DNA of 64,000 nucleotides from the NCBI GenBank assembly GCA_965221605.1, contig CBDCSK010000004.1:209331-273330 (forward strand). Direction: 5' to 3'. Made by a program: the position numbers and the translations under genes. The notes beneath the pieces are model-generated. The model had not been told where the DNA came from. It saw only the letters and a program-made list of their open reading frames with translations, and did no database searches. This document shows positions 1 through 64,000 of this stretch, in pieces. The DNA is from Candidatus Aldehydirespirator sp. Lineage in GTDB: Bacteria; Actinomycetota; Acidimicrobiia; Acidimicrobiales; Aldehydirespiratoraceae. The first letter of the stretch is position 1. Each line of letters starts with the position of its first letter.

Positions 1-514
1 GGGTCGCCGCCAGCGGGTGGTAGCCCCAAACCTTGGTGTGGCCGTAGGCCGCGCCCTGCTTGGACTTGCCGTGGACCTCACAGACCGTGGAGTCCAGATC
101 CACCGTCATCTCCGCCGCTGCCGGCGCCGCGCCCGAAGACCACGCCCGGCTGAGCGCCAGCTCCAGGGCGCGGTCGAACTGGCGCACATGGCCCCAGGTG
201 AAGGACCGCAGCCACGTCCCCAACGTCGACGGCGCCGCAGGCTCAAAGCCCAGCACCGCCGAAGCGGACCCGGCCCGCAGCCTGTCGGCGTCGCCGATGA
301 ACGAGCCGCCCACCAGCATCGACGCCACCACCGACAGCGCCTTCGCCCCGGACCCACGGCCCGCCGCGGGCGGGCGCACCGCATCGTCGATGAGCGCCTC
401 CAAACCCAGCCGGCCCATCACCGTGCCCGCCAACAGCAGCCCCGCATCGGCCACCAGCGAAGCGTCGTCGAACACCGCCTCGATCCCGTCGATACCACCC
501 GCTACGCTGCTCAC
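1..514 (-). CDS. IS1380-family DDE transposase, N-terminal part (partial at window edge)
   Basis: Same sequence as 45553-46066, which encodes the N-terminal ~171 aa (MSSVAGGIDGIEAVFDD...) of the 440-aa transposase at 44744..46066. Confidence 0.85.
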   Translation of the reverse strand, partial: MSSVAGGIDGIEAVFDDASLVADAGLLLAGTVMGRLGLEALIDDAVRPPAAGRGSGAKALSVVASMLVGGSFIGDADRLRAGSASAVLGFEPAAPSTLGTWLRSFTWGHVRQFDRALELALSRAWSSGAAPAAAEMTVDLDSTVCEVHGKSKQGAAYGHTKVWGYHPLAAT

Positions 515-634
515 AGGAAGTGCCTCCTCACATGGCCAGAATCACTGTTGACTCAAACAGCATTCTCCCATGTCAGGAGGCCTTTCCGGTGGACGCGCCA
601 ACCCCACAAACCTCACCGCGCCGGTGGATCCAGG
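1..634 (-). mobile_element. IS1380-family insertion sequence, partial copy running off the left window edge
   Basis: Bases 1-634 are colinear with 45553-46186 (offset 45552). Shadow-ORF translations are identical: 60..551 = 45612..46103 and 106..384 = 45658..45936. One visible mismatch (c574 vs a46126). Similarity ends at the same terminal ...CGGTGGATCCAGG as the complete copy. Confidence 0.9.
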
Positions 635-1198
635 TGAAGGCCTTGGATATCGCCAGCGCCTCGCGCATCTCCCCGCACGAAGCCGAACCCTCATTGATGC
701 ACGCCAGCATCTCCTTGGCGGCGGCCTCAGCCCGTCGGGCGGCTTCGATCAGCATGCCGACAGCATCCCACAGGGGTATGACAAATATCAGGATACCTCT
801 ATGAAATTGAAGAAAATATCCCGGAAACGGGTGCCGCCCGTACTAACCGGCTGCGACGTGGTTGGTGGAGGCGAACTCCCGGCTGACGTCTGGGTCAGGG
901 TTGGATGCCTCGGAGGCAGAGCCGGTTGCCGAATGCTGGCGGCGTTTCACTCGATGCGGGATTGGTGGTTTGCATAATTCAACTACACCTATATACAGTA
1001 AATAATACGTTATGCAGCCCGTCCGGTCAGGCCACGGCTGGGGGAGAGGACGCCGATGAGATCGGCAGAGACCTGGCGAGCATGGCGGAGCTGCTGGAAC
1101 TCCTGGCCCCGCTGGCGCGACGGTCACCGTCGGCCACACCGACCTAGAGGTGGTGGCCGCACGGCGGTGTCGGGCGACGACAAACGGAGGTCTCAGCC

Positions 1199-1444
1199 GT
1201 GACCCACCCGCCATCCAGATTCCCGACGCTCAAGGCACAGCATGTGATGAGGCTGCTAAGGAGCATCGGCTACCAGGAAGTACGAAGGCGCGGCTCGCAT
1301 AGGACGCTCAAGGCGGCGGGCCGTCGCACAATCCATTTCGCGTGGCACGACGGGAGAGATGTGCGGCCCCGATACCTGCGCGACATGCTTGTGGAAGATG
1401 CTGGCCTCTCCGACGAGGAGATTGCCTCGTTGTTGGGTTGGTAG
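1199..1444 (+). CDS. hicA: HicA-family type II toxin (mRNA interferase)
   Basis: 81 aa with a GTG start. Contains the HicA-like pattern LLRSIGYQEVRRRGSHRTL...HFAWHDGRDVRPRYLRDMLVEDAGLS (GSH motif, small basic protein). Followed immediately by a small acidic partner ORF. Confidence 0.75.
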   Translation: MTHPPSRFPTLKAQHVMRLLRSIGYQEVRRRGSHRTLKAAGRRTIHFAWHDGRDVRPRYLRDMLVEDAGLSDEEIASLLGW

Positions 1445-1466
1445 GATTGTGGATGGGAGGAGTCTT

Positions 1467-1655
1467 GTGACTGGAGTCCAGATCGTCAGGAACCCGGACG
1501 GCGACCCCAAGTGGACCGCTTCGGGCAAGATCGGCGACTCGTCCTTCTACGGCGCGTCGGACGACCGTGACGAGCTGAAGCGATGGATCGCTGAAGCGGA
1601 GGCCGAGGAGGCTGAAGACGCGGTCGGGCAGGCCTCCGAGGTTTCTGCCACCTAG
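1467..1655 (+). CDS. HicB-like antitoxin (small, acidic C-terminus)
   Basis: GTG at 1467 is in frame with ORF 1359..1655 and preceded by GGGAGGAG (1455-1462). The product VTGVQIVRNPDGDPKWTASGKIGDSSFYGASDDRDELKRWIAEA resembles a HicB/UPF0150 fold. Lies 22 bp downstream of hicA. Confidence 0.55.
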   Translation: MTGVQIVRNPDGDPKWTASGKIGDSSFYGASDDRDELKRWIAEAEAEEAEDAVGQASEVSAT

Positions 1656-1751
1656 CTGCCGCTGCGGCGCGGCCGGGGTTGACCACGCCGACGTTTCGGT
1701 CGGAACTCTGACGCTTCTGGGGGTGCCCTCGGGGCCGCGTGTGGCTGTGTC

Positions 1752-2174
1752 TCAGCGGTGGATCGTGAAGGCTTGGTGCAGGCCGGGGCCGTAGCGGTAC
1801 ACGGAGAAGTCAATGTCGAAGGCCACCGCCTCGGTGATGCCGCAGCGCTCCATGACGGCCCAGCTGGTCCTGTCGACCATCGAGAAGTCCTGGTCGGCGA
1901 AGGTCTCGCCGATGCGCAGGGCGGTCGCGATGTCCTGGGGGGTGGCGGTGAGCACTTCGGCGATGTCGCGGTCGAGGATGGTGGCCACGAGTTCGTCAGC
2001 GGCGGCTCGGTGTCGCCGGCTGCGGGCGACCGCCCAGGTCTCCACGAGCACATGGTCGGTGGTGGCCAGTCGTCGTTGGTGCTCGCCGAGCAGGCGCACG
2101 GCGAGACGATGAGAGGTGTCGTCGGGTGCGGCCAGCGCGTACCAGGCGCTGGTGTCGACGAAGACGCGGCTCAC
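1752..2174 (-). CDS. vapC: PIN-domain toxin VapC
   Basis: 140 aa. Starts MSRVFVDTSAWYAL (PIN motif-1 Asp) and carries ...TTDHVLVETWAV... and ...AFDIDF acidic residues. 4-bp ATGA overlap with the upstream antitoxin gene. Confidence 0.85.
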   Translation of the reverse strand: MSRVFVDTSAWYALAAPDDTSHRLAVRLLGEHQRRLATTDHVLVETWAVARSRRHRAAADELVATILDRDIAEVLTATPQDIATALRIGETFADQDFSMVDRTSWAVMERCGITEAVAFDIDFSVYRYGPGLHQAFTIHR

Positions 2175-2440
2175 TCGGTGCCGGTTCGGGCGCGGAGGCT
2201 CTCGCTGAAGGCCTGCTGGACCATCTCGTGTTTGTGGCGTGCGATGTCGGTGGGTTCGCTGCCGGTGTCGAGCAGGCCGATCAGGGGCGTGATGTCGTTT
2301 CCGGTGGCGCGGGCTGCCGCGTCGTCGGCGCGGATCAGTTCGCGGATGTAGGCGGAGACGCTGAGGCCGCGCTCGCTGGCCCGTCGCTTGGCCGCGGCTC
2401 GCAGGGCGGGATCCAGCAACACGTTGGTCGGCTTGGCCAC
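2171..2440 (-). CDS. vapB: Ribbon-helix-helix antitoxin (VapB-type)
   Basis: 89 aa. N-terminus TNVLLDPALRAAAKRRASERGLSVSAYIRELI is typical of RHH/CopG antitoxins. Translationally coupled to vapC. Confidence 0.75.
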   Translation of the reverse strand: MAKPTNVLLDPALRAAAKRRASERGLSVSAYIRELIRADDAAARATGNDITPLIGLLDTGSEPTDIARHKHEMVQQAFSESLRARTGTE

Positions 2441-2498
2441 CGGACCATGCTAGCTGGTATGCGCAATATGCGCAACACTATCTACGCATCACGCCTCC

Positions 2499-2531
2499 CG
2501 CGTGGCACGACGGGAGAGATGTGCGACCCCG
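2499..2531 (+). repeat. 33-bp hicA-derived fragment (copy of 1339-1371, 1 mismatch)
   Basis: cgcgtggcacgacgggagagatgtgcgAcccc g vs cgcgtggcacgacgggagagatgtgcgGcccc g in hicA. Both encode AWHDGRDVRPR. Flanking sequence is unrelated. Confidence 0.8.
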
Positions 2532-2615
2532 GCGGTGGGTCAGGGGAGCCGTTGGAAGGTGAGGGTGAAGTCACACTGTGCCTCACGGGGTGTTGCGCAG
2601 GCTGTGTGGCCTTCC

Positions 2616-3200
2616 TTAGTCGGGTTGACTTGCGGTCCATGCGAGTGGGGCGTCGCAGATTGAGTTGAACTCTGTCCACGCGTGGCGGGCGCCGGAGACC
2701 TCCGGCAGGAGCGATGCGCGGGTTCCCCAGTTGAGGACATGGCAGTTGTCGTAGGCATCCGTCTGTTCAGGCTTGATCCCCGAGACGCCTTGTGCGTTCC
2801 AGTGGGGGGCGTGTGCGCAGATCAGGAGCTTCTCGGCTGTGTCGATATAGGTTCCCCACAGCTCGTCGTCGATGGCGCCCCGGTCCCGCTGGCACTGGGT
2901 CAGGTGAACCCGCCCCACAACGAACCTCAGCAGAGCCGTGTTGTCTCCCCAGGGCGCGTCAGCGGGGCCCCACGGCTGGCGGTCGGGGTTTGTGAACCTT
3001 GCGCCGAAGGTCTGGTCGTTTGCCTGTCCGATGTAGAGCAGCGAGTCCGTTCCGCTGACTGGATGGGGGCCATAGACCTGGTAGATCCCGAAGTCGGTGT
3101 CGCCGTCCATCTGCAGGACATCCTCAAAGGTGTGCGGACCCTTCCATAGGAGGTGGATGCGAGTCGGTTCGCGGCGTTCCGTCTCGGGGTCTATGGTCAT
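2616..3200 (-). CDS. Hypothetical protein with GIY-YIG-like motif
   Basis: 194-aa ORF. DFGIYQVYGPHPVSGTDSLLYIGQANDQTFGARF resembles a GIY...YIG...R nuclease motif, but the spacer is 15 aa, longer than the usual 10-11. No other recognisable domain. Confidence 0.5.
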   Translation of the reverse strand: MTIDPETERREPTRIHLLWKGPHTFEDVLQMDGDTDFGIYQVYGPHPVSGTDSLLYIGQANDQTFGARFTNPDRQPWGPADAPWGDNTALLRFVVGRVHLTQCQRDRGAIDDELWGTYIDTAEKLLICAHAPHWNAQGVSGIKPEQTDAYDNCHVLNWGTRASLLPEVSGARHAWTEFNSICDAPLAWTASQPD

Positions 3201-3238
3201 CGACTCGGCCTCTTCTGTGAGGGTGGCGTCCCAGATTG

Positions 3239-4649
3239 GGTGTAATAGCGGTTGGGGTGCAGGTTCCGGGGGTCATGTTAGGCGGCGATTGTGACGGTGC
3301 GGTCGGGCTGGTCGCTGACGGTGTGGGCGGGTTGGTGGAGCTGGTGGCGGAGCTCGGTGAGGCACCGGGCGATGGCGGGGGTGTAGGTGAGTCCGCGCCA
3401 GCCCGCTGAGGCCCGGTCGAGCACGGCCCAGACCAGTGTGAGGCAGCTGGCTTCGCCGGGGAGCCGGCCGATGACTTTGACTCTTCGGCGGGTCTCGCCG
3501 AAGGTGCGCTCGATCAGGTTGGTGTGGCGGATCCTGCGCCAGTGCTCGGCGGGGAACCGCAGGTGCGCGGTGAGCGCCTGTCGGTCGCTGAGCAGACAGC
3601 GCACGGCGGCGGGGAACTCGCTGTCGTAGCGGCGGGCGAAGCCGTCGATGCCGGCCTGGGCGTGCCGCACCGCCCCCTGGCCGGGCTCGATGTCGTCGGG
3701 CAGGTCGAACAACTCCCAGAACGCGGCCTTGATCTCGTCGCGGCGCCCGGCGGGGACTTTGGCCACCACGTTGCGGCAGCGGTGGATGAGGCACCTCTGG
3801 CGCAGCGCGGAGGCCATGGTGGTCTCGATGGCGCCGATGAGGCCGGCCGCGCCGTCTGAGATGACCAGCAGCGGCGGCCTGAGGCCCCGGTGTGTGAGGT
3901 CGGCGAGGAAGCCGGCCCAGGCGTCATAGGACTCGTCGCCGCCGGGCTCGACGGCCAACAGCACCGGCCGACCCAGTGTGGTGATGCCGTAGGCGACCAG
4001 CACCGGCTCAGCCCGCGATCCGTCGTGCATCTTGAAGTGCGACCCGTCGAGGAACAGGTAGTCCAGCTCGACGTCGGAGAGGTCGCGGCCGCGGAACGTG
4101 TCGAACTCGTCCCGCAGCCGGGCGCAGACCCGGCTGGCGGTGGACTTCGACAGCGCGGCCTCAGGGCCCAGCGCCTCCGCCAACAGGGCCTCAATGTCGC
4201 GATCTGACAGGCCCCGCACCCACGCCGAGATGACCAGCGCCTCCAGCGGCTCAGAGCGCACCACCCCCTTGCCCAGCAGCTGCGACGCGAACGCCTCGGT
4301 GGTGTTGCGCAGCTTCGGGCGCTTCAGCGCCACGGGCCCCGCGGTGGTCTTGACCGTCAGGTCGCCGTAGCCGTTGCGCTGCCCGGCGCGCTCTCCGCCG
4401 GCGCGGGAGTTCCAGCCCCGCCCCAGCCAGGAGGTGACCTCGTCCTCGAGGACCTGCTGCAACACAAGCCGCGCCGACAGGCGCATCACCTCCTCGAGGA
4501 CCTCCGCGATGTCGCGGCCCGAGCCGAACAGCTCGTCGATCTCGGCGCGGACAGCTTCTGTGGGCGATACTCGTGTTGGCACGGGCGTAGGTCTCCTTCT
4601 TGAGTTGACAGGTTCTCGAAGGAACCTACGCCCCTGCTGCTATTACACC
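3239..4649 (-). mobile_element. IS256-family insertion sequence (complete, ~1411 bp)
   Basis: 29-bp imperfect terminal inverted repeats, 24/29 matches. GGTGTAATAGCGGTTGGGGTGCAGGTTCC (3239-3267) pairs with the reverse complement of 4621-4649 (GGTGTAATAGCAGCAGGGGCGTAGGTTCC). They enclose a single mutator-type transposase gene. Confidence 0.85.
3278..4582 (-). CDS. IS256-family (mutator-type) transposase
   Basis: 434 aa. Contains typical IS256 blocks: ...DYLFLDGSHFKMH..., ...LVISDGAAGLIGAIE..., ...RQRCLIHRCRNVVAKVP..., ...IRHTNLIERTFGETRRRVKVIG.... Confidence 0.9.
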   Translation of the reverse strand: MPTRVSPTEAVRAEIDELFGSGRDIAEVLEEVMRLSARLVLQQVLEDEVTSWLGRGWNSRAGGERAGQRNGYGDLTVKTTAGPVALKRPKLRNTTEAFASQLLGKGVVRSEPLEALVISAWVRGLSDRDIEALLAEALGPEAALSKSTASRVCARLRDEFDTFRGRDLSDVELDYLFLDGSHFKMHDGSRAEPVLVAYGITTLGRPVLLAVEPGGDESYDAWAGFLADLTHRGLRPPLLVISDGAAGLIGAIETTMASALRQRCLIHRCRNVVAKVPAGRRDEIKAAFWELFDLPDDIEPGQGAVRHAQAGIDGFARRYDSEFPAAVRCLLSDRQALTAHLRFPAEHWRRIRHTNLIERTFGETRRRVKVIGRLPGEASCLTLVWAVLDRASAGWRGLTYTPAIARCLTELRHQLHQPAHTVSDQPDRTVTIAA

Positions 4650-4835
4650 GGCGATGAGACGCCACCTCTGTGAGCCTTATCTGGGCTAGACGCTCCAGAA
4701 GGAGAGACTGTACTCATCACCAACAGAGCGACCCGGCCTTGACGGGCTGTTCTCGATGCATCGGTAGGCATGAATGCGACTACGGTCGTCGCTCGGGCAC
4801 GGAACACGTCATCGTCGTGGTTGAAGGAGGGCCTG

Positions 4836-5705
4836 ATGGCCGGTTGCGCATTCGTTGGTCTGGGAGTGATGGGCTACCCGATGGCCGGGCATCTGGTCGC
4901 GGCCGGCCATGAGGTAACCGTCTACAACCGCACCGCTTCGAGGGCTGAGGCCTGGCTGGGAGAGCACGGCGGGACGGCCGCCCCCACCCCGGCCGGCGCG
5001 GCGGCCGGGGCCGAGTTCGTGTTCGTGTGCGTGGGCAATGACGACGACGTGCGCTCGGTGACGATGGGGGAGGGTGGAGCGTTGGAGTCGATGGCGGCTG
5101 GGTCGGTCCTCGTGGATCACACCACCGCGTCAGCCGACCTCGCTCAGGAACTTCACGCGGCCGCGGCCGAACGGGGAGTGGGCTTCGTGGACGCTCCGAT
5201 CTCCGGGGGCCAGGCCGGGGCCGAGAACGGCCTGCTTACCGTGATGTGTGGTGGCGATCAGTCCGACTTCGACCGGGCCGAGCCGGTGATCGACTCCTAC
5301 GCCAAGGCGGTGACGCTGCTGGGCGGGCCCGGAAGCGGCCAACGGACCAAGATGGTGAACCAGATCTGCATCGCCGGGCTGGTCCAGGGGCTAGCCGAGG
5401 GGATCGACTTCGCCCGCCGGTCCGGGCTCGACGTCGAGCAGGTGGTCGACACCATCTCCCAGGGCGCGGCAGGCTCGTGGCAGATGGCCAACCGGGGAGT
5501 GACCATGGCCCGCCGCGAGTTCGACTTCGGCTTCGCCCTCGACTGGATGCGCAAGGATCTCGCCATCTGCTTCGCCGAGGCCGAGCGGGTCGGCGCCACC
5601 CTGCCGGTCACCGCGGTGATCGACCAGTTCTACGCCCGCCTCCAGCGCCAGGGCCGCGGCCGCTGGGACACCAGCTCCCTGATCGAGCTGCTGGTGGACG
5701 ACTGA
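4836..5705 (+). CDS. NAD(P)-dependent oxidoreductase, 3-hydroxyisobutyrate/6-phosphogluconate dehydrogenase-like family
   Basis: Start moved to the ATG at 4836, preceded by GAAGGAGG. N-terminal Rossmann motif FVGLGVMGYPMAGHL. Also DAPISGG and the family-typical MRKDL. Confidence 0.85.
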   Translation: MAGCAFVGLGVMGYPMAGHLVAAGHEVTVYNRTASRAEAWLGEHGGTAAPTPAGAAAGAEFVFVCVGNDDDVRSVTMGEGGALESMAAGSVLVDHTTASADLAQELHAAAAERGVGFVDAPISGGQAGAENGLLTVMCGGDQSDFDRAEPVIDSYAKAVTLLGGPGSGQRTKMVNQICIAGLVQGLAEGIDFARRSGLDVEQVVDTISQGAAGSWQMANRGVTMARREFDFGFALDWMRKDLAICFAEAERVGATLPVTAVIDQFYARLQRQGRGRWDTSSLIELLVDD

Positions 5706-5711
5706 ACGGTC

Positions 5712-7226
5712 ATGGGGCCGGGGCTCCGAGCTGCTGTTGGCCGTAGCGGCCGCGGTGGCTTGGATCCTGTTGCCGCCCGGGTTCGGCGCCTGCCTCGGCT
5801 GGCGGTCTGCACTGTGCTGACCGTTGCGCTGGTGGCTTGTGCTGATGGGAGTGAGGACTCAGGTTCCGACGTCGGCTCTGGTTCGAGCCTGGGCTCGGCT
5901 TCGGGTGATGGTTCCGGTGCTGACGTCGGCTCGGAGCCGGAGTCGTCGCCGACTCTGGACGAAGGACGGGCCGAGGATGGGCAGCGGTTGGAGGACGAGG
6001 GTCTGCCAGGGGATGAGCAGCGGGCAGAGGACGGTGTGCTGGCAGGGGATGAGCATCTGCCAGCGGATGGGCAGCGGGCAGACCAGGGGCAGCCGGAAGA
6101 CGAGCAGCGGATAGAAGGCGAGGCGCAGGCGGAGGACGAGCAGCAGGACAAGGACGAGGGGCAGGACAAGGACGAGGGGCAGGACAAGGACGAGGGGCTG
6201 GCAGAGGACGCGGCGCAGCCGGAGGACGAGCAGCAGGCCAAGGACGCGGCGCAGGACAAGGACGAAGCGCAGGCCAAGGAGGCGCAGGACAAAGACGACG
6301 TGCAGGCGCAGGCTGAGGACGACCAGTGGTCGGAGGGCAAGGACTCGGGCGAGGGCGGCGTGGTGGAGCGGACGGCCTGGATGGTGGAGGAAGCCGGCGG
6401 TGAGGTCGTCTACGTCCACCACCCTGGACGGGGCGACCGCACGGTCTTAGGGCTGCCGGTGGAGTTCGTGGACGGCGAGACGCCGCTGATCGTCTCCCTT
6501 CACGGTTACGCAGGAGACTCCGTCTACCATTCCGCGTACCTGCCGCTTCACGAGCGGATCAACGCTGCCGGGTTCGCTCTACTGCTTCCCAACGCGTTAC
6601 CCGACGGCGCCGGACACCCCGCCTGGAATCCGACTGACCGATGCTGCGACGGCGGCAAGGCCGGCGAGGACGACGTCGCCTACTTGACCCAGCTGGTAGC
6701 GGACGCATCGAGCTCCAGGAACTTCGGTCCGGTGTACTTCTTCGGCTACTCCAACGGCGGGTTCATGTCGTATCACATGGCCTGCAGGGGTCTCGCCGGC
6801 CTTCGCGCCGTGGCGAGCCTGGCCGGGACGAGCTACCTGGAGGACTCGAGCTGCGACGGTGCACCGCCGGTGTCGGTGCTGCACATCCACGGTACGGCCG
6901 ACAACGTGATCCTGTACGGGGGCGAGGAGGCCGAGCCGGATCCCGGGAGCGGCGACGAGCGAGCCTTCTACGCATCGGCCGAGGACATGGTGGCGCGCTG
7001 GAGCCGCCGGGCCGGCTGCGACTGGTCCGAGCAGGCCCAGCCCCATGCCCACCTCGACCTTGATCAATCCGTGCCGGGCTCGGAGACGCGGGTGTTCCGG
7101 CCGGAGTCGGACTGCGCCGAGGGAATCAGCGTCGAGCTCTGGGCAGGCGTGGACAGCAGTCACGGACCGAGCTACGGCGACGCCTTCATGGACGCGCTGC
7201 TCGACTGGCTCCTGTCGCAGACGTAG
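5712..7226 (+). CDS. Secreted lipoprotein esterase, PHB-depolymerase/LpqC-like, with long acidic low-complexity linker
   Basis: Lipobox LTVALVAC. A ~150-aa E/D/Q/K-rich region. C-terminal alpha/beta-hydrolase blocks SLHGYAGD, FFGYSNGG (G-x-S-x-G) and HIHGTADNV. Confidence 0.75.
   Translation: MGPGLRAAVGRSGRGGLDPVAARVRRLPRLAVCTVLTVALVACADGSEDSGSDVGSGSSLGSASGDGSGADVGSEPESSPTLDEGRAEDGQRLEDEGLPGDEQRAEDGVLAGDEHLPADGQRADQGQPEDEQRIEGEAQAEDEQQDKDEGQDKDEGQDKDEGLAEDAAQPEDEQQAKDAAQDKDEAQAKEAQDKDDVQAQAEDDQWSEGKDSGEGGVVERTAWMVEEAGGEVVYVHHPGRGDRTVLGLPVEFVDGETPLIVSLHGYAGDSVYHSAYLPLHERINAAGFALLLPNALPDGAGHPAWNPTDRCCDGGKAGEDDVAYLTQLVADASSSRNFGPVYFFGYSNGGFMSYHMACRGLAGLRAVASLAGTSYLEDSSCDGAPPVSVLHIHGTADNVILYGGEEAEPDPGSGDERAFYASAEDMVARWSRRAGCDWSEQAQPHAHLDLDQSVPGSETRVFRPESDCAEGISVELWAGVDSSHGPSYGDAFMDALLDWLLSQT
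6144..6197 (+). repeat. Perfect 18-bp tandem repeat x3 (caggacaaggacgagggg = QDKDEG) inside the esterase linker
   Basis: Read directly from the sequence: units at 6144-6161, 6162-6179 and 6180-6197. Confidence 0.95.
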
Positions 7227-7260
7227 CGGTGAGAGGGCTGCTGGCTGACGCCAAGCGCAG

Positions 7261-7854
7261 CTAGCCGGCCGCCGCGAAGTTGGCGGAGGCGAACTCCCAG
7301 TTGATGAGGTGCTCGACGAAAGCGTCGACGTAGGCGGGCCGGGCGTTCTGGTAGTCGAGGTAGTAGGCGTGCTCCCACACGTCGATTGTCAGCAGGGCCC
7401 GCTGGCCATGGCGCAGCGGCGTGTCGGCGTCGTCGGTGTTGACGATCTGCAAGCCATCGTCGCCGACCACCAGCCACGTCCAGCCGGAGGCGAAGTTCCC
7501 CACCGCGGCCGCCGCGAACTGGGCGTTGAAGGCGTCCAGCGAGCCGAAGCCTCGCTCCAGCGCGGCCAGCAGCTCGCCGGAGGGCGACTCAACCCGGTCC
7601 GGGCTCATCGAGTCCCAGTAGAAGGCGTGGTTCCAGGCCTGGGCCGCACAGTTGAACAGCGCCGACGGCACGTCGGCGGCCGTCACGATCTCCTCCAGCG
7701 CGGCGTCGGCAAGGGGCGTCCCGGCGATGGCCCGGTTGACGCTGGCCACGTAGCCGGCATGGTGGCGGCCGTAATGGAAGCTCATGGTTCGCTCGGAGAT
7801 GTGGGGTGCCAGCCCGTCGAGCGGGTAGGGCAGGGGGGCATGCTCGATCGTCAT
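7261..7854 (-). CDS. sodB: Fe/Mn-family superoxide dismutase (Fe-type signature)
   Basis: 197 aa with PLPYPLDGLAPHIS, FHYGRHH and DVWEHAYYLDYQN. The AAQAWNHAFYW block is the Fe-SOD-type variant. Confidence 0.9.
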   Translation of the reverse strand: MTIEHAPLPYPLDGLAPHISERTMSFHYGRHHAGYVASVNRAIAGTPLADAALEEIVTAADVPSALFNCAAQAWNHAFYWDSMSPDRVESPSGELLAALERGFGSLDAFNAQFAAAAVGNFASGWTWLVVGDDGLQIVNTDDADTPLRHGQRALLTIDVWEHAYYLDYQNARPAYVDAFVEHLINWEFASANFAAAG

Positions 7855-7927
7855 CGCAGGCGCGCCCTTTCAGAGGCGGGAACCGGGGGTGTCTCGAATA
7901 TACGCCGGGCCGGCAATCAACCGGCGG

Positions 7928-8818
7928 TCAACCGGCGAACAGGTTGGTGGGAAGGCCCAACGCGTCGACGTCGGCCGCGAACAGCGCCCCCGAGTTGAGC
8001 TCGCCCTCGGTGTCGACGCCCGCGAGCGATTCGGCCGCGGTCGTGATGTAGAGGGTGTCGAGGTCGGGGCCGCCGAAGCAGCAGCAGGTGGTCTGGGGCG
8101 CGCCGGGGGTGGCCACCGTCTCGAGTTTCTCGCCGGTAGGGGAGAAGCGCTGCACACCGAATCCACCGAACATCGCCACCCACAGGCACCCGTCGGCGTC
8201 CACGGTCATCCCGTCGGGCCCGCCGGTGCTGCCGTCGAAGGTCACGAACGGCCGCCGCCCCTCGATCTCGCCGGTGCCGGGGTCGTAGTCGAACTGGTCC
8301 ACCCGGAATGTCAGCGTGTCGATGTAGTACATAGTGGACTGGTCCGGGCTCCAGCCGATGCCGTTGGAGATCATCACGTCGGACAGCACTCGCCGGGCCG
8401 TGCCGTCGCCGTCCACCCGGTGCAGCCCGGCGACCGGGGAGCCGGGTTCGGTACTGCTCATAGTGCCCTGGAACAGCCGTCCCTCCGGGTCGACGGCACC
8501 GTCGTTGGCCCGGTTCGACTCGGGCTCGCCGGGCAGCTCGATGACGGACTCGATGGCCCCCACCTTGTCGGTGAGCGTCACCGCGTTGCCGAGGCCCAGG
8601 GCGAGCCCGCCGCCGGCCCGGAGCGCGGCGTTACCCACGGGCTCGGTGTAGCGCCATACCGACACCGGCTGGCCCGAGATGTGGTCGAAGCGGTGCACGG
8701 CCTGTCCGTAGATGTCCACCCACACGAGCAGGTCCTCGATCGGCGACCAGACGCATCCTTCGCCCAGAGCGGCCTCGGCCGCGTGCACGACCTCCGCGTT
8801 GATCATCGCAGCTCCCAT
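7928..8818 (-). CDS. SMP-30/gluconolactonase/LRE-family protein
   Basis: Start trimmed to MGAAMINAE (ATG at 8818), because the longer ORF overlaps the divergent gene. Blocks LGEGCVWSP, NDGAVDPEGRLF, SNGIGWSPD and GGPDGMTVDADGCLWVA. Confidence 0.85.
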   Translation of the reverse strand: MGAAMINAEVVHAAEAALGEGCVWSPIEDLLVWVDIYGQAVHRFDHISGQPVSVWRYTEPVGNAALRAGGGLALGLGNAVTLTDKVGAIESVIELPGEPESNRANDGAVDPEGRLFQGTMSSTEPGSPVAGLHRVDGDGTARRVLSDVMISNGIGWSPDQSTMYYIDTLTFRVDQFDYDPGTGEIEGRRPFVTFDGSTGGPDGMTVDADGCLWVAMFGGFGVQRFSPTGEKLETVATPGAPQTTCCCFGGPDLDTLYITTAAESLAGVDTEGELNSGALFAADVDALGLPTNLFAG

Positions 8819-8944
8819 CTGTCTGCGGCCCGGCCAGCGTACACTTCGGCGCATCAGCCGATGTGAGGTGACCCGACGAGGCGGCCGGGCAGCAAGCGAT
8901 TCGGCCCCCGGGGCGCCGGGCGCCGTGGCGAGGAGCACCAACCG

Positions 8945-10156
8945 ATGAGCGAACCCACCGACAGCGCACACGAGCGGTACACGATCATCTCGTCGGACTG
9001 CCACGCGGGCGGCAACATGGCCGCCTACGAGGAGTACCTAGACCCGGCGTGGCGCGACGAATTCAAGGAGTGGCGAGGCGCCTACCGCAACCCCTACCGG
9101 GACCTCCAGGACGACGGGCGGTCACGCAACTGGGACGACGATAGGCGCCTGTCGGAGCAGTACGCCGACGGGATCGTGGCCGAGATCACCTTCCCGAACA
9201 CCGTCCCGCCCTTCTACCCGACCGGCGCGCTGGTGGCCCGCCCCCCGTCCGACCGGGCCGACTACGAGCGCCGCTTCGCAGGCATCTCGTGCCACAACCG
9301 CTGGCTGCGGGACTGGTGCGCCCGCTACCGCGACCAGCGCTGCGGTCTCCCCCAGATCTTCGCCGAGGACCTCGACGACGCGGTGGCCACCCTGGAGTGG
9401 GCCGCGGCTGAGGGATTCCGCAGCTTCCTGCTGCCCCACATCCCGCCCGACAGCGACCTGCCCGGCTACTGGGACCCCCGCTGGGACCGGCTCTGGGCCG
9501 CGGCCTCGGATCTCGACCTGATCATGACCCAGCACGGCGGCAACGGCGGACCCGACTACGGCAAGGCACCCGCGGCCGGGGTGATCTTCCTGATGGAGGT
9601 GCCGTTCTACTCGCACCGCAACCTGGCCCACCTGATCATGTCGGGCGTGTTCGAGCGCTTCCCGAAGCTGCGCTACGTGATGACCGAGCAGGGCGTGGCC
9701 TGGGTGGTGGAAGAGCTGCGCCGCATGGACGGCTACCACCGCCAGATGCGCCACGGCCGGGTCGGCGAGCTCGGCTTCGCGGCCGACATCGTGCTGCCAC
9801 TCAAGCCCTCGGAGTACTTCGACCGCAACGTGTGGATCGGGGCCAGCTTCCCGTCACCCGGCGAGGCCGAGGCCATCCGAAAGGTAGGAGTGCACAAGGT
9901 GATGTGGGGCAGCGACTACCCCCATCACGAGGGCACCTACCCGTACTCGCTGGCGAGCCTCCAGCGGGCGTTCAGCGACTGGAGCGAGGCCGACATGCGA
10001 GCCGTGCTTGGTGCCAACGCGGCCGAGCTGTACGGCTTCGACCTTGAGTGGCTCGCCCCGTTGGCCGCCCAGCACGGCCCGACCGTCGAGCAGGTGGCCA
10101 CGCCGCTGGCGGAGATCCCGGCCAAGGCCACCAGCCCCGCCTTCTTCAAGCTGTGA
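8945..10156 (+). CDS. Amidohydrolase-family (amidohydrolase_2 / ACMSD-like) metal-dependent hydrolase
   Basis: 403 aa with IISSDCHAG near the N-terminus and WGSDYPHHEG near the C-terminus, typical of the amidohydrolase-2 TIM barrel. Confidence 0.8.
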   Translation: MSEPTDSAHERYTIISSDCHAGGNMAAYEEYLDPAWRDEFKEWRGAYRNPYRDLQDDGRSRNWDDDRRLSEQYADGIVAEITFPNTVPPFYPTGALVARPPSDRADYERRFAGISCHNRWLRDWCARYRDQRCGLPQIFAEDLDDAVATLEWAAAEGFRSFLLPHIPPDSDLPGYWDPRWDRLWAAASDLDLIMTQHGGNGGPDYGKAPAAGVIFLMEVPFYSHRNLAHLIMSGVFERFPKLRYVMTEQGVAWVVEELRRMDGYHRQMRHGRVGELGFAADIVLPLKPSEYFDRNVWIGASFPSPGEAEAIRKVGVHKVMWGSDYPHHEGTYPYSLASLQRAFSDWSEADMRAVLGANAAELYGFDLEWLAPLAAQHGPTVEQVATPLAEIPAKATSPAFFKL

Positions 10157-10241
10157 CCCTGGCCTCTGTGACTCGCGGCCCAACAACCTGCGGGTTTTCC
10201 ACCTATACGGTGGATTTCTGACAGGTGTTCGCTCGAGAGCC

Positions 10242-12605
10242 GTGACGGAGGCCGCTTCCGGGGCCGAGAGCCCCGCTGCTGTGGACCCGACCGCGCCGTA
10301 CGCGGGGTTCGAGGGCACCGTCGGCAGGATCTTCTCCACCTCCGAGCCCCACTGGCCCCAACCCCCGACAGCCCCCGACGGGGCGCCCAACGTGATCGTG
10401 ATGATGGCCGACGACCTCGGCTACTCCGACCTGGGCTGCTACGGATCCGAGATCGACACCCCCGAGCTGGACCGCCTGGCCGCCGCAGGCTTGCGCTACA
10501 CCGACTTCCACGTCAACCCGATGTGCTCGCCCACCCGGGCCTCGCTGCTGACAGGACTCAACCATCACATGGCCGGCATGGCCACCGTGCCTCACGGCGA
10601 TCCCGGCTTCCCCGGCTACGCCTTCGAGCTGCGCGACAACGCGGTGACCATGGCCGAGACCTTCCGGGATTCGGGCTGGGCCACGTTCATGGTGGGCAAG
10701 TGGCACCTCACCAAGGACGCCCACCTCAGCGACGGCGCCCCGAAGGCGAGCTGGCCGCTGCAGCGGGGCTTCGACCGCTACTACGGGATCCTCGACGCGT
10801 TCACCAACTTCCACCATCCCCACCGTCTCTACGCCGACAACCATCACATCAATGTCGACGGCTACCCGGACGGCTACTACTTCACCGATGACCTGACCGA
10901 CCAGGCGCTGCGCATGGTGGACGAGCTGCGGTCGTCGCATCCCACCCGCCCGTTCTTCCTGTACTTCTCCCACGGCGCGGTGCACGCCCCGCTACAGGCC
11001 CCCGCGGCCGACATCGAGCGCTTCCGGGGCCGCTACGAAGCGGGCTGGGATGCGCTGAGAGTCCGGCGCTTCGAGCGCCAACGCACGCTGGGCGTGGTGC
11101 CGCCCGATGCGGTACTGCCACACCGCAACACCGAGGAACTCCACGAGGTCGGCCCCTGGGATGAGCTCGACGACCGCTCCAAGGAGCTGTTTGCCCGCTA
11201 CATGGAGGTGTATGCGGGCATGGTCCACAACGTGGACAGCAACTTCGGACGCCTGCGCCGGCACCTCGAAGCCATCGGAGAGTGGGACAACACCGTCGTG
11301 TTGTTCACCAGCGACAACGGCGGCTCCCGGGAGGGCCAGTACACCGGCACTTCGGCCTACTTCCGCACCCTGCTCACCCAGGTGCGGGACACCGATCTCG
11401 AGCAGGTGGAGGTCGACTACGAGCGCATCGACCTCCTCGGCGGGCCCCGGACGCTGGCCCACTATCCGATGGGATGGGCCATGGTGTCGTGCACGCCGTT
11501 CCGGCTCTACAAGCTCAACACCCACCGCGGCGGCCACAGCGTGCCGCTCATCGTCAACTGGCCGGCCCGGTTCTCCGGTGCGGACGGTGTGCTGGCCGGA
11601 GGCGTCCGCACCCAGTACCAGCACGTCACCGACGTGTTCCCGACCCTGGCCGAGCTGTGCGGGGTGGAGGTTCCCGGAGAGCGTCACGGCGTTCGGTCAC
11701 CCGAGATGGTCGGGGCCAGTTTCGCGGCCACGCTCGACGACGCGTCGGCGCCCTCCTCCCATCCCGAGCAGTACTACGAGCTGCTCGGGCATCGCGGCTA
11801 CTACCGCGACGGCTGGTCGGTGGTCACCTGCCACCGGCCCCGCCGGCCGTTCAGCCAGGACCGCTGGGAGCTGCACAACCTGGTCGAGGACCCCACCGAG
11901 ACCCGCGACCTCGCCGCCGAGCACCCCGAGATGCTGGAGGAGATGAAGCAGGCCTGGGACCGGGCCGCGTGGGCCAACCAGGTGTATCCCCTCGACGAGG
12001 GAAACTCGCTGATGAGGATCCAGCACCCGCCGTGGCATGCCGACTGGACCACCGAGACGACGCTGAGACCGGGAACCCCGACGGTGGAGCGCTGGCGGTC
12101 GCAGCAGCTGATCTTCCAGAAGAGCTTCGACGTCGACGTGGCGCTGCGCTGGCAGCCCGGCGACTCCGGTGTGCTGTTGGCCCACGGCGATCAGGGCGGC
12201 GGCTACATGCTCCATGTGGAGGACGGCCGGCTGTTCTTCACCCACAACGCCTACGGAGACATGACCGTGCTCGACTGCGGCCCGCTGGCGGAGGGTGCGT
12301 CAGGCGTTCAGCTGGCCGTCGAGAACCCCGGGAACCTGGTGTGGAACGCCACCGTCAGCGTCGACGGCGAAACGGTCGCGCAAGCGCCGGGGCTGGTCTC
12401 GCTCATGGCCATGGCCCCCTTCGAGGGCATCGACGTCGGCGTCGACCGCCGCTCACCCGTCAGCTGGGACGTCTACGAACGCCACGGGCCGTACCCGTAC
12501 TCGGGCCGGCTCGAGGTGGTCACGTACCGACCCGGCGAGCTGGCCCCCGACGCGGGCTCCCTGTGGCTCGACTACATCAAAGCCAACGGAACCCGATACG
12601 AATAG
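10242..12605 (+). CDS. Arylsulfatase (Cys-type, formylglycine-dependent)
   Basis: Start set to the in-frame GTG at 10242, after the upstream stop at 10156. Contains MMADDLGYSDLGCYG, the sulfatase signature CSPTRASLLTG, GKWHL and SDNGG. Confidence 0.85.
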   Translation: MTEAASGAESPAAVDPTAPYAGFEGTVGRIFSTSEPHWPQPPTAPDGAPNVIVMMADDLGYSDLGCYGSEIDTPELDRLAAAGLRYTDFHVNPMCSPTRASLLTGLNHHMAGMATVPHGDPGFPGYAFELRDNAVTMAETFRDSGWATFMVGKWHLTKDAHLSDGAPKASWPLQRGFDRYYGILDAFTNFHHPHRLYADNHHINVDGYPDGYYFTDDLTDQALRMVDELRSSHPTRPFFLYFSHGAVHAPLQAPAADIERFRGRYEAGWDALRVRRFERQRTLGVVPPDAVLPHRNTEELHEVGPWDELDDRSKELFARYMEVYAGMVHNVDSNFGRLRRHLEAIGEWDNTVVLFTSDNGGSREGQYTGTSAYFRTLLTQVRDTDLEQVEVDYERIDLLGGPRTLAHYPMGWAMVSCTPFRLYKLNTHRGGHSVPLIVNWPARFSGADGVLAGGVRTQYQHVTDVFPTLAELCGVEVPGERHGVRSPEMVGASFAATLDDASAPSSHPEQYYELLGHRGYYRDGWSVVTCHRPRRPFSQDRWELHNLVEDPTETRDLAAEHPEMLEEMKQAWDRAAWANQVYPLDEGNSLMRIQHPPWHADWTTETTLRPGTPTVERWRSQQLIFQKSFDVDVALRWQPGDSGVLLAHGDQGGGYMLHVEDGRLFFTHNAYGDMTVLDCGPLAEGASGVQLAVENPGNLVWNATVSVDGETVAQAPGLVSLMAMAPFEGIDVGVDRRSPVSWDVYERHGPYPYSGRLEVVTYRPGELAPDAGSLWLDYIKANGTRYE

Positions 12606-12628
12606 TCGCAGGCGACGGGGCAGGAGCG

Positions 12629-13831
12629 ATGCATATCGGGTACACGGCCGAGCAGGAGGGGCTGCGGGACGAGCTGCGGGCCTACTACGACGGGCTGCTC
12701 ACCGACGACGTGCGGGCCGAGCTGGAGGCTGAGCCCGGTGTGGGACCGGCCCATCGCCGGATCGTGCGCCGGATGGGTGCCGACGGCTGGCTGGCGGTGG
12801 GCTGGCCGGAGGAGTACGGCGGCCGGGGGCTGTCGGCGGTGGAGCAGTTCATCGTGTTCGACGAGTCGGTGGCGCTCGGCGCGCCCATCCCGATGCTCAC
12901 CATCAACACCGTCGGCCCCACCATCATGCAGTTCGGCACCGATGAGCAGAAAGACTTCTTCCTGCCCCGCATCGCCGGCGGCGAGCTCACCTTCTGCATC
13001 GGCTACTCCGAGCCCGACGCCGGAACCGACCTGGCCTCGCTCACCACCCGGGCGGTGCGCGACGGCGACACCTACGTGATCAACGGCCAGAAGACCTGGA
13101 CGTCGCTGGCCGCCGACGCCGACTACGTCTGGCTGGCGGCCCGCACCGACCCCGACGTGCCCAAGCACAAGGGCATCTCGCTGTTCTGCATCCCCATGGA
13201 CACGCCCGGCATCAGCACCGAGCCGCTCGACCTGCTGTCGTCTCACGACATCAACCACACCTTCTTCGACGACTGCCGGGTTCCGGCGTCCACCCTCATC
13301 GGCGAGGAGAACCGGGGCTGGGGCCTGATCACCAGCCAGTTGAACCGGGAACGGGTCACCATCTGCTCGTCGGGCATGGTCACCAAGCGCTTCGAGGAGT
13401 GCGTGGAGTGGGCCAAGTCGGCCAAGCGAGCCGACGGGTCCTATGTGATCGACGAGCCGTGGGTGCAGCGCAACCTGGCCGAGGTGGCCGCCCGGCTCGA
13501 GTTCCTGCGGCTGGCCAACTGGAAGGTGGCGTGGACGGTGGCCAACAAGATCGACGGCGCTGAACCCGACATGGAAACCATCGCCGGGTTCGTGGCCGAC
13601 TCCTCGGCGGTGAAGGTGTCGGGCACGGAGTTCTTCGTGGACGCCTACCGCAAGCTGATGCAGGTGTACGGCCAGCGGTCCTACGTGGTGGAGGGCTCGC
13701 CCGGCTACCTGACCCGCCTGGAGATGATGTACCGCTCGACGATCATCCTCACCTTCGGCGGGGGCACCAACGAGATGCAGCGCGACCTGATCTCGCAGTT
13801 CGGCCTCGGCTACCCCCGAGCGTCCCGCTAG
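12629..13831 (+). CDS. Acyl-CoA dehydrogenase
   Basis: Real start is the ATG at 12629 (MHIGYTAEQEGLRDELRAYY), not the 849-aa shadow extension. Blocks GYSEPDAGTDLASL, GQKTWTS and GGTNEMQRDLI. Confidence 0.9.
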   Translation: MHIGYTAEQEGLRDELRAYYDGLLTDDVRAELEAEPGVGPAHRRIVRRMGADGWLAVGWPEEYGGRGLSAVEQFIVFDESVALGAPIPMLTINTVGPTIMQFGTDEQKDFFLPRIAGGELTFCIGYSEPDAGTDLASLTTRAVRDGDTYVINGQKTWTSLAADADYVWLAARTDPDVPKHKGISLFCIPMDTPGISTEPLDLLSSHDINHTFFDDCRVPASTLIGEENRGWGLITSQLNRERVTICSSGMVTKRFEECVEWAKSAKRADGSYVIDEPWVQRNLAEVAARLEFLRLANWKVAWTVANKIDGAEPDMETIAGFVADSSAVKVSGTEFFVDAYRKLMQVYGQRSYVVEGSPGYLTRLEMMYRSTIILTFGGGTNEMQRDLISQFGLGYPRASR

Positions 13832-13854
13832 CAGAGGCCGGGGCGAGGATCGCG

Positions 13855-14973
13855 ATGGACTTCGAGCTGGGCGAGGAGGAGCAGGCCATCCGGGACCTGA
13901 CCGGACAGGTCCTGGCCGACATGTCCTCGCACGAGCGTCTGAAGGCCCTGGCCGCTGACGGCGACCACATGGACCGCAAAGCCTGGGCCGCGCTGGCCGG
14001 CACCGGCGTCGTCGGAGCCGCCGTGCCCGAAGCGCATGGCGGCCTGGGCCTGGGGTTCCTGGCCACCGCGGTAGCCCTGGAGGAGGTCGGTCGCCATGCC
14101 TCGCCCGTGCCGCTGCTGACCACGGCGGTGATGGGAGCTATGCCGGTCGCCGCCTACGGCACCGAGGCCCAGCGGGCGGCGTGGCTGCCCGGCATGGCCG
14201 ACGGCTCGGTGCTGGCCTGCGCCGCCCTGGCCGAGGACGGCACCGCCCCGGCCGAGCCGACCACCTCGGCGCGCGCCGACAACGGAGACTTCGTGCTGGA
14301 CGGCACCAAGGTGCTGGTCGCGGGCGGACTCGACGCCGACGTCGCCCTCGTTCCGGCCCGCCTCGACGACGGCGGGGTCGGGGTGTTCCTGGTTCCTGCC
14401 GGCACCGCAGGCCTCGAGCGTCTCGCGGTAGAGGTGACGACCGGCCGCCCGGAGGCCCGCTTCGAGCTGTCGGGCGTGAGGGTCGGAGCCGACGCCCTGC
14501 TCGGCGGCGGCTCAGCCGACGGCGCCGAGGTCGTGCACTTCATCGAGCGTCACGCCAACGTCGGGCTGTGCATGATGATGTCGGGCGCGGCCCGGGCCGC
14601 CATCGAGATGACCGCCGGCTACGCCAAGCAGCGCCACCAGTTCGACCGGCCCATCGCCACCTTCCAGGCGGTCAGCCAGCGGGCCGCCGACTCCTACATC
14701 GACGCCGAGGCCATCTGGCTGACCGCCTACCAGGCCGCCTGGCGCCTGTCGGCGGGGCTGCCCGCTGACCGTGAGATCGCCATAGCCAAGTACTGGGCCT
14801 CAGAGGGCGGCTACCGGGTGGTCCACGCCGCGGTGCACGTCCACGGCGGGGTGGGCGTCGACCGCGACTACCCGTTGCACCGACACTTCCTGGCCGCCCG
14901 TCACATCGAGCTCACCCTCGGCCACGCCGAGGAGCAACTGGCCGACCTGGGCTGCCAGATCGCCGCCGTCTAG
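13855..14973 (+). CDS. Acyl-CoA dehydrogenase-family protein (second subunit-like paralogue)
   Basis: 372 aa: MDFELGEEEQAIRDL..., QRHQFDRPIATFQAV, HGGVG. Lies 24 bp after the preceding ACAD gene. Confidence 0.85.
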   Translation: MDFELGEEEQAIRDLTGQVLADMSSHERLKALAADGDHMDRKAWAALAGTGVVGAAVPEAHGGLGLGFLATAVALEEVGRHASPVPLLTTAVMGAMPVAAYGTEAQRAAWLPGMADGSVLACAALAEDGTAPAEPTTSARADNGDFVLDGTKVLVAGGLDADVALVPARLDDGGVGVFLVPAGTAGLERLAVEVTTGRPEARFELSGVRVGADALLGGGSADGAEVVHFIERHANVGLCMMMSGAARAAIEMTAGYAKQRHQFDRPIATFQAVSQRAADSYIDAEAIWLTAYQAAWRLSAGLPADREIAIAKYWASEGGYRVVHAAVHVHGGVGVDRDYPLHRHFLAARHIELTLGHAEEQLADLGCQIAAV

Positions 14974-14977
14974 AGCT

Positions 14978-15856
14978 TCACTCCTCCAGCAGCGAGCGGG
15001 CGAGGAGGGCCGCGCCCAACAGGCCGGAGTCGTCTCCGAGGGCGGGAGCGGTAACGGACCCGTCTTGGCCCGAGAGATAGTCGGCGTAGCCGCCCAAGTC
15101 GGCGCGGCTCTCCGTCCGGATCATCTCCGCCAGGCCGGGACGGCCGCCAACACCGCCGCCGAACACGATCCGGTCGGGGGCGAACGAGTAGGCCAGCACC
15201 CGCACCAACTGGGCCAGGTAGGCGGCCTCCATCTGCCAGATGTCGTCGCGGTCGGCGGCTTGGGATGGCTCGACTCCCCAGCGCTCGGCCATGGCCGGTC
15301 CGGAGGCCATCCCTTCCAGGCAGTCGCGGTGGAACGGGCAGTGTCCCGGATAGTCGTCGTCGGAGACGCGGCGCACCGGGATGTGTCCCAGCTCGCTGTG
15401 GCGCCGTCCTCGCCAGGGTGTCCCGTCCATCGCCATGGCCGCGCCGATGCCGGTGCCGACCGTCACATAGGTGAGCCGCCTGGGCCGGGGCTCCGGCCCC
15501 AGGGTCTGCTCCGCTACCGCGGCCGCCTCCACATCGGTCTGGATTGCGGCGGGCACACCGGCGGCATCCGCCAGCCGTCCCAGAATCGGGCTGCTCGACC
15601 AGCCCGGTTTGGGCGTGCCCACCAGCGCTCCGTAGCCGGGCGAGTTGGGATCCAGATCGACCGGGCCGAAGGAGGCGATCCCCAGCGCGGCTACTGGCGG
15701 AGCCCGTTGGAAGAACGCGGCGACGGCCGCCAGGGTCGTGTCGGGGTCGGTCGTCGGCACCCGCACGGAGTCCACGATGGTCATGTCCGCCGACACCACC
15801 GCCCCCCGGAACTTGGTCCCGCCCGCCTCCACCGCCGCCAGCAGGTGGCGCTTCAT
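14978..15856 (-). CDS. ROK-family sugar kinase (fructokinase-like)
   Basis: 292 aa. N-terminal AVEAGGTKF, VTVGTGIGAA, and the Zn motif GHIPV...HCPFHRDCLEG typical of ROK kinases. Confidence 0.85.
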   Translation of the reverse strand: MKRHLLAAVEAGGTKFRGAVVSADMTIVDSVRVPTTDPDTTLAAVAAFFQRAPPVAALGIASFGPVDLDPNSPGYGALVGTPKPGWSSSPILGRLADAAGVPAAIQTDVEAAAVAEQTLGPEPRPRRLTYVTVGTGIGAAMAMDGTPWRGRRHSELGHIPVRRVSDDDYPGHCPFHRDCLEGMASGPAMAERWGVEPSQAADRDDIWQMEAAYLAQLVRVLAYSFAPDRIVFGGGVGGRPGLAEMIRTESRADLGGYADYLSGQDGSVTAPALGDDSGLLGAALLARSLLEE

Positions 15857-15904
15857 CTGGCCGTCGTCGGTCTGTGATCTGTCACGGATCGCGGGTCATG
15901 GCGG

Positions 15905-16242
15905 TCAGTGGTTGAGAAGGGTCTTGACGATCTCGCCGACCTGCCAACTCGTGTCGGGGCCCACCGCACCCAGTCGGTGCAGCAGGCGCTGGGTGTTGAT
16001 CGCACGAAGCAGCTCGCACTGTACGTAACTGTCGTGGCTCAGACCGGTCTGGGTGCTGGCGGGCACCTCAACATGCAATGACAGGCCTCGATGCGTGGTT
16101 GTCAGCGGTGCGACGATTACGAGGGGAAGTCGGTGCCGAGCCATTCGGGTGGCCCCAACACGATCGCGGGTCGGCGGGCAGCCGGTTCGCCCGGGTATGG
16201 CGTGCCGAAGTCGACGAGCCATAGCTCATCAATCGATGCCAT
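15905..16242 (-). pseudogene. mazF: mazF/pemK-family toxin gene interrupted by a 1-nt frameshift
   Basis: ATG at 16242 gives MASIDELWLVDFGTPYPGEPAARRPAIVLGPPEWLGTDFPS*. The rest (LVIVAPLTTTHRGLSLHVEV...VKTLLNH) continues in another frame down to 15905. Adding one G to the run at 16123-16126 restores ...GTDFPLVIVAPLTT.... Confidence 0.8.
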
Positions 16243-16465
16243 CGGCAACGTGAGACGACTCCGCCTCAGCCAAGTAGTCGGCCCAGGCGCCGGGGTCGCT
16301 CCGCAGAGCGGCGTACTCCTCCTGCACCCGCAGGCCGAATCGCATCCGCCTCAGCGCCTCGGCGGCCTGTCGCACGGTCTCTGTAAGGCTGTCGCCCGAC
16401 TCGTTGCTCATGTCGAGCAGCCGCGCATGAGTGTCGCGGTCAACCCGGATGGTCGTCGTCTCCAC
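16229..16465 (-). CDS. Ribbon-helix-helix antitoxin (MazE-like partner of the frameshifted mazF)
   Basis: 78 aa. The N-terminus METTTIRVDRDTHARLLDMS is RHH-like. Its 3' end overlaps the mazF start (16242) by 14 nt. Confidence 0.7.
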   Translation of the reverse strand: METTTIRVDRDTHARLLDMSNESGDSLTETVRQAAEALRRMRFGLRVQEEYAALRSDPGAWADYLAEAESSHVADGID

Positions 16466-16545
16466 GAGGCGCAGGCTACATCTCTGTCTACAGATTGTCT
16501 ACACATTCAACATGGCTGCGACGCGGCTCCTCAAGTCGGGACCGA

Positions 16546-18366
16546 TCAATGGAGGGTCACGCCTTCGGGCGGGGGACGGAACGTGCCCCAGCATTCGATG
16601 GTGCCACCGGCGCGCAGGCCGCACGAGTGGCTCGGGCTTGTGGAGACCGACGTGAACCGCCCGCCCGGAGCGTCGAGCAGCCCCGCGTAGTCCAGGCCCC
16701 AGCACTCGACGGTGCCATCGGTGCGCACCGCGCAGGAGTGGTTGCGGGCAGCCGAGACGGAACTGAACGCGCCGGCGGGGGCCTCGAGGAGCCACCCATG
16801 GTCGAGGCCCCAGCATTCGACGGTGCCGTCGGTGCGCACCGCGCAGGAGTGGCTGGCCCCCACCGACACGGCGACGAAGTTCCCGCCGGGCGCGGGCGCC
16901 CAAGCGTCTCCCCGGGATCCCCAGCATTCGATGGTGCCGCCGGCGTGCAGCCCGCAGGCGCGGCTGTTGCCTACCGCCAGCGAAACGAGGGGCTCGTCTG
17001 CACCGCCGGTTCCGCCGATGTGGAGGATGGTCGTACTGTCACTGCTGGCCTGCACGTTGCTCCAGCACAGGGCCATGCCGTCGGCGTCCAGTACGCAGGC
17101 CTGGCCGCCTCCGGCGTGGACCGCAGTGAAGGGGCCGGCGGCCCGTTCGCCGGCACGATCTACGGCCTCCACGACGCGCTCGAGCACGGCCTGCACCTGC
17201 TCCGGAGAGTTGGGCGGCCCGACGCCCCAGCACTCGACGGTGCCGCCGGCGCGCCGGCCGCAGGAGAAGCCCGTTCCTGCCGCGACCGACATGAACCGTC
17301 CACTCGGGGCGTCGGCCTGGCCGCGGTCGTTGGCCCCCCAGCACTCGACGGTTCCGCCGGCTCGGACCCCGCAGCTGTGCTCCTCGCCGGTGGACACTGC
17401 GCTGAACGACCCACCGGGCGCCTCCAGTTGTGTGACGAAGCGCCGGCCCCAGCACTCGATGTTCCCGTCCACCCGGACCCCGCATGAGTGGTCCCAGCCG
17501 GTGGACACCGACGAGAACCGGCCCTCAGGCGGTTCGATCTGGCCCCAGTGATTGGCCCCCCAGCAGTCGATGGTGCCGCTGGTGCGCAGCCCGCAGGAAT
17601 GCCGGCCCCCGGTGTCGATCGCGCTGTACCGGCCGTGCGGGGCGTTGCTCTCATCGATGAAGCTGCGACCCCAGCACTCGGCGGTGCCGTCGACACGCAG
17701 ACCGCACGACTGGTCCCCACCCGCCGAGACCGACACGAACTGCCCGGCAGGGGCTTCGGCCTGGCCCCAGTGATTGTCGCCCCAGCACCGGACACCGCCG
17801 CCGCTGCGCAGCACGCAGGAGTGCCCGAATCCGGCCGCGACCCCGAAGAAGTGCCCGCCGGGCGCGATGACAGCCTCGGTCTTGGCGCTGCCCCAGCATT
17901 GGATGTCGCCGTCGACTCGCAGAGCGCATGAGTGGCTGTCGCCGACGGTGATGTCCACGTACTGCCCGCTGGGGGCTCGCAGCAGCTCCAGGAAGTCCAA
18001 GCCCCAGCATTCGATGGTGCCGCCCACCCGCAGGCCGCATGTGTGCCGGCGACCTGCGGACAGGGTCGTGAAGGTGCCCGCGGGCGCGTCGATCTGGTCG
18101 CTGTGGTTGGCGCCCCAGCAGACGGCGGTGCCGTTGGTGCGCAGCGCGCAGGTGTGGCGGCTGCCGGCGGCCACCGCCGCGAATCTCCCGCTTCCGGCGC
18201 GCTCCAGAGTCCCCGACTCCTCGACGACGCTGGCGACGTTGCCGGGATCGCTGGCGCCGTTCGCTCCGGAGACGGCTGGACTCTGCCCCCCGGTGCTGTC
18301 TCCGGAGCACCCGGCCACCGTGAGCATGAGCACCGCCGCGATGCATGCTGCCGATCGCAGCCTCAC
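16546..18366 (-). CDS. RCC1-like repeat lipoprotein (14 short repeats)
   Basis: Signal and lipobox MRLRSAACIAAVLMLTVAGC. 14 repeats of ~39 aa with consensus H(S/T)CG(L/V)RxDGTxECWG. Confidence 0.85.
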   Translation of the reverse strand: MRLRSAACIAAVLMLTVAGCSGDSTGGQSPAVSGANGASDPGNVASVVEESGTLERAGSGRFAAVAAGSRHTCALRTNGTAVCWGANHSDQIDAPAGTFTTLSAGRRHTCGLRVGGTIECWGLDFLELLRAPSGQYVDITVGDSHSCALRVDGDIQCWGSAKTEAVIAPGGHFFGVAAGFGHSCVLRSGGGVRCWGDNHWGQAEAPAGQFVSVSAGGDQSCGLRVDGTAECWGRSFIDESNAPHGRYSAIDTGGRHSCGLRTSGTIDCWGANHWGQIEPPEGRFSSVSTGWDHSCGVRVDGNIECWGRRFVTQLEAPGGSFSAVSTGEEHSCGVRAGGTVECWGANDRGQADAPSGRFMSVAAGTGFSCGRRAGGTVECWGVGPPNSPEQVQAVLERVVEAVDRAGERAAGPFTAVHAGGGQACVLDADGMALCWSNVQASSDSTTILHIGGTGGADEPLVSLAVGNSRACGLHAGGTIECWGSRGDAWAPAPGGNFVAVSVGASHSCAVRTDGTVECWGLDHGWLLEAPAGAFSSVSAARNHSCAVRTDGTVECWGLDYAGLLDAPGGRFTSVSTSPSHSCGLRAGGTIECWGTFRPPPEGVTLH

Positions 18367-18426
18367 AACAGGACCGTAGCCCCGGAGGCCGAGCGGAGCC
18401 GCTGGTGATCGGGCTGTTGGGGATTG

Positions 18427-20703
18427 TCAGTCGGGGAGCACCGCGATGCTGGAGAAGCACATCTCGTCGACGGTGCCCTCGTTCCAGGTGACGTAGCGGG
18501 GCTCGGGCATGTACTGCAGGGTGCGGTCCCACCAGCACTCGAAGCGCACCATGTCGCCCCGCTCGATGCGGATGTCCTCCACCGGCTCGTAGTTGAGCTG
18601 CCACTCGAAGTCCCACACACCGATGTCGAGCAGGATCCGTGCCTCGGGCGTGTCGGGATGGAGGGTCATGCGGTAGGCCGCGCCGAACTCGTGCATGTGG
18701 CCGAGGACGGTGTGGATGGTGCCGGTGTTGCGGGCCGGCAGGTCACAGGAGCTGTAGCCGATGCTGCCGTCGAGGTCGTCGTAGTCGTCGACGGTGGCGC
18801 CGCACTGGGCCAGCAGCAGGCCGGGGATGAGCGGGGCGAATGAGTCGTACTTCTCGCCGATCTCGGCCAGCACGTTGTCCCGAAGGCACAGGTTGACGTA
18901 TCCGTCGACGGTGGCGGCCCGCTCGGCCGCGACCGCGGCCTCCTCTGGGGTGCACGGCACCTCTGCGGGGGTGAGGTAGTTGCTGCCTGTGATGTGGGTG
19001 ATGCCTGCGGCGACTTCCTCGGCGGTGAGGGTGTCGAGGATTATCCATGAGCCGTCGGACGGGGTGTCGTGGTCGTAGTGATAGTGGATCTGGTTGACGA
19101 TCATGTCTCCGGGTGCCAGGTAGAGGCCGTACCCGTCGGGGTAGATGGTGGGGGACTGGCCCGGCGCCCAGCCCTGGATCGAGTACACGCCCTCGCTGTT
19201 GAGCCCCGACAGCCCGAAGCACGTCCAGCCCGGCTCGTCAGAGAGGCCCTGGGCCGCCTCGATCCTGTCCTCGGCTGCGATCTTGGCTGCGACCTCCTCC
19301 GCCGCGGCAGCCGGCACCCGGTAGACGATCGAGTGGTGGACGACCGGCACCTGGTCGGGCCTGAACTCGAAGCCCTTGACCCAGTTGCCGTCGCCCTCGG
19401 GATCGGCCACCTGGTGCACCTGGCAGCGGTAGTCGTCGTTCTTGACCGGCCAGCCGTCGGGACGGGAATAACCGGTGTACAGCCCGTCGCGGGGTCCGAT
19501 CTTCTGGTCCTCCTCGATTGGGATGATGGCCTGGAAGCGGGCCACCAGCGGGGTGCTGGGGCGCACGTCGAGGCCGCCGCCGGCATCGGCCCATGCCTTG
19601 ATGGCGGCCTTCTCGTCGTCGCTCAGGGCCCACTCGTGCACGTACTCCGGGCTCAGGTCCGACGGCAGCCAGGGTGGCATGAAGCCGATTCCGGTGACGA
19701 ACGCGATGTCGTCGGCGATGGCGGCCGCGTCTCCGGCGGTGTCGAGGGCGAGGGTGCTCCAGGCCGGGCCGCCGGTGGTGTGGCAGCTCACGCAGCGTGT
19801 CTCCAGGATGGGCTGCACGGTGGCTGCGAACCGGCCCTTCGCGATGTCAGAGACCGGGATCTCGCGGCGCAGGTCTCCGGTCGGCTCCGAGGCGAAGCCG
19901 ACCCGGTCGGCGACCATCTCGAAGGTCAGGGTCACCTCGTCGGAGGTGTGCACCAGCCGGGCGATGTTGATGGGTCCGACGTCGTAGTCGCTGGTCAGGA
20001 CCGTGGCCGACATGACTGCGGCGAGGGAGTCCGGCGTGATGACGACGGCGCCGGTGAAGGTCTCGGTGCGGGTGGTCTCCTTCACGGTCAGCTCGCCGGT
20101 GATGTCGATGTCGTAGCTGGCGCCGTCGGCGAACCCGGTGTCGAGGCCTTCTATCGAGGTGGGCCTGAACCGCACGAACGGCCAGTGGCTCGACTGGAGG
20201 TAGTCGTGGCGGATGCGCTTGTCCCGCAGCACCGAGTCGGACTGGAACATCTCGACGTTGATCACGATCTCGCCGATCCGGCTGGCGCCTAGGTCCACGA
20301 GGTTGACGGCGATCTCCCCGGCCATCACCGTCGTGGTGCCGACCGTGGTGCGCGACAGGCCACCGAGACGCTCCTGGATGTGATAGCTGGCCCGGGAGCC
20401 GGCCTCGGGCACGATCCGATATAGGCGCTCGGTCTCGACATCGAAGTCCTCGGGATCGTCGAAGTCCACCACCGGGGGAGCGAGCACCTCGCCTTGGGTG
20501 ACCAGCTCGGAACGGTCGATCTCACCGCCGGCGTCGCCGTTGACCGCGCTGCCGACGGCCACATCCACCGCATCCACGGCTACATCGACGGCGGTCTCGA
20601 CCGTGCCGGACCACTGGCTCCGGGTGAGGAACGCGGTCGTCCCGATGACGAGCACAGCCAGGATCGCGATCCGGCCCGCGTCAAGCCTCCGCCACCGGGA
20701 CAC
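18427..20703 (-). CDS. Membrane-anchored fusion protein: YceI-like domain + CxxCH (PSCyt1-like) motif + PHM/DBH-like copper type II monooxygenase domain
   Basis: 758 aa with an N-terminal TM segment (IAILAVLVIGTTAF). YceI-like SYHIQERLGG...ITGELTVKETTRTETFTG. FAATVQPILETRCVSCHTTGG. Cu-monooxygenase-like YRCQV, VVHHSIVY, QIHYHY, GHMHEFG and VDEMCF. Confidence 0.75.
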   Translation of the reverse strand: MSRWRRLDAGRIAILAVLVIGTTAFLTRSQWSGTVETAVDVAVDAVDVAVGSAVNGDAGGEIDRSELVTQGEVLAPPVVDFDDPEDFDVETERLYRIVPEAGSRASYHIQERLGGLSRTTVGTTTVMAGEIAVNLVDLGASRIGEIVINVEMFQSDSVLRDKRIRHDYLQSSHWPFVRFRPTSIEGLDTGFADGASYDIDITGELTVKETTRTETFTGAVVITPDSLAAVMSATVLTSDYDVGPINIARLVHTSDEVTLTFEMVADRVGFASEPTGDLRREIPVSDIAKGRFAATVQPILETRCVSCHTTGGPAWSTLALDTAGDAAAIADDIAFVTGIGFMPPWLPSDLSPEYVHEWALSDDEKAAIKAWADAGGGLDVRPSTPLVARFQAIIPIEEDQKIGPRDGLYTGYSRPDGWPVKNDDYRCQVHQVADPEGDGNWVKGFEFRPDQVPVVHHSIVYRVPAAAAEEVAAKIAAEDRIEAAQGLSDEPGWTCFGLSGLNSEGVYSIQGWAPGQSPTIYPDGYGLYLAPGDMIVNQIHYHYDHDTPSDGSWIILDTLTAEEVAAGITHITGSNYLTPAEVPCTPEEAAVAAERAATVDGYVNLCLRDNVLAEIGEKYDSFAPLIPGLLLAQCGATVDDYDDLDGSIGYSSCDLPARNTGTIHTVLGHMHEFGAAYRMTLHPDTPEARILLDIGVWDFEWQLNYEPVEDIRIERGDMVRFECWWDRTLQYMPEPRYVTWNEGTVDEMCFSSIAVLPD

Positions 20704-20807
20704 GACTCAGTATGCACCCATGGCTCGGCCCCGGCTCGCGTGCCCTGAATCGGCCGCGGTGGGGCCGTTCTCGGACTCAACGGCTGCCGGTTCGGTTCGG
20801 CGGGTGG

Positions 20808-22535
20808 TCAGCCGGTGTAGGTCACGCCGTCGGGAGGGGCCCGCAGCGTTCCCCAGCATTCGACGGTGCCGTCGGCTCGCAGACCGCAGGTGTAGCCCTG
20901 GCCGACCTCGATCGCGGCGAACTCCCCGGCGGCGGGCGCCTCGTCGGTCCCCCAGCACTCCACGTTGCCGCGGGGGAGCAGGCCACACGAGTGCACTCCG
21001 GTCGAGACAGCCGTGAAGACGGCATCGGGGGCGTCGGTCTGTCCGTGCGAGTTGGAGCCCCAGCAGTCGGCCGTGCCGCCGGAGCGCAGCCCGCACGTAT
21101 GGCTGTCTCCGGCTGCCAGCGCGCTGAAGGAACCCGCCGGCGAATTCAGCCTCCCCGCGTAGGGGTTGCCCCAGCACTTGGCTCCGCCGGTGTCGAGGAT
21201 GCCGCAGTTGTGCGAGCTCCCTGCCGAGATGGCCATGAAGGTGCCGTCGGGTGCGTCGGCCTGTCCGTGCGAGTTGGAGCCCCAGCATTCGACGGTGCCG
21301 TCGTCTCGTAGGGCGCAGGCGTGGCCGACACTGGCCGTCACCGTGTCGAATTGTCCGTCGGGGACGTCGAGAACGCCGAAGCGGTCGTATCCCCAGCACT
21401 TGATGGCCCCCGCCGGGCGTAGGCCGCAGGCGAAGTAGTTCCCGGTGGCCATCGAGTTGAAACGCCCGCCGGGCGGCGCCATCTGACCCACCAGGTCGGT
21501 GCCCCAGCACTGGACGGTGCCGTCGGTTCGCAGCCCGCACGTATGGTTGCCGCTGGCAATCAGCGAAGCGAACGGCTCGCTGGGCGGTTCGGCTCCCGCC
21601 ACGAAGCGCCGGCCCCAGCATTGGATCGTCCCGTCCGTGCGGAGCCCGCAACTGTGGTCGGCCGCGGCCGCGACCGTCTGGAACTGGCCGTGCGGCGCAG
21701 GGGTTGCGCCGTAGGCGTTCGATCCCCAGCACTCGGCGGTGCCATCGGTGTGTACTCCGCACGTGTGGTCCACCCCGGCCGCCAGAGTCGTGAAGGTCCC
21801 GCTGGGAGCGCCCGACTTGCCCAGGTAGTCCGATCCCCAGCACTCGGCGGTGCCGTCGAGCGTCACCCCGCAGGTGTGGTCGGCTCCTGCCGCGATGGCG
21901 GTGAAGCGTTCCGTCCGCCGGTCGGCCTGTCCGAGCTCGTTGCTGCCCCAGCACAGCACCGTGCCGCCGCTGCGCAGGACGCAGGCGTGGTCGTGCCCGG
22001 CAGCCAACGCGGTGAAGTGCCCGCCGGGCGGCGTCAGGAGTCCGGCGTCGGAACCGCCCCAGCAGTCGACGTCGCCGTCGTCACGCAGAGCACAGGTGTA
22101 GTTGGCGCCCGCGGACACCGCGACGAACTCACCGTCGGGGACATCGGTCATTCCCGCGAAGTCCGCGCCCCAGCACTCGATACTGCCGTCGATCCTGATG
22201 GCGCAGTTGTGGCCGGGTCCAGCTGAGATGGCCGTGAAGTCTCCCTCGGGAGCGTCGAGCACCCCGCTCTGGTTGACGCCCCAGCAGTCGATGCCACCGT
22301 CGGCCCGGATCGCGCAGGTGTGCCAGAACCCGGCCGCCACCGCGATGAACGTTCCCTCGGCCGGCGCGGGCTCCGGGGTCAAGGGCTCGGTCACGGTGGC
22401 TGCCTCGCTGACGGTGGCCGTTTCTGAGAGTTCCTCCACCTGGGACCCGGCCGGATCGGGCGACGTGCCAGTCGAGCACCCCGCCGCCACCAGTGCCATC
22501 ACCACGAGCCAAACGGCTGACCGCCTCACAGGCAT
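20808..22535 (-). CDS. RCC1-like repeat lipoprotein (14 short repeats), paralogue of 16546..18366
   Basis: Signal and lipobox MPVRRSAVWLVVMALVAAGC. 14 repeats of the same HxCG(L/I)RxDGxxxCWG type. Confidence 0.85.
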   Translation of the reverse strand: MPVRRSAVWLVVMALVAAGCSTGTSPDPAGSQVEELSETATVSEAATVTEPLTPEPAPAEGTFIAVAAGFWHTCAIRADGGIDCWGVNQSGVLDAPEGDFTAISAGPGHNCAIRIDGSIECWGADFAGMTDVPDGEFVAVSAGANYTCALRDDGDVDCWGGSDAGLLTPPGGHFTALAAGHDHACVLRSGGTVLCWGSNELGQADRRTERFTAIAAGADHTCGVTLDGTAECWGSDYLGKSGAPSGTFTTLAAGVDHTCGVHTDGTAECWGSNAYGATPAPHGQFQTVAAAADHSCGLRTDGTIQCWGRRFVAGAEPPSEPFASLIASGNHTCGLRTDGTVQCWGTDLVGQMAPPGGRFNSMATGNYFACGLRPAGAIKCWGYDRFGVLDVPDGQFDTVTASVGHACALRDDGTVECWGSNSHGQADAPDGTFMAISAGSSHNCGILDTGGAKCWGNPYAGRLNSPAGSFSALAAGDSHTCGLRSGGTADCWGSNSHGQTDAPDAVFTAVSTGVHSCGLLPRGNVECWGTDEAPAAGEFAAIEVGQGYTCGLRADGTVECWGTLRAPPDGVTYTG

Positions 22536-22619
22536 CCCCTCCGGTTGCCTCCGGGGCCGTGTCTAGTATCGCACCGTGACCGAGTGCTTCACAGAGGTTT
22601 CCCAGCCGCTCGCAGGCGT

Positions 22620-23615
22620 CTACTCCAGCGGGAACGGCAACTGGAGCCACCACGGACGGTCGATCGCCTCGACCTGGCTGACCCACTTCACCCACCAGAA
22701 GCCCCGGCGTCCCGGGGCCACCAGCCTCACCGGCGCGCCGTGGCCCCGGCGCAACCGCTCGCCGTTGTAGCCGACGGCGAGGTACAGGTTGGCCGCGTCG
22801 CGGGCCGGGAACAGCCGGCTGTAGCCGGTCAGCGAGGTGACCTCCAGGGTGGGTCGGTCCAGTTCCGGCATCAAATCGGTGAGCGGCACCGCATCCCAGG
22901 ACTGGCGGCTCCACCATCCCCCGGTGCAGTCGAGGTCGGCCTCCAACGGTCTGGTCTTCTCGTGCAGCGCCTCCAATGCCACCGGGTTGCCTGCGATCGT
23001 CAGCTCCCAGTCCGAGGCAGGAACCCGGGGCGACCGGTCGTTGAGCCACATGGTTGTCGGCATCTCCGTCGGGTTGAACGAGGCGATCTCGTGGGAGCCG
23101 GTGAAGCGCCGGTTGTCGCCCACCACCAGTTGCTGGATCCCGTAGGCCGCGCCTGCGGCGGCCAGGGCGAGGCCCCCGCCGGTGAGTGCCCGGCGGTCGA
23201 GGTCGGTGATGCGGGGGCGTCCGGGCCGGCTCACGATGTGCCACACCACCAGAGGCGCCAGCAGCGCGGCCAGAAGCACGTGGGTCCACAGCGCCGACCA
23301 GTAGCCCACCCCGTGCCACAGCCCGGTGGCGTGCAGGATCCCCAGCACGACCGTGGCTGTCACCAGCGCGCCCAGCAGCATCGACAGCCACCGGGTGAGC
23401 CGGCGGCGCTTCAGCCCGGTGCGCACCGAGCCCCTGAGCTTGGCGGGCGCCAGCGCTAGCAGGCTCAGCCCGGCCAGGGCGTGCATGACCGTCACCCAGC
23501 GGGCCCAGCCGCTGCCGACGCCCCAGGACACCAGCCCGGTCACCGCGGCCACCGTCACCGCCACGGCCAGCAGCAGATCCACCCGTCGAGCAGTGAGCCA
23601 CTTGCTGAATATCAT
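22620..23615 (-). CDS. Molybdopterin-dependent oxidoreductase (sulfite-oxidase/YedY-MsrP fold) fused to an N-terminal multi-TM, His-containing domain
   Basis: 331 aa. About 130 aa of hydrophobic helices carrying conserved His (VMHALAG, ILHATGLWHG, WTHVLL, VVWHIV). Then the Mo-domain block LDCTGGWWSRQSWDAVPL and GAPVRLVAPGRRGFWWVKWV. Confidence 0.75.
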   Translation of the reverse strand: MIFSKWLTARRVDLLLAVAVTVAAVTGLVSWGVGSGWARWVTVMHALAGLSLLALAPAKLRGSVRTGLKRRRLTRWLSMLLGALVTATVVLGILHATGLWHGVGYWSALWTHVLLAALLAPLVVWHIVSRPGRPRITDLDRRALTGGGLALAAAGAAYGIQQLVVGDNRRFTGSHEIASFNPTEMPTTMWLNDRSPRVPASDWELTIAGNPVALEALHEKTRPLEADLDCTGGWWSRQSWDAVPLTDLMPELDRPTLEVTSLTGYSRLFPARDAANLYLAVGYNGERLRRGHGAPVRLVAPGRRGFWWVKWVSQVEAIDRPWWLQLPFPLE

Positions 23616-23633
23616 GCTATGTCCCGGGGCCGG

Positions 23634-24779
23634 TTAGGCCGCTCCCAGGACGGCGTCGGCGATCCGGTCCTCGCAGGTGGCCGTGTCCCACCATGACAGC
23701 TGGAGTTGCTTGGCCCGCCGGAAGTAGAGCTGGATGTCGTACTCCAGGGTGAAGCCGATCCCCCCGAAGACCTGCTGGCACATGGCGGTGACGTCCCGGT
23801 AGGTGCGGCAGGCGAACAGCTTGGCCATGGGGGCCAGACGGTCGACCGGGCGCTCTGTGCTGTGTGCCCAGGCCGCCTCGTACACCAGCAGCCGGGCGCC
23901 GTCAAGGGCGGTGCGGGCGTCGGCCAGGTAGTGCGAGATGGCCTGGAACTCGGCCAGGGCCTTGCCGAACTGGTGCCTGGCCTTGGCGTACTCGACAGTG
24001 ATCTCCAGCGCGTAGGAGGCTCCGCCCACCGCCTGGGCCGCGGCCAGGATCGCGCCGGCGTGCATGGCTCGGTCCCAGGCCGCCCAGCCGGTTCCCGGCG
24101 GCGCGCCGGGATCTCCCAGTCTGGCCCCGGACTCCACGGCGACACCGTCGAAGGTGAGCAGGTACTGGGTGTCCGACCCGATCGACAGGCGCTGCTCCAG
24201 GCTCAGCCCCGCGGCGCTGGGGGGCACCACGAACAGGTCGATGTCGCGATCAGCGTCGCCGGTGCGGGCCAGGACCACCAGCAGGTCGGCTGCTGAGGCG
24301 AAAGGCACGTGGAGCTTGGCGCCGTCGAGCACGAACCCGTCGCCGTTGGCCCGGGCCGCCAGCTGCACACCCCGGGGCTTGAAGCCGCCACCCGGCTCCA
24401 GCCATCCCACGGTGGCGACGGTCTCACCCGACGCGATCGGACCGAGCAACTCGTCCCGCTGGCCCGGCGACCCGGCCTGCATGATCGCGCCCGCGGCCAG
24501 GACGCAGCTCACGAAGTGGGGGAGCGGAGCCAGCGAGCGGCCCAACTCCTCGTACAGCACCACCCCGTCGATCAGGCTCATGCCCGATCCGCCGTCGCTA
24601 TCGGGGACCATCAGGCCGCAGAGGCCCAACTCCCCGAAGCGGTCCCAGAGGTCGCGGGCGATGCCGTCGGGGTCGTCCTCGAGCTCCCGCACCCGCTCCA
24701 GAGGGGAGAACTCGCCGCACAGGCCCCGCACCATGTCGCGCAGCATGTCCTGCTCACCGGTGAAGTCCAGGTCCAGCAT
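23634..24779 (-). CDS. Acyl-CoA dehydrogenase
   Basis: Start trimmed to MLDLDFTGEQDMLRDMV (ATG at 24779, with GGGAGG upstream). C-terminal blocks ARHQFGKALAEFQAI and FGGIGFT. Confidence 0.85.
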   Translation of the reverse strand: MLDLDFTGEQDMLRDMVRGLCGEFSPLERVRELEDDPDGIARDLWDRFGELGLCGLMVPDSDGGSGMSLIDGVVLYEELGRSLAPLPHFVSCVLAAGAIMQAGSPGQRDELLGPIASGETVATVGWLEPGGGFKPRGVQLAARANGDGFVLDGAKLHVPFASAADLLVVLARTGDADRDIDLFVVPPSAAGLSLEQRLSIGSDTQYLLTFDGVAVESGARLGDPGAPPGTGWAAWDRAMHAGAILAAAQAVGGASYALEITVEYAKARHQFGKALAEFQAISHYLADARTALDGARLLVYEAAWAHSTERPVDRLAPMAKLFACRTYRDVTAMCQQVFGGIGFTLEYDIQLYFRRAKQLQLSWWDTATCEDRIADAVLGAA

Positions 24780-24825
24780 CACCGCCTCCCGGGTCGTGCA
24801 GGACCCAGCGGTTCCGAGCCGCTCA

Positions 24826-25887
24826 TCACGGCCGCCAATCGTCGCCGCGGCGCAGCCACGGGTTGTCCGACGACGACATGGGCAGGGCGACCCGGGCACT
24901 GCCGGTCGTGCACGTGCGGTCGTCGCCCCGCAGCATCAGGTCGAGTTCGACCCAGCCGCATCCGGTGCCGTCGATCGGGGTCGCGCTCACCCGGGTCGCG
25001 ATGGTCATCGTGTCGCCGGGGAACACCGGATCGTGCATGCGGAACGAGATCCGGCCCGGGCGGCCCTTCGGGCCCGTCCAGTCGGTGATGGCCCGCTCCA
25101 TCCAGGCCAGCTGGTTGGGGGTGTTGAGGAAGATGTCGCGGGTGCCGTTGCGCTCGGTGGCGAAACGGTAGTCGTGGTGCATGGGCCGCCAGTCACGGCT
25201 GGCCAGCGCCCCCAGCACGACGGTGGTGGCCGTGACGTCGTGGACGACTTCTGGCAGCACATCGCCGATCCGCACCTGGTCGTGGGCGGGGTCCGGCTTG
25301 GCCCGCGGGCCGGAGCTCCCGGCCGGTGGCGTGGACTCCGCCTGCCCCGACTCCTGGGGCTGCCCGGCCGGGTCGGCGTCGTTTCGGCGGTAGCCGAAAC
25401 CGGTGTAGGACTCCACGCCCACCAGCGCCCCGTGCTGGTTGTGGTACTCGACATCGATCACCCAGAAGCGGCCGGAGCCGAGCCGGGTCGTCTTGGGATC
25501 GCTCACGGACCGCAGCACCTGGTGGTGGCTGATCACGTCGCCGGGGCGCACGGGCTCGTGGAACACGATCGTGTTGTCGCTCATGATGGCCTCGGGCAGT
25601 TCCAGCCGTTCCTTGAGGTCGAAGTGGACCTGGAGAGCCACCTGTTCGGTGGTGGCGCCGGGCGCCCAGCGGTGGGGGCGCATCCACAGCGACAGCGTGC
25701 TGAGAGGCAGGATGCTCCCCCCGGCCAGCATCGCGGCCACGGCTGGTTCCCAATAAAGGGGGTTGCCGTTCTCGGTGGCGGCCAGCGTGTTCCAGCCGTA
25801 GCCCAGTTCGGCCGGGAAGTCGGCCGTCTCGGGGTACATGGGCTGCCCGATCAGCTCGGCCACGTCATCGGGCAGCGCAGTGGTCAT
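24826..25887 (-). CDS. Double hot-dog MaoC-like (R)-hydratase/dehydratase
   Basis: Start is MTTALPDDVAELIG (ATG at 25887), with a 4-bp ATGA overlap with the upstream CoA-transferase stop. Two hot-dog halves joined by a P/Q/S-rich linker. FPGDTM and RPGDVI motifs. Confidence 0.8.
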   Translation of the reverse strand: MTTALPDDVAELIGQPMYPETADFPAELGYGWNTLAATENGNPLYWEPAVAAMLAGGSILPLSTLSLWMRPHRWAPGATTEQVALQVHFDLKERLELPEAIMSDNTIVFHEPVRPGDVISHHQVLRSVSDPKTTRLGSGRFWVIDVEYHNQHGALVGVESYTGFGYRRNDADPAGQPQESGQAESTPPAGSSGPRAKPDPAHDQVRIGDVLPEVVHDVTATTVVLGALASRDWRPMHHDYRFATERNGTRDIFLNTPNQLAWMERAITDWTGPKGRPGRISFRMHDPVFPGDTMTIATRVSATPIDGTGCGWVELDLMLRGDDRTCTTGSARVALPMSSSDNPWLRRGDDWRP

Positions 25888-27080
25888 GCGATCACCCCCG
25901 CGGATGCCAGGGCATCGACTCGGGCCTGGTCGTAGCCGGCTTCGGCCAGCAGTTCGGCGGTGTCGGTCTGAGCGAGGTCGGGTAGCTCGCATCGGTCGCC
26001 GAACGCCTGGGCGCCGGCCCACACCGGGCCGACCTGTTCCACGGTGCCGTCGGTGGGATGCTCGGCCTTCACCACTGCTCTCCGGACCCGGTACTGCTCG
26101 TCGTGGACGGCCTCCGAGACGCTGTTTACCGGCGCTACGCAGCAGTCGGCGGGTCCCAGCCGGCGGACCCACTCGTCGCGACCAGCGGTGGCGAAGCGGG
26201 CCGCCAGTGCCTCCCGGATCTCGTTCTGGCGGTCGTCTTCGGTCTGGGCGTCGAGGTACTCCTCAATATCGAGGGCCCGGCACAAATTGGCCCAGAACGC
26301 GGGCTCGATGGCGGCCACCGACAGGTACTGACCGTCGGCGCAGGCATAGACGCCGTAGCAGGCGTACCGGCCGGTGAGGATGTAGTGGCCCGGACCCGGC
26401 TCGACGCCGGTGGCCAGATGCTCGTCGGCGTAAAGCGCCATCATGCCCAGCGCCCCGTCGGCCACCGACACGTCGAGGTACTCCCCGCAGCCGGTGCGTT
26501 CCCGGCGTAGCAGGGCGGCCATGACCGCCATAGCGGCATGCATCCCGCCTGCGGCGATGTCGGCCACCGTGGCTCCGGGCAGCGCGGGTACGCCGTCGCC
26601 GTCGCGGCCGCTGCAGTGGAGGTAGCCCGACACGGCCAGGTAGTTGAGGTCGTGGCCGGCCCACCGGCTGCGAGGACCGCTCTGGCCGTAGCCGCTGGTG
26701 GAGCAGTAGACGATGCGGTCGTTGACGGCCCGGACGGCGGGGTAGCCGATGCCGAGGCGCTCGGCCACGCCGGGACGGAAGCTCTCCACTACTACATCGG
26801 CGGCCCGGGCCAGGTCGAGGAACGCGCCGCGCCCGCCGTCGTCCTTGAGGTCGAGCAGGGCCCGCCTCATTCTCCGGTGGCCGCTGTAGGCGTAGGCGGG
26901 GGGCACGGTGGCGACCCCGGCCTGCCGGGGCACGGGACCGACCTTCACCACTTCCGCGCCGTAGTCGGCCAGCAGCCGGGTGGCCCGAGCGGCAGGTCCT
27001 ACCGAGGACAGGTCGAGCACTCTGGTCCCCTCGAGAGCCCCTGGGTGGGCGGTCGGCGACGCTGGGGTTGTCACGGGCAT
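25884..27080 (-). CDS. Family III (CaiB/BaiF) CoA-transferase / racemase-like
   Basis: 398 aa with LEGTRVLDLSSVGPAARATRLLADYGAEVVKV, VVESFRPG and the family-typical ...DLNYLA.... Confidence 0.85.
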   Translation of the reverse strand: MPVTTPASPTAHPGALEGTRVLDLSSVGPAARATRLLADYGAEVVKVGPVPRQAGVATVPPAYAYSGHRRMRRALLDLKDDGGRGAFLDLARAADVVVESFRPGVAERLGIGYPAVRAVNDRIVYCSTSGYGQSGPRSRWAGHDLNYLAVSGYLHCSGRDGDGVPALPGATVADIAAGGMHAAMAVMAALLRRERTGCGEYLDVSVADGALGMMALYADEHLATGVEPGPGHYILTGRYACYGVYACADGQYLSVAAIEPAFWANLCRALDIEEYLDAQTEDDRQNEIREALAARFATAGRDEWVRRLGPADCCVAPVNSVSEAVHDEQYRVRRAVVKAEHPTDGTVEQVGPVWAGAQAFGDRCELPDLAQTDTAELLAEAGYDQARVDALASAGVIA

Positions 27081-27084
27081 GCCC

Positions 27085-28308
27085 TCAGAAGTTCTTGGGG
27101 AGGCCGAGGCCCCGGCGGGCGATGATGTTCTTCTGGATCTCCGAGGCGCCCCCGCCGATGGTGTCGATCACGGTGAAGCGGTACGTGGAGTCGGCCCGGC
27201 CCTTCATCGGGGCGTCGGCGGTGTGCACCCTCAGCTGCGAGCCCGGTCCGGCGATGTCCATGGACGCGTCGGCCAGGCGCTTGGACAGCTCGGTGGCGTA
27301 GAGCTTGTACTCCGAGGCGGCCACCGTGGGCGGCTGGAACCCCTCCTTGCCTTCTCGCACCGCCTGCTCGACCTTGACCGCCTCGGCCACGAACTTGAGC
27401 CCCAGCACCCGGGCCACCTCGGCCTCGGTGTGCAGGTTGGCGAGCCGGGCCCGCACCCGGGGATCGTCCCGCACCGCCTCGCCGTCGCGCTCTGCGGTCT
27501 GGACCCAGTCGGTCAGCAGGTCGAGGCGCTGCTTGATGGGCGAGAACGTGAACATCGTGAAGCGCTCGAGGTCGAGGGCCTGGCTGATGTAGCGGAACCC
27601 GTGGTTGACCTCACCCACCACGTAGTCGTCGGGCACGAAGACGTCGTCGAGGAACACCGAGTTGGTGCGCTCGTCGCCCATGGTCCAGATGCCGTCGATG
27701 GTGATGCCGGGCTGGTCCAGGGGCACCAGCATCAAGGTGATGCCCATGTGCTTGTTGTCCGGGTCGGTGCGGGTGCCCAGCCAGTACCACTCCGCGAAGT
27801 GAGCGGAGGTGGTCCAGATCTTCTGGCCGTTGAGGAGCCAGCCCTCGGCGCCGTCCTCGGCGGTGTGACGCTCGGCCTTCAAGCGCATGGAGGCCGCGTC
27901 GGAGCCGGCGTCGGGCTCGGAGTAACCCACCGCGAACTCCACGTCGTTCTCGAGGATCATGGGCAGGAACTCGGCCTTCAGCGTCTCGGAGCCGTGGGCG
28001 ATGATGGTCTTGCCCACGATGCCGACCCCCTTGCCGATCTGGGGCCCGCCCCGGGCGGCCAGCGCCTCGTTCAGCAGGTACTCGTAGACGCCCTCGCCCT
28101 CGCTGCCGCCGTACTCGGCGGGCCAGGTGATCCCCAGCCAGCCCTTGCGGCCCATCTCCTTCATGAACGCCCGCCGCTTGGGGGTGTCCACCAGCTGGGC
28201 CATGTTCTCGCGGGTCAGGTCGAACACGTCGGGGTCGTCGTGGGCGTCCAGGAAGGCCTCGACGGTGGCCGCGAACGCCTTCTGCTCCTCGGAGAACTCG
28301 AAATCCAC
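27085..28308 (-). CDS. Acyl-CoA dehydrogenase
   Basis: 407 aa: MDFEFSEEQKAF..., GYSEPDAGSDAASM, GQKIWTT, GGGASEIQKNIIA. Confidence 0.9.
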   Translation of the reverse strand: MDFEFSEEQKAFAATVEAFLDAHDDPDVFDLTRENMAQLVDTPKRRAFMKEMGRKGWLGITWPAEYGGSEGEGVYEYLLNEALAARGGPQIGKGVGIVGKTIIAHGSETLKAEFLPMILENDVEFAVGYSEPDAGSDAASMRLKAERHTAEDGAEGWLLNGQKIWTTSAHFAEWYWLGTRTDPDNKHMGITLMLVPLDQPGITIDGIWTMGDERTNSVFLDDVFVPDDYVVGEVNHGFRYISQALDLERFTMFTFSPIKQRLDLLTDWVQTAERDGEAVRDDPRVRARLANLHTEAEVARVLGLKFVAEAVKVEQAVREGKEGFQPPTVAASEYKLYATELSKRLADASMDIAGPGSQLRVHTADAPMKGRADSTYRFTVIDTIGGGASEIQKNIIARRGLGLPKNF

Positions 28309-28370
28309 CGGCGGCCCCCTGAGCTGGCTGCGACAGAGGGCAGCGTACCGGCGGCCTGCCGACCGGCGGA

Positions 28371-29624
28371 TCAGATCACACCGTCGGCCCGGAGCCTGTC
28401 CAGCTCGTCGGGGTCCAGCCCGAGCTCTGCCGTGAGCACGGCGTCGGTGTGCTCCCCCAGCCAGGGGACCCTGGTCTCGGGACCCTCAGCGGTCCGGCTC
28501 ATCTTGATCGGGTTCCCCGGGATGAAGACCGGGTTGCCGCCATCGGGCCGGGGCATCTCCACGATCATGTTGCGTCCGGCCACGTGCGGGTCGGCGCACA
28601 CCTCCGCGCTGGTCATCGACGGCCCGGCCGCGAGGCCCTGCGCGGTCAGCGCCTCTACCGCTTCTGTGCTGGTCTTGCCGGCGGCCCACCGCTCCACGCC
28701 GGGACGCAGCACATCCTCGAGGTGCATCACCCAGCCGCCGCGGGAGGCAAGACGGCTGTCGTGGAGCCACTGGGGATTGCCGGTGACCTCGGCCAGGCGC
28801 TCGAAGTGGTGCTCGCGGACCACCTGCAGCACGAAGTGACCCTGCCCGGCTGCGAAGGTCTCGACGATGCCCACGTCGGCGTCCGCCTCGTCGGCAATGC
28901 CCATCGAGAAGAAGTTCGTGACGATGTCGGTCATGGCGATGGTGGCGTCGAGCATGGCCACATCGATGTGCTGGCCCAGTCCCGACCCCGGTCCCGGCTG
29001 ATCCCGCTGGCGCAGTGCGGCCAGCACGCCGATCACCCCGAACAGGGCCGCGGAGATGTCACCGAGAGCGCCCACTGGATTGGCGGTGGGAGGATGGTCC
29101 GGCCTTCGCTTGTACTCGAGGATGCCCGACATGGCCTCTACGATCGACGCGTAGGCGGCCCGGTCGCGGTAGGGCGACTCCGGCCCGCTGCCGAAGCCCG
29201 ACACCGACAGGTACACCGCACCGGGGTGCACGGCCTGCACCGCCCCATAGCCGATCCCGAGTGCGTCGGCGCCGCCGGCCTTGAAGTTCTCGCACACCAC
29301 GTCGAAGTGGGGCGCGAGGCGAAGGAAGATCTCCACACCCCGCGGGTCCTTCAGGTTCAGGGTGACGCTGCGCTTGTTGAGGTTGTTGCGCAGGAAGGTG
29401 GCGCCCACCTCGTGCCCCTCCGGGTCGGTGATGGCGGGCTGTGACTGGCGACCCGTCTCACCGGCGCCGGGCCGCTCCACCTTGACCACCTCGGCACCGA
29501 GCCGGGCCATGAGCTGCGTGGCGAAGGGCAGCGCGGCCATCTGCTCGGCTGCCAGCACCCGGACGCCGTCCAGCGGGCGGGGTCCGCCGGCGAAGGCCTC
29601 GTTGGCGATGTCTCCGAGCTTCAC
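28371..29624 (-). CDS. Family III (CaiB/BaiF) CoA-transferase
   Basis: 417 aa with LDGVRVLAAEQMAALPFATQLMARLGAEVVKVE and VVCENFKAG. Confidence 0.85.
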   Translation of the reverse strand: MKLGDIANEAFAGGPRPLDGVRVLAAEQMAALPFATQLMARLGAEVVKVERPGAGETGRQSQPAITDPEGHEVGATFLRNNLNKRSVTLNLKDPRGVEIFLRLAPHFDVVCENFKAGGADALGIGYGAVQAVHPGAVYLSVSGFGSGPESPYRDRAAYASIVEAMSGILEYKRRPDHPPTANPVGALGDISAALFGVIGVLAALRQRDQPGPGSGLGQHIDVAMLDATIAMTDIVTNFFSMGIADEADADVGIVETFAAGQGHFVLQVVREHHFERLAEVTGNPQWLHDSRLASRGGWVMHLEDVLRPGVERWAAGKTSTEAVEALTAQGLAAGPSMTSAEVCADPHVAGRNMIVEMPRPDGGNPVFIPGNPIKMSRTAEGPETRVPWLGEHTDAVLTAELGLDPDELDRLRADGVI

Positions 29625-29660
29625 GTCCGCAGTGTGATCCGGGCGCCGCCTGCTCCGCCC

Positions 29661-30449
29661 TCAGTACAGCGAGCCGGAACGCACTACCGGATCCTCGCCT
29701 CTGGCCCGGCGCAGCTCGTCGTCGAGGGCTCTCGTGAGGGACACCAGGTCGGATGTGGCCGTGACCATCCTGAACCCCTGCTCGACGCGCCGCGGGCACA
29801 GCTCGGCGGAGGTGTGGCACCCGGCCACCACGCCGTGGCGGGCGCAGCCGGCCGCGATGGTGGCCAGGGCGTCGTCGAAGAGTGCGTTGCCGTCGTTGTT
29901 GCCCGGCGGCAGGCCCAGGGTCAGCGACAGGTCCGAGGGCCCCACGTAGGCGGCGTCCACTCCGGGCACCGACAGGATGTCGTCGAGGTTCTCGATGGCC
30001 TCCGCCGTCTCGATCATCGGGATCACGGCCACATCGGCGTTGGCGTGGGCGTAGTAGTCCGGTCCCTCCTGGCGCAGCACCCGCGCCGGGCCGTAGCTGC
30101 GGATGCCGTCGGGCGCGAACCGGCACGCCCGCACGGCCGCCTCGGCCTCGATCCGGGTGTTGACCATCGGCACGACGATTCCACGGGCGCCGGCGTCGAG
30201 GCTCTTTCCGATCAGTCCGGCGTCGTTCTGCAGCACCCGCACCAGGGGAGTGACCGATCCGAGGTTGATGGCCTGCAGCATCTTCCAGGTCTCGTCGTGG
30301 TCGTTGAAGCCGTGCTGGGTGTCGACGCAGACGTAGTCGAAGTCGCAGCGGGCCACGATCTCGGCCGAGAACGCATTGGGGATGGTCAGCCAGGCCCCGA
30401 CCGCGGTCTCCCCGGCCGCCCAGCGCTCTCTCATCGGATTGCTTCTCAT
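29661..30449 (-). CDS. HpcH/HpaI-family class II aldolase/lyase
   Basis: Start trimmed to MRSNPMRERW (ATG at 30449). Blocks DYVCVDTQHG, IVPMVNT, PMIETAEAIENLDDI and YVGPSDLSLTLG. Confidence 0.85.
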   Translation of the reverse strand: MRSNPMRERWAAGETAVGAWLTIPNAFSAEIVARCDFDYVCVDTQHGFNDHDETWKMLQAINLGSVTPLVRVLQNDAGLIGKSLDAGARGIVVPMVNTRIEAEAAVRACRFAPDGIRSYGPARVLRQEGPDYYAHANADVAVIPMIETAEAIENLDDILSVPGVDAAYVGPSDLSLTLGLPPGNNDGNALFDDALATIAAGCARHGVVAGCHTSAELCPRRVEQGFRMVTATSDLVSLTRALDDELRRARGEDPVVRSGSLY

Positions 30450-30637
30450 GGCGATGACTTCTATCAGGTGTTTGCCGCGGGGCGGGCAACGGCCGCATCC
30501 TTGTCGCTGAACTCCGACCGAACAGGAGGACCCGAGGGAAGGGCCAACCGGTAGCCTCCGGTGACCGGGACGCTCAGCGGGCCCCGCAGCGGGTCGGAGC
30601 GTCAACGCAAAGCACAAGCAGCCTCCGAGGAGACACC

Positions 30638-31138
30638 ATGGCCGAGATCACGTTCCGGGGCAATCCCGTCCACACCAGCGGCGACCTGCCGGCCGTGGGC
30701 AATGAGGCACCGGCCTTCACCCTCACCGGAGGGGACCTCGGCGCGGTGACGTCAGAGGGCCTGGCAGGCGGCCGGGTGGTGCTGAACATCTTCCCGTCGA
30801 TCGACACTCCGACCTGTGCCCAGAGCGTGCGCACCTTCAACGAGCGTGCCGCCGGCATCGAGGACACGACCGTCGTGTGCGTGTCGGCCGACCTGCCCTT
30901 TGCGGCGGGCCGATTCTGCGGCGCCGAGGGCATCGAGAACGTCTCCATCGGCTCGACCTTCCGCAACCCCGAGTTCCTCGACGACTACGGGGTCGGCATC
31001 AGCGGGGGACCGCTGGCCGGCCTGTGCGCCCGGGCGGTTGTGGTCATCGGCTCCGATGGCACCGTGCTGCACTCGCAGCTGGTTCCGGAGATCGCCGACG
31101 AGCCCGACTACGACGCCGCCCTGTCCGCCCTCGGCTAA
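30638..31138 (+). CDS. tpx: Thiol peroxidase (atypical 2-Cys peroxiredoxin)
   Basis: 166 aa with GNEAPAFTL, FPSIDTPTCA (peroxidatic Cys) and SADLPFAAGRFCGAEG (resolving Cys). Confidence 0.9.
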   Translation: MAEITFRGNPVHTSGDLPAVGNEAPAFTLTGGDLGAVTSEGLAGGRVVLNIFPSIDTPTCAQSVRTFNERAAGIEDTTVVCVSADLPFAAGRFCGAEGIENVSIGSTFRNPEFLDDYGVGISGGPLAGLCARAVVVIGSDGTVLHSQLVPEIADEPDYDAALSALG

Positions 31139-31270
31139 GAGGCCGAGCGAGTAGGCGGGATGACGCGGCCCATACGGCGCGAGGCCGTGGCCCGAGCGGC
31201 CCGTGAGCGCAGCGAACGAGAGCGGGAAAGACCCCGGTGCAACGCGAGGGGCTTGCACCTACCCGCGCAC
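31139..31270. repeat. Single copy of the ~138-bp intergenic repeat family (see 57091-57378)
   Basis: Shares gaggccgagcg.gtaggcggga and the identical 39-nt core gcgaggccgtggcccgagcggcccgtgagcgcagcgaac with the rpsT-lepA tandem units. Starts directly after the tpx stop. Confidence 0.8.
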
Positions 31271-31286
31271 CTTCTAGGCCCGGGTA

Positions 31287-32399
31287 TCAGGAGGCCGTGT
31301 CGAGAGCCTCGGTGCAGCGGTCCAGGGCGTAGTCGATGAACATCCGGGCCCCGCTGTCGTCGTAGTGCTGGTTGTCGCCCATGGCGCCCGCGGTGTGGCG
31401 CACCCGCACGCCCTCGATGATGCAGGCCACCCGCCAGAACTGCAGGGCCACGTACCACTCGAGCGACGACAGGTCCCGCTCGGAGCGCCGGCCGTAGCGC
31501 TCCAGCACGTCCGCCGGGGTCCCGAACCCCTCGACGGTGGTGGGCATCTCGGCCAGGCGTCCGGAGGCCTCCGGGTCGCCCCACCACGTCACCAGGCCGG
31601 CCACGTCCACCAGCACGTCGCCGAGGGTGCACAGCTCCCAGTCGAGCACCGCGGCCACCGAGCCGTCGGCGGCCATGATGCAGTTGTCGAGGCGGTAGTC
31701 GCCGTGGACGATCCCCTCCCCCTGCTGCTCGGGGATCGAGGCCACCAGCCGGTCGTGGAGCTCGCGCACCAGCGGTAGGTCCCGGTCGGATCCCTCGTCC
31801 ACCTGGCGCTGCCAGCGCCGCAGTTGACGGGCGCAGTAGCCCTCGCGGCGGCCCAGGTCGCCCAGGCCCACCTCATCCGGGTCCAGGGAGTGCAGGTCGG
31901 CAAGGGTATCGATGATCGAGCGGGCCATGACCGGGCGGACGGCCTCGTCGACGGTGGCGGCGTCGTCCCGGTCGAACACCACGGAGCCCTCGACATGGTC
32001 CATCACGTAGAAGTCGGCGCCGTTGACGGTCGCGTCGGCGCACAGCCCCAGCGCGGGCGGCACCGGCACCGGCGTGGGCGCCAGCGCCGAGATCACCCGG
32101 TGCTCGCGGCCCATGTCGTGGGCGCTGGCCAGCACGTGGCCGGTGGGCGGGCGCCGCAGCACCACCCGCCGGCCGGCCGCGTCGGTCACCACGAACGTGA
32201 GGTTCGACGCCCCGCCCGTGATCGGCTCGAAGTCGAGGGGCGGGGCCACTCCCACCTCGGCCGCCAGCCACGCGGTCACCGGCTCCGGATCGATTCCCTT
32301 CGGTGCTCTGGCCACGGCGCTAGCGTCGCCGGGCCGGACCTCGATTGCAAACGGCAGCAGGTTCGGGCGCGATCGTCGCGCCGGCAGGGGAGGGGTCAT
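31287..32399 (-). CDS. Phosphotransferase-family (APH-like) kinase, of the type found next to acyl-CoA dehydrogenases
   Basis: 370 aa with VLRRPP, the Brenner-type motif IVHGDYRLDNCIM, and VLDWELCTLGD. The start is uncertain because it lies 3 bp from the divergent start. Confidence 0.75.
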   Translation of the reverse strand: MTPPLPARRSRPNLLPFAIEVRPGDASAVARAPKGIDPEPVTAWLAAEVGVAPPLDFEPITGGASNLTFVVTDAAGRRVVLRRPPTGHVLASAHDMGREHRVISALAPTPVPVPPALGLCADATVNGADFYVMDHVEGSVVFDRDDAATVDEAVRPVMARSIIDTLADLHSLDPDEVGLGDLGRREGYCARQLRRWQRQVDEGSDRDLPLVRELHDRLVASIPEQQGEGIVHGDYRLDNCIMAADGSVAAVLDWELCTLGDVLVDVAGLVTWWGDPEASGRLAEMPTTVEGFGTPADVLERYGRRSERDLSSLEWYVALQFWRVACIIEGVRVRHTAGAMGDNQHYDDSGARMFIDYALDRCTEALDTAS

Positions 32400-32401
32400 C
32401 G

Positions 32402-33385
32402 ATGAGAGTGGGCTTCATCGGATTGGGCAACGTGGGGTCGAAGCTGGCCGGCAGCCTGCTGCGCAACGGCTTCGACCTGGTGGTGCGGGACCTGGACCGC
32501 TCGGCTGCGACCGCGCTGGAGGCTCAGGGCGCGGGCTGGGCCGGCAGCCCCGCCGAGATGGCGGCCACCGTCGACATGGTGATCACGTGCCTGCCCAGCC
32601 CTGCGGCCAGCGCCGCGGTGATGGAGGCCGGTGACGGGATCCTGGCCGGCTTTGCCTCCCGGACCGGCCGCGGCGACGGTGCCGACGCTCCGATCTGGGC
32701 CGAGATGAGCACCACTGACGAGGCCGAGGTGCGGCGGCTGGCCGCGCTGGTGACCAGTACGGGCGGCGCGGCTCTCGACTGTCCGGTGTCGGGCGGCTGC
32801 CACCGGGCCACCACCGGCAACATCTCGATCTTCGCGGGCTGCGACCGGCCCACCTTCGAGCGGGCCCTACCCGTGCTGACCGCCATGGGCCGCAACATCC
32901 TGCACGCCGGGCCCATCGGCTCGGCGTCGATCCTCAAGGTGGTCACCAACTACCTGGCCACCGCCAACCTGGTGTCGCTGTGCGAGGCGCTGGTCACCTC
33001 GAAGCTGGCCGGCATAGATCTCAACACCGCCTATGAGGCCATCCGCATCTCGTCGGGCAACTCGTTCGTGCATGAGACCGAGAGCCAGGTGGTGCTCAAC
33101 GGCAGCCGCGACATCAACTTCACCATGGACCTGGTGCAGAAGGACCTGTCGCTGTTCGCGGCGGTGGCCGAGCGGGCCGGGGTGCCGCTGGAGCTGTCGC
33201 CCGTGCTGATCGACATCTTCGAGGACGCCGCGGCCCGATACGGGCCTCGGGAGTGGTCGCCGAACGTGGTCCGGCGGCTGGAGGAGGCCACCGGGGTGTC
33301 GGTGCTGGCTCCAGGGTTCCCGGCCGAGATGATCGACGACGAGCCCGAGGTCCCCGGCCGCGAGGTGGTCGTCACGCGCCGATAG
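32402..33385 (+). CDS. NAD(P)-dependent oxidoreductase, 3-hydroxyisobutyrate dehydrogenase-like family
   Basis: Start is the ATG at 32402 (MRVGFIGLGNVGSKLA Rossmann motif). Also DCPVSGG, KVVTNYL and QKDLSL. Confidence 0.85.
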   Translation: MRVGFIGLGNVGSKLAGSLLRNGFDLVVRDLDRSAATALEAQGAGWAGSPAEMAATVDMVITCLPSPAASAAVMEAGDGILAGFASRTGRGDGADAPIWAEMSTTDEAEVRRLAALVTSTGGAALDCPVSGGCHRATTGNISIFAGCDRPTFERALPVLTAMGRNILHAGPIGSASILKVVTNYLATANLVSLCEALVTSKLAGIDLNTAYEAIRISSGNSFVHETESQVVLNGSRDINFTMDLVQKDLSLFAAVAERAGVPLELSPVLIDIFEDAAARYGPREWSPNVVRRLEEATGVSVLAPGFPAEMIDDEPEVPGREVVVTRR

Positions 33386-33425
33386 CAAGGCCGCCCCGGC
33401 CGGCGGGTCCTGTCGCCGAGGCCGT

Positions 33426-33459
33426 CCGACCGACGGGGCTTCGCCCCATTGTCGGTCGG
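33426..33459. terminator. Strong GC hairpin between convergent genes (possible bidirectional, U-tract-less terminator)
   Basis: CCGACCGAC-GGGGC-TTC-GCCCC-ATT-GTCGGTCGG forms 9+5 bp of stem. Located 41 bp after the stop at 33385 and 83 bp from the convergent stop at 33542. Confidence 0.4.
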
Positions 33460-33529
33460 CCGTTCCTCGCCGCCACCCCCCGGCCTCGCCGGTTCGTTCG
33501 CCCCATTGTCGGTCGGCCGTTCCTCGCCG
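33440..33529. repeat. 57-bp-period direct duplication of a 33-nt segment
   Basis: ttcgccccattgtcggtcggccgttcctcgccg occurs at 33440-33472 and again at 33497-33529. Confidence 0.9.
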
Positions 33530-33541
33530 GACCGGCGTTGG

Positions 33542-34783
33542 CTAGCCGAAGGCGCCGTTGGCGCGGAGGTCTGTGATCTCGTCGGTGCCTAGGCCTAGGA
33601 CCTGGGCCATTACTTGGTCGGTGTGCTGGCCTACGGTGGGGGCCTTTGTGGGGGTGGGCGGCTTGTGGCCGTCGACGAAGACCGGGAGGGGGAGCTGCTC
33701 GCAGCCGAGCTCCTCGGTTGAGAGGAAGCCGATGCGGGCCTGGAACTGGGGATCGTCGCCTATGTTGGCCGGCGTGTTGAACGGGGCGATCGGCGTGTTG
33801 ACCTCGTTGCCGAAGTCGAGCCACTCCTCGCAGGTCTTGGTGGCGAAGATGGCGGTGAGCTCCCGCTGCAGCTCGGTGTTGCCCCTGGCGTGGTCGGCGT
33901 AGGTGGACCCGGGCCAGCGCTCGAACAGGTCCATGCGGCCGACGCCCTCGCAGAAATTGCGCCAGAAGGCCTGCTCCGACGCCATGAACAGCACATGGCC
34001 GTCGGACGCGGCGTAGGCCTGGTAGCGCACGCCCTCCCACATCCCGGCCAGGCCCGCGGGCCGGCGCACGTAGTCGTCGGACGGGTTGCCGGTCACCTCG
34101 ACGGCGGGCCGCTGGTAGGCCCGCTCGGTCTCGATGCGGTACCAGTCCATGTAGGCCGAGGCGTCGGACTGGGCCACCTCGAGCTGGCATCCCTCGCCGG
34201 TGTCCCGGGCTTTGATCACCGCGGCCAGCACCGCCAGCGCGGCCAGCATCGGGCCGACGTTGATGCCGACGTTGGGCATGTCGGGCGGGATGCGGGTGAA
34301 GCCCTCGTCATCGACGAAGGGCTGCACGATCCCGGACCAGGTGTCGTAGGCGATGCCGTGGCTGGGCATGTCCTTGTACGGGCCGGTGGCTCCGTAGCCC
34401 GACAGGGTGGCGAGCACCAGCCGGGGGTTGGCCGCGCTCAGCACGTTGTAGCCGAGGCCGAGGCGGTCCAGCGTGCCGGGCCGCATGGCCTCCACCACCA
34501 CGTCGGCGCCCGCGGCCAGGTCGATGTACAGCTGGCGGCCGGCGGGGTTCTTGAGGTCGAGGGTGACGCTGCGCTTGCCCCGGTGGGTGTGCAGGTGCAG
34601 CAGCGACACGCCCTCGACGATGGGCCAGGTCATCTGGCGGATGTAGTCGCCGGCGGGGGACTCGACCTTGATCACGTCCGCGCCCAGGTCGGCCAGGAAC
34701 GTGCCCAGATGGCCCGGCCCGAGCAGGCTGGACTCGATCACCCTCACCCCGGCCAGCAGGCCCCGAGGCTGCCCTTCAGTCAC
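33542..34783 (-). CDS. Family III (CaiB/BaiF) CoA-transferase
   Basis: 413 aa with LAGVRVIESSLLGPGHLGTFLADLGADVIKVE and VVVEAMRPG. Confidence 0.85.
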   Translation of the reverse strand: MTEGQPRGLLAGVRVIESSLLGPGHLGTFLADLGADVIKVESPAGDYIRQMTWPIVEGVSLLHLHTHRGKRSVTLDLKNPAGRQLYIDLAAGADVVVEAMRPGTLDRLGLGYNVLSAANPRLVLATLSGYGATGPYKDMPSHGIAYDTWSGIVQPFVDDEGFTRIPPDMPNVGINVGPMLAALAVLAAVIKARDTGEGCQLEVAQSDASAYMDWYRIETERAYQRPAVEVTGNPSDDYVRRPAGLAGMWEGVRYQAYAASDGHVLFMASEQAFWRNFCEGVGRMDLFERWPGSTYADHARGNTELQRELTAIFATKTCEEWLDFGNEVNTPIAPFNTPANIGDDPQFQARIGFLSTEELGCEQLPLPVFVDGHKPPTPTKAPTVGQHTDQVMAQVLGLGTDEITDLRANGAFG

Positions 34784-34805
34784 GGCCGCCAGTGTAAGGA
34801 GCGGC

Positions 34806-36407
34806 TCAGGGGTCGATGAGGACTCCGGGGTTGAGGATGCCGTTGGGGTCGAGGCGCTGCTTGACGGCCCGCACGGACTCGGCGAACAACTCGGGACGCT
34901 GGCGGTCGTAGCCGTCGGGCCGGTGCATGCGGCCCACCGCGTGGTGGTGGGTGACGGTGCCGCCCGCGTCCACCACTGCCCGGTTGGCCTCGTCCTTGAT
35001 GGTCTGCCACTGGGCGATCTCGCTGCCCTGCGCGCCCATGCCCGACCAGGTGTAGTAGGGCGCGGGACCGTCGGTGTAGACGTGAGTGAAGCGGCACGAC
35101 AGCGAGTGGTGCGGGCCGAACGTGTCGGCGAGGGCGGCGCCGACCCGGGTGCGGATCTCGGCGTCGAAATCGGGCCAGCGGTCCCAGGTGATGGCCGTCT
35201 CGAAGGTGTCGTTGACCAGGCCCAGCGACGTCTCCACGCCGTTGCCCACGCCGATGAACGCGTTGCGCCAGGCGCCGACCGCGCCGCCCCGGCCGGTGGG
35301 GGCGCCGGTGCCGTCGTCGACGCGGATGTCGTCGTCTCCGACCGTCCCGCCGCAGTCCCGGGCGATCTCGACCGCGGCCGCGATGTTGTGGCGCTGCGAC
35401 AGCTCGGCCGACTCGAACGACACGATCACCAGGGCCTGCTCGCCGTCGAGTCCCGCAGCCCGGCGGGCCTCGGCCGGGTCGAGGATCCTCAGGTTGGCAG
35501 GCCACAGCTTGGCCTGCACGATGTGGCGGACGGCCTCGCAGCCGGCCGGCCACGACCCGAACGTGACCCCGGCGGTGGCCCGGAACACCGGCCGGCGCTG
35601 GATGCGCATCCAGGCCTCGGTGATGATCCCGTAGATCCCCTCCGAGCCGATCACCATGCGGTCGGGGCTGGGACCCGCGCCGGAGCCGGGCAGGCGTCGG
35701 GACTCCCACCAGCCGGCCGGGGTGATCATCCGCACCGACTCGACGAAGTCGTCGATGTGGGTGTGGTTGGTGGCGTAGTGGCCGCCGGAGCGGGTGGCGA
35801 TCCAGCCGCCGAGGGTCGAGAACCGGAACGACTGCGGGAAGTGCCGCAGGGTGTGGCCGCTGGGCCGCAGCTGGTCCTCGAGGTGCGGTCCGAACACGCC
35901 GGCCTGTATGCGGGCCGCCCGGGACACGTCGTCGATCTCCAGCACCCGGTCGAGCGGGTCGAGCGAGATCACCACGGTCGGGCCCAGGTCGTCGCGGGGG
36001 GTCACGCCCCACACCACCGACGACCCGCCCCCGTAGGGGACGGCCACATAGCCGTTGGCGTCGCACCAGTCGAGGGTGGCCTCCACCTCGGTCTCGTCGC
36101 GGGGATGGGCCACCACGTCGGGAGGATTACCGAAGTCGAGGTTGAAGGCCCGGACCCGCTCGGTGAAGTGGGCGCCGTAGGCGTAGCGGGCCCGGTCGTA
36201 GACGGTGGTGGAGCACCAGCCGGCCATCGGGTCGGGCACCTGGATGCGGGGCGGTCGCAGCTCGGCGTCGTCCAGCGACGGCACCGGCCTGGCCGTGACC
36301 TCGGTGCCGTACCGCTCCGACAGCTTCGCGGCCAGCGCGGCGCGGTCGGCGTCGGAGGGCTCCTCCGACTCCAGGCACCAAGCCCAGAACGACTTGCGAT
36401 CAGCCAA
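34806..36407 (-). CDS. FAD-linked oxidase (alkyl-DHAP-synthase-like, FAD_binding_4 + FAD-oxidase_C)
   Basis: 533 aa with VVAHPRDETEVEATLDWCDANGYVAVPYGGGSSV and a C-terminal HHHAVGRMH...LDPNGILNPGVL. Confidence 0.8.
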   Translation of the reverse strand: MADRKSFWAWCLESEEPSDADRAALAAKLSERYGTEVTARPVPSLDDAELRPPRIQVPDPMAGWCSTTVYDRARYAYGAHFTERVRAFNLDFGNPPDVVAHPRDETEVEATLDWCDANGYVAVPYGGGSSVVWGVTPRDDLGPTVVISLDPLDRVLEIDDVSRAARIQAGVFGPHLEDQLRPSGHTLRHFPQSFRFSTLGGWIATRSGGHYATNHTHIDDFVESVRMITPAGWWESRRLPGSGAGPSPDRMVIGSEGIYGIITEAWMRIQRRPVFRATAGVTFGSWPAGCEAVRHIVQAKLWPANLRILDPAEARRAAGLDGEQALVIVSFESAELSQRHNIAAAVEIARDCGGTVGDDDIRVDDGTGAPTGRGGAVGAWRNAFIGVGNGVETSLGLVNDTFETAITWDRWPDFDAEIRTRVGAALADTFGPHHSLSCRFTHVYTDGPAPYYTWSGMGAQGSEIAQWQTIKDEANRAVVDAGGTVTHHHAVGRMHRPDGYDRQRPELFAESVRAVKQRLDPNGILNPGVLIDP

Positions 36408-36476
36408 TGGCGCTCCTTCGGCGTCGTGTGGCGCCCGTGCGATCAGGCAAGGGTGCGGGCACCGTAGCCCAGAGCG

Positions 36477-37679
36477 CTACCGGGCCCCAATGTCCACACT
36501 GGGTCTCAGCTGTATCCGCACGTTGACGGCCAGGATCAGGATTGCGCCCACGACGAACAGGTCGAACCGGGGGAGAGTGATCCCCAGCGCCATCAGGGCC
36601 AGCAGGGACACGACCGGGCCGAAACACAGCAGCGAGTTGACCGCCGCGTCCTCGGTCCTGATGTTCCCGACCCGGAGCGTGATGCCCGCCACCGACGCCG
36701 CCGCTCCGATCAACAGGGCGCCGAGAGCAGCCGCTGACGTCAGCGATCCGTCAACCTGCGGTGCCAGCATTCCGATGAGAATGTTCACAGGAAGGGCAAC
36801 TATTCGAGCCATTACATAACCCAGCATCGTGAGCCACACCAGCAAACGGCGATCCGGATCTCCTCGCAGCTCGATCGGTGTGGGGCTCTGAGTGCTGTAC
36901 TCGTCAGATTCGTCCGCCGACGCGTCGACTAGTGCGTAGTAGAGGGTCTTTCCGTACGCCAGGGTGCTCAGGACGCTCAGAGCAGCCAGCATCGAGGCAA
37001 CCAATGCGATCGCCATCCCGGCCACCGCCTCGAACGACACCAGGTCGGCGGCTGATCGGATCTGACCTCCGGCCTGGCTTCCCAACATACCCGCCAGCCC
37101 GATCCCCGCCAGCGCGATGAGGACCATCCGCTCCTTCGACATGGCGCCGGAGGCATGCCCGATCGCGGACGGTGCGCCGCGGAACCGTCGGTCACTGTCG
37201 TTGTGGCGGGCCAGCGTGTACACCAGGAACACCGGCCATAGCTCGAAGATCGTGGTTGCGATGGCCGTCTCGAGGATCGTGGCGGCCCACGTGAGGAAGC
37301 CGTAGTGAAGGCTGGAGACGAGGGCCCACACGATGGGCAGCTTGAGCACGCCGAGAGCGTCACCTGCTGGCAGGTGCCGAAGGATCACGGCCTTGTCGCC
37401 GCCAGTGCCTGCCCTCACTCGCCGAAAGTAGACGCAGTGTGTCCTTGGTCTTGTCAGACGCCGTCGCTGGCTCTCGCCCAGGCGTCCATTGACGTAGGTT
37501 GTCCTCGAATACAGCAGGAAGATCCCCGGTATCGCCACCTGCATCATCGTGATCAAGGCGTTGAAGTAGAACGGGTTGGTGTCCGAGGCGGTGACATGAA
37601 GCAGGGGAGGCGCGGACGCGTACAGCAGCGTGGCGGTGAGCACCAGACGGATCGCATGGCCGCGATGACTCGCCTTCAC
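36477..37679 (-). CDS. Polytopic integral membrane protein, function unknown
   Basis: About 10 hydrophobic helices. The GTG at 37679 overlaps the upstream stop (GTGA). The longer 458-aa ORF would run into the upstream gene. Noticeably less GC-rich than its neighbours. No motif recognised. Confidence 0.55.
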   Translation of the reverse strand: MKASHRGHAIRLVLTATLLYASAPPLLHVTASDTNPFYFNALITMMQVAIPGIFLLYSRTTYVNGRLGESQRRRLTRPRTHCVYFRRVRAGTGGDKAVILRHLPAGDALGVLKLPIVWALVSSLHYGFLTWAATILETAIATTIFELWPVFLVYTLARHNDSDRRFRGAPSAIGHASGAMSKERMVLIALAGIGLAGMLGSQAGGQIRSAADLVSFEAVAGMAIALVASMLAALSVLSTLAYGKTLYYALVDASADESDEYSTQSPTPIELRGDPDRRLLVWLTMLGYVMARIVALPVNILIGMLAPQVDGSLTSAAALGALLIGAAASVAGITLRVGNIRTEDAAVNSLLCFGPVVSLLALMALGITLPRFDLFVVGAILILAVNVRIQLRPSVDIGAR

Positions 37680-38962
37680 AGCGCGTCGGCGTGGGCTTGC
37701 AGCAGTGGGACGACCAGGTCGGGGTGCATGCGTCCCATGCCGCACTCGGCGGCGATGCCGAAGTGGGGGAGATGGCGGCGGGCAGCCGCCATCCGCCGTT
37801 TGGCGCCGGCGCCTCCGTCCTCGTGGTGCACCAGCCCGAGGTAGACGTGGCATCCGCCGATGCGGAGGCCGCGCAGCGGAGCGAAGTAGGCGTCGTCGTC
37901 ACGGTCGATCGGGACCGGCATGTGGACGAAGTCGATGCGGCGTCCCGAGTTGCCGACCACGAAGTTCGCCAGCGCCACGCACCGGGCGAGGTCGGCCGGT
38001 TCGACGAAGTGCTCGTCGTGCATGCTCCCGTAGCAGAAGTGGTAGCCGACCACGACGCCGTCGGGGATCTCCATGCTGATCGCCGGCGTCTGGAGCGCGA
38101 TCCGGGCCATGGGATCGCCGGCGGGTGCCCAGTCGAACAAGTCGTTGAAGACGACGGTCTCCCAGCACGCGTCCCACTGGATCGTGAGGTCGTCGTGGGG
38201 GATGGCCTGGCACAGCCGCCGGACCTCCTCGGCCATCGCCAGCGTGTAGGCCGTGTTCACGCGGTCGGCGTCGTCGGGGTCGATGATGTTGTCGGTCAGG
38301 AACTTGTGGACCGGGCGGCAGTGGTAGCACTCCGAGAAGTTCTCGACCGAGGCCTTCCAGTTGGCGTCATGGCGAGCCGGCGACTGGTACACCAACTCCA
38401 TCGCCTCCGGGCTCGGCGCCCAAGCCTCGATCTCGGCTCGCAGGCCCGGGTAGCAGTCCTCGAACGGCGGACTGTCGGCGTCCAGGCTCACGAACAGGGC
38501 GCCCGCGACGATCTCGAGCCGGACCGGCCGGAGCCCGAGCGTCGCCTGATCGAACCCGGCAACGTCCGCGGTGTGGGGCGCATAGAACAGCGAGCCGTCG
38601 GACGCGTACGTCCATGCGTGGTACGGGCATGTGAGCCAGCGGGCGTTGCCGCAGCCGGATGCGACCGCGTGACCACGGTGACGGCACACATTGTGGAAGG
38701 CGCGGACGGAGCCGTCGTCACCCCGGATGAGCAGCACTGCGTGATCGAGGATCGCCTCGACGGCGTAGTCACCCGGCTCGCTGATGTCCGCCTCGTGCCC
38801 GAGGCATATCCAACTCCGCTGGAAGATCCGCCCGTCTTCCAGCGCGAGCGTCGCCGCGGAGGTGTAGTCGCCATGAGCCAGGCCGGCCCGCATCCGGGCG
38901 GAGTCGTTGTCGCAAGCCACCTCGTGGAGGGCGGCGTACAGGCGAGCGGCCGGGGAGGTCAT
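37676..38962 (-). CDS. Chimeric protein: Rieske [2Fe-2S] oxygenase alpha-subunit N-terminal half fused to a MetE/CIMS-like (cobalamin-independent methyltransferase-like) C-terminal region
   Basis: Rieske motif CRHRGH...CPYHAW. Mononuclear-Fe motif NWKASVENFSECYHCRPVH. About 25 aa later come MetE-like blocks LTIQWDACWE (cf. IQIDEP), GYHFCYGSMHDE (cf. H-x-C-Y) and GIAAECGMGR (cf. PDCGLKTR). Confidence 0.6.
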   Translation of the reverse strand: MTSPAARLYAALHEVACDNDSARMRAGLAHGDYTSAATLALEDGRIFQRSWICLGHEADISEPGDYAVEAILDHAVLLIRGDDGSVRAFHNVCRHRGHAVASGCGNARWLTCPYHAWTYASDGSLFYAPHTADVAGFDQATLGLRPVRLEIVAGALFVSLDADSPPFEDCYPGLRAEIEAWAPSPEAMELVYQSPARHDANWKASVENFSECYHCRPVHKFLTDNIIDPDDADRVNTAYTLAMAEEVRRLCQAIPHDDLTIQWDACWETVVFNDLFDWAPAGDPMARIALQTPAISMEIPDGVVVGYHFCYGSMHDEHFVEPADLARCVALANFVVGNSGRRIDFVHMPVPIDRDDDAYFAPLRGLRIGGCHVYLGLVHHEDGGAGAKRRMAAARRHLPHFGIAAECGMGRMHPDLVVPLLQAHADAL

Positions 38963-38975
38963 GACGGAGAGCTCA

Positions 38976-39545
38976 TCACTTGTGGAGGAACGCCAGGGTC
39001 TCGCTGTCGCCGTTCTGGAACGCCATCATCCCGTTGTACGCGTACGTGGGAGCGTCCTGCACCGTGTACATCAACACATCGCGGTCACCGTTGTTCCAGT
39101 GCTCGTGGTACGAGTACGACGGGCACGAGAACGAGTCGCCGTCCTCCCAGTCGATGCGGTACTCGTCGATCGTGGAGTACCCCGACCCGCTGATGATGTA
39201 GTACATCGACCCGGGCGTGTGCCGGTGCATGTCGATCCGTTCTCCGGGCTTGAGCAGATGGATGGTGACCCACATGGTGGGGATGGTCGAGTTGTTGGGC
39301 CCGTCGGTTGATCGCAGCGATACGTAGCGGGTGTTGCCGTCCCACTGGGGATCTTCGGCCATCTCCTCGAGGCGGGCCCGGATCTCCCTCATCGACCAGA
39401 GCGCTGGACGGATCAGCGGCGGGACTGACCCCGCCATGTAGTCGTGGTGGCTCTGGAGTTCGGCTGCGGACGGCTCGACGGGGCGGAACTCCGTCGGGGT
39501 GGTGCTGTTGCGCTTGAGTGGCTCGGCCATTGGGTGTCCCTTCAT
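38976..39545 (-). CDS. Cupin-domain protein (dioxygenase-like)
   Basis: 189 aa with cupin motifs PGERIDMHRHTPGSMYYIISGSG and GDSFSCPSYSYHEHWN. Confidence 0.75.
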   Translation of the reverse strand: MKGHPMAEPLKRNSTTPTEFRPVEPSAAELQSHHDYMAGSVPPLIRPALWSMREIRARLEEMAEDPQWDGNTRYVSLRSTDGPNNSTIPTMWVTIHLLKPGERIDMHRHTPGSMYYIISGSGYSTIDEYRIDWEDGDSFSCPSYSYHEHWNNGDRDVLMYTVQDAPTYAYNGMMAFQNGDSETLAFLHK

Positions 39546-40039
39546 TGTTGGATTGTCGAGTTGTGGGGTTGGTCGGAGGCCGAGGTGGCGAAGTGGTGGC
39601 GGTAGCCGTCGACGACCCCCGTGAGCAGGGCGACGAGGTCGTGCCGCCGGTCGAACGGAACGAGATCGGTCAGGTACAGCGCGATGAGTTCATCGAGCCG
39701 CGCCCGGCACAGAGCGAAGAAGATGTCGGTTTCGGCGGTGACGTGAACCCGTGTGACCCGCCCGTCGTCGGGATCGGCCCGTCGGGCGATGAGGCCGCGC
39801 TCCTCGAGCCGGGCGATCCGGTAGGTCGCATGGCGGGGCTCCGCGGCGAGGCGATGGGCCAGGTCGCTCATCCGCACACCGTCTGGCTCCGCGGCGAGTA
39901 CGTCCTCGAGAATCGCGATGTCGTCGCTGATGACACCCAGATCGGCCCGCAGCTCACGGTCGACGTGGCGCGTCACCATGCGGGAACCGTCGGTGAAGAC
40001 CTCCCACAAGCAGCGGTCGATCTGATCGATGTCGGCCAC
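39542..40039 (-). CDS. MarR-family transcriptional regulator
   Basis: 165 aa. Winged-helix block MSDLAHRLAAEPRHATYRIARLEERGLIARRADPDDGRVTRVHVT. 4-bp overlap with the cupin gene. Confidence 0.85.
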   Translation of the reverse strand: MADIDQIDRCLWEVFTDGSRMVTRHVDRELRADLGVISDDIAILEDVLAAEPDGVRMSDLAHRLAAEPRHATYRIARLEERGLIARRADPDDGRVTRVHVTAETDIFFALCRARLDELIALYLTDLVPFDRRHDLVALLTGVVDGYRHHFATSASDQPHNSTIQQ

Positions 40040-40185
40040 GCCGGCAAGGATATTACGAATTCGAAGTTATTGTCAATTGTCCGCAGCAGGCGTTCCTGAG
40101 GAGGTGCCCGCGGGAGTCGCAAGCGGTGACGGGAGTCGAGGGACGCTTCGCCGTCTCTGCTCTAGCTCAGCGTGTCCATGTCGGG

Positions 40186-40204
40186 GTGGAGCTAAGGGGA
40201 ATTG
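40186..40204. repeat. Island-distal att repeat (copy of the tRNA-Ala 3' end)
   Basis: Identical to 50789-50807. Flanking bases differ on both sides. Confidence 0.85.
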
Positions 40205-40372
40205 TTTTCTTGGTTCATGCATCCTCAATCTTTCTCACCTGTTACGCCTTCATACAGGTCAGAGGCGGAATTGTTGCGTCATTCGTGCTCAGTGGGTATC
40301 ATCCGATCGCATCACTAAAGTGACAACAAAGTTGACAACGCCAGTTGGATTCTCTCGAAGGAATCAGATCCG

Positions 40373-41518
40373 ATGAGCCGATCGTTGACCGCCACATTCG
40401 TAAGGAATGTTAGCCAGCCCGGAGCCTACGGGGACGGCCGCGGAGGCTACGGGTTGACTCTGCGGGTTCGCCGCAGAGTCAACGGCGGGTTGTCGAAGGT
40501 GTGGGTGCAGCGGCTCCGCATAGACGGCCGCGCCACCAACCTTGGGCTCGGGGCGTACCCGCTGGTCAGCTTGCGTGAAGCCCGAGACGCCGCCTTTGAG
40601 AACCGGCGCTCTGTCGCGCATGGCATCAACCCGCGTACTGCTGTGACCCCCACCCTCGCTGATGCCGTTGAGGCGGTCATTGCGTCGCGCTCGACTTCAT
40701 GGAAGGACGGCGGCCGCTCCGCTGAGATATGGCGCTCCTCGGTGCGTAACCACGCCGCGGGCCTGCTGCAGCGCCCGGTGGACACCATCACCACCGGCGA
40801 TGTGCTGGCATGCATCACCCCGCTTTGGTCCACCGCCCATGACACCGCCAAGAAGGTTCGCCAGCGGCTCTCTTTGGCGTTCAGGTGGGCAATCGCGGCC
40901 GGGCATCGCCCAGATGACCCCGCGGGGGAGGCGCTGTTGGCGGCGCTGCCCCGCAACACCAGCACCCGTCGCCACATCGCAGCGTTGCCGCCGCACAAGG
41001 TGCCCGCTGCTCTCGCGGCTATCGACAACTCGGGCGCTCACCCAACCACCAAAGCCGCGATGTGGATGCTGGCTTTGACCGCGACCCGCTCCGGTGAGGT
41101 CCGAGAAATGCGCTGGAACGAGATCGACGAAGACATCTGGACGATCCCAGCCGAACGCACCAAGATCGGCCGCGAGTTCCGGGTGCCGCTGAGCCGCCAG
41201 GCGCTCGCCGTACTCGACGATGCGCGCTGCTACAGCGACGGCAGTCCCGGCTCGCTGGTGTTCCCCTCGGCACGCGGTAGGCAGATCACTGCCGAGGCCC
41301 TCTCCAAGCTCTGCCACGAACTCGACCTGGAAATGACCCCCCACGGGTTCCGCTCGAGCTTCCGGGACTGGGCCGCGGAGTCCGGCGTCTCCCGGGAAGT
41401 GGCCGAGGCGTGTCTGGCGCACGTCATCAAGAACACCGTCGAAGCTGCCTATCGGCGCTCTGACCTGTTGGATCAGCGCCGCGAGGTCATGGACGCCTGG
41501 GCGCGCTACATCACATAA
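40373..41518 (+). CDS. int: Tyrosine-type (P4-like) site-specific integrase
   Basis: 381 aa. N-terminal DUF4102-like YGDGRGGYGLTLRV...WVQRLRIDGR. C-terminal catalytic blocks ALTATRSGEVREMRW, HGFRSSFRDWA and LAHV...AYRRSDL. Confidence 0.9.
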   Translation: MSRSLTATFVRNVSQPGAYGDGRGGYGLTLRVRRRVNGGLSKVWVQRLRIDGRATNLGLGAYPLVSLREARDAAFENRRSVAHGINPRTAVTPTLADAVEAVIASRSTSWKDGGRSAEIWRSSVRNHAAGLLQRPVDTITTGDVLACITPLWSTAHDTAKKVRQRLSLAFRWAIAAGHRPDDPAGEALLAALPRNTSTRRHIAALPPHKVPAALAAIDNSGAHPTTKAAMWMLALTATRSGEVREMRWNEIDEDIWTIPAERTKIGREFRVPLSRQALAVLDDARCYSDGSPGSLVFPSARGRQITAEALSKLCHELDLEMTPHGFRSSFRDWAAESGVSREVAEACLAHVIKNTVEAAYRRSDLLDQRREVMDAWARYIT

Positions 41519-41668
41519 CCCCAGCACCTCTCAACAGGTTGGGTCTCCTCCACCGTGATCTGGTCCAACCACGCCTTGATCTGCTCACAGGAGCCCTCGC
41601 TGCCGTTGTCGGCCGTGTCAGCGCCTACGGTGACCGGCAAACTCAACGCCAGGTGTTCCAATCGCCCG

Positions 41669-41935
41669 CTAGCGATCAGAGGCGAACCCGAGCACGGTGT
41701 TAGCTGCAGCGCTGGCGGCTTTGATCGCAAGAGCGCGGTCAGCTTCGCCGTCCCAGTCGAAGGCAGCAAAGGCTGCTAGGAACGCCGATCTCCAAGCCGG
41801 CCAGCCGCTCCCGGCGTCCAGGTGGGTACTCCAGTCAGGCACATCGGCGATGTGGGCCGCTAGGGCACGTTCAGCAGCGGCTCTCATCTCGGGCCAGCAG
41901 TCGACGGCGGTAGCATCGCACGGTTCGCGTGTCAC
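41669..41935 (-). CDS. Small hypothetical protein, translationally coupled to the upstream SLH protein gene
   Basis: The GTG at 41935 overlaps the upstream stop (GTGA, 41932-41935). 88 aa with no recognisable motif. The longer 121-aa form would overlap the upstream gene by ~100 nt. Confidence 0.4.
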   Translation of the reverse strand: MTREPCDATAVDCWPEMRAAAERALAAHIADVPDWSTHLDAGSGWPAWRSAFLAAFAAFDWDGEADRALAIKAASAAANTVLGFASDR

Positions 41936-42789
41936 GATGTTTCGCAGTTCACCGTGTGCGCCCACTGCTGTAGGAGCTTCGTGGTAGCCCACATGAACCC
42001 GGGGGAACTGCTCGTGAAGCCAACCAGACCCCACACGGCATCGGGTGCAGGGTCGTAGAGGTCGCCCTGTCCGGCGAGGTCCTCATCTAGCGTGTGGTAG
42101 GGCACCACCGAGATCAAGGTCTCACCAGCATCAATGTCGGAGCTGGGATCGTCCCCGAAACTGAACGAACTCTCACCGGCGACGCGATATGCGAAGCCGT
42201 GCAGACTCGTGGTCGCTCCGTTCGGGCCGGTCACTTGGACATCGACGTTTCGCTCGTCGGGGTTCCACATCAGCACAGCTAGCCATCGGCCCTCGGCATC
42301 GCTCAAGTCCCAGGTGAACTCGACTGGTCCGCTTCCACACAACACCCGCGCCGCTTCGCCATCGAAGGTTGAGGTCCCCTCCCAGGTGGTCCCTGTCGGT
42401 GGCGCTGCTGTGCCGTCATCTGTGGCCGTCGTCGCCTCGGCGGTGTCGTCGGGGGTCTCGCCGCCTCCGGCCATCTCATAGAGGACCCGCATCATGTCGG
42501 CGCGAGTGAAGTCCTCAGACACGTCTGCGCCCAGGATCTCCTCGTAGTAGCGGTTCAGGAACACCGTCGCGTGCCGGAGACTCAACGGCTGAGACGGCCG
42601 AAACGTGCCATCGCCATATCCGGCCGTCACCCCCACCTCGGCGGCCCAGTTGATCGCAGCGAAGTCGGGATGCTCCGGTGGCACGTCACTGAACCGCTGG
42701 GTGGACTGCGCCGCAACCGTACCCGCGACGCTCAGCGCCACCACAGCAACGACGCCGCAGGCCGCGAGCCACGCAAACATCTGAGCCAC
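41932..42789 (-). CDS. Secreted protein with one N-terminal S-layer-homology (SLH) domain
   Basis: Signal peptide MAQMFAWLAACGVVAVVALSVAGTVAAQ, followed by FSDVPPEHPDFAAINWAAEVGVTAGYGDGTFRPSQPLSLRHATVFLNRY (SLH pattern). The C-terminal ~170 aa are unassigned. Confidence 0.65.
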   Translation of the reverse strand: MAQMFAWLAACGVVAVVALSVAGTVAAQSTQRFSDVPPEHPDFAAINWAAEVGVTAGYGDGTFRPSQPLSLRHATVFLNRYYEEILGADVSEDFTRADMMRVLYEMAGGGETPDDTAEATTATDDGTAAPPTGTTWEGTSTFDGEAARVLCGSGPVEFTWDLSDAEGRWLAVLMWNPDERNVDVQVTGPNGATTSLHGFAYRVAGESSFSFGDDPSSDIDAGETLISVVPYHTLDEDLAGQGDLYDPAPDAVWGLVGFTSSSPGFMWATTKLLQQWAHTVNCETS

Positions 42790-42865
42790 CCATGGCTACA
42801 CACGACTTCCTGCGCTCCTACCATCGTCGCTGGCAGACTGCTGCCGTAACCCGGAGGCTCTGACC

Positions 42866-43219
42866 ATGACCAGCGCCGGCTTCTTATCGGTAGGTCGCGC
42901 AACACTCACCTTCGCAGCGCTGACCGTGATGCTGGCGGCTGGCTGCTCAGGCGAGCCTGAACATTGCATTCACTACGACGCGGCCCGCATCGCTCTCAAG
43001 GAAGCGGATGCGCTGGAGGTCCGACATGGCCGTGATGTAGACGCATGGCCTGCCGACGCCAGAAACGACCTGGACCACTGGCTAGAGGCGTACATGGATG
43101 CCGCTTCCAGAATGTGGGCAAACGCCCCAACCGACTCCGCGTGGGCACGAGAGCAACCCACGCTTGACGACATGCTCGACCCGGCATGGCTAGAAAGAGG
43201 CAGAAGAACCTGCGAGTGA
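42866..43219 (+). CDS. Small hypothetical lipoprotein
   Basis: 117 aa with lipobox MLAAGC. No other motif recognised. Confidence 0.5.
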   Translation: MTSAGFLSVGRATLTFAALTVMLAAGCSGEPEHCIHYDAARIALKEADALEVRHGRDVDAWPADARNDLDHWLEAYMDAASRMWANAPTDSAWAREQPTLDDMLDPAWLERGRRTCE

Positions 43220-43237
43220 CCCAGCAGGTCCCCAGTG

Positions 43238-43849
43238 TCAGCCCAGCCCGAGTCCCCCGCTGCGGTAGCGGCCGAAGCGGTCGCTGTGGTCCTGGGTGGC
43301 GCGTAGTTCGGCGTCGCGTTCGGCCGCGGAGTTGGCCACCTCGTCGATGAAGGATCTCATCTCGGGAGGGATGACGTTGTGGTAGTAGGCGTCGTCTATG
43401 AGTTCAACCATGGCCTGAGTGGAGGTGATCCCGCTTTCGAGGCTGAGCCGTACCGCGTCATCGAAGTCGCGGTCGCGGGCCGCGAACAGCTTCATCGCCA
43501 ACAGGTACCTGTCGTCGGGGCTGTAGGCCTGGAAGTTCTCACCGACATACAACGGCCGCGGGCGCGGTTCCAAAGCAGCCGTGCCGGCGGTGCCGCCGTC
43601 GTTAATCCAGTGCCACTCCAAGTTGTTGCGCTCCGCCACCACAGCCACAGCCCGGCGAAAATCGGTGGGGAAGTCACCGCCGATGAGGTCCACGTCATAG
43701 GTGCGGCGGTCGCTCCACTTGAACGCAAGCGCGGCCCCGCCACCGACGAGCACCCGCACCGGCTCGGCCCGGCCCTCCAGTTCGGCGTCAAGCTCACCAA
43801 AGAGCACTCGCAGCCGCTCAGCGTCGAGTTCGTCGAAGCGTTCAGGCAC
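43238..43849 (-). CDS. Nucleotidyltransferase-fold protein (DUF6036/AbiEii-like)
   Basis: 203 aa with VRVLVGGGAALAFKWSDRRTYDVDLI (a minimal NTase G-x-x...D-x-D-like pattern) and LLAMKLFAARDRDFDDAVRL. Confidence 0.55.
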   Translation of the reverse strand: MPERFDELDAERLRVLFGELDAELEGRAEPVRVLVGGGAALAFKWSDRRTYDVDLIGGDFPTDFRRAVAVVAERNNLEWHWINDGGTAGTAALEPRPRPLYVGENFQAYSPDDRYLLAMKLFAARDRDFDDAVRLSLESGITSTQAMVELIDDAYYHNVIPPEMRSFIDEVANSAAERDAELRATQDHSDRFGRYRSGGLGLG

Positions 43850-43852
43850 CGG

Positions 43853-44251
43853 CTAGGCCTCGAGCAAATCGGCGCCGAAGAACACGCCGTGAGCCGCGCA
43901 CACCTCCGGAGAGCGCTTGCGGACCACATCCCCGAAACCGCTGTTGAGGCGAACACCGAACAATGCAATGCCGGGATCGAGGCGGCAGCGGTGGACCCAC
44001 TCGGGTGCCGCGACCGCGTCGCGGTCACACAACGCATGGACCACTGTGGCCATCTTGGCCGCCACAACTTCGCTCGTTCCTGCAGGCGGCGGCAGCGCCA
44101 GCACCGCGTCGCGTTGTTCGGGATAGCGGCGCCAATCCATCACGAACTGCACCAGCGGCCGGTCAATGGGCCAGGCCGGATTCACGAGCTCAGCCGCGAG
44201 GCGCCGCACCGTCATAGCGGTACTACGGGATCGGCTCGTGGGCTGACTCAC
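43853..44251 (-). CDS. Hypothetical protein, upstream partner of the NTase-fold gene
   Basis: 132-aa ORF ending 3 nt before the NTase gene start. No motif recognised. Confidence 0.45.
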   Translation of the reverse strand: MSQPTSRSRSTAMTVRRLAAELVNPAWPIDRPLVQFVMDWRRYPEQRDAVLALPPPAGTSEVVAAKMATVVHALCDRDAVAAPEWVHRCRLDPGIALFGVRLNSGFGDVVRKRSPEVCAAHGVFFGADLLEA

Positions 44252-44561
44252 AACCCAAGTCTAGGGTCCCCGGCTCCGCCAGGACTGCGCGTCACAGTGG
44301 CAGTCCCTGGAGCTGATTGGCCTCAGCCAACCCACCGCCTCTCCATCGGCGACACCAACATTCACCCGGCACTGCGCACTCCCTGCAAGCCAGCGACACA
44401 ACCGCATCGCAGCCCGAACCAAAAACCACGAGATGCATCGTCGTCGCCGCAGCGTTCGCGAGCGTTCCTCAGCGTTCCTGTGGCCCGCAGACCGCTCCAG
44501 CAGCGGCGTGTCAGCCCGCCAAATGTGGCGGACGCGCACACCTTGTGACCTCGGCGCGCTC

Positions 44562-44566
44562 TTTAG
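44562..44566. repeat. Target-site duplication TTTAG (left)
   Basis: TTTAG lies immediately outside the left IS1380 terminus. The same pentamer is at 46187-46191, immediately outside the right terminus. Confidence 0.8.
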
Positions 44567-46186
44567 CCTGAATCCACCGATGGGCTGGTCGGGGTGGGCT
44601 GGTCGGGGTGTTTGTGGGGGTGTTTGGCTGGTTGGGGTGCGGCGGGTGTTGTTGGGGCGTGTTGGGCCGGCGGTTGGGACTGGGCTGGTTTGTGGCGCTC
44701 AGGGGGGTGTGTTCTGGGTGGCGCCGGGCCCGGGGCTGGGGGTTCAGATGAGTTGGGGGAGGTTGCGGGTGTGTGTGAGCGCGGCGGTGAATTGGTGTGC
44801 CCAGGGCCAGTTGAGCGGGAGGCGGAGTTTGTGTCGGTGGCTGTGGTTGACGAGGCGTCCGGGCACGGCGAGCAGCCGCCGGCGGACGGTGGCGGCTGCG
44901 GTGAGCCGTTCGGGGTGCTGTGTGTGTCCGAGTCGTGCGGTCCAGCGGGTGAGGTTGTGGGCCAGCACGGCGCAGGCGAGGTGGGCGGCGTTGGCGAAGA
45001 ACCTTCCGGAGGGGCAGTGGGCGAGGCCGTTGTCTTTGAGGTCTCTGATGGCGAGCTCGACTCGGGCGTGGCCGCGGTGGTAGGCGTCGGCGGTTTCGGT
45101 GTCGAGGTCGTCTCTGTTCGTGATGAACGCGTGGTGGCGCCAGTCGGGCCACAGCTCGCGTTGGGGGCCTTCTGGGAGTCGGGTGCGGCGCACCACGAGG
45201 CGCAGCTTTCGGGGGCCACAGGGGTCGCGGCGGCTCGTTGTGATGGCGCACTCGGCGACCTGGGCTTCCCCGTCGGGGTAGGCGATCGGCGTCCAGGCGG
45301 TCTCGTCGATGCCGTCGATGGCTGCTTTGACTTTGGCGTTCTGTGGGATCGTGACCGACCAGCGGGCCTTGTATGTGTCGAGCTTTGCGATCAGCGCGTA
45401 GGAGAAGAACCCGGCGTCGGCGCGCACGGTGAGCTTCGTGCCCGGCGCGAGGCGTCCGAGGCGGGCCAGGGTCTCCGCGGCGAAGCGGACATGGCCGCGC
45501 TGGGAGGACCCCGACCGCATCCTGGCGTGGAGCACCTCGCCGGTGTCGTCCCGGGTCGCCGCCAGCGGGTGGTAGCCCCAAACCTTGGTGTGGCCGTAGG
45601 CCGCGCCCTGCTTGGACTTGCCGTGGACCTCACAGACCGTGGAGTCCAGATCCACCGTCATCTCCGCCGCTGCCGGCGCCGCGCCCGAAGACCACGCCCG
45701 GCTGAGCGCCAGCTCCAGGGCGCGGTCGAACTGGCGCACATGGCCCCAGGTGAAGGACCGCAGCCACGTCCCCAACGTCGACGGCGCCGCAGGCTCAAAG
45801 CCCAGCACCGCCGAAGCGGACCCGGCCCGCAGCCTGTCGGCGTCGCCGATGAACGAGCCGCCCACCAGCATCGACGCCACCACCGACAGCGCCTTCGCCC
45901 CGGACCCACGGCCCGCCGCGGGCGGGCGCACCGCATCGTCGATGAGCGCCTCCAAACCCAGCCGGCCCATCACCGTGCCCGCCAACAGCAGCCCCGCATC
46001 GGCCACCAGCGAAGCGTCGTCGAACACCGCCTCGATCCCGTCGATACCACCCGCTACGCTGCTCACAGGAAGTGCCTCCTCACATGGCCAGAATCACTGT
46101 TGACTCAAACAGCATTCTCCCATGTAAGGAGGCCTTTCCGGTGGACGCGCCAACCCCACAAACCTCACCGCGCCGGTGGATCCAGG
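44567..46186 (-). mobile_element. IS1380-family insertion sequence, complete (1620 bp)
   Basis: Terminal inverted repeats CCTGAATCCACCG (44567-44579) and the reverse complement of 46174-46186 (CCTGGATCCACCG), 12/13 matches. Single transposase ORF. 5-bp direct repeats flank the element. Confidence 0.9.
44744..46066 (-). CDS. IS1380-family DDE transposase
   Basis: 440 aa with ...DLDSTVCEVHGKSKQGAAYGHTKVWGYHPL..., ...VRADAGFFS... and ...ELAIRDLKDNGLAHCPSGRFFANAA.... Layout is typical of IS1380/DDE_Tnp_1-like enzymes. Confidence 0.85.
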   Translation of the reverse strand: MSSVAGGIDGIEAVFDDASLVADAGLLLAGTVMGRLGLEALIDDAVRPPAAGRGSGAKALSVVASMLVGGSFIGDADRLRAGSASAVLGFEPAAPSTLGTWLRSFTWGHVRQFDRALELALSRAWSSGAAPAAAEMTVDLDSTVCEVHGKSKQGAAYGHTKVWGYHPLAATRDDTGEVLHARMRSGSSQRGHVRFAAETLARLGRLAPGTKLTVRADAGFFSYALIAKLDTYKARWSVTIPQNAKVKAAIDGIDETAWTPIAYPDGEAQVAECAITTSRRDPCGPRKLRLVVRRTRLPEGPQRELWPDWRHHAFITNRDDLDTETADAYHRGHARVELAIRDLKDNGLAHCPSGRFFANAAHLACAVLAHNLTRWTARLGHTQHPERLTAAATVRRRLLAVPGRLVNHSHRHKLRLPLNWPWAHQFTAALTHTRNLPQLI

Positions 46187-46191
46187 TTTAG
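46187..46191. repeat. Target-site duplication TTTAG (right)
   Basis: See 44562-44566. Confidence 0.8.
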
Positions 46192-46914
46192 TGCAAGCGT
46201 GTGGCGGCCAACAAGCCTCACGGACGGACCGCAGGAACGCTCGTTACCCAATGGAGCCCCAACGACCGCCGACACTACCGGCCATCCCCCAACGCCGGAC
46301 CACGAACCCCGGCGCTTGACAATCACTAACGCACAGGAACGCAGCCCCGAATCACCGGGAACGCAACCCCTCAACGACCTGCCAGTACCCCCCTGCGTAG
46401 CACCGCGCGGGTCAACCGCTGCCGGTGCTGGCCCTTGTGGCGGCCGCCACACCGGGGCCTCGCCTCTAGCGGCTGATACATCGTCGGCACCTCCTTGCAA
46501 TTGTGCGGCTGTCTCGGCTGCCACAAACGGCCCCAGTCGGGTGTCTGGCCTGGGCCATCCGAGGGCCGCGTACGCGAACGTTCCTCGACCCTGCCGAGGA
46601 GGTGCATGGTGAAGCGGCCGGCTACCGGTGACCAAGCTCCGCATAGCCGGCATGCGGTGAGGACTCATCGCGGTCACTGTCGTGGGGATGCGGCGTGACC
46701 CTCGGTGCCAAGCTGTGCCTGAGCTATGCGAACATCTGTTTGTGACAGGAAGTCCACGGCTGTAACCTGTTTGGGCGGGCGGAGCCTTGGCGTCCTCTTC
46801 GAGGGTTCGGGCGACGGCGCACGAGCGAGATTCCTGGAACTCCGGCCGACTCAGGCTGGACGGGTTTGTAGGTATCGGTGTAGCACTGGCGATCGATGGG
46901 AGGAGTCGAGAGAG

Positions 46915-49900
46915 ATGAGGGTCTTTGTCTCGTCGGTCACGGACGGCTACGAGCAATACCGAGCGGCGGCGAGGGCTGCCATCGAAGCGTCGGGGCACGT
47001 GGCGGTCGTTATCGGGCTAAACCACCATGCTTCGCCCTCTTCGCCACGCGCGGGATGCTTCAGCGAGATCGAGGACAGCGATGTTCTGGTGTTGCTGCTC
47101 GGCAAGCGTTACGGAGATCTTCAGTCATCCGGCAAGTCGGCCACACACGAGGAGTGGGCGTATGCCCGAAGCATCGCCAAGAGGATCCTGGTCTTCGTAG
47201 AGGACGTGGAGGATCGAGAGGATGCTCAGCGGGACTTGTTGAGCGAGCTAGGAGGCTGGGTCGATGGCTCTTTGTGGAGCACATACGACGCTCCCACCGT
47301 CCTGATCACAGAGATTGTGAAGGCCTTGCGGGCACTGGAAGGAGATCGTGCTCCGGCGTCAGCCCTAGAGGCCGCTGAGAGGCTCCCTCCCGTTTGCCGT
47401 GAGCGTATCGAAGCACTACGCGCCGTGGATCCCAGTGCTGCCGATCTGCTTGTGGGCGTGCTGTCGGATCCCGCTTCGCGGCAGTCCGGTGCGCTGTCAC
47501 ATCTGGCCGACGATCCGCCCGGGTGGCTGGCAGGCGCGGGTCACACCGCCTGGGAGGCGATCAGCGGCTTTCTCGATGCCCACGGCCTTCCAGGCGCTGA
47601 TCCGATGCGGATGCAAGCAGTCGAGGCTGGCTCTCCACATAGCGGATTGCATTTGGTTCGGCAGGCGGTTGCCACAGCCGAAAACGGAGACAGCGAGCGC
47701 GCCGAGAATCTGCTGTCCCAAGTGCCCCCGGACCATCCTCTACTCGAAGCAGGGCGCGCTCATGCCAGAGGCACCCCTACATCTGCTGTAGAGGTGATCC
47801 GGGGTGCGCGGCTGCACGAGTCTGATGACGTGGATCTGGCGCGTTACAGCGTTGCCACACTTGTGTGGGCGTACTGGCTCCTACAGCGTCCCGAATCGGC
47901 TGTGGAAGTTCTGCGACAGGCAAGTCGGCGATTTCCCGATGGAGCTTGGATTCACTTGCAACAGGCGAACATGACGCTGGCCATGGTCGACCAAGTCGGC
48001 CTGGACTCATCCAACAGTCACGACTTGCTGAGCGAGGCAGCGGAACTTGCGCTGAAGTCTCGGGACTTGTTCCGGTCCTGGGACGGCCCCTCGCACCTCG
48101 CAGTCGTTATTGCCATGCAGGCACTCCTCGTTCTCGCCGATCCGCAGCGTGTCATCGATCTAGGACTGTCGGCCCCCACGGGCGAAGCGACGACCTCGGA
48201 AGCAGCCGATCCAGAGGTCCAAGGCAAGCTTGCTCACGCCTACTTGATGTTGGGGCGCTTCAGCGACGTAGACACGCTGAGACTCGATCGGATTGATCCG
48301 TCCGAGTCAGCTCTCATTCGGGCAATGCAGGCCCGCGGGCTTGATGATCCCTCTGCGCTCTCAAGGATGCGTCGGGCCGTCATTCAAGCTGATGATGTGC
48401 CCTCGCGCCGGGGAGCGCTATTGGGGCTCGCGCAGTTGGGTGAAGTTGACGCTGAGGAGATGTCGCGACTATCGCCAGCAGACAGTGCGCTCCTGAGCGG
48501 GGTGGCGGCGTTGAGCCAAGGTGACTATGCAGAGTCGACGAGGCTTCTCGAGCCGTACCATCTCGAATCGTCCATTCACGCCAGCTATCTCGCTCAGGCG
48601 CAACAGCAGGCTGGTGCTGTTGATGAAGCGATGGACACGCTGTTGGCGGCTGCCGCACGCTTCATGGTCGATTCCCTCTACGAACCTGCCGTCGTGTTGC
48701 TGATTGATCAAGGCAGGCTCGATGAGGCGGCGTCGATTGCAGCTGACGCGCAGGCTCGTAGTCCATCGCGCTCCGCCCGACATCGGTATGGAACCTTGCT
48801 GGCTGCCATAGCGGAGCGTCGTCAGGACTGGCAGGGAATGGAGTCCCATGCGCGAGCTGTGGTTCGGGAGTCGCCACAGGACAGCGAGACAGCGTGGGCC
48901 GTGGTGTATGCATTGCACCGACAGGTCAAGAATCAGGACGCGTGGGCGTACGTCGTAGCACATGACCTGGTCGCAACGAACGAAGAACTGGTCCGGCTGA
49001 CCGCAGCGGTTGGCTTCGCCGCCGATGCCTCGGAGGAAGATGCTGATCGTCTGCTCCAGATCGCAGAGACGTTCTCCGAGTCAGAGCATGCAGCCGGCTC
49101 TGCTCTCTTGGCGCTTATGGCGCGCGGCGACCGACTCAGATTGAGCGATGAGCAACGCGCAAGGCTCAGTGAACTCACCGAGGATTTTCTCGCACGCTAC
49201 CCAGAGAGCGACGTGTTCAGGACGTACTCGGGGGAGGCCGAGGAACTCGTCGAGATCATGACTGCCGACCAGCGAGAACGGGTCGAGCGTCTAACGCCGC
49301 TGCTCAATCGGGTCCGCCACGGACAGTTGCCCTACGGCGTGCTTCGACAGATCCGTGAATTGCCCTATGCAGAACTCTTGTTGTCCAGATCTGCGATGGA
49401 CATCACTGCCATCTCGGCGGATCAGTATCAGCGTGACCGAGAGCGGTGTGTCGTCAAGGAGGCTCTTGAGGGCACAGTCGCGGTGGACACGAGTGTAGTC
49501 GCACTTGGAATCCACTCGGAGCTTGACGTGGGACGTATGGGCACCGCGTTCGGCGATGTGCTGGTGGCCGACGAGTTGCTCATCGATGCTCGCATGGCGG
49601 TCGCTTCGGCCAGGCGTCTCGCAGACGGCGTCTTCGGCTACGACTCCGGGCTTGGTCAACCCACATTCTCGGAGATCGACGATCACCAACGAGCTGCGGC
49701 GAGAGAAAGAGCCGAGCGAGCTCTGGGAATGTTGAGCGGATGGAAATCAGTGAGGAGCGGTGATCTTCCGCCGCCACCAGAGATTGAAGAGGACCACTTA
49801 AGGCCATGGGATGCAGCGATTCGGGTGGCTCTCTCGAATGGATGCGCCTTATGGTGCGACGATCTCGCACTGCGCTGCTTGGCCCAGTCCGTGGGGGTCA

Positions 49901-50526
49901 ACGCCTTCGGAACATGGGCCCTCTTTGAGGTGCTGTCACCCGAAGATGAGTGGGCTTGGCTGCCAGAGACTGAGGAGATAAAGCTCCGTTTGCTCCGGGC
50001 TCAGATTACCGACGTCCCCATCTCTTTGCCGGAACTCTCGCAGCCAGGTGATACCGACGAAGAACCTGACATCGCAGCGCAACTCTTCCTGCGTCGCCCC
50101 TATGCGTGGAGCGAGAATCTGGCCCAGACCCATAACTGGTATCTCAGGCTCTTCCGCACTCTGGTCGGCGGGCCGCACCGGCAGTTGGCGCCGGGACTGC
50201 TGTACGCAGCTTCCTATGGGCTGGCGGCCGCCGTGGAGCCCTCAGAGCGGCAGGGGGCGATTGGCTCTCTTCTCGCATCAAGCTTGGCCGGCATTAGCGA
50301 TCCCGAACTGGTGCCGATTCTGCTCGCAGCTGCGAGGTATGCCGTCAGAGAGCTTGACCCTGCGGCTTCCTTGGACCCGTTGGAGGACACCGTTCGCCAT
50401 CTCCTCGCAGGCTGGGAACCCGCGTTCGGCGCTGGCCCGGCTGCCCAAGCTGTGAGGTGGCTGTTCTCGCGACTTGAGTCTGACGACCGACGCACTGTCA
50501 TGGCAATCGTACTGGGCAACAGGTAA
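46915..50526 (+). CDS. Large (1203 aa) DUF4062(TIR-like)-helical/TPR-like repeat-PIN-like domain protein; candidate defence/conflict effector
   Basis: ATG at 46915 preceded by GGGAGGAG. N-terminus MRVFVSSVTDGYEQYRAAARAAIEASGH...IEDSDVLVLLLGKRYGDL...SATHEEWAYARSIAKRILVFV matches the DUF4062 pattern. About 750 aa of Ala/Leu-rich helical repeats follow. C-terminus carries TVAVDTSVVALG, VLVADELLIDA and ALWCDDLALRCLAQSVGVNAFGT (PIN-like acidic motifs). Confidence 0.7.
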   Translation: MRVFVSSVTDGYEQYRAAARAAIEASGHVAVVIGLNHHASPSSPRAGCFSEIEDSDVLVLLLGKRYGDLQSSGKSATHEEWAYARSIAKRILVFVEDVEDREDAQRDLLSELGGWVDGSLWSTYDAPTVLITEIVKALRALEGDRAPASALEAAERLPPVCRERIEALRAVDPSAADLLVGVLSDPASRQSGALSHLADDPPGWLAGAGHTAWEAISGFLDAHGLPGADPMRMQAVEAGSPHSGLHLVRQAVATAENGDSERAENLLSQVPPDHPLLEAGRAHARGTPTSAVEVIRGARLHESDDVDLARYSVATLVWAYWLLQRPESAVEVLRQASRRFPDGAWIHLQQANMTLAMVDQVGLDSSNSHDLLSEAAELALKSRDLFRSWDGPSHLAVVIAMQALLVLADPQRVIDLGLSAPTGEATTSEAADPEVQGKLAHAYLMLGRFSDVDTLRLDRIDPSESALIRAMQARGLDDPSALSRMRRAVIQADDVPSRRGALLGLAQLGEVDAEEMSRLSPADSALLSGVAALSQGDYAESTRLLEPYHLESSIHASYLAQAQQQAGAVDEAMDTLLAAAARFMVDSLYEPAVVLLIDQGRLDEAASIAADAQARSPSRSARHRYGTLLAAIAERRQDWQGMESHARAVVRESPQDSETAWAVVYALHRQVKNQDAWAYVVAHDLVATNEELVRLTAAVGFAADASEEDADRLLQIAETFSESEHAAGSALLALMARGDRLRLSDEQRARLSELTEDFLARYPESDVFRTYSGEAEELVEIMTADQRERVERLTPLLNRVRHGQLPYGVLRQIRELPYAELLLSRSAMDITAISADQYQRDRERCVVKEALEGTVAVDTSVVALGIHSELDVGRMGTAFGDVLVADELLIDARMAVASARRLADGVFGYDSGLGQPTFSEIDDHQRAAARERAERALGMLSGWKSVRSGDLPPPPEIEEDHLRPWDAAIRVALSNGCALWCDDLALRCLAQSVGVNAFGTWALFEVLSPEDEWAWLPETEEIKLRLLRAQITDVPISLPELSQPGDTDEEPDIAAQLFLRRPYAWSENLAQTHNWYLRLFRTLVGGPHRQLAPGLLYAASYGLAAAVEPSERQGAIGSLLASSLAGISDPELVPILLAAARYAVRELDPAASLDPLEDTVRHLLAGWEPAFGAGPAAQAVRWLFSRLESDDRRTVMAIVLGNR

Positions 50527-50666
50527 ATGGACAGCCCCGGCCGAGGTCGGGACCGGGGCCGCTGCGGCGTCTCGAGGGAGATCACCGAGTTGAGTTGGCA
50601 TCGGTGGCGGCAGGCCGATGCGAGCATGACCGCCTCCGACGCGAGGCGGCTCAAGAACTGGAGGCC

Positions 50667-50694
50667 TGCGGTACCGCAACTGCGGTACCGCAAC
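50667..50694. promoter_or_regulatory. Two tandem 14-bp units (TGCGGTACCGCAAC x2), each containing the 10-bp palindrome GCGGTACCGC; possible recombinase/regulator binding sites near attR
   Basis: Read directly from the sequence. Located ~95 bp inside the island from the att core. Confidence 0.3.
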
Positions 50695-50788
50695 GCTCCA
50701 CTACGGGAAAGTGACAATAGAAGCAACATACCCAACCGTTCTGGGTTCCATTTATTGTTGTTGAACTGGGCCTTTATGATCTTGGTAC

Positions 50789-50807
50789 GTGGAGCTAAGG
50801 GGAATTG
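50789..50807. repeat. att core within the tRNA-Ala 3' end (copy of 40186-40204)
   Basis: GTGGAGCTAAGGGGAATTG is the reverse complement of the T-arm and acceptor 3' strand of the tRNA. Confidence 0.85.
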
Positions 50808-50862
50808 AACCCCTGACCTCTTCCATGCCATGGAAGCGCTCTACCAACTGAGCTATAGCCCC
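50790..50862 (-). tRNA. tRNA-Ala (anticodon GGC)
   Basis: Reverse complement: GGGGCTATAGCTCAGTTGGTAGAGCGCTTCCATGGCATGGAAGAGGTCAGGGGTTCAATTCCCCTTAGCTCCA. Cloverleaf folds. Anticodon loop is AT-GGC-AT. Has the G3:U70 identity pair. CCA is not encoded. Confidence 0.9.
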
Positions 50863-50905
50863 GAGGGTGCCGACAGGCTACCGGGTCCTGGTTGCGGGGA
50901 CGTGC

Positions 50906-51937
50906 CTAGGCGGCCCTGATCTCTTCGAGGATGGGCGCCCAACGCTCGGTGTCGCCCCGCACGCCAGCGTAGAACTGGAGCCGGTCGAGACTCCCGCCGA
51001 AGCGCTCGGCGATGCGGGCCGGCACGTCGTGGGGCTCGGCCACGACGGCGAAGGCGTCGAGCATCTCGTCGTCGATCACGTCGCCCATCTCCTTCCACAT
51101 CCCCTGCTTCGAAAGGCGGTTGAGCTCGGTCTGGGCGTCGCCCCAGCCGTGGTGCTCCAGCACCCCCCGGTACGCGGGCGTGGACCCGTAGAAGGCGATC
51201 TGCTCGCGGGTCCTGGCCGCTTGAGCGGAGACATCGTCCTCGTCGAACCCCGACACGACGAACACCGGCATGGAGATCTGGAAGTCGGAGCGGTCCCGCC
51301 CCGACTGGGCCAGCCCGGCGTGCACCTTGGGCAGCATCACGTCGCGCAGGTAGTCGGCGGTCTGGAAGCCGTGGCACACCAGGCCGTCAGCGGCCCGGCC
51401 CGCTACCTCTGTCATGAGCGGCCCCACGGCCGAGATCAGGATGGGCGGGGGCGGCACGTCGAGCGGGCCGGGGCTGAACATGGGTGTCATCAGCGTGTGG
51501 CGGTAGAAGTCGCCCCGGAAGTTGAGGCGCTCGCCGGTCTGCCAGGCCTCCCAGATGGCCCGGATCGCCTGAATCATCTCCTCCATGCGGGCCGCGGGCC
51601 TTGACCACGGCATGGAGAAGCGCTTGGTGATGTGGGCCTGGATCTGGCTGCCCAGCCCGAGCATGAACCGCCCCCCGGACATGGCCTGCAGGTCCCAGGC
51701 GACTTGCGCCAGCACCATGGGGTTGCGGGCGAAGCCCACCGCGATGGCGGTCATCAGGTCGAGGCGCTCAGTGTGCTCGGCGGCCAGAGCGAGGGGGAGG
51801 AACGGGTCGTGGCTGGTCTCAGCCGACATCAGCCCGCTGTAGCCCTCCTGTTCCATCGTCCGGGCCCGGGCGCCGATGTCGGCCGGCTGGTTGGGGCTGG
51901 AGGCCTCGGGCAGTCCGATCCAAGCGTCGATCTTCAT
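50906..51937 (-). CDS. Luciferase-like (LLM-class, probably F420-dependent) oxidoreductase
   Basis: 343 aa with GYSGLMSAETSHDPF, RFMLGLGSQ and a TIM-barrel LLM pattern. Confidence 0.8.
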   Translation of the reverse strand: MKIDAWIGLPEASSPNQPADIGARARTMEQEGYSGLMSAETSHDPFLPLALAAEHTERLDLMTAIAVGFARNPMVLAQVAWDLQAMSGGRFMLGLGSQIQAHITKRFSMPWSRPAARMEEMIQAIRAIWEAWQTGERLNFRGDFYRHTLMTPMFSPGPLDVPPPPILISAVGPLMTEVAGRAADGLVCHGFQTADYLRDVMLPKVHAGLAQSGRDRSDFQISMPVFVVSGFDEDDVSAQAARTREQIAFYGSTPAYRGVLEHHGWGDAQTELNRLSKQGMWKEMGDVIDDEMLDAFAVVAEPHDVPARIAERFGGSLDRLQFYAGVRGDTERWAPILEEIRAA

Positions 51938-52056
51938 TGGGGTCTCCTGGTGTCGGCTGCGCTCGCCGGGGCGGGAGCTACAGGATGCCCGGCCCCGCCG
52001 GCGTTCAGGCGGCGGGTGGGGTGATCGAGGCCCGGCGCCGCTACGTTGCGGTGCCG

Positions 52057-52776
52057 ATGGCCGACGTTACCGACGCGACATTCCAGGCCCAGGTGGTGGA
52101 CCGGTCCCGAACCGTCCCGGTGATCGTGGACCTGTGGGCTTCGTGGTGCGAGCCCTGCCGGCAGCTCACCCCCATCCTGGAGAGGGTCGTCGCCGGTACC
52201 AACGGCGCCGTCGAACTGGCCAAGGTCGACATCGAGGCGAACCCTGGTGTCGCCCAGGCCTTCCGGGTGCAGTCGATCCCCGCCGTCTACGCCATGGTGG
52301 ACGGTCAGGTCGCCGACGGGTTCCTGGGGGCCCAGAGCGAGGCCGCGGTGCGCGAGTTCGTGCAGCGGTTCGTGCCGACGCCGGAGATGTCGGAGGTGGA
52401 GAGGCTGATCGAGGCGGGCGATGAGGCCTCGCTGCGGGCCGCTCTCGAGATCGAGTCGGACAACCCGGATGCGGTGGCTGCTCTGGCTTCGCTGCTGATC
52501 GAGGCCGGCCGAGGCACCGAGGCGATGACCCTGCTGGAGAGGATCCCCGACACGCCCGAGGTGCGGCGCCTGATGGCGCTGGCCCGGGTGCTGGACTCAG
52601 ATACAGCTCCGGGGGATGCCACCCAGGACATCGAGGCCGAACTGGCCGCGCTATTGGCGGCGGTGAAGTCGGACGAGGAGGCTCGCCAGCGCTTCGTGGA
52701 CCTGCTGGAGGTGCTCGGCCCCGAAGACCCTCGCACCTCCGCCTGGCGTAAGCGCCTCTCCGCAGCCCTGTTCTGA
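52057..52776 (+). CDS. Thioredoxin-domain + TPR co-chaperone-like protein (YbbN/CnoX-like)
   Basis: Start at ATG 52057 (MADVTDATFQAQVVD). Thioredoxin fold with WASWCEPCRQL. The C-terminal helical TPR-like half ends RKRLSAALF. Confidence 0.8.
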   Translation: MADVTDATFQAQVVDRSRTVPVIVDLWASWCEPCRQLTPILERVVAGTNGAVELAKVDIEANPGVAQAFRVQSIPAVYAMVDGQVADGFLGAQSEAAVREFVQRFVPTPEMSEVERLIEAGDEASLRAALEIESDNPDAVAALASLLIEAGRGTEAMTLLERIPDTPEVRRLMALARVLDSDTAPGDATQDIEAELAALLAAVKSDEEARQRFVDLLEVLGPEDPRTSAWRKRLSAALF

Positions 52777-52914
52777 ATTCTCGGGCGCTCGGCCTCTTGC
52801 TCGGCTGGCGTCTTGACCGCGCCGCGCTTGCGAACTGAGTACCGCTAGCCTCACGGGCGGCTAGCCGGCCGCCTCCCGTGTCGGTCTGATTGCAAGCAGC
52901 GCGGGAGACACGGG

Positions 52915-53643
52915 GTGCGCACGCCAGCGGATCGCCACGAGGGGCGCAGGCCTCCGATCCTGTCCTCGCTGTCACCGGGGACCCTGGCCGACCGCCTCGG
53001 CGTGTCGACCGCGGCGGTGGTGCTCGGCGCGCTCGGGGTGCTGGCAGCCGCAGTCGGGGGCTGGTGGGCCCTGCGCCCTCCCGCCGGCCCGGACCCTGCG
53101 GAGGTCCTTCCCATGGTCGGCACGGTCCCGATCCCCACTCCGGCCCCGCCCCCATCGCCGGCACCGGAGCCGGCCCGGATCGTGGTGGATGTGGTCGGGG
53201 CGGTGGTCCGTCCTGGAATCCACGAGCTTCCTGCCTTCAGCCGGGTCGCCGACGCCATCGACGCGGCGGGCGGCTTCACGGCCGACGCCGATCGCATCCG
53301 TCTCAATCTGGCTGAGCCCGTGGCCGACGGGTCGCGTGTCTGGGTGCCGGCGATCGGTGAGTCGTCGGGACCGGATCTCGTTCCTGTTGTCGGTGGCTCG
53401 GGAGGGGTCGGCGGGGTCGAGGGTGGCCGCGGAGCCGGATCCGGGACGGTGGACATCAACACCGCCGACGCGGCCTCGCTGGAGTCGCTGCCCGGCATCG
53501 GCCCGTCGCTGGCGGCGGCCATCGTCGAGCACCGTCGACGCCACGGGTCCTTCGCCAGCGTCGACGACCTGATCGACGTCTCCGGCATCGGGCCGGTCAA
53601 GCTCGAGCAGATCCGGCCGCGGGCCACGGTGGCCGGTCCGTGA
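52915..53643 (+). CDS. comEA: Competence protein ComEA (SLBB + helix-hairpin-helix DNA-binding)
   Basis: TM segment AAVVLGALGVLAAAVGGWW. VDINTADAASLESLPGIGPSLAAAIVEHRRRHGSFASVDDLIDVSGIGPVKLEQI is a tandem HhH motif. Confidence 0.85.
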   Translation: MRTPADRHEGRRPPILSSLSPGTLADRLGVSTAAVVLGALGVLAAAVGGWWALRPPAGPDPAEVLPMVGTVPIPTPAPPPSPAPEPARIVVDVVGAVVRPGIHELPAFSRVADAIDAAGGFTADADRIRLNLAEPVADGSRVWVPAIGESSGPDLVPVVGGSGGVGGVEGGRGAGSGTVDINTADAASLESLPGIGPSLAAAIVEHRRRHGSFASVDDLIDVSGIGPVKLEQIRPRATVAGP

Positions 53644-53723
53644 CGCCCGCGGGAGCCGCGGGCCACGGTGGCCGGTCCGTGACGCCCGCGGGAGGCGCGG
53701 GCCACGGTGGCCGGTCCGTGACG
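53617..53723. repeat. 39-bp tandem repeat, ~2.7 copies, spanning the comEA stop / comEC start junction
   Basis: Unit gggccacggtggccggtccgtgacgcccgcgggagccgc at 53621, 53660 and 53699 (third copy partial). Each copy carries the GTGA stop/start overlap. Confidence 0.9.
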
Positions 53724-55556
53724 GGCCACGGGCTCCTGTCGCTCACGGCCCGGCCGGCGCCACTTACTGCTCTCCGGTGGCTCAGGGGCCCGGCGGCGAT
53801 GCCGTACGGGGCTGCGGCCGGCGCGGTGCTCGGGTCGTGGCTGCTGGTCGGAGTCCCCCTGGTGCTGGCGCTGGCGCTGGCCGCGGTGTTCGCTTGGAGG
53901 CCGAGCCCGTTGCTCGCCTTCGCGGTGTTCGCAGTCTTCGCAGGGTTCTTCGGGGCCAGGGCCCTCGACGGCTTGGCCGATCCTCCCCAGGGCCGTGTCG
54001 ACGGCTGGGTGACCCTTCTCGACGATCCCCGGCCGCTGGGCACCAACGGCATCAGGGTCACGGTCCGCCACGCCGGCGCCCGTGTCGAAGCCCGGGCCTA
54101 CGGTGCGGTCGCCGCCCGCCTCGACGACGCCCTCGCCGGAGAGCGGGTCCAGGTCTCCGGGACAGCCCGCCCCGCCACCAGCGACTGGCACCGGTGGCGC
54201 CACGTCGCGGTGACCCTCACCATCGACACGGTCGGCGAACGGGCGGGCGCGGCGCCGGTGGCCGCCTTCGCCAACCGCATAAGGCGGCTGCTGGAGTCCG
54301 GGGCTGAGAGCCTGCCCGACGACGGCCGGGCCATGTTCGCGGGGATGGTCTACGGCGACGACCGCAGCCAGTCGCCCCGGCTGTACGACGACTTCCGGGC
54401 CGCGGGTCTCGGCCATCTGCTGGTGGTGTCGGGCCAGAACGTCGCCTTCGTGCTCGCGCTGGCGTCGCCCCTGGTCACCCGGGTCCGTCCCGGGGTCCGG
54501 CTGGTGGTGCTGCTGGCCCTGCTGGGGGTGTTCGCGCTGCTGACCCGCTTCGAGCCGTCGGTGCTGCGGGCTGTGGCCATGGCGGGCACCGCCGTCACCA
54601 GCGCCGTCCTCGGACGCCCCGAGACCGGGCGCCGCACTCTGGCTTGGGCCGTGGCCGCTGTGCTGGTGGCCGACCCGTTCCTGGTGCGGGTGCTGGCCTT
54701 CCAGCTCTCGGTGTGCGCCACCTGCGGGCTGTTGTGGATCACGCCGGTGCTGGCCGAGATGCTGCCGGGTCCTCGCCCGCTGAGGCTGGCGGCCGCCACC
54801 ACGGCGGGCGCCCAGCTGGCGGTGATGCCGCTGCTGGTGGCCGTCTTCGGCACCATCCCGCTGGCGTCGTTGCCCGCCAATGTGGCCGCCGGTCCGGCGA
54901 CGGCGCCGGTGATGATGTGGGGCCTCACCGGGGGGCTGGGCGCGGGCCTGGCCGGCGGATGGCTGGCGTGGCTGGTCCACCGGCCCACCGCCGCGCTGCT
55001 GTGGTGGATCGGGGCGGTGGCGAAGACCGCCGCGGCTGCGCCGCCGGCCGTGCTGGGCGCGGGAGGTGCCGTCGCGGTCGGCATCGGGGTCGCCCTGGTA
55101 TTGGCTTCCCGAAGGCTGGAGCGGACCCGGGGGCTGGCGCCGTTGGGCGCGGCGCTGGTGGCGACCGCCTTCGCAGCCAGCGTCCTGACGGCGGCTGCGC
55201 CTCCGGTGGGCTGGTCCGAGACGGCGGGGGCGCGGGTGTTCCACCACGAGCCGGTCACAGTGGTGATCCTCGACGGTCCGGCGCGGCCTGCGAGGCTGCT
55301 GGAGTCCTTGCGGCTGGCCGGTGTGCGCCGGGTCGATCTGGTGGTGGCCGCCAGCGGCGGCGCGTCAGACGCCCATGCCGTGCTGGCGTTGAAGGACCGG
55401 TACCGGGGAGCGACGGTGGTCGCGCCGCCGATGCATCGGGTTCCCCACGCCCGCACCGTACGGACGGGATCGGTGGTCCTGGCGGGGGACGTGGAGCTGA
55501 AGGTCGTCGGCGAGGGGCCTCCGCTCGATGTTGTCGCCCGAACTTCCGGCGGTTGA
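53640..55556 (+). CDS. comEC: ComEC/Rec2-family DNA internalisation channel protein
   Basis: Polytopic. Blocks FRAAGLGHLLVVSGQNVAF and RFEPSVLRAVAMAG. Start is ambiguous: GTG at 53640, 53679 or 53718, or ATG at 53799. The C-terminal region is short for a full metallo-beta-lactamase domain. Confidence 0.8.
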   Translation: MTPAGAAGHGGRSVTPAGGAGHGGRSVTGHGLLSLTARPAPLTALRWLRGPAAMPYGAAAGAVLGSWLLVGVPLVLALALAAVFAWRPSPLLAFAVFAVFAGFFGARALDGLADPPQGRVDGWVTLLDDPRPLGTNGIRVTVRHAGARVEARAYGAVAARLDDALAGERVQVSGTARPATSDWHRWRHVAVTLTIDTVGERAGAAPVAAFANRIRRLLESGAESLPDDGRAMFAGMVYGDDRSQSPRLYDDFRAAGLGHLLVVSGQNVAFVLALASPLVTRVRPGVRLVVLLALLGVFALLTRFEPSVLRAVAMAGTAVTSAVLGRPETGRRTLAWAVAAVLVADPFLVRVLAFQLSVCATCGLLWITPVLAEMLPGPRPLRLAAATTAGAQLAVMPLLVAVFGTIPLASLPANVAAGPATAPVMMWGLTGGLGAGLAGGWLAWLVHRPTAALLWWIGAVAKTAAAAPPAVLGAGGAVAVGIGVALVLASRRLERTRGLAPLGAALVATAFAASVLTAAAPPVGWSETAGARVFHHEPVTVVILDGPARPARLLESLRLAGVRRVDLVVAASGGASDAHAVLALKDRYRGATVVAPPMHRVPHARTVRTGSVVLAGDVELKVVGEGPPLDVVARTSGG

Positions 55557-55647
55557 GGGCGATTATTTGCCCGTTTCCTCCGGAAGTTCAGGCCGTCGCC
55601 GGGTGTAGCCGCGCCGGGTCGTCGGGTGGCCGTATCATCCGGCCACT

Positions 55648-56664
55648 ATGAGCGTCCAGCTCGTCACTGGCGACGACCCTGTGCTGCTGGCGGAGGCGGT
55701 GGCCAGGACCGTCAAGGAGACGCTGGGCGACGAGGACCGCAGCCTGGCGCTGGAGCAGCTCGACGAGACGAGCCTCCGGGACCCCGACGGGGGATGGAGC
55801 CTGGCCCCGCTGGTGGATGCGGCCCAGACCGAGCCGTTCCTGACCCTGCGGCGGGTGGTGGTGGGCCGCCATCTGGCCCGGTTCTCGCGGTCGGGTCAGT
55901 GCGATGACCTGGTGCGCCTGCTGGAGAGCCTCCCGGCCACCACCGACTTGATCCTGGTGTGGGAGAGGGGAGTGGACCCGACCATGGGCGGTCGCCTGCC
56001 CGCGGTCCCCAAGGAACTCGCGGCCGCGGTGAAGGCCGCCGGGGGCGCCAAGCTGGACGTCAACCCGCCCACCCGCAAGTCCGACGCCGGAAAATGGCTG
56101 CGCGACCACCTGAACCAGTCCAGCCTCAGGTTTGAGCCGGCCGCGGTGGCGGCGGTGGAGGACCTGGTGGGTGCCGACCGGGGGAACGTCGTCGGGTTGT
56201 TGAGGACGCTTGAGGGGGCCCTGGGCGCGGGCGGCGCCGTCACCGCCGACGATGTGGCCGTCTACGGCGGCGAGGCCGGATCGGTCGTGCCGTGGGAGCT
56301 CGACGACGCCATCGACCGGGGCGACATCGCGGCCGCCCTCAAGGTCCTGCACCGCCTGCTGCCGTCGCGCCATCCCCTCCAACTGCTGGCGGCGCTGCAC
56401 GGCCGGTACCAGCGCATGCTGCGCCTCGACGGCGCCGGAGCGGCCGACGAGCACCAGGCCGCCGCGATGCTGGGAATGAAGGGATCGACGTACCCGGCCC
56501 GCAAGATCCTCGGCCAGACCCGCAAGCTGGGCTCGGAGAAGGTCGCTCGCGCCATCCGGCTCCTCGCCGACGCCGACCTCGCGCTGCGGGGAACGGTCGA
56601 CTGGCCCGACGAGCTGGTGCTGGAGGTGCTGGTGGCCCGCCTGGCTGCGCTGTCGTCGCGCTGA
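55648..56664 (+). CDS. holA: DNA polymerase III subunit delta
   Basis: 338 aa. Sits in the conserved comEC-holA-rpsT-lepA gene order. Pattern of N-terminal LVTGDDPVLL and C-terminal LADADLALRG. Confidence 0.8.
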   Translation: MSVQLVTGDDPVLLAEAVARTVKETLGDEDRSLALEQLDETSLRDPDGGWSLAPLVDAAQTEPFLTLRRVVVGRHLARFSRSGQCDDLVRLLESLPATTDLILVWERGVDPTMGGRLPAVPKELAAAVKAAGGAKLDVNPPTRKSDAGKWLRDHLNQSSLRFEPAAVAAVEDLVGADRGNVVGLLRTLEGALGAGGAVTADDVAVYGGEAGSVVPWELDDAIDRGDIAAALKVLHRLLPSRHPLQLLAALHGRYQRMLRLDGAGAADEHQAAAMLGMKGSTYPARKILGQTRKLGSEKVARAIRLLADADLALRGTVDWPDELVLEVLVARLAALSSR

Positions 56665-56754
56665 GCCCGGCTGCGCCGCCGTCGCGCTCAGCCAAACCGC
56701 GGGGCCCGTGGCTCCGCGCGGAGCGGAGCCAGGGGTCTCAACTGGCGGGTCGGC

Positions 56755-57018
56755 TCACCCGGACCGGCGCTGGATCTCCCGGCTGAGGCGGCTCTTGCGC
56801 CGGGCGGCGGTGTTCTTGTGGATGACGCCAGTGGCTGCAGCCTTGTCGATGCGCTGCACCGCCAGCCGCAGCGACTCCTCCGCGGTCTCGTCGCCGTGCT
56901 CGGCTGCTTCGATGGCGGCCTTGGTCCGGGTGTTGATCTCCGAACGGACAGCCCGGTTGCGGACCCGGCGCTTCTCGTTCTGCCGGTTGCGCTTGATCTG
57001 GGACTTGATGTTGGCCAC
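56755..57018 (-). CDS. rpsT: 30S ribosomal protein S20
   Basis: GTG at 57018 gives VANIKSQIKRNRQNEKRRVRNRAVRSE...IHKNTAARRKSRLS, the canonical S20 sequence. The longer ORF extension is not conserved-looking. Confidence 0.9.
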   Translation of the reverse strand: MANIKSQIKRNRQNEKRRVRNRAVRSEINTRTKAAIEAAEHGDETAEESLRLAVQRIDKAAATGVIHKNTAARRKSRLSREIQRRSG

Positions 57019-57090
57019 GCTCACCTGCCGGTCATCTAGGGGCCGTCGAGACCGACCGACGAGGCTACCGCCGCGGCCGGGTCGTCCCAC

Positions 57091-57378
57091 CGCGGCAGCC
57101 CCGAGGCCGAGCGGATAGGCGGGAGCGAGCGGCCTTCAAGAGCGAGGCCGTGGCCCGAGCGGCCCGTGAGCGCAGCGAACAAGAGCGGGAGACACCCCCT
57201 CGCGACGCGGGGCGCTCTCACCTATCAGCGCGGCAGCCCCGAGGCCGAGCGGGTAGGCGGGAGCGAAGGGCCTTCAAGAGCGAGGCCGTGGCCCGAGCGG
57301 CCCGTGAGCGCAGCGAACAAGAGCGGGAGACACCCCCTCGCGACGCGGGGCGCTCTCACCTATCAGCGCGGCAGCCCC
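57091..57378. repeat. 138-bp tandem repeat, 2 full units + 12 nt, in the rpsT-lepA divergent intergenic region
   Basis: cgcggcagccccgaggccgagcgg recurs at 57091, 57229 and 57367. The two units differ at only a few positions. A diverged single copy is at 31139-31270. Confidence 0.9.
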
Positions 57379-57486
57379 AGGTGGCGTCGGTAGCCTTGGG
57401 GTGCACCTCAGGCGCCGGATCCGAGCCGAACGGAGCCCTGTGGCCATGCACCCGAAGCCGCCGGCGCCGCCCGATTCGAGAGCCCC

Positions 57487-59271
57487 ATGGACCTGCACCG
57501 CATCCGCAACACGTCGATCATCGCCCACATCGACCACGGCAAGTCCACGCTGGCCGACCGCATGCTGGAACTGACCGGAGCGGTCGACGCCCGGGAGATG
57601 CGCGAGCAGTACCTCGACTCGATGGACCTCGAGCGCGAGCGCGGCATCACCATCAAGCTCCAGTCGGTGAGGCTCAACTGGCGTGACCACATCGTCAACC
57701 TGATCGACACGCCGGGCCACGTCGACTTCAGCTACGAGGTCAGCCGCTCGCTGGCCGCCTGCGAGTCGGTGATCCTGGTGGTTGACGCGGCCCAGGGCAT
57801 CGAGGCCCAGACCCTGGCCAACTGCTACCAGGCCATGGAGAACGACCTCGACGTGGTGGCCGTGGTCAACAAGATCGACCTGCCCGCGGCCGAGCCCGAC
57901 CGCTGCGCGGAGGAGATCGAGCGCGTGCTCGGGATCGACGCGGCCGACGTCCTGCGAATCTCGGCCAAGACCGGCGACGGGGTGGCCAAGCTGCTCGACG
58001 CCGTGGTGGAGCGCACCCCGCCGCCCCAAGGATCCGCGGAGGCGCCCTTGCAGGCGCTCATCTTCGACTCGCACTTCGACCAGTACCGGGGGGTGGTGTC
58101 GTCGGTGCGGATCGTGAACGGCGTGCTGGCCTCCGACGCCCGGGTCCGCTTCATGCAGGCTGGCACAGTCCACAGCGCCGACGAGGTGGGGGTGCGCACC
58201 CCGGCGAACGAGGTGGTGGAGCGCCTCGGTCCCGGCGAGACCGGGTACTTGATCGCCGGCATCAAGGACGTGGGCGAGGCCCGCTCCGGTGAGACCGTCA
58301 CCGACGAGTCCCGGCCCGCGGCGGCGGCGCTGGAGGGGTACTCCGAGCCTAAGCCCATGGTCTTCTCGGGTCTGTACCCCACCGAGGGCGACGACTTCAC
58401 CAACCTGCGGGCCGCCCTGTCGAAGCTGCGCCTCAACGACGCCGGATTCACGTACGAGCCGGAGACCTCGGGCGCGCTCGGCTTCGGATTCCGCTGCGGT
58501 TTCCTGGGGCTGCTGCACATGGAGATCGTCCGGGAGCGGCTCGAGCGCGAGTTCGACCTGGCGTTGATCTCCACCGCGCCGTCGGTGGAGTACCGGGTGA
58601 CGATGACCAGCGGCGAGGTCGTTGCGGTGTCCAACCCGTCCGACATGCCCCCCGCCGGCCAGATATTGACGGTGGCGGAGCCGTACCTGATGGTGGCGCT
58701 GATCACGCCGACCGACTACACGGGCACGCTCATGGAGCTGTGCCAGTCCCGGCGGGGCGATCTTGCCCGCATGGAGTACCTGTCGCCGGAGCGGGTCGAG
58801 CTGCGCTACCGGCTGCCGCTGGCCGAGGTGGTGATCGACTTCTTCGACCAGCTCAAGAGCCGCACCCAGGGTTACGCCAGCCTCGACTACGAGCCCGACG
58901 GCTACACCGGGGCCGACCTGGTGAAGGTGGACGTGCTGCTGCAGGGCGTTCCGGTGGACGCCTTCTCCACCGTCGTGCACCGCGACAAGGCCTACTCCTA
59001 CGGCCGGGCCATGGTCGGCCGGCTGCGGGAGCTGATACCCCGCCAGCAGTTCGAGGTGCCCATCCAGGCCGCCATCGGCGGTCGCATCATCGCCCGCGAG
59101 ACCGTCAAGGCGTACCGCAAGGACGTCACGGCCAAGCTCTACGGCGGCGACGTCACCCGCAAGCGCAAGCTCCTCGAGAAGCAGAAGCAGGGCAAGAAGC
59201 GGATGAAGAGCATCGGGCGGGTCGACATTCCCCAGGAGGCCTTCATCTCGGCGCTCACGCTGGACGGGTAG
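57487..59271 (+). CDS. lepA: Elongation factor 4 (LepA)
   Basis: 594 aa with [33 protein letters not shown] and a C-terminal LepA-specific domain. Confidence 0.95.
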
Positions 59272-59281
59272 CATCTCCGCC

Positions 59282-60274
59282 ATGCTCGACGACCGCAAGG
59301 CCGCCATCCTCTACGCCGTCGTTCAGGAGTACATCCGCACCGCCCAGCCGGTGGGCTCGGTCCGGGTGGCGCGCTCGCCCGGCGTCGACGCGTCGCCGGC
59401 CACGGTTCGCAGCGAGATGGCCTCGCTGTCCGACCAGCAGTACCTGGTCCAGCCCCACACCAGCGCGGGCCGGGTGCCCACGGTCAAGGGCTACCGCTTC
59501 TTCGTCGACCAGTGGCGACATCGCTCGCCCTCGCCCACCCTCGACGCCGTCGACCGCCGGCATGTGAACGAGTTCTTCTCGGTCTCTCACGGCGGTTTCG
59601 AGTCGATACTGAGCGACACCACCGGGCTCCTGTCGGATCTCACCGACTGGACCGCGGTGGTGGTGGCGCCCAGCCCCGCGGCGGCCACCGTCCGCTCGGC
59701 CCAGTTGGTGGACCTGGCCACGGGCACGGTGATGGTGGTGGCGGTCATGTCCAACGGCGCCATCGAGAAGCGCACGATCGAGGTGCCCGTCGACACTTCG
59801 GCGGAGGTGGTGGCCGACGCCTCCCGGCGGCTGGCCCGGCGGGTGGTCGGCCGGACCCTGGCCGACATCGGGGAGTGCGACGAGCCCGACGACAGGCTTC
59901 TGGCCGCGGCCCTCGCCGCGCTGCGGGAGGCCCGGGCCCACCACGAGGTGTTCGTCGGGGGCACCTCCAAGCTGGCGGCCGCCTTCGACGCCGTGGAGCA
60001 GCTGAGCGAGGTCCTGGGCCTGCTGGAGAAGCAGCTTGTGGTGGTCACGCTGATGCGCAGGGTGCTCGACAGTGGCCTGCGGGTGGCCATCGGCGAGGAG
60101 ACCGGCGTGCCTTCGCTGGCGGACTGCTCGCTGGTGCTGGCTCCGTACAGCACCGACGGCAGCGGCGGCGGGACCGTCGGCGTGATCGGGCCGACGAGGA
60201 TGGACTATCCGCAGGCGCTCTCGGCGGTGGCCGCGGTGAGCAGCCGGCTGGGACCCGCCCTGAGCGAATCCTAG
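59282..60274 (+). CDS. hrcA: Heat-inducible transcription repressor HrcA
   Basis: 330 aa. The N-terminus MLDDRKAAILYAVVQEYIRTAQPVGS is the typical HrcA winged helix. Located upstream of dnaJ. Confidence 0.9.
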   Translation: MLDDRKAAILYAVVQEYIRTAQPVGSVRVARSPGVDASPATVRSEMASLSDQQYLVQPHTSAGRVPTVKGYRFFVDQWRHRSPSPTLDAVDRRHVNEFFSVSHGGFESILSDTTGLLSDLTDWTAVVVAPSPAAATVRSAQLVDLATGTVMVVAVMSNGAIEKRTIEVPVDTSAEVVADASRRLARRVVGRTLADIGECDEPDDRLLAAALAALREARAHHEVFVGGTSKLAAAFDAVEQLSEVLGLLEKQLVVVTLMRRVLDSGLRVAIGEETGVPSLADCSLVLAPYSTDGSGGGTVGVIGPTRMDYPQALSAVAAVSSRLGPALSES

Positions 60275-60333
60275 AGATGGTCGGTCGCGGCCGGGCTGGA
60301 GGCCGACCCGTGCGAGCGATGGGTGATCTGTAG

Positions 60334-61452
60334 ATGGCGGACCATTACGAGACGCTCGGCGTCGACCGCGACGCCACCGACGAGGAACTCAAGCGGGCCT
60401 ACCGCAAGATGGCCCGCCGGTACCATCCCGACGCCAATCCCGGAGATCCCGAGGCCGAGGCCCGCTTCAAGGAGGTGAGCGCGGCCTACGAGGTGCTGTC
60501 GGATCCCGAGCGGCGCTCGTTGTATGACCGGTTCGGGACCGACGACCCCGGCGCGGCCCGGGCCGCCGATCCCTTCGGCGGGGGGCTGGGCAGCATCTTC
60601 GACGCCTTCTTCGGCGCCGACTCGCCCTTCGGCGGCTTCGGCTCGTCGCAGCGACACCGTGGGCCGCCTCCGGGCGAGGATCTGGAGACCCACGTCGATC
60701 TCGAGCTCAGCGACGTGGTGTTCGGCGCCGAGCGGGAGGTGAGCGTGCGCACCGCGGTGCGCTGCGAGGCCTGCGACGGCAGCGGCGCCGAGGCCGGCAC
60801 CTCGCCGGTGCGGTGCTCGCAGTGCGGCGGCTCGGGCCAGGTCCGCCAGGTGCGCCAGTCGATGCTGGGCCAGATGGTGACCGCCGGGGTGTGCGACCGC
60901 TGCGGCGGCCTGGGCGAGATGATCGAGCAGCCGTGCCGCGAGTGCGACGGCCACGGGCGCCGGCTCGAGAGGCGCACCTACAGCGTCCAGGTGCCGGCGG
61001 GGGTCGACGACGGGACCACGCTGCGCCTCAGCGGTCGGGGGGCGGCCGGATCGCGGGGCGGCGCCCACGGAGACCTGTATGTCCACACCAGGGTCCGGCC
61101 CCATCCTCGCTTCCACCGCGACGGCAGCGACCTCGTGCACGAGCTGCATGTGCCGTTCACGCAGGCCGCGCTGGGGGTGCGCCTGGAGTACGAGACGCTC
61201 GACGGCACCGAGACCATCGCGATTGCCAGGGGGACCGAGACCGGCGCGGTGCTGCGCCTGCGGGGCCGCGGCGTGCCCCATGTGCGGGGCCGGGGCCGTG
61301 GCGATCTGCTGATCCGTCTGGTGGTCGATGTTCCCGACGATCTCACCGACGAGCAGGAGGAGCTGGTGCGCCGGCTGGCCGAGCTGCGGGGCGAGGATGT
61401 CGCCGAGCCGAGCGAGGGCCTGCTGGGGCGGATCCGCACCGCGTTCCGGTGA
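60334..61452 (+). CDS. dnaJ: Molecular chaperone DnaJ
   Basis: J-domain YETLGV...HPD. G/F-rich region. Four CxxCxGxG zinc-finger motifs ([32 protein letters not shown]). Confidence 0.95.
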
Positions 61453-62192
61453 GCGGCCTGTCGTCGGTCGCAGGTGCCGGCGCGGGCGGGTCGGCTGGCG
61501 GGTCCGGGCCGCATGTCCTCGTCGAGGACGTGGATGGGCCTGAACTCTCCGACGACGATCGCCACCATCTGGAGCGGGTGCTGCGGCTGCGGTCCGGTGA
61601 CCCGCTGACGGTGGGCGACGGGGCCGGACGCTGGAGGCCGTGCCGGTTCGGAGCGGTGATCGAGCCCGACGGCGATGTCGTCGCGGTGGCGCCGGCAGCG
61701 GTGGAGGTCGCGGTGGGCTTCGCAGTGCTGAAGGGCGGGCGTTCCGAGAGTGTGGTGCAGAAGCTCACTGAGCTTGGCGTCGACCGGATCGCGCCGTTCG
61801 TCGCTGAGCGGTCGGTGGTGCGTTGGGACGAGGCTCGGGCCGGTCGGCAGGTCGAGCGCTGGAAGCGGGTGGCCCGCGATGCGGTCATGCAGTGCCGCCG
61901 TCTGTGGCTGCCGCGGATCGATCCGGTGCGGGATTTCGGAGAACTCGACCTGACCGGCGCCGCGCTGGCCGCCTCTGTGGGCCGGACCATGGCCGGTGGC
62001 GAGAACTTCGTCCTGATCGGACCCGAGGGAGGATGGGCCGACGCCGAGCTGGCCGCCGTGCCGGTTCACGTGGGATTGGGGCCGCACATCATGCGAGCCG
62101 AGACGGCCGCGGTCGCGGCGGCGGCGATGCTCGCGGCCAGGCGCAGCGGGCACCTGCCCGCCGCGGGGCAGGCGGGGGAGACTCTGGCTTGA
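61449..62192 (+). CDS. rsmE: 16S rRNA (uracil1498-N3)-methyltransferase RsmE
   Basis: GTG at 61449 overlaps the dnaJ stop (GTGA). Contains [38 protein letters not shown] and RAETAAV. Conserved hrcA-dnaJ-rsmE order. Confidence 0.85.
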
Positions 62193-62220
62193 GCCTGGCG
62201 GGGAGCGCGCGGGCAAGCGC

Positions 62221-63636
62221 CTACTGGGCCTCCATGGGGTCGAGGAGCCTCGAGCCGGCTGACGTGTAGACCCTGAGCAGGTAGCAGGAGCCGTGTGCTA
62301 CCGCCTCGGCGCCGGTGGGGGCGTCCACCTCCCAGCGCACCGGCATCGCGATGCTCTGATGCGGCGCGGGCCACGAATCGAACAGCACGACGTCGCCGGT
62401 GCTGGGGCGCACGATCGCCGGGGTGGGCTCCCCGTCGCAGTCCCAGTCTCCGGTCGCGACGAAGTCTCCCGGCGCGCCGACGCCATAGAGCTGTCCGCCA
62501 TGCTCCAACACGGTGCCCACCTCGTGCCCGGTCAGCCCGTCGGGCGGTTCCCGATCCGTTCCGCCCGTGGCTGGCGAGAGCAGCGAGCCGTTGGCGGTTG
62601 AATCCATGGCGTTGCCGGCGCTTCCCCCTGGGGGCCTGGGTTCGGTTTCGATGCCGGGGCCGAGGATGCCGGGGATCATGGGAGCGGGAGCCGCGGCGGT
62701 GGCGTTTCCCCCTGGCGGTCTGGGTTCGGCTTCGATGCCGGCTTCGATGCCGGCTTCGATGCCGGCTTCGATGCTGGTTTCGATGCTGGGGCCGAGGATG
62801 CCGGGGATCATGGGAGCGGGCGCCGCGGCGGCTGGCAGGCGATCACCGGCTTCGGCTGAGGTGCTGTCCGGCGACATGGTTGGGTCCGTGAGCGGAGCGG
62901 CGCTGCCGGTGATGGTGACCGGCGCGCTCGCCGGCTGCCCGCGGCTCCGGATGCCTGCGGCCGCCACCGCGACCGAGGCGCACAGCACGACCGCGACCAC
63001 CAGCAACCTCATCCTGGGCCGAGCCCTGTGCCCGCGGCCCGCGTCGGCGGCTGCGGCCTGGCCTGGTTCGGTCGCGGTTGGTCGCTTGTCCGTGACCATG
63101 GCGAGCCTCCTGGCCAGCTCCCGGATGTCCAACCGTCCCGCCCGCGCCGCGTCGGCAAGATCCGACAGCTTCCCGGCGAGCGGCCCCTGCTCCATCGCGG
63201 GGTCATGGCAGAGGTCGGCGATGGCGACCAGGTCGCTACGCCGGTTCTCGGCGGTGGCTTCCGCGGCCTGCCGGAACCCGCAAAGCACGGGCCGGTCGCC
63301 GTCGCCGTGGAGCACGTGGGACGGGTCGATCCGGCAGTGGGCGAAACCCATGTCATGGAGGTCGCCGACCACCTCCGCGACCGCGGCCACAGCCGGGGCA
63401 CGATTGGCCGGATCGGTGATCGGCCGGGTGGACCAGGTGTCGGAGCTCACGAACTCGGTGAGCAGGGCCCGGCCGTGGTCGGTGGTCTCGACCAGATCGA
63501 CGAATCGCACCACGCCCGGATGGTCGACCCGCTGGAGGGTCTCGGCCTCTCGCTCGAGGTCGCGGGCGTGCGCGGCCGGAACCTGCTTGACCGCGATCAG
63601 GCGGTCGCCGGAGCGGCTGACGGTCACGGCCGCCAC
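62221..63636 (-). CDS. Membrane-anchored protein kinase-like protein with degenerate catalytic motifs (pseudokinase) and extracytoplasmic repeat/FG-GAP-like region
   Basis: 471 aa. Has kinase-like IAVKQV, EREAETLQRVDHPGVV and LLTEFV. The catalytic loop reads HCRIDPSHVL instead of HRDxKxxN. CGF replaces DFG. TM segment LLVVAVVLCASVAVAAAG. C-terminal GDWDCDG. Confidence 0.7.
   Translation of the reverse strand: MAAVTVSRSGDRLIAVKQVPAAHARDLEREAETLQRVDHPGVVRFVDLVETTDHGRALLTEFVSSDTWSTRPITDPANRAPAVAAVAEVVGDLHDMGFAHCRIDPSHVLHGDGDRPVLCGFRQAAEATAENRRSDLVAIADLCHDPAMEQGPLAGKLSDLADAARAGRLDIRELARRLAMVTDKRPTATEPGQAAAADAGRGHRARPRMRLLVVAVVLCASVAVAAAGIRSRGQPASAPVTITGSAAPLTDPTMSPDSTSAEAGDRLPAAAAPAPMIPGILGPSIETSIEAGIEAGIEAGIEAEPRPPGGNATAAAPAPMIPGILGPGIETEPRPPGGSAGNAMDSTANGSLLSPATGGTDREPPDGLTGHEVGTVLEHGGQLYGVGAPGDFVATGDWDCDGEPTPAIVRPSTGDVVLFDSWPAPHQSIAMPVRWEVDAPTGAEAVAHGSCYLLRVYTSAGSRLLDPMEAQ
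62727..62786. repeat. 12-bp tandem repeat x5 (cggcttcgatgc; last unit degenerate) inside the pseudokinase gene, nested in an ~80-bp duplication (62621-62699 / 62705-62831)
   Basis: Read directly from the sequence. Encodes (IEAG)n on the minus strand. The flanking duplicated block encodes APAPMIPGILGP.IET twice. Confidence 0.9.
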
Positions 63637-63799
63637 GGTCGGCCCTCCCGGTCTCGATCCCCGCTGTCACACGGCCCCGATAGAACTGACATCATGAACA
63701 TTGCTTTAAACTACATAAGACTGATTGAATCTACAATGTCGGGCCTGGCAGTCCTGCTAGATGTACTTCCCCGAGGCGGCCTGCCGGTAGCCTTGAGCG

Positions 63800-64000
63800 A
63801 TGGCCGGTCCGCAGATCGTGGCTGTCGCGTCCGGGTCGCCGGCCGAGCGGGCCGGGCTGCGGCCCGGGGACGAGATCGCGGCCATCGCCGGGGAGGCGCC
63901 CCGCGACGTCATCCGCTGGCAGCTGCTCAGCGACGGGGCCGAGATCCCCCTTGACGTTCACCGGGAGGGCGACCGGTTCGCGCTGGTGGTCCACAAGCGC
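63800..64000 (+). CDS. PDZ-domain protein, N-terminal part (partial; continues beyond the window)
   Basis: The ATG at 63800 gives MAGPQIVAVASGSPAERAGLRPGDEIAAIAGEAPRDVIRWQLL..., a PDZ-like GSPAERAGLRPGDEI motif. There is no stop before the window end. Preceded by an unusually AT-rich 100-bp stretch. Confidence 0.55.
   Translation, partial: MAGPQIVAVASGSPAERAGLRPGDEIAAIAGEAPRDVIRWQLLSDGAEIPLDVHREGDRFALVVHKR

Follow-up and report, generated by a model that had tools for sequence, protein, structure and literature searches.

An envelope gene neighbourhood of Candidatus Aldehydirespirator probably gathers three unrelated gene kinds, among them a putative cytochrome c-copper monooxygenase fusion

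Four adjacent genes in a 64,000-nucleotide stretch of DNA from Candidatus Aldehydirespirator sp. (GCA_965221605.1 CBDCSK010000004.1:209331-273330), hereafter the window, encode a molybdenum-domain membrane protein (gene A), a repeat lipoprotein (B), a multidomain fusion (C) and a second repeat lipoprotein (D). The initial annotation had suggested that they work together in one pathway or electron-transfer chain, and the question is whether the four genes belong together. We put a probability of about 0.6 on a different answer: three unrelated kinds of envelope gene have been gathered in one genus, within variable DNA that a conserved backbone gene borders on either side, and there is no dedicated four-gene system. 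This answer draws on observed gene models, domains, folds, ligand conservation and neighbourhood statistics.

As shown in Table 1, the four ORFs were found where the initial annotation had placed them, all on the minus strand. They are separated by 84 bp (A-B), 104 bp (B-C) and 60 bp (C-D), in agreement with the co-directional adjacency and the 60-104 bp gaps given there. Domain calls, lipoboxes and hydropathy also agree that all four products are extracytoplasmic or membrane-bound. The tight minus-strand run is longer than A-D. It extends from about 28308 to 14978, and its further members include acyl-CoA genes with cytoplasmic products, a ROK gene and a toxin-antitoxin pair; the acyl-CoA dehydrogenase (ACAD) gene upstream ends 18 bp before gene A. 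No promoter-like or terminator-like sites were found across the region.

Table 1. Features of the locus, with positions counted from the first letter of the window.
Feature	Position	Strand	Evidence
ACAD gene, conserved cytoplasmic backbone	23634..24899	-	Pfam; kept in 27/31 related loci
Gene A, 331 aa, predicted Sco3746-type polytopic heme b/Moco protein	22620..23615	-	PF00174, hydropathy, invariant residues, PMC5449189
A, twin-arginine codons R141-R142, just before fifth helix	23190..23195	-	Conservation and hydropathy
A, Oxidored_molyb domain, residues 197-321, with DCTGGWW motif	22653..23027	-	Pfam and conservation
Gene B, 575 aa, lipoprotein, 14 repeats of 37 aa	20808..22535	-	RCC1_2 E = 4e-88, lipobox LVAAGC
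Gene C, 758 aa, putative membrane-anchored, extracytoplasmic fusion of YceI, class I cytochrome c and PHM/DBH-type two-copper monooxygenase	18427..20703	-	Pfam, profiles, Foldseek, ligand conservation
C, N-terminal signal-anchor helix, residues 9-27, preceded by Arg residues	20623..20679	-	Hydropathy; kept in homologues
C, YceI-like lipid/polyisoprenoid-binding domain, residues 99-265	19909..20409	-	PF04264, PDB profiles, Foldseek
C, cytochrome c domain, residues 288-392	19528..19842	-	PF13442, CxxCH, Met342
C, CxxCH, residues 304-308	19780-19794	-	Motif
C, PHM/DBH-like copper monooxygenase domain, residues 396-758	18430..19518	-	Foldseek PHM, ligand conservation
C, presumed CuH ligands H456, H457, H540	within 18430..19518	-	Conservation
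C, presumed CuM ligands H669, H671, M748	within 18430..19518	-	Conservation
Gene D, 606 aa, second lipoprotein, 14 repeats of 37 aa, variable locus member	16546..18366	-	RCC1_2 E = 7e-68, lipobox LTVAGC
Toxin-antitoxin pair, between D and the ROK gene	15905..16465	-	ORFs and Pfam
Antitoxin ORF, 78 aa	16229-16465	-	ORF calling
PemK/MazF toxin, apparently frameshifted	16117-16248 + 15905-16222	-	PemK_toxin E = 3.6e-11, C-terminal part only
ROK-family gene, downstream backbone anchor	14978..15856	-	PF00480, E = 8e-52

Gene neighbourhoods were compared in two sets of loci, a genus clade (Ca. Aldehydirespirator) of 31 loci with C identities of 77% or more and an outside set of 52 more distant loci. 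Within the genus clade an RCC1 gene lies upstream of C at 28 loci and downstream at 17; A is within 10 kb of C at 26, the ACAD gene is kept at 27 and the ROK gene at 25. D is missing from 14 of these loci and A from five. In the outside set, RCC1 genes were found at none of the 52 loci on either side of C, and A was found at one. The wider cytochrome c-copper family was surveyed in 80 metagenome loci, and neither a Mo nor an RCC1 neighbour was found in any of them. Conservation of the neighbourhood holds within the genus and fails beyond it. The four-gene adjacency is limited to loci with C at least 77% identical, where the unrelated flanks are equally kept. A also occurs without B, C and D at two loci, L090 and L091 (in L091 the order is HpcH-Mo-ROK, with the Mo gene directly before the ROK gene), and at a third, L094, A and the ROK gene are lost and B-C is retained. 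A is part of the conserved backbone and is not tied to B, C or D.

These counts bear on the proposal that A-D form one envelope electron-transfer system. The heme b domain of A would take electrons from the membrane and hand them on to Mo, and partners would carry them further to the heme c and copper of C, with the propellers as scaffold. Such a system would fit the closely spaced co-directional genes, the placement of every product in or outside the membrane, and the 26 of 31 genus loci in which A lies near C. It fits poorly with cytoplasmic flanks that are kept as often as A, with the separate fates of A and B-C, with the frequent absence of D, and with the distant and metagenome loci, which lack the neighbours almost entirely; moreover, A and C would each already contain a complete donor-acceptor pair. 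We consider a single system of this kind very improbable, and the suggested common pathway or chain is not upheld. Since synteny is present in close relatives, all of them Ca. Aldehydirespirator loci, the four-gene idea is weakened and not strictly refuted, and missing synteny outside the genus is no proof against cooperation inside it.

Judged from its sequence, gene A encodes a known kind of protein, of the Sco3746 type, with four Sec-type helices, a fifth helix whose insertion is predicted to depend on Tat, and an Oxidored_molyb domain outside the cytoplasm. The Oxidored_molyb (PF00174) match has E = 9e-16, and its motif DCTGGWW contains C230, which we take to be the Mo ligand from knowledge of the sulfite oxidase family. 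A simple hydropathy scan gave five hydrophobic segments (residues 12-30, 40-58, 76-94, 111-129 and 147-165), of which the fifth is weakly hydrophobic (score 1.33) and is followed by the positive charges DNRR at 167-170. Four His residues in helices 2-4 (H45, H95, H112 and H126), R141-R142 and C230 are invariant in 12 homologues. The Sco3746 family comprises dual Sec/Tat-inserted heme b-Moco proteins distantly related to MsrQ-MsrP, and it has been described as a natural fusion akin to MsrQ-MsrP (Tooke et al. 2017, PMC5449189). A was compared with the published features of this family and not with the Sco3746 sequence; it shares the five helices, of which the fifth is weakly hydrophobic, preceded by the twin-arginine pair and followed by positive charges, as well as the conserved His in helices 2-4 and the C-terminal Oxidored_molyb domain. 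The resemblance to an MsrQ-MsrP fusion seen in the initial annotation is thus matched by the description of the family in that paper. A has the layout of fused MsrQ-MsrP but is no MsrP orthologue, and MsrQ/MsrP are distant split relatives. The assignment of A as an MsrP (YedY) orthologue was rejected: the NF003767 model aligned to just 41 residues and scored 20.8 bits, where its cut-off is 207.

The cofactor loading, electron paths and chemistry proposed for A, and below for C, are predictions from such features. A would act alone, independently of B, C and D. The conserved His in its four Sec-inserted helices are presumed heme b ligands, the fifth helix would be inserted by Tat, and the Moco domain would face outward. 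In this scheme the quinol pool would be the electron source and heme b the relay to molybdenum, on the model of fused MsrQ-MsrP. Heme-to-metal electron transfer is plausible inside A, and likewise inside C.

The two propeller genes were annotated as 14-repeat RCC1-like lipoproteins, and RCC1_2 matches, repeat parsing and a signal peptide with a lipobox Cys in both B and D confirm this. There are two Cys per repeat in B, and D is 40-41% identical to B. The AlphaFold model of B (pLDDT 82) consists of two BLIP-II-like seven-bladed propellers and matched BLIP-II (1jtd) in Foldseek with E = 3.5e-18, TM 0.79-0.81 and 29% identity over ~265 columns. D, by its similarity to B, is probably a tandem BLIP-II-like propeller too. 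BLIP-II is the Streptomyces beta-lactamase inhibitor protein II and CRINKLY4 is a receptor kinase. B and D resemble BLIP-II and the CRINKLY4 ectodomain (7a0j, 7a0k) in their seven-bladed propellers with blades of ~37-40 aa, at 26-29% identity and TM 0.75-0.81, and all are secreted or extracellular proteins. Unlike these, B and D have 14 blades in tandem, a lipid anchor and two Cys in every blade. The locus context implies no beta-lactamase or other binding target for B or D. They are surface lipoproteins, predicted to have disulfide-rich blades, and folds of this kind serve as modules that bind proteins or ligands.

B lies directly upstream of C at 28 of the 31 genus loci and also in L089 and L094, so a B-C partnership is possible. 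B, with or without D, and C would then form a genus-level pair in which the propeller binds a substrate, perhaps a peptide or glycan from a host or the envelope, or presents it to the copper enzyme. A loose parallel would be animal PAM, which unites a PHM domain and a lyase of propeller fold. The pairing persists in L089, where the C homologue (C') is ~66% identical and lacks YceI, and in L094 despite the loss of A and the ROK gene; both products are also anchored on the outer face of the membrane. We nevertheless hold such a pair to be doubtful. It was found in none of the 52 distant and 80 metagenome loci, the propeller genes vary in copy number from 0 to 3 and diverge quickly (within the genus, B orthologues are 57-84% identical and C 77-92%), and RCC1_2 repeat proteins are a very large, promiscuous family. 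The top 50 fold matches of B in Foldseek are BLIP-II, CRINKLY4, UVR8 and RCC1-like domains, of which BLIP-II, CRINKLY4 and RCC1 are binding propellers; PAL is absent from them, and a PAM-like pairing of PHM with a six-bladed lyase propeller of the PAL/NHL type was rejected for B and C.

Gene C is the part of the locus worth following: it represents a so far uncharacterised relative, in bacteria, of the animal copper enzymes that amidate peptides and hydroxylate dopamine. Its annotation as a fusion of YceI, CxxCH and a PHM/DBH-like monooxygenase is borne out by the Pfam YceI match, the conserved ligands and the PHM fold match. The YceI domain matched PF04264 with E = 2.6e-14 (54.3 bits against a cut-off of 23.7) and the PDB profiles 1y0g (E = 3.8e-5), 5ixh and 1wub; in Foldseek it matched 1wub, 7bwl, 1y0g and 2x32 with TM 0.60-0.69, in an eight-stranded barrel fold. 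This domain is dispensable for the core of C, because YceI-less variants occupy the same locus in L093 and L089. The cytochrome c domain is indicated by its heme-site residues. C304, C307, H308 and M342, the presumed axial Met in an MPPW motif, are invariant in 17 homologues and kept in 88-90 of 105 family representatives. The PF13442 match (E = 3.9e-5, 24.3 bits) is under the gathering score of 27, PDB profile matches to cytochromes c are weak (E = 0.09-0.5), and the predicted model is poor over this region (pLDDT < 50). The place of the gene behind ccmH in 36 loci, described below, lends the assignment indirect support.

The copper domain model is better (pLDDT mostly 70-90), and in a Foldseek search of the PDB 29 PHM entries stood at the top. 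The match to PHM 3mll has E = 8.4e-12 and TM (target) 0.62 over 378 columns at ~13% identity. All six presumed copper ligands are invariant in the 17 homologues and present in 96-104 of the 105 representatives, down to ~31% identity. From their order and the fold they would correspond to PHM H107, H108, H172, H242, H244 and M314. Conservation of the full PHM ligand set throughout the family argues for PHM-type O2 chemistry. The domain checks stand for YceI, Mo, RCC1_2 and the PHM fold, but not for the Cu2_monooxygenase Pfam models, both of which scored below threshold in C (PF01082, E = 0.0036, 17.9 bits against a cut-off of 30; PF03712, E = 0.012, 15.6 bits against 23). Since C scores below Pfam gathering, it is a divergent PHM/DBH relative and not a typical member. 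Some C homologues have precomputed PF01082 matches, and one distant tri-fusion passes PF03712 with 30.9 bits.

PHM and dopamine beta-hydroxylase are non-coupled two-copper monooxygenases, and the animal enzymes use ascorbate as reductant, recycled via cytochrome b561. C resembles them (1phm, 3mll) in its two-subdomain beta-sandwich fold, its ligand pattern HH...H / HxH...M, its extracytoplasmic site and its many conserved Cys, of which the copper domain has eight. It differs in being bacterial and membrane-anchored, in its extra helical inserts (residues 465-484 and 586-642) and in carrying a fused cytochrome c and YceI in place of ascorbate. Bacteria are not known to have a supply of ascorbate outside the cell. 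C is predicted to face outward on one anchor helix and has a PHM/DBH-type core, in which CuH (H456, H457, H540) would receive electrons and CuM (H669, H671, M748) would face O2 and substrate. The two electrons for CuH most likely come from the fused class I cytochrome c (C304-x-x-C307-H308, Met342), and C is likely a self-sufficient copper monooxygenase with heme c in the place of ascorbate. The YceI domain beside the anchor probably binds a quinol or polyisoprenoid as the electron source for the heme, by the logic proposed for Cbp2D; alternatively, it might present a lipophilic substrate.

Cbp2D and Cbp2E of Cellvibrio japonicus combine a YceI-like X158 quinone-binding domain with c-type cytochromes and are proposed electron donors of LPMO, and the isolated Cbp2D cytochrome domain reduces the LPMO copper site, substituting for ascorbate (PMC8981238). 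C likewise joins a small predicted class I cytochrome c to an extracytoplasmic YceI-like domain, and the Foldseek matches of its YceI fold include the Saccharophagus X158 structures 2x32 and 2x34. In the Cbp2D system, which also has carbohydrate-binding modules, donor and copper enzyme are separate proteins, and the enzyme is an LPMO with a single copper in a histidine brace. In C, donor and enzyme form one polypeptide, and the enzyme is of the PHM type with two coppers.

Outside the genus clade, C follows ccmH, with ccmF upstream, in 36 of the 52 loci. The gap from ccmH to C, on the same strand, has a median of 48 bp in these 36 loci (53-70% identity), and C closes the operon for cytochrome c maturation there. 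None of the 31 genus-clade loci has ccmF upstream of C, which lies out of the ccm operon both in the genus of the window and in the 74% group. Across most Acidimicrobiales the C gene comes last in the ccm operon, and in the genus of the window it has moved; the ccm system would attach the heme of C.

That C lies beside ccm may point to more than the placing of a substrate near its own maturation system. C might be no substrate hydroxylase and close the ccm operon because it assists respiration or the biogenesis of cytochrome c or of copper enzymes; copper handling, heme or quinone modification, and O2 and peroxide scavenging are possible roles. The short same-strand distance to ccmH suits this idea, as does the tie of YceI proteins to quinones and isoprenoids. 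A role of this sort seems unlikely, given that the six catalytic copper ligands of PHM are kept across the family, that C has left the ccm operon in two groups, and that the wider cytochrome c-copper family is ccm-linked in only one of 80 metagenome loci. A self-sufficient monooxygenase remains our preferred reading of C.

The cytochrome c and copper core of C belongs to a large unstudied family. A search with the copper domain returned 2688 clusters at E <= 1e-3 and 1041 at E <= 1e-10. The best full-length representatives comprised 66 cytochrome c-copper proteins with CxxCH, 22 with added YceI and 13 with the copper domain only.

The toxin-antitoxin pair downstream of D is intact at the same position in three other loci (L007, L008 and L093).

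As shown in the table below, four consecutive ORFs, named A to D, were found on the minus strand exactly where the initial annotation had placed them. The spacing between A and B, B and C, and C and D was 84, 104 and 60 bp, respectively. An acyl-CoA dehydrogenase (ACAD) gene ends 18 bp upstream of A and is preceded by genes for a MaoC-dehydratase, a CoA-transferase and a second acyl-CoA dehydrogenase. On the other side, D is followed by a ROK gene, with an antitoxin ORF and an apparently frameshifted PemK toxin lying between the two. These flanking genes, too, are all on the minus strand. The co-directional run is therefore longer than A-D, and strand and spacing do not set the four genes apart. 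No consensus promoter or terminator was found when 14.5-25.5 kb was scanned, a result that is uninformative at the G+C content of the window (about 70%), and the intergenic folds contained no T-rich terminators.

Features of the four-gene region and of other parts of the window
Feature	Position	Strand	Remark
Mutator-family transposase gene	3278-4582	minus	PF00872, E = 9e-69
Toxin-antitoxin pair	15905-16465	minus	between D and ROK; 78-aa antitoxin ORF and PemK/MazF toxin
Gene D	16546-18366	minus	606-aa ORF
Gene C	18427-20703	minus	758-aa ORF
Gene B	20808-22535	minus	575-aa ORF
Gene A	22620-23615	minus	331-aa ORF
Rieske/ring-hydroxylating oxygenase alpha-subunit gene	37676-38962	minus	just outside low-G+C stretch
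Probable integrated island	40373-50862
Tyrosine integrase with Arm DNA-binding domain	40373-41518	plus
DUF4062 and TPR protein	46726-50526	plus	1266 aa
tRNA-Ala(GGC) gene	50789-50862	minus	far end of putative island

The product of gene A gave a Pfam Oxidored_molyb match at residues 197-321 (E = 9e-16). A hydropathy scan detected five hydrophobic segments, the weak fifth lying directly after R141-R142, and then comes DNRR. When A was aligned with 11 homologues (58-79% identity), the invariant residues included H45 in helix 2, H95 at the end of helix 3, H112 and H126 in helix 4, the twin arginines R141-R142, and C230 in the motif DCTGGWW. These features are those given for the Sco3746 family, which has five TMDs, a twin-arginine motif before TMD5, histidines in TMD 2-4 as predicted ligands of two b hemes, and a C-terminal Moco domain, and for which Sec-plus-Tat insertion was shown by experiment (Tooke et al., eLife 2017, PMC5449189). 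Since the same authors draw a distant kinship between this family and the split MsrQ/MsrP, the initial annotation was correct in describing A as reminiscent of a fused MsrQ-MsrP. The family of A is already described, though without an assigned function, and Tooke et al. suggest a layout in which electrons would pass from quinol through heme b to Mo (PMC5449189). Assignment of A as an MsrP orthologue was ruled out by the NCBIfam equivalog score (20.8 bits; cut-off 207).

Both B and D carry a signal peptide with a lipobox cysteine (LVAAGC in B, LTVAGC in D) and exactly 14 repeats of 37 aa with two cysteines per repeat. Their RCC1_2 matches were strong (E = 4e-88 for B, 7e-68 for D), and the two proteins are only about 40% identical. 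No RCC1-type repeats beyond B and D were found in the window. The AlphaFold model of B (pLDDT 82) contains 14 blades of three strands each. Its top fold match was BLIP-II (1jtd, 3qi0; E = 3.5e-18, TM 0.79-0.81), to which it is 29% identical over about 265 columns, a stretch covering half of B; next came the CRINKLY4 ectodomain, and then UVR8 and RCC1. From the model and these fold matches, B is predicted to be a tandem pair of BLIP-II-like seven-bladed propellers, as is D by similarity to B. Propellers of this type are known protein-binding folds. RCC1_2 repeats occur in a very large number of proteins, joined to many other domains, and B and D are ordinary members of this large family. We propose that they bind partners or serve as scaffolds at the cell surface and have no redox function. 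A lyase identity like that of PAL, the propeller-fold partner of PHM in animal PAM, was rejected on fold.

In the product of gene C, a signal-anchor helix (residues 9-27) stands at the N-terminus. The YceI domain (PF04264, E = 2.6e-14) matched 1y0g, 5ixh and 1wub in PDB profile searches and 1wub, 1y0g and 2x32 in fold comparison (TM 0.60-0.69). A CxxCH motif (C304, C307, H308) and an invariant Met342 in an MPPW motif resemble those of small class I cytochromes c; the Cytochrome_CBB3 score was just under threshold (24.3 versus 27 bits), and the cytochrome region was poorly modelled. The C-terminal copper domain of about 360 residues, searched in isolation, gave only weak, sub-threshold scores with the two Pfam copper monooxygenase models. 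The PDB sequence-profile search with C did not find PHM. Fold comparison alone did so, with 29 PHM structures ranking first for the AlphaFold model (3mll, E = 8.4e-12, TM 0.62). The PHM ligand pattern, H456-H457 ... H540 and H669-x-H671 ... M748, is invariant, and eight invariant cysteines fit an extracytoplasmic, disulfide-bonded copper domain. PHM and DBH are textbook copper enzymes of animals and depend on ascorbate. Judged from sequence and fold, C is a predicted PHM-type copper monooxygenase that has its own cytochrome c and YceI domains, a novel variant of a known enzyme type.

To follow the arrangement, 80 genome loci and several assembly loci with relatives of C were fetched with 10-kb flanks and searched by tblastn with the window genes and Ccm proteins. 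In the 31 loci with C at least 77% identical, an RCC1 gene was found directly upstream of C in 28 and directly downstream in 17, and A was within 10 kb in 26; ACAD was present in 27 and ROK in 25, and none had ccmF upstream on the same strand. Among the 52 loci with C 51-74% identical, RCC1 was directly upstream or downstream in none and A within 10 kb in one, while ccmF lay upstream on the same strand in 36. Many loci with C 82-92% identical are from Candidatus Aldehydirespirator, and others at 83-91% are MAGs which we take to be sponge-derived. Within this genus clade A was kept no better than the unrelated flanks, and D was often absent. The RCC1 genes varied from 0 to 3 copies per locus and from about 520 to 1215 aa in size. 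B orthologues, scored by tblastn on the fetched loci because a homologue search with B was swamped by long unrelated RCC1-repeat proteins and did not recover them, diverged faster than C (57-84% versus 77-92% identity).

Relatives of A at 62-72% identity were found in other gene settings: A is directly next to ROK in L091 (HpcH - A - ROK - SGL - SOD) and isolated among translation genes in L090. L089 has the order ACAD - A, two opposite-strand sugar genes, RCC1, a YceI-less C relative (590 aa, 66% identical) and ROK. L094 retains the HpcH ... SOD backbone with RCC1 - C and has lost A and ROK, and L093 has at the same position a C of 575 aa with YceI deleted internally. A C at 74% identity is flanked by purine-biosynthesis genes on one side and a GCV_T gene on the other. 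Taken together, the layouts of L089-L091, L093 and L094 show that the order acyl-CoA genes - A - ROK - ... - SOD is a conserved backbone and that the stretch between A and ROK is a variable insert. RCC1 lipoproteins, C and a toxin-antitoxin pair are found in this insert, as are cadherin/hemolysin-type repeat proteins in some genomes. Large Big_9, cadherin-like or hemolysin-type calcium-binding repeat proteins were also seen just 3' of ROK in some relatives (L008, 15948-18452; L093, 15563-17842), consistent with a variable surface-protein region. RCC1 upstream of C was the only link that survived several rearrangements. A is part of the backbone, and C is a newcomer, the ccm operon being its older and wider home. 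The initial annotation had taken the combination of A-D to suggest an electron-transfer chain with an envelope or extracellular substrate, the propeller lipoproteins being possible binding or scaffold partners. Its domain identities and its placement of the products in the membrane or outside the cytoplasm were upheld, but the comparative gene-neighbourhood evidence does not support a four-gene redox system. For genome scanning this is a caution that envelope genes running in one direction at close spacing can have been juxtaposed in one lineage only, within a variable island.

In the Acidimicrobiales loci L002, L004, L032-L045 and others, a complete System I operon (ccmABCDEFGH/I) lies about 4-10 kb upstream of its C homologue, and the order ccmABCDEFGH(I)-C was seen directly in L002, L003 and L004. 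Most Actinobacteria use System II for cytochrome c maturation. The C homologue was the last gene of the ccm operon in 36 of 52 loci, and in ccm-linked loci the median distance from the end of the ccmH/ccmI match to its start is 48 bp. A metagenome scan with the cytochrome c-copper alignment gave 80 loci of the wider family, many on short contigs and with crude ORF calling. Among these, ccm genes were nearby in only one and an RCC1 or Mo gene in none. A methylmalonyl-CoA mutase gene (11 of 80) was the one neighbour to recur, probably through lineage synteny, and the 80 loci gave no substrate or functional clue.

With the copper domain by itself as query, a full HMMER scan gave 2688 clusters (50% identity) at E <= 1e-3, of which 1041 reached E <= 1e-10. 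When the best 150 matches were classed with custom domain profiles, the full-length proteins comprised 66 with cytochrome c and copper domains and CxxCH, 22 with YceI, cytochrome c and copper, and 13 with the copper domain without the others. Of 105 full-length representatives, with identities down to about 31%, 96-104 kept the six copper ligands and 88 kept CxxCH. YceI-less variants of 568-590 aa occur naturally (L093, 10001-11728; L089, about 13864-15636; L092, 10001-11707), which shows that the core unit of the family is cytochrome c plus copper. In two variant proteins, P0088 and P0071, the YceI deletion is internal and the membrane anchor and first YceI strand are kept. The L092 variant adjoins a DDE transposase in a purine-operon context. 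No characterised bacterial PHM/DBH homologue, C-family member or example of this fusion was found in the literature searched, which is not proof of absence; the family is large and, as far as we could find, unstudied.

A mechanism for C was drawn from family knowledge and its domain anatomy. C would be membrane-anchored with everything past residue 27 outside, and heme would be attached to C304 and C307 by the Ccm system. Single electrons would pass from heme c (His308/Met342) to CuH (H456, H457, H540); O2 would bind at CuM (H669, H671, M748) and a C-H bond of the bound substrate would be hydroxylated, as in PHM and DBH. YceI, beside the anchor, may hold a quinol or polyisoprenoid as electron source for the heme, or its role may instead be to present a lipophilic substrate. 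Among working systems Cellvibrio Cbp2D comes closest as a precedent; it has a YceI-like ubiquinone-binding X158 domain and c-type cytochrome domains, and whose isolated X183 cytochrome reduces LPMO copper in place of ascorbate (Branch et al. 2021, PMC8981238). By analogy with Cbp2D and LPMOs, YceI plus cytochrome c could be a general bacterial way to power extracellular copper monooxygenases.

In a joint reading that we consider improbable as a whole (roughly one chance in eight), C would represent a widespread, self-sufficient bacterial PHM/DBH-type class in which cytochrome c, with a quinol-holding YceI in Acidimicrobiia, wires copper to the respiratory chain and replaces ascorbate. It would be co-expressed with Ccm in most Acidimicrobiales and re-deployed in the window's sponge-associated genus beside propeller lipoproteins presenting a host or envelope substrate. 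If true, animal PAM, with its hydroxylase-plus-propeller logic, would have a bacterial counterpart. The C family, with over a thousand sequence clusters, offers a natural experiment in copper-site reduction by a fused protein donor and may reveal new extracytoplasmic hydroxylation chemistry.

Elsewhere in the window, the PemK/MazF toxin appears frameshift-split, its Pfam match covering profile positions 32-107 only; L007, L008 and L093 have intact toxin-antitoxin pairs at this position. Over most of about 40-52 kb, where the probable integrated island lies, G+C was 0.61-0.67 compared with about 0.70 elsewhere, and one 2-kb bin was at 0.70.

Follow-up and report, generated by a model that had tools for sequence, protein, structure and literature searches.

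A gene in the 64-kb window (the whole stretch of DNA that was analysed) probably encodes a self-contained enzyme that is tethered to the membrane and acts outside the cytoplasm. Its catalytic part is best read as a bicopper monooxygenase of the type found in peptidylglycine hydroxylase (PHM) and DBH, fed by a haem c. The YceI barrel carried by the same polypeptide would most likely hold a quinol.

Gene structure and domain organization

The gene is a complete open reading frame (ORF) of 758 aa plus stop with a GTG start, located on the minus strand (18427..20703; all features below are on this strand). It was delimited by the ORF call, the homologue search and an alignment of orthologues (A1). 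These coordinates match exactly those of an earlier, sequence-only reading of this DNA, and all of the motifs quoted there were located by translation. From the N-terminus the protein consists of a transmembrane (TM) anchor, an acidic linker, a YceI domain, a cytochrome c domain and a PHM/DBH-like bicopper domain. The order of anchor, YceI, cytochrome c and PHM-like domain had been proposed in that reading and was borne out by Pfam, an AF2 model, Foldseek and hydropathy. The AF2 model of the 758-aa protein has a pLDDT of 79, with most of the C-terminal half above 85.

The search identified 261 homologues, and the full-length layout is retained down to 55% identity. Alignment A1 contains 29 orthologues down to 56% identity; the wider alignment contains 121 sequences, among them representatives of 50%-identity clusters from the wider family. 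The putative haem and copper residues (C304, C307, H308, H456, H457, H540, H669, H671 and M748) are invariant in all 29 orthologues. Current annotations of proteins in the family go no further than 'YceI family protein', 'monooxygenase' or hypothetical.

Residues 7-27 (LDAGRIAILAVLVIGTTAFLT; 20623..20685) form a hydrophobic segment that is predicted to be an N-in signal anchor. This is the sole Kyte-Doolittle peak above 1.6 (19-residue averaging) in the entire protein, which agrees with the single N-terminal TM anchor claimed previously, and it overlaps a helix of the model (9-26). Four Arg precede the segment. The positive-inside rule is the basis for the N-in orientation, which is predicted from sequence to place the remainder of the protein outside the cytoplasm. 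Eight further Cys inside the PHM-like domain are also invariant across the orthologues of A1 and were counted toward an extracytoplasmic location. Among the matches listed, each complete-looking N-terminus of a relative has a signal or lipoprotein leader. The anchor is followed by an acidic, V/D/A-rich linker of low complexity (residues 32-88; 20440..20610), recognized by its composition, variable alignment columns and pLDDT. The linker differs in length among close relatives, and AF2 pLDDT is below 50 over residues 24-67.

The PHM/DBH-like copper domain

When the AF2 model was compared with known structures using Foldseek, PHM (3mll) ranked first (E 2.7e-11, probability 1.00, target TM 0.59-0.64) and human DBH (4zel_B) ranked third (E 6.8e-11, probability 1.00). 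An hhalign comparison of the 121-sequence profile with rat PHMcc, a query checked against PDB 5wm0_A in native numbering, extended over both subdomains (98.95% probability, E 8e-17, 269 columns). The window protein alone is sub-threshold against the Pfam PHM models (E 0.011 and 0.046; 16.3 vs 30 bits for PF01082 and 13.6 vs 23 bits for PF03712), and a plain profile against the PHM of the PDB gives E 0.46. The homology is significant only by deep profile and by fold search. PF01082 is found in 28 of the 29 orthologues (best E 8e-7) and PF03712, weakly, in 13. The relatives P0260, P0190, P0167 and P0152 score 38.1, 34.4, 31.1 and 29.5 bits against PF03712 (Cu2_monoox_C, cut-off 23).

The N-terminal (CuH) subdomain spans residues ~417-560 (19024..19455), as defined by PF01082, the PHM alignments and secondary structure. 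It includes a helix (465-484) that falls opposite a gap in PHM. The C-terminal (CuM) subdomain covers residues 650-758 (18430..18756), based on hhalign and on the PF03712 matches of relatives. Between the two lies an insertion of approximately 68 aa (residues 582-649; 18757..18960) that is opposite a gap in PHM. The AF2 model folds it into three helices (586-598, 608-619 and 623-633) with no counterpart in PHM; its Cys residues C584, C606 and C634 are present in about 83 of the 121 sequences. The likeness to PHM and DBH that had been noticed in the C-terminal ~400 aa stands, with the domain reduced to ~340 aa (residues ~417-758).

Each of the six copper ligands of PHM has an aligned equivalent in the window protein. 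The pair H456-H457 (19333..19338; conserved in 120 and 121 of 121 sequences) corresponds to the CuH ligands H107-H108, and H540 (19084..19086; 121/121) to H172, with QIHYH placed on QVHYG. In the CuM subdomain, H669-M-H671 (18691..18699) aligns with H242 and H244, both His being kept in 119 of 121 sequences. The E747-M748-C749 triplet (18457..18465; 119-120/121) places M748, conserved in 119 sequences, on the CuM ligand M314. The ligand alignment of the N-terminal half was also obtained independently in two further PHM comparisons. The CuH assignment of the sequence-only reading (an HH pair and the His of QIHYHY) is one-to-one with PHM, and so is its CuM assignment (H-x-H and the Met of VDEMCF). 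Its remark that the EMC context is shared with animal PHM is echoed by the aligned DEMC motif. Alignment with PHM had been named as the test of this correspondence, and in the deep-profile alignment all six predicted ligands are in register.

Conservation around these positions is selective. H542 and H545, which are next to H540, are not conserved among the 121 sequences. Of the 121 sequences, 119 retain the position aligned with PHM Y79 and 117 the one aligned with Q170. The hhalign comparison also places C427, C495, C723 and C749 on PHM C81, C126, C293 and C315; the last of these, aligned with C749, we take to be the disulfide partner of C293, which is aligned with C723. PHM R240, N316 and Y318, presumably the anchors of the peptidyl-glycine carboxylate and backbone, are aligned by hhalign with L667, F750 and S752. 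Because these anchors are replaced, the substrate is probably not a peptidyl-glycine. An identity as peptidylglycine hydroxylase (PHM sensu stricto) was rejected on the same grounds, the substrate-anchor positions not being conserved.

The cytochrome c domain

Residues 292-375 (19579..19830) probably form a small domain of the mono-haem, class I cytochrome c type, as judged from PF13442 and from hhalign against c551. It contains a CVSCH motif for haem c attachment (C304/C307/H308; 19780..19794). Conservation of CxxCH among orthologues had been set beforehand as a refuting test for the haem; the motif is invariant in 29/29, and a single CxxCH lies upstream of the PHM-like domain in 95 of 120 wider relatives. 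A cytochrome c profile is matched by 97 of these 120. Cytochrome_CBB3 (PF13442) matches all 29 orthologues; the window protein is below the cut-off (24.3 vs 27 bits), and the relative P0260 is above it at 34 bits.

Against P. aeruginosa c551, hhalign gives 68% and E 4.7e-5 with the CxxCH and the C-terminal helix in register and the Met loop with M342 out of register. M342-P-P-W345 (19669..19680) is invariant in A1, and its Met may serve as the distal (sixth) ligand of the haem, a candidate assignment drawn from the PMPP motif of c551. An M-P motif occurs 32 or 34 residues past the haem His in 89 of 95 relatives. In a Foldseek search with the isolated domain the best E was 4, which is not significant, and cytochromes c made up 12 of the 20 matches listed. 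The domain had previously been described as Planctomycete-cytochrome-like. This label is not supported by Pfam, in which the best match is PF13442 and PF07635 (PSCyt1) has no match at E up to 0.1 in the window protein or any of the 29 members. The likeness of the F-x3-V-x-P-I-L-x3-C-x2-C-H stretch to Planctomycete cytochromes is at the level of the motif only.

A wider bacterial family

The sequence-only reading considered the fusion unusual. A domain profile search at E up to 0.001 recovered 5,559 representatives of 50%-identity clusters; the great majority of the best matches listed are bacterial, secreted and equipped with a haem c domain. The pairing of haem c with a PHM-like domain is instead the rule in a very large family, and only YceI is an accessory. 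Judged by domain content, a large family of secreted bacterial proteins is built around the cytochrome c and PHM-like pair. The distance between the haem His and the CuH His-His pair is nearly fixed (median 138.5 residues, IQR 136-140, in 94 relatives).

No recurrent partner gene of the short forms, which lack YceI, was found among 80 metagenome loci, and this was counted as self-sufficiency of these forms. The searchable literature yielded no prokaryotic member that has been characterised. A review of metalloproteomes lists PHM and DBM as eukaryotic cuproproteins and not as prokaryotic ones (PMC7435645). A family that is usually taken as restricted to eukaryotes would thus have a large, uncharacterised bacterial branch, which alters its evolutionary picture. 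It also flags an abundant predicted extracytoplasmic oxygenase in soil bacteria and in sponge-associated Acidimicrobiales.

Proposed mechanism

Animal PHM and DBH draw their two electrons from ascorbate. The best reading of the sequence is that in the window protein CuH receives its electrons from haem c instead of ascorbate. The donor is probably protein-borne because the haem c is fused at a fixed spacing and the host is bacterial. We infer the loading with metal and haem, and likewise the direction of electron flow, the monooxygenase chemistry, the substrate and the role of YceI, as follows. The catalytic part would be a non-coupled binuclear copper monooxygenase of the PHM/DBH type with the CuH (His3) and CuM (His2Met) sites on two beta-sandwich subdomains. 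The covalent haem c, held at a fixed sequence distance from CuH, would most likely pass single electrons to it. At CuM, O2 would be bound and activated for the hydroxylation of a substrate C-H bond. The YceI barrel would most likely hold an isoprenoid quinol as the reductant of the haem, as may be the case for X158 of Cbp2D; alternatively it may present a lipophilic substrate.

A broader proposal is rather doubtful. The protein would be a prokaryotic all-in-one counterpart of the animal set of cytochrome b561, ascorbate and PHM/DBH, in which electrons pass from the quinol of YceI to haem c, CuH and CuM and a non-peptide (probably lipophilic or cell-envelope) substrate is hydroxylated outside the cell. 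This would define an overlooked class of hydroxylases driven by the respiratory chain, maybe ancestral to the eukaryotic enzymes.

The YceI barrel: a possible quinol holder or substrate presenter

The YceI-like beta-barrel spans residues 99-265 (19909..20409) and was identified by Pfam, by profile comparison with the PDB and by Foldseek. PF04264 matches over positions 5-150 of 150 (E 2.6e-14, 54.3 bits vs a cut-off of 23.7) and is found in 29/29 orthologues. The profile matches PDB 1y0g with E 7e-5. Foldseek aligned the region with six YceI structures (TM 0.66-0.79); the matches to 7bwl, 1wub, 1y0g, 5ixh and 2x32 have E values from 1e-9 to 1e-6 and TM scores of 0.71-0.79, and both X158 structures of S. 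degradans (2x32 and 2x34) are among them. The barrel suggested earlier is seen both in the above-cut-off Pfam match and in the fold. Only 18 of 120 wider family members carry YceI, and a standalone YceI was found near 1 of 77 unfused loci, and weakly. For these two reasons YceI appears dispensable for the core chemistry. By comparison across the family, it is a lineage-specific accessory that was added to the cytochrome c-PHM core.

The sequence is best read as YceI supplying either an isoprenoid quinol or a lipophilic substrate. The sequence-only reading had left the choice between a lipid-like ligand and a haem electron donor delivered in cis; its haem donor is well supported, and for YceI the quinol and the substrate both stand. 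The second role is the less probable but still deserves consideration. The barrel would then take a lipid or isoprenoid from the membrane (polyprenol, a menaquinone side chain, a carotenoid, a hopanoid or a fatty amide) to CuM, and a soluble or membrane respiratory cytochrome would reduce the haem. The matched YceI structures are described as binders of lipophilic ligands (the polyisoprenoid-binding TT1927b, 1wub; an antibiotic sequester, 7bwl; BcnA, 5ixh). The polar anchors of PHM are aligned with the hydrophobic or small residues L667, F750 and S752, and the protein is tethered at the membrane surface. In addition, the short forms have the haem but no YceI, which means that haem reduction must be feasible in the absence of YceI. 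However, the order YceI, cytochrome c, CuH, CuM in the sequence puts YceI beside the electron donor and not beside CuM, and no conserved lipid-metabolism genes were found nearby in the loci compared. The sole documented architecture that combines YceI with cytochrome c is discussed as a redox module (PMC8981238). These points weigh against the substrate-presenting role.

Possible oxygen reduction without hydroxylation

The same electron path could serve as a sink. Quinol or cytochromes would reduce the haem and the copper sites would reduce O2, superoxide or peroxide, with no organic hydroxylation. We consider this improbable. Neither the fused nor the short forms have a candidate substrate gene, precursor peptide or pathway as a conserved neighbour, and this speaks for a sink. 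In the close relative L001, genes for SOD and AhpC/Redoxin lie within 10 kb, which may hint weakly in the same direction. E. coli yceI presumably adjoins yceJ, a paralogue of the cytochrome b561 CybB, and this was also counted for a sink. CybB is characterised as a superoxide:quinone oxidoreductase. Nevertheless, the full set of PHM ligands, including the CuM Met, is conserved together with the Y79 and Q170 positions, which argues for PHM-like chemistry. The 68-aa Cys-containing insertion is expected close to the interdomain cleft, where PHM has its active site, and would suit a substrate lid. The tight coupling known for PHM and DBH also speaks against a sink; PMC9064607 describes O2 reduction in both enzymes as tightly coupled to substrate hydroxylation.

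Linkage to the ccm genes

In 36 of 52 Acidimicrobiales loci below 80% identity, the run of same-strand genes that contains ccmABCEFGH ends with this gene, a median of 56 nt past ccmH. The linked loci span families at 51 to 71% identity. Most simply read, this places the gene of a c-type cytochrome next to its own maturation system. The linkage and the predicted N-in anchor were both counted toward export to a compartment in which haem can be attached. There is also a slim chance that the protein assists System I cytochrome c maturation, or the handling of haem or copper, as an accessory factor co-transcribed with ccmABCEFGH in Acidimicrobiales. Its position close behind ccmH would suit such a role. 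CcmF probably uses quinol for reducing the haem of holo-CcmE, and this could fit a quinol-binding YceI. In the window's own clade, however, ccm adjacency is found in 0 of 25 loci, and the 64-kb window contains no ccm genes. This clade has relocated the gene away from ccm and apparently keeps CcmF elsewhere, since CcmF homologues lie on contigs identical in length to those that carry its orthologues. Most of the family consists of short forms, and across 80 of their loci neither ccm nor any other gene recurs as a neighbour. The adjacency sits in a larger conserved block whose downstream part is also syntenic. Given this block and the 0/25 in the window clade, it may mirror inherited gene order more than function.

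It is very improbable that the C-terminal domain is a non-catalytic binding beta-sandwich of the PHM/PNGase-F type with a relic His/Met pattern. In favor of this are the sub-threshold Pfam scores of the window protein and the occurrence of the PHM fold in proteins without copper, for example PNGase F. Against it, 119-121 of 121 sequences retain each of the six ligands even at 50%-identity cluster divergence, whereas neighbouring His residues vary, which indicates strong purifying selection on the ligand residues specifically. Obligate pairing with a redox haem at a fixed spacing also makes no sense for a binding module.

Comparison with known systems

PHM, the catalytic core of PAM (1PHM, 1OPM, 3MLL), has in common with the window protein the two-subdomain beta-sandwich fold and the six copper ligands in register. 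The DEMC and H-x-H-x-x-G motifs, four Cys positions and the Y79 and Q170 positions also align, and both proteins are placed outside the cytoplasm or in the secretory lumen. Identity is only 13-14%. The window protein differs in the 68-aa helical, Cys-containing insertion, the extra helix of the CuH subdomain, the fused haem c in place of ascorbate, the lack of a PAL (lyase) domain and the prokaryotic host.

DBH, tyramine beta-monooxygenase and MOXD1 (4ZEL) also have this catalytic core. Both DBH and the window protein carry an N-terminal beta-rich ligand-binding domain before the copper core. In DBH this is a DOMON domain, whereas the window protein has YceI followed by cytochrome c; no evidence was found that DOMON and YceI are related. 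DBH depends on ascorbate and has a C-terminal dimerisation domain that is absent from the window protein. The long-range electron transfer from CuH to CuM in PHM and DBH, and the strictness of substrate coupling, are still debated. To our knowledge, mechanistic work on these enzymes has always used ascorbate, a diffusible donor. In a bacterial homologue with all the copper ligands and a covalent one-electron haem donor at a fixed spacing, electron injection into CuH could be triggered and followed optically.

A parallel for the electron path is found in Cbp2D/Cbp2E of Cellvibrio japonicus and in S. degradans, where the YceI-like X158 occurs with the cytochrome c domains X183/X132 (PMC8981238; PDB 2X32/2X34). 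Polyisoprenoid binding by X158 is shown, with ubiquinone-8 in one structure, and a quinol-holding role is proposed for X158 beside the cytochrome c domains of Cbp2D (PMC8981238). On its own, the X183 cytochrome can reduce a copper monooxygenase and sustain the activity of that enzyme, and Cbp2D is a candidate electron donor to LPMO copper monooxygenases, although activation in vivo is still an open question according to that paper (PMC8981238). Like the window protein, Cbp2D is a secreted multidomain protein that combines a YceI-like domain with a small mono-haem c-type cytochrome. It carries CBM2 and FN3, whereas the window protein has no carbohydrate-binding module. The LPMO partner has a mononuclear histidine brace and an unrelated fold and is served in trans; the copper domain of the window protein is of the PHM bicopper type and in cis. 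Copper nitrite reductases fused to redox partners, and pairs of cellobiose dehydrogenase (CDH) and LPMO, offer an analogy only for the wiring of a haem domain to copper, since their folds and chemistry are unrelated; CDH as a haem donor to a copper centre is discussed in PMC8981238. The window protein is predicted to be a second, independent case, beside Cbp2D and the LPMOs, of YceI and cytochrome c wired to a copper monooxygenase.

Gene, host lineage and protein architecture

The target gene is an ORF of 758 codons that occupies exactly 18427..20703 of the window on the minus strand. The window is GC-rich (about 0.70), and long antisense or out-of-frame ORFs overlap the gene, such as one of 407 aa at 19069-20292 on the plus strand. 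These are high-GC artefacts and not genes. Shadow ORFs of the same kind gave spurious clusters of conserved neighbours in related loci until they were filtered. Scans for promoters, terminators and tandem repeats around the gene returned nothing useful, and the protein has no match in NCBIfam.

The closest relatives are encoded in Acidimicrobiales MAGs, at identities of 92% and below, where the source annotation reads only "YceI family protein". GTDB species representatives yielded 136 relatives on scanning. Nearly all of the best 80 of these 136 carry the label Acidimicrobiales or that of a subordinate taxon (Ca. Aldehydirespirator, Aldehydirespiratoraceae, Microthrixaceae, Ca. Microthrix); some isolate names among the same 80 suggest marine-sponge MAGs. 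The Aldehydirespiratoraceae, the former UBA11606 family, hold sponge-symbiotic as well as free-living lineages (PMC11706023). Two loci with clear Acidimicrobiales-type orthologues, L062 (with a ccm operon upstream) and L081, bear the labels "uncultured Gammaproteobacteria bacterium" and "Acidobacteria bacterium", probably through mis-binning or mislabelling of the MAG contigs.

One hydrophobic segment, at residues 7-27 and preceded by four Arg, gives the sole Kyte-Doolittle peak above 1.6. By the positive-inside rule the N-terminus is predicted to lie inside and the remainder to be extracytoplasmic. Next comes a linker that is acidic, rich in V/D/A and variable in length (residues 32-88; pLDDT below 50 in the AF2 model). 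It leads into a YceI domain (residues 99-265), a cytochrome c domain (residues ~292-375) with C304-x-x-C307-H308 and M342-P-P-W345, and a PHM-like domain (residues ~417-758).

The motifs quoted in the sequence-only reading of the gene are all present, their coordinates having been checked by translation. The YceI-like barrel that it proposed is borne out by a Pfam match above the cut-off (PF04264, E 2.6e-14). Of the ten cysteines in the protein, two belong to CxxCH and eight to the C-terminal domain, and all ten are invariant in 29 orthologues with identity down to 56%. The haem motif, whose conservation among orthologues that reading had set as a test, is thus invariant.

A predicted PHM/DBH-like bicopper domain

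Matches of the target protein alone to the PHM/DBH families in Pfam fall below cut-off (PF01082, E 0.011; PF03712, E 0.046). PF01082 matches 28 of the 29 orthologues and PF03712 matches 13. Several relatives exceed the curated PF03712 cut-off of 23 bits (38.1, 34.4, 31.1 and 29.5 bits), so the family link is significant through intermediates as well. Plain sequence and profile searches against the PDB reached PHM at E 0.46-1.7 only, and hhalign with a shallow profile of 13 sequences did not extend beyond the CuH half (21% probability, E 0.001).

An AF2 model of the target was built on the 29-sequence alignment (pLDDT 79). Its best PDB match in Foldseek is PHM (3mll; E 2.7e-11, probability 1.00, TM 0.59-0.64 on the target), and the third is human DBH (E 6.8e-11). 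A profile of 121 diverse domain sequences aligns with rat PHMcc in hhalign at 98.95% probability and E 8e-17 over 269 columns that span both subdomains. The rat reference was checked against PDB 5wm0_A in native numbering, and five residues were corrected.

The sequence-only reading had assigned the CuH/CuM ligand pattern from motifs, and in the deep-profile alignment all six positions fall on rat PHM ligands. The predicted CuH ligands are H456 and H457 (H107 and H108 in rat PHM) and H540 (H172). The predicted CuM ligands are H669 and H671 (H242 and H244) and M748 (M314). Shallower profiles independently gave the CuH half of these correspondences, and the motifs H-x-H-x-x-G and D-E-M-C are common to the target and PHM. 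The six ligand positions are kept in 119-121 of the 121 sequences; H542 and H545, which lie beside ligands, vary freely across the same set. C427, C495, C723 and C749 correspond to the PHM cysteines C81, C126, C293 and C315. Positions that match PHM Y79 and Q170 are conserved in 119 and 117 of the 121 sequences. The roles of these two residues, and the disulfide pairings of PHM, are what we take PHM structures to show.

The cytochrome c domain in a broad bacterial family

The C-terminal domain profile was searched against 1.84 billion cluster representatives and gave 5,559 matches at E <=1e-3, 2,554 at <=1e-10 and 460 at <=1e-30. The best 150 of the 5,559 were inspected. The taxonomic breadth of the 5,559 clusters is gauged from a few names (Meiothermus, Acidimicrobiales) together with metagenome sample ids.

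Among the matches listed, 120 proteins formed a whole-domain set. Exactly one CxxCH precedes the PHM-like domain in 95 of the 120 listed, and a cytochrome c profile built from the family matches 97. An M-P motif lies 32 or 34 residues past the haem His in 89 of those 95. The spacing in sequence between the haem His and the CuH His-His pair is nearly constant among these listed matches (median 138.5, IQR 136-140, range 133-160, n=94); the target has 148 residues there. Every complete-looking N-terminus examined among the relatives listed carries a signal peptide or a lipoprotein signal.

The cytochrome region aligns with P. aeruginosa c551, the sequence of which was verified, at 68% probability and E 4.7e-5 in hhalign. 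CxxCH and the C-terminal helix are in register and the Met loop is shifted. Fold searches with haem proteins modelled without haem often give no clear answer. The isolated cytochrome domain, modelled in this way (pLDDT 70.5), gave no significant fold match that would confirm a class-I fold; 12 of the 20 matches listed are cytochromes c.

Recent horizontal transfer from an animal host was considered, since the clade includes sponge symbionts. It was rejected because identity to PHM is just 13-14% and because this wide bacterial family rests on a cytochrome c module of bacterial type.

The YceI domain is an accessory module

In a profile search the target domain matches YceI in the PDB at E 7e-5, and Foldseek aligns the target domain with six YceI structures (TM 0.66-0.79). 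YceI is present in 18 of the 120 whole-domain relatives among the matches listed, and in each of them the domains run YceI, cytochrome c, PHM-like. Beside 77 unfused metagenome genes, one weak candidate for a standalone YceI was found with a profile that does detect the Meiothermus YceI described below. The low share of fused forms and the near absence of standalone YceI genes nearby make YceI an accessory module and not part of the core.

The Meiothermus sp. MAG GCA_033762915.1 (locus L086, 8001-11478) has an unfused cyt c-PHM-like gene of 495 aa under the name "monooxygenase". It is followed by an ORF of 124 aa, and glutaredoxin-like, CDGSH iron-sulfur and standalone YceI (180 aa) genes lie on the opposite strand, the last 1.4 kb from the unfused gene. 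This neighbourhood may be a small redox cluster, in a single instance. A general association of standalone YceI with unfused homologues was rejected, there being this one clear case and one weak case in 77 loci.

Genomic context

In the window clade (loci of at least 80% identity) the gene order on the minus strand is Moco oxidoreductase, RCC1-repeat protein, target, RCC1-repeat protein and ROK. The order is kept in 19-22 of 23 close relatives and in 1-2 of 57 others. These neighbours were therefore rejected as a functional operon and are treated as synteny by shared ancestry. The Moco gene (22620-23615, minus strand, 331 aa), two genes upstream of the target, is conserved there in 21 of 23 window-clade loci. 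About four hydrophobic His-containing helices without a Pfam match make up its N-terminal ~150 aa and are followed by a molybdopterin oxidoreductase domain (PF00174, E 9e-16). The product looks like a membrane-anchored sulfite-oxidase/MsrP-type enzyme, possibly with a built-in haem b membrane module.

The flanking RCC1_2-repeat proteins (20808-22535, 575 aa, 13 repeats; 16546-18366, 606 aa, 11 repeats; both minus strand) begin with a lipoprotein-like signal that ends in AGCS and are conserved in 22 of 23 close relatives and 1 of 57 others. RCC1 repeats belong to a eukaryote-like class. RCC1 is absent from the list of eukaryotic-like domains in a study of the lineage that holds sponge symbionts (PMC11706023). 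Acyl-CoA dehydrogenase, CoA-transferase, MaoC-hydratase and HpcH/HpaI aldolase genes surround the target (13855-14973, plus strand; 23634-24899, minus strand; flanks of the related loci L001 and L005). The same cluster recurs in the window clade and in the genome that encodes the related protein P0064. It represents ordinary catabolism of lipids or organic acids, and nothing evident ties it to the target.

A different context is found at 51-74% identity. In 36 of 52 such loci with enough upstream sequence, ccmA-B-C-E-F-G-H lies immediately upstream on the same strand, at a median gap of 56 nt. In the Acidimicrobiales loci L002, L004 and 34 more among L029-L083 the full System I operon ccmABC(D)EFGH occupies the upstream 2-10 kb, and the YceI-cyt c-PHM gene closes it. 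The usual description of actinobacteria is that they employ System II. None of the 25 window-clade loci has ccm genes immediately upstream of the target, and the 64-kb window contains no ccm gene. CcmF homologues occur on contigs identical in length (3,840,682; 3,758,362; 3,551,383; 3,600,072; 3,742,418 bp) to those that carry window-clade orthologues, so the clade very probably keeps the haem-attachment system elsewhere on the chromosome. The ccm adjacency supports the assignment of the target as a c-type cytochrome. Genes downstream of the target are syntenic too in about 30 loci, and the adjacency is therefore partly inherited gene order.

For the short cyt c-PHM forms, a search for a recurrent partner gene in 80 metagenome loci (mostly short contigs, shadow ORFs removed) found a best neighbour in 8 of 80, which looks like a housekeeping methylmalonyl-CoA-mutase-type gene. 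The lack of a recurrent neighbour in these loci fits a self-sufficient enzyme.

Farther along the window, GC drops to 0.61-0.67 at ~40300-50900. The segment encodes a tyrosine integrase (40373-41518, plus strand), an SLH-domain protein (41932-42789, minus strand), a DUF4062-TPR protein of 1,266 aa with a weak PIN-TPR-GreABC match (46726-50526, plus strand) and tRNA-Ala(GGC) (50789-50862, minus strand). It is probably an integrated island of ~10.5 kb at a tRNA gene and is possibly defence-related. Near it lie genes for a Rieske ring-hydroxylating oxygenase alpha subunit (37676-38962, minus strand) and a luciferase-like monooxygenase (50906-51937, minus strand), which are ordinary catabolic genes unrelated to the target.

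Proposed mechanism and alternatives

Taken as established here are the YceI and PHM-like folds, the equivalence and conservation of the ligands, the conservation of the haem motif, the export signals, the fixed haem-to-CuH spacing and the ccm linkage. The target is very likely a haem-c-fused PHM-type bicopper protein. In the proposed mechanism a His/Met-ligated haem c would be reduced from the respiratory chain and would hand single electrons to CuH, and CuM would activate O2 and hydroxylate a non-peptide substrate. The complete statement, with electron delivery from haem to CuH and monooxygenase chemistry, is considered probable.

YceI would serve either to hold an isoprenoid quinol as reductant of the haem or to present a lipophilic substrate. 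Both roles are put forward tentatively, with the quinol-input role at most slightly preferred over that of a substrate-presenting domain. In place of a monooxygenase, the target could be an oxidase or a sink for ROS, which appears improbable. A function as a Ccm accessory factor is very unlikely; the ccm adjacency supports a role in cytochrome maturation itself only weakly. That the PHM-like domain, with its conserved ligands, is a non-catalytic relic is hardly credible.

Comparison with known systems

The full-text literature searched, in which few subscription-journal papers are included, yielded no description or characterisation of a PHM/DBH homologue from a prokaryote, whether haem-bearing or not. 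A metalloproteome review places PHM and DBM under eukaryotes and not prokaryotes (PMC7435645). Databases tag some family members with Pfam domains or as "monooxygenase", and the sequences are thus not unseen. The catalytic core belongs to an established superfamily. New, as predicted from sequence, are a cytochrome c donor within the same chain, the added YceI module, a substrate site that differs and the location outside the cytoplasm in bacteria.

Beyond its low identity to PHM, the target differs in a 68-residue three-helix insertion between the subdomains, with three conserved Cys, and in an extra helix within the CuH subdomain. R240, N316 and Y318, which we take to be the peptidyl-glycine anchors of PHM, are replaced by L667, F750 and S752. 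For these reasons the target is predicted to work like PHM/DBH but is not to be named a peptidylglycine hydroxylase.

Fold matches of the YceI domain include 2x32 and 2x34, structures of the YceI-like X158 domain. In vitro, the cytochrome c domain X183 of Cellvibrio Cbp2D reduces copper monooxygenases of the LPMO type and sustains their activity (PMC8981238). Cbp2D is the best documented parallel for a YceI domain joined to a cytochrome c in a candidate electron donor to a copper monooxygenase.

Follow-up and report, generated by a model that had tools for sequence, protein, structure and literature searches.

A DUF4062-TPR-PIN protein carried by a tRNA-Ala island: a variant of the TGP family and a candidate antiviral protein

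The window, that is, the whole 64-kb stretch of DNA that was analysed, has as its longest ORF one of 1203 aa, and the original prediction was right in calling it the largest gene there. The in-frame ORF spans positions 46726-50526 of the forward strand and we placed the coding start within it, at 46915. The ATG at this position is likely to be the true start, because a Shine-Dalgarno-like GGGAGGAG lies 9 nt upstream, all the homologues open with the same N-terminal MxVFVSS, and a public protein of 1203 aa (P0001) is 100% identical to the one encoded in the window. There are 46 full-length homologues, with identities of 43-86%. The gene and the features of the island that carries it are the following:

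46915..50526 (stop codon included), + strand: gene of the DUF4062-TPR-PIN protein, 1203 aa (ORF, Shine-Dalgarno and ATG, identical public protein, homologues)
46898..46905, + strand: GGGAGGAG, which resembles a Shine-Dalgarno sequence and precedes the ATG by 9 nt (sequence itself)
40186..40204, no strand: distal att core copy at the opposite island end, exact 19-bp direct repeat GTGGAGCTAAGGGGAATTG
40373..41518, + strand: tyrosine integrase (Arm-DNA-bind_3, Phage_int_M and Phage_integrase domains; NF007246)
50789..50807, no strand: att core copy in the 3' end of the tRNA-Ala, exact 19-bp direct repeat GTGGAGCTAAGGGGAATTG
50789..50862, - strand: tRNA-Ala(GGC), integration target of the island (ARAGORN)

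The island is 10.6 kb long and the DUF4062-TPR-PIN gene is its last cargo gene. The tRNA-Ala, the 19-bp direct repeat and the integrase are all in place, therefore the gene had been described correctly as terminal cargo of such an island. The distal att core is located upstream of the integrase gene, at a distance of 169 bp, and the 10-mer AAAGTGACAA is confined to the two inner island ends. Regarding base composition, GC was 0.607-0.628 at 47-51 kb versus 0.70-0.75 rightward and around 0.70 further left, which bears out the lower GC that had been noticed relative to the surrounding chromosome (0.61-0.63 versus flanks of around 0.70). Most of 40-51 kb had a GC of 0.61-0.65, the exception being 44-46 kb with 0.68-0.71. 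An integrase, a direct repeat that copies the 3' end of the tRNA, and a deviant GC are thus found together, as in a tRNA-integrated genomic island. The remaining cargo genes of the window island show no known defence homology.

The protein can be divided into five parts:

46915..47289, + strand: effector domain, DUF4062 (TIR-like), aa 1-125; E80 is the candidate catalytic residue (PF13271; 10wc match; E80 alignment; model)
47290..49134, + strand: helical stalk plus TPR solenoid, aa 126-740, a putative sensor or scaffold (TPR_19, model, Foldseek)
49135..49464, + strand: conserved linker, aa 741-850, predicted helical (conserved residues)
49465..50034, + strand: PIN domain, aa 851-1040, belonging to the PF20698 (TGP) type (PF20698 matches; Foldseek PIN matches; conserved acidic residues)
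50035..50523, + strand: C-terminal domain, aa 1041-1203, conserved and wholly helical, which belongs to the constant module (model, pLDDT around 90; collinear matches)

The N-terminal 130 aa or so had been read as DUF4062, and PF13271 indeed matches aa 2-84 with an E-value of 8.8e-18 and 64.7 bits, above the Pfam gathering score of 24.7. The AlphaFold2 model gives this domain a five-strand alpha/beta fold. The family profile matches 10wc, the solved structure of the KpSwz DUF4062 domain, at positions 2-197 with an E-value of 1.6e-8. In this alignment E80 falls on position 84 of the 10wc chain, which is Ala and fits the E97A construct of the paper, the correspondence between chain position 84 and E97 of KpSwz depending on an inferred numbering offset. 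E80 is invariant in 39 homologues and is the candidate catalytic Glu, conserved at the place of E97 of KpSwz. The proposed TIR-like module was right as regards DUF4062; however, the likeness to TIR is no longer a matter of inference alone, because two 2026 preprints show DUF4062 to be a TIR-like NADase defence effector (bioRxiv 10.64898/2026.05.01.722283; 10.64898/2026.06.25.731849). Their respective proteins, KpSwz (Swarozyc) and Eva01 (Evangelion), are NAD+-depleting abortive-infection effectors.

The middle of the protein had been described as Ala/Leu-rich, TPR-like helical repeats, and this description agrees with the TPR_19 match (E-value 7.9e-10), with a helical solenoid of around 700 aa and with an Ala content of 15.2% and a Leu content of 12.7% over the 1203 aa. 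The AlphaFold2 model (pLDDT 87) is wholly helical from aa 127 to 850, and the Foldseek matches of the TPR region included the solenoids of Ski3, Ctr9, OGT and APC/C, with E-values from 1e-7 to 1e-5. A motif scan of the whole protein for the Walker A motif [AG]xxxxGK[ST] came back empty, as had been noted for the middle part, and no NTPase family was among its Pfam or PADLOC matches. The linker keeps F758, R761, P763, S765, G803, P806, Y807 and Y818 as conserved residues, and it lies at about the position taken by GreA/B-C in canonical TGP proteins.

Regarding the C-terminal part, the PIN-like acidic motifs VAVDTSVV, ADELLIDA and LWCDDLALR, which had been picked out beforehand, correspond to D858, D886/E887/D891 and D982/D983 and go together with a PF20698 match. 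In the window protein this match covers aa 878-991 and scores 24.8-26.4 bits (E-value 1e-5), just below the gathering score of 27.8; the same profile matches 39 of the 41 members of the family, with a best E-value of 3e-12, and 35 of the 37 remote relatives, with a best E-value of 2.9e-16. Foldseek also returns the fold of the PIN nucleases of Pfam clan CL0280 (VapC4 5h4h, 1y82, 2mdt, 3i8o and Utp23), with probabilities of 0.93-0.99 and target-normalised TM-scores of 0.42-0.63 but weak E-values of 0.1-0.8. The conserved residues of the domain are D858, S860, D891, D982, D983 and D1033, and the five Asp residues are kept, at the level of sequence, in remote relatives of 20-36% identity.

A variable effector joined to a TPR array and a PF20698-type PIN in one chain, with no NTPase, is the architecture of the TPR-GreA/B-C-PIN ("TGP") single-gene conflict systems defined by Kaur, Iyer, Burroughs and Aravind (eLife 2021; PMC8195603), in which swappable effectors sit on a constant core and no NTPase is needed. 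PF20698 is actually the Pfam family for the TGP-type PIN. The claim that the architecture matched no recognised system does not hold, then, and the window protein is a variant of the TGP family rather than a new kind of system. We found that the C-terminal module of 463 aa matches 605 protein clusters, and among the best 150 of these there are many collinear end-to-end matches at the C-terminus of proteins of 1100-1600 aa. The N-termini carried by the shared module are PNP_UDP_1 (17 of 37), DUF4365 or DUF4062, and others have unknown N-terminal domains; some carriers bear C-terminal additions, namely TIR_2/SEFIR (TIR_2 in one member), a nucleotidyltransferase or an HTH. This exchange of effectors on a constant core is the pattern described by Kaur et al. 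The constant core consists of the TPR solenoid, the helical linker, the PF20698-type PIN and the helical C-terminal domain, with DUF4062 in the variable N-terminal slot; relatives with PNPase, DUF4365 or TIR have the same linker and C-terminal helical domain in collinear order. Like the TGP genes, this one is mostly a stand-alone gene with variable neighbourhoods.

The window protein differs from the described TGP proteins in its DUF4062 effector and in having no detectable GreA/B-C domain. PF01272 (GreA/B-C) had no match in the window protein, the 41 relatives or the 37 remote relatives at the thresholds used and among the families listed. The comparison by hhalign of the family profiles with E. 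coli GreA and with a GreA/GreB/Gfh1 C-domain profile gave probabilities below 1%, and hmmsearch of a Gre-C profile over the 211 collected proteins gave a best E-value of 0.57; the sensitivity of these searches is uncalibrated, as they were run without a canonical TGP sequence as positive control. Neither Gre nor Gfh1 was among the top 50 Foldseek matches, and the model shows only helices in aa 127-850. The GreA/B-C domain therefore appears to be missing from this clade, and the RNA-polymerase docking proposed for TGP has no support here. Two short stretches, aa 723-743 and aa 816-833, resemble GreA/B-C at the level of motifs, without statistical support.

As for what is new, DUF4062 appears in the TGP effector slot, a combination absent from the cited TGP and DUF4062 papers, and GreA/B-C is apparently missing. 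Kaur et al. (PMC8195603) label DUF4062 proteins 'DrHyd' in their tables, and these hold no 'DrHyd+TPR...PIN' architecture; they do list an Acidimicrobiia protein of 1200 aa as 'TPR+PIN', which may or may not be of the present clade.

One TGP protein, Agp of E. coli ECOR25, has been shown to defend against phage T5 together with its partner Bab, and mutations in its GreA/B-C domain abolished the defence (bioRxiv 10.1101/2024.11.07.622273). The PIN mutant D762N of Agp lost the defence as well, but this loss is confounded by instability, because the level of the mutant protein fell markedly (same preprint). The window protein has its effector fused and hence, unlike Agp, lacks a Bab-like partner for amyloid signalling.

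We also examined where the homologues lie. Three of them (P0002, P0007 and P0022) are embedded among hmaA, hmaB and hmaC (HmaA with an E-value of 0, HmaC with 1e-279). P0038 is located on an integrase island, P0021 adjoins an AbiLi-like ATPase, HipA and DUF1156 methylases, and P0036 has AbiEii, McrBC, insertion sequences and a reverse transcriptase as neighbours. The immediate neighbours differed across all seven contexts read, the window copy included. A genome scan gave 28 loci, mainly from metagenome-assembled genomes of Acidimicrobiia and Caldilineaceae, with a different neighbourhood each time. The ORFs of the window island were not present at the other loci, except for two short integrase matches in L006 and L011, one relative of the 672-aa ORF in L009 and a weak match of 57 aa in L017. 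The survey of homologues proposed with the prediction thus gave Hma systems in three cases and integrase islands or transposon-rich regions in others, and it is because of these locations that the reading as a single-gene defence protein is strengthened. PADLOC-DB v2, which had been suggested as a check, did not recognise the window protein. Of the "candidate novel single-gene defence system", the defence candidate stands, by the Hma embedding and the integrase- and transposon-rich loci, whereas the novelty of the system does not, since the TGP core and DUF4062 NADases were already known.

By analogy with its relatives, the gene probably (we would put it at about 0.7) encodes a stand-alone antiviral protein of the TGP family and of the abortive-infection type, carried on the tRNA-Ala island. 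Homology suggests that the protein would be auto-inhibited as long as the cell is uninfected. Its TPR and C-terminal core might then recognise a phage-derived cue, speculatively a protein of the phage or a transcription complex that has been hijacked. The PIN domain, with its retained acidic active-site residues, could conceivably cleave RNA first, and oligomerisation induced by the trigger would unite the DUF4062 domains and permit NAD+ hydrolysis via E80. This hydrolysis would halt the growth of the infected cell and block the spread of the phage. An NTPase switch would not be required, as in other TGP proteins.

A more specific version of this is tentative, and we think it somewhat improbable: the clade, which occurs mostly in Acidimicrobiia and sponge-symbiont genomes, might be a branch of TGP without GreA/B-C that does not dock to RNA polymerase, senses a phage protein through the TPR and C-terminal core, and fires two different enzymes from one chain, the PIN as an RNase and DUF4062 as a NADase, without an NTPase switch. 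If so, it would be a dual-effector immune receptor in a single polypeptide, with a sensing mode unlike that proposed for TGP.

Other readings of the gene fare worse. It is unlikely that the N-terminal domain targets deoxynucleotides or DNA instead of NAD+, as part of a nucleotide-depleting or DNA-modifying defence. The 'DrHyd' label denotes a nucleoside deoxyribosyltransferase or hydrolase-like module, DUF4062 is distantly similar to nucleoside 2-deoxyribosyltransferase domains, and the PNP_UDP_1 nucleoside phosphorylase often fills the same slot in relatives. However, all the DUF4062 domains tested so far (KpSwz, human TEP1 and Eva01) deplete or hydrolyse NAD+ according to the 2026 preprints, the candidate catalytic Glu is conserved as E80, and TIR_2 is matched as well by three members of the family. 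The absence of a conserved small antitoxin-like ORF beside the gene in the loci examined, with flanking genes that differ at every one, speaks against a giant self-contained PIN toxin that would keep the island or the Hma locus by addiction and sense no phage. A TPR array of 700 aa with swappable effector ends is furthermore the signature of an immune sensor and not of a toxin-antitoxin pair, and its relative Agp works in phage defence. We consider such a stabilisation module very unlikely, although PIN is the domain of the classic VapC toxins, VapC-like PINs were the best specific Foldseek matches and mobile islands carry the gene.

Least probable of all, and very unlikely, is a housekeeping TPR-PIN protein of RNA processing or regulation that lies in a variable region by chance and has no role in conflict. 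TPR-PIN combinations do exist in RNA metabolism, Ski3 and Ctr9 match the TPR region and Utp23 the PIN domain, and PADLOC is silent; but the distribution is patchy, over 28 loci of different neighbourhood, the gene is island-borne and low in GC, three homologues lie within Hma defence systems, and close relatives have exchanged their effector ends.

Under the preferred reading of a TGP-family defence protein, the fusion joins a family that was predicted computationally and has one tested member to the DUF4062 NADase effector, a link absent from the cited literature on either. It is also a compact construct for studying how a TPR-PIN core that has no NTPase activates a TIR-like NADase, and it lets one ask whether GreA/B-C is dispensable for TGP function and whether PIN and NADase act sequentially. 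Moreover, the defences of Acidimicrobiia and sponge symbionts are poorly explored, and the fusion is one more candidate among them, as well as a further instance of 'guilt by embedding' within Hma systems.

The window protein shares with Swarozyc and Evangelion an N-terminal DUF4062 with a conserved catalytic Glu, its encoding by one gene that lies on a mobile element, and the plan of an effector accompanied by an 'auxiliary' part that is non-catalytic and required. The auxiliary region of KpSwz and Eva01 is short (the deposited KpSwz chain has 326 residues), whereas that of the window protein takes up around 1080 aa, made up of the TPR, the PIN and the C-terminal domain, and includes a second putative enzyme. 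The KpSwz match extends past DUF4062 into the first helices and stops at profile position 197; for the 1000 aa or so that remain, the KpSwz chain has no counterpart. The trigger of KpSwz is the phage portal, which cannot be assumed for the window protein. Unlike Avs/STAND and the bacterial NLR-like proteins, the window protein has no P-loop or NACHT/NB-ARC but has a PIN nuclease domain, and it differs from Thoeris in having neither a separate ThsA-like partner nor a PADLOC match; with all of them it has in common a TIR-type NAD+-consuming effector, here a putative one, coupled to a repeat sensor. DUF4062 is also contained in human TEP1 and in the NWD proteins.

The gene is the largest in the window, as had been predicted and as an ORF survey of the window agrees. 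Two in-frame versions of it were considered:

46915-50526, + strand, target gene, 1203 aa, start ATG at 46915
46726-50526, + strand, longer in-frame ORF, 1266 aa

We kept the start at 46915 of the original prediction, which is backed by a Shine-Dalgarno-like GGGAGGAG 9 nt before the ATG, by the N-terminus MxVFVSS common to all homologues and by P0001, a public 1203-aa protein with 100% identity to the target protein. The 1266-aa version starting at 46726 was rejected, being without homologue support. No sigma-70 promoter was found upstream of the gene in a scan that is uninformative for a high-GC actinobacterium. Regarding the base composition, the GC content was 0.607-0.628 across 47-51 kb, whereas it was 0.70-0.75 in the right flank and around 0.70 further left, in agreement with the lower GC than the surrounding chromosome that had been noticed before.

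Pfam gave the following matches along the protein:

aa 2-84, DUF4062 (PF13271), E 8.8e-18, 64.7 bits (gathering score 24.7)
aa 532-588, best stretch of TPR_19, E 7.9e-10, 39.4 bits (gathering score 25)
aa 878-991, PF20698, E 2.8e-5, 24.8 bits (below the gathering score, 27.8)

PF20698, which Pfam names 'PIN domain associated with the TPR-GreAB-C-PIN system', was also matched in 39 of 41 relatives (best 3e-12) and in 35 of 37 more distant ones (best 2.9e-16); at family level, these sequence matches make the PIN assignment firm. The full-length AlphaFold2 model (39 homologues as input, mean pLDDT 87) has a five-stranded alpha/beta domain at aa 1-124, only helices at aa 127-850, an alpha/beta PIN domain with a beta-hairpin insert (905-920) at aa 854-1007 and a helical C-terminal domain at aa 1053-1200, and a separate model of aa 741-1203 reached a pLDDT of 89 and a pTM of 0.86. 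With the full model, Foldseek returned TPR solenoids (Ski3, Ctr9, OGT, APC/C; E 1e-7 to 1e-5) and nothing beyond these generic solenoids, and a search of a viral structure library gave no meaningful match. With the C-terminal model the specific matches were PIN proteins, namely VapC4 (5h4h), 1y82, 2mdt, 3i8o, Utp23 and PRORP, mostly with probabilities of 0.93-0.99, target-normalised TM-scores of 0.42-0.63 and weak E-values (0.1-0.8); PRORP was lower (probability 0.63-0.72, TM-score 0.33-0.38). Thus, the N-terminal DUF4062, the TPR-like helical middle and the C-terminal PIN that had been read from the sequence were all recovered. The richness in Ala and Leu (15.2% and 12.7% of residues) and the absence of a Walker A motif were confirmed as well. 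A STAND-like reading was rejected, since there is no P-loop.

The joining of DUF4062, helical repeats and PIN in one chain without an NTPase had been presented as an unrecognised architecture. Actually, it is already described. PF20698 goes back to Kaur, Iyer, Burroughs and Aravind (eLife 2021, PMC8195603), who reported a widespread and mostly stand-alone conflict system in which TPR repeats, a GreA/B C-terminal domain and a new PIN version make up the constant region, and the N-terminus carries EAD10 or any of 13 effectors, among them REase, HNH, PNPase, TIR, SIR2 and peptidases. The name TGP was given to it in a 2024 preprint (bioRxiv 10.1101/2024.11.07.622273). The target protein shares with TGP the PF20698 PIN, the constant core, the swapped effector and the absence of an NTPase, which is normal there, and therefore its architecture is a described one; it differs in that no GreA/B-C domain was detected. 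In the model proposed for TGP, the Gre domain docks on an RNA polymerase taken over to carry out viral transcription, the extruded transcript is cut by the PIN, and the N-terminal effector is a suicidal back-up (PMC8195603). The TGP protein Agp of E. coli ECOR25, together with the small amyloid partner Bab, acts against phage T5; mutations in its Gre-like domain abolish defence, and its PIN mutant D762N also loses defence, a result confounded by instability, as the Agp level falls markedly (bioRxiv 10.1101/2024.11.07.622273). In the TGP table of Kaur et al. an Acidimicrobiia protein of 1200 aa, MYB43588.1, is entered as 'TPR+PIN', with neither GreAB-C nor an N-terminal domain (PMC8195603); it may belong to the target clade. 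The same authors label DUF4062 as 'DrHyd', and 'DrHyd+TPR', 'DrHyd+GreAB-C' and 'DrHyd+PIN' are absent from their supplementary tables (PMC8195603). The target protein is an uncharacterised variant in which two known modules are joined and one canonical domain is apparently missing; it does not represent a new type of system.

The 463-aa C-terminal module (linker, PIN and helical domain) matched 605 clusters among 1.84 billion representatives, and among the best 150 of the 605 many were collinear from end to end and lay at the C-terminus of proteins of 1100-1600 aa. DUF4062 was present in only 6 of 147 new representatives. The following domains were found on the relatives:

N-terminus, PNP_UDP_1, 17 of 37 remote relatives
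N-terminus, DUF4365 (presumably restriction-endonuclease-like), 2 of 37 remote relatives; P0204
N-terminus, domain without Pfam match, loci L012-L016 and L023
C-terminus, TIR_2/SEFIR, P0199
C-terminus, nucleotidyltransferase (NTP_transf_2/Polbeta), loci L015 and L017, P0069
C-terminus, paired XRE-type HTH domains, P0076 and P0084

As these relatives demonstrate, either end of the constant core can bear effector or regulatory modules. In P0199 a canonical TIR_2/SEFIR stands at the C-terminus in place of an N-terminal effector, and P0076 and P0084 are DUF4062-TPR-PIN proteins followed by the two HTH domains. The nucleotidyltransferase variants, of about 1700 aa, bear it as an extra domain after the constant TPR-PIN module (13151-14305 in L015, 11053-12195 in L017, aa 1362-1429 of P0069), and their N-terminal 300 aa or so have no Pfam match.

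Of the defining TGP features that we tested, only GreA/B-C was not detected in the target protein. PF01272 had no match, at the thresholds used and among the families listed, in the target, the 41 relatives or the 37 remote relatives. In hhalign the family profiles gave probabilities below 1% against both E. coli GreA (query sequence checked against 1grj) and a four-sequence GreA/GreB/Gfh1 C-domain profile, and hmmsearch with the Gre-C profile and phmmer with GreA over all the collected proteins returned only noise. Both AlphaFold2 models are purely helical from the TPR array to the PIN, and Foldseek returned no Gre or Gfh1. These negatives had no canonical TGP positive control and their sensitivity is thus uncalibrated; canonical TGP proteins were sought, with a single weak Streptomyces match from tblastn on plasmids and only 18 proteins from an alignment-profile search. 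One canonical TGP protein in the table of Kaur et al. has the NCBI name 'GreA/GreB family elongation factor' (PMC8195603), and in at least some canonical TGP proteins the Gre domain is readily recognisable. Short resemblances to the Gre 'SP.G.ALLG...GD.V.V' element at aa 723-743, the site expected from the Agp S628/D762 spacing, and at aa 816-833 have no statistical support and may be taken as leads only. With no GreA/B-C detected, therefore, the target clade lends no support to the RNA-polymerase docking of the TGP model. The target protein offers a natural test of whether TGP immunity can do without GreA/B-C.

Regarding the N-terminal effector, DUF4062 is a TIR-like NADase that drives abortive infection in single-gene systems (bioRxiv 10.64898/2026.05.01.722283; 10.64898/2026.06.25.731849). 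The Swarozyc protein KpSwz has the phage portal as its activator and requires E97 (bioRxiv 10.64898/2026.05.01.722283), and in the Evangelion protein Eva01 a DUF4062 core is joined to an auxiliary region and NAD+ is depleted (bioRxiv 10.64898/2026.06.25.731849). A TPR-PIN partner for DUF4062 is mentioned in neither preprint, and the target protein offers a way to study how, with no NTPase, a TPR-PIN core switches on a TIR-like NADase. The KpSwz DUF4062 structure (10wc), an E97A mutant of the catalytic residue (bioRxiv 10.64898/2026.05.01.722283), matched the family profile over positions 2-197 (E 1.6e-8), and in the pairwise alignment S75-x-T77-x-x-E80 of the target falls on S-x-T-x-x-A of the deposited chain. 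Because E80 aligns with the Ala of the E97A chain, we infer that it is the counterpart of E97, the numbering offset being part of this reading. E80 is invariant across 39 homologues. In the PIN, D858, S860, D891, D982 and D983 do not vary across the family and, together with D1033, are kept in 30-37 of 37 relatives at 20-36% identity.

There were 46 full-length homologues (43-86% identity), and the scan of species-representative genomes gave 28 loci. Most of these belong to Caldilineaceae and Acidimicrobiia metagenome-assembled genomes (Aldehydirespiratoraceae, Poriferisodalis and Poriferisocius, the last two of which we take from their names to be sponge symbionts), and the more distant loci to Micromonosporaceae-type actinomycetes. 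Defence or mobile-element surroundings were seen in 6 of the 6 homologue contexts with gene calls:

L029, L030 and L032 (P0002, P0007, P0022), between the Hma (helicase-methylase-ATPase) system genes hmaA, hmaB and hmaC
L031 (P0021), adjoining an AbiLi-like ATPase (4.5e-86), HipA and two DUF1156 methylases
L033 (P0038), integrase 1.4 kb away, then IS110 transposase and DpdF/GajB-like helicase
L034 (P0036), AbiEii, McrBC, transposases and reverse transcriptase around

At the Hma loci PADLOC gave HmaA at E = 0, HmaB at 1e-209 to 0 and HmaC at 1e-279, Fic, Abi_C and HEPN genes lie nearby, and the homologues occupy the 'embedded' position, reported by Payne et al. to be rich in defence genes. In these three Acidimicrobiia genomes the homologue is flanked by hmaA on one side and hmaB/hmaC on the other, and Creatinase_N/Peptidase_M24 genes adjoin the locus in L030 and, on both sides, in L032, which suggests a recurrent defence hotspot. 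The L033 integrase has a three-domain architecture identical to that of the window integrase. The immediate neighbours of the homologues are not conserved, and the other cargo ORFs of the window are missing from the homologue loci except for short integrase matches in L006 and L011, a single relative of the 672-aa ORF and, in L017, a weak match of 57 aa. Therefore, the target gene behaves as an autonomous mobile module.

We consider it probable, at roughly 70%, that the target belongs to the TGP family, is antiviral and has DUF4062 as its NADase effector; for a specific trigger or order of events our confidence is much lower. By analogy with the cited families, a phage cue would be sensed by the TPR and C-terminal core, RNA would be cleaved by the PIN, and activation would lead to oligomerisation of DUF4062, which would then hydrolyse NAD+ via E80 and abort the infection. 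An addiction toxin of the island is a less likely role for a gene that does lie on such an island and whose flanking genes differ from locus to locus. The N-terminal effector might be directed to nucleotides and not to NAD+, a less likely reading of a domain whose E80 aligns with a catalytic residue of KpSwz. Less likely too is a housekeeping RNA-processing protein; Utp23 is among the structural matches of the PIN, and the homologue contexts are of defence or mobile elements.

The tRNA-Ala island of the original prediction was confirmed by the tRNA, an exact 19-base repeat and a tyrosine integrase:

40186-40204, exact second copy of GTGGAGCTAAGGGGAATTG, the 3'-terminal 19 bases of the tRNA-Ala
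40373-41518, tyrosine integrase (Arm-DNA-bind_3, Phage_int_M and Phage_integrase domains)
41932-42789, - strand, 285-aa ORF with an S-layer homology (SLH) domain, E 5.7e-10
43379-44548, + strand, 389-aa ORF, co-oriented with the next
44594-46612, + strand, 672-aa ORF, 45 bp after the 389-aa ORF, the two lying directly upstream of the target gene
50789-50862, - strand, tRNA-Ala(GGC)

The integrase starts 169 bp inside the distal repeat. The 10-mer AAAGTGACAA has 2 copies in the 64 kb (0.03 expected), at 40317-40326 and 50708-50717, each just within one island end, and the pair are candidate arm-type binding sites of the island integrase. The genes flanking the island are ordinary actinobacterial ones: to its left are a Rieske oxygenase and a cupin, and to its right a TIGR03617 F420-dependent oxidoreductase. 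The PADLOC check that had been suggested was unproductive: PADLOC-DB, NCBIfam and PHROGs gave no informative match for the target protein, and PADLOC, PHROGs, NCBIfam and PDB sequence searches gave nothing for the other island ORFs. The 389-aa and 672-aa ORFs, which had no match in Pfam either, may be another uncharacterised pair of cargo or defence genes; a 59%-identical relative of the latter lies in L009 (16994-17935), around 4 kb from another family member. The SLH cargo is unusual for a small integrative island. Between the target stop codon and the tRNA-Ala, the 14-mer TGCGGTACCGCAAC is in perfect tandem duplication (50667-50694), with the palindrome GCGGTACCGC inside each copy, and could be a regulatory or recombination site. 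In L012 and L013, whose relatives have a different N-terminal domain, the gene ends around 70-85 bp from a tRNA-Thr(CGT) (13270-13343 and 13246-13319, respectively) and a second copy with the same anticodon lies 1.8 kb beyond (15088-15161 and 15063-15136), a layout that resembles a further tRNA-targeted island whose target has been duplicated.
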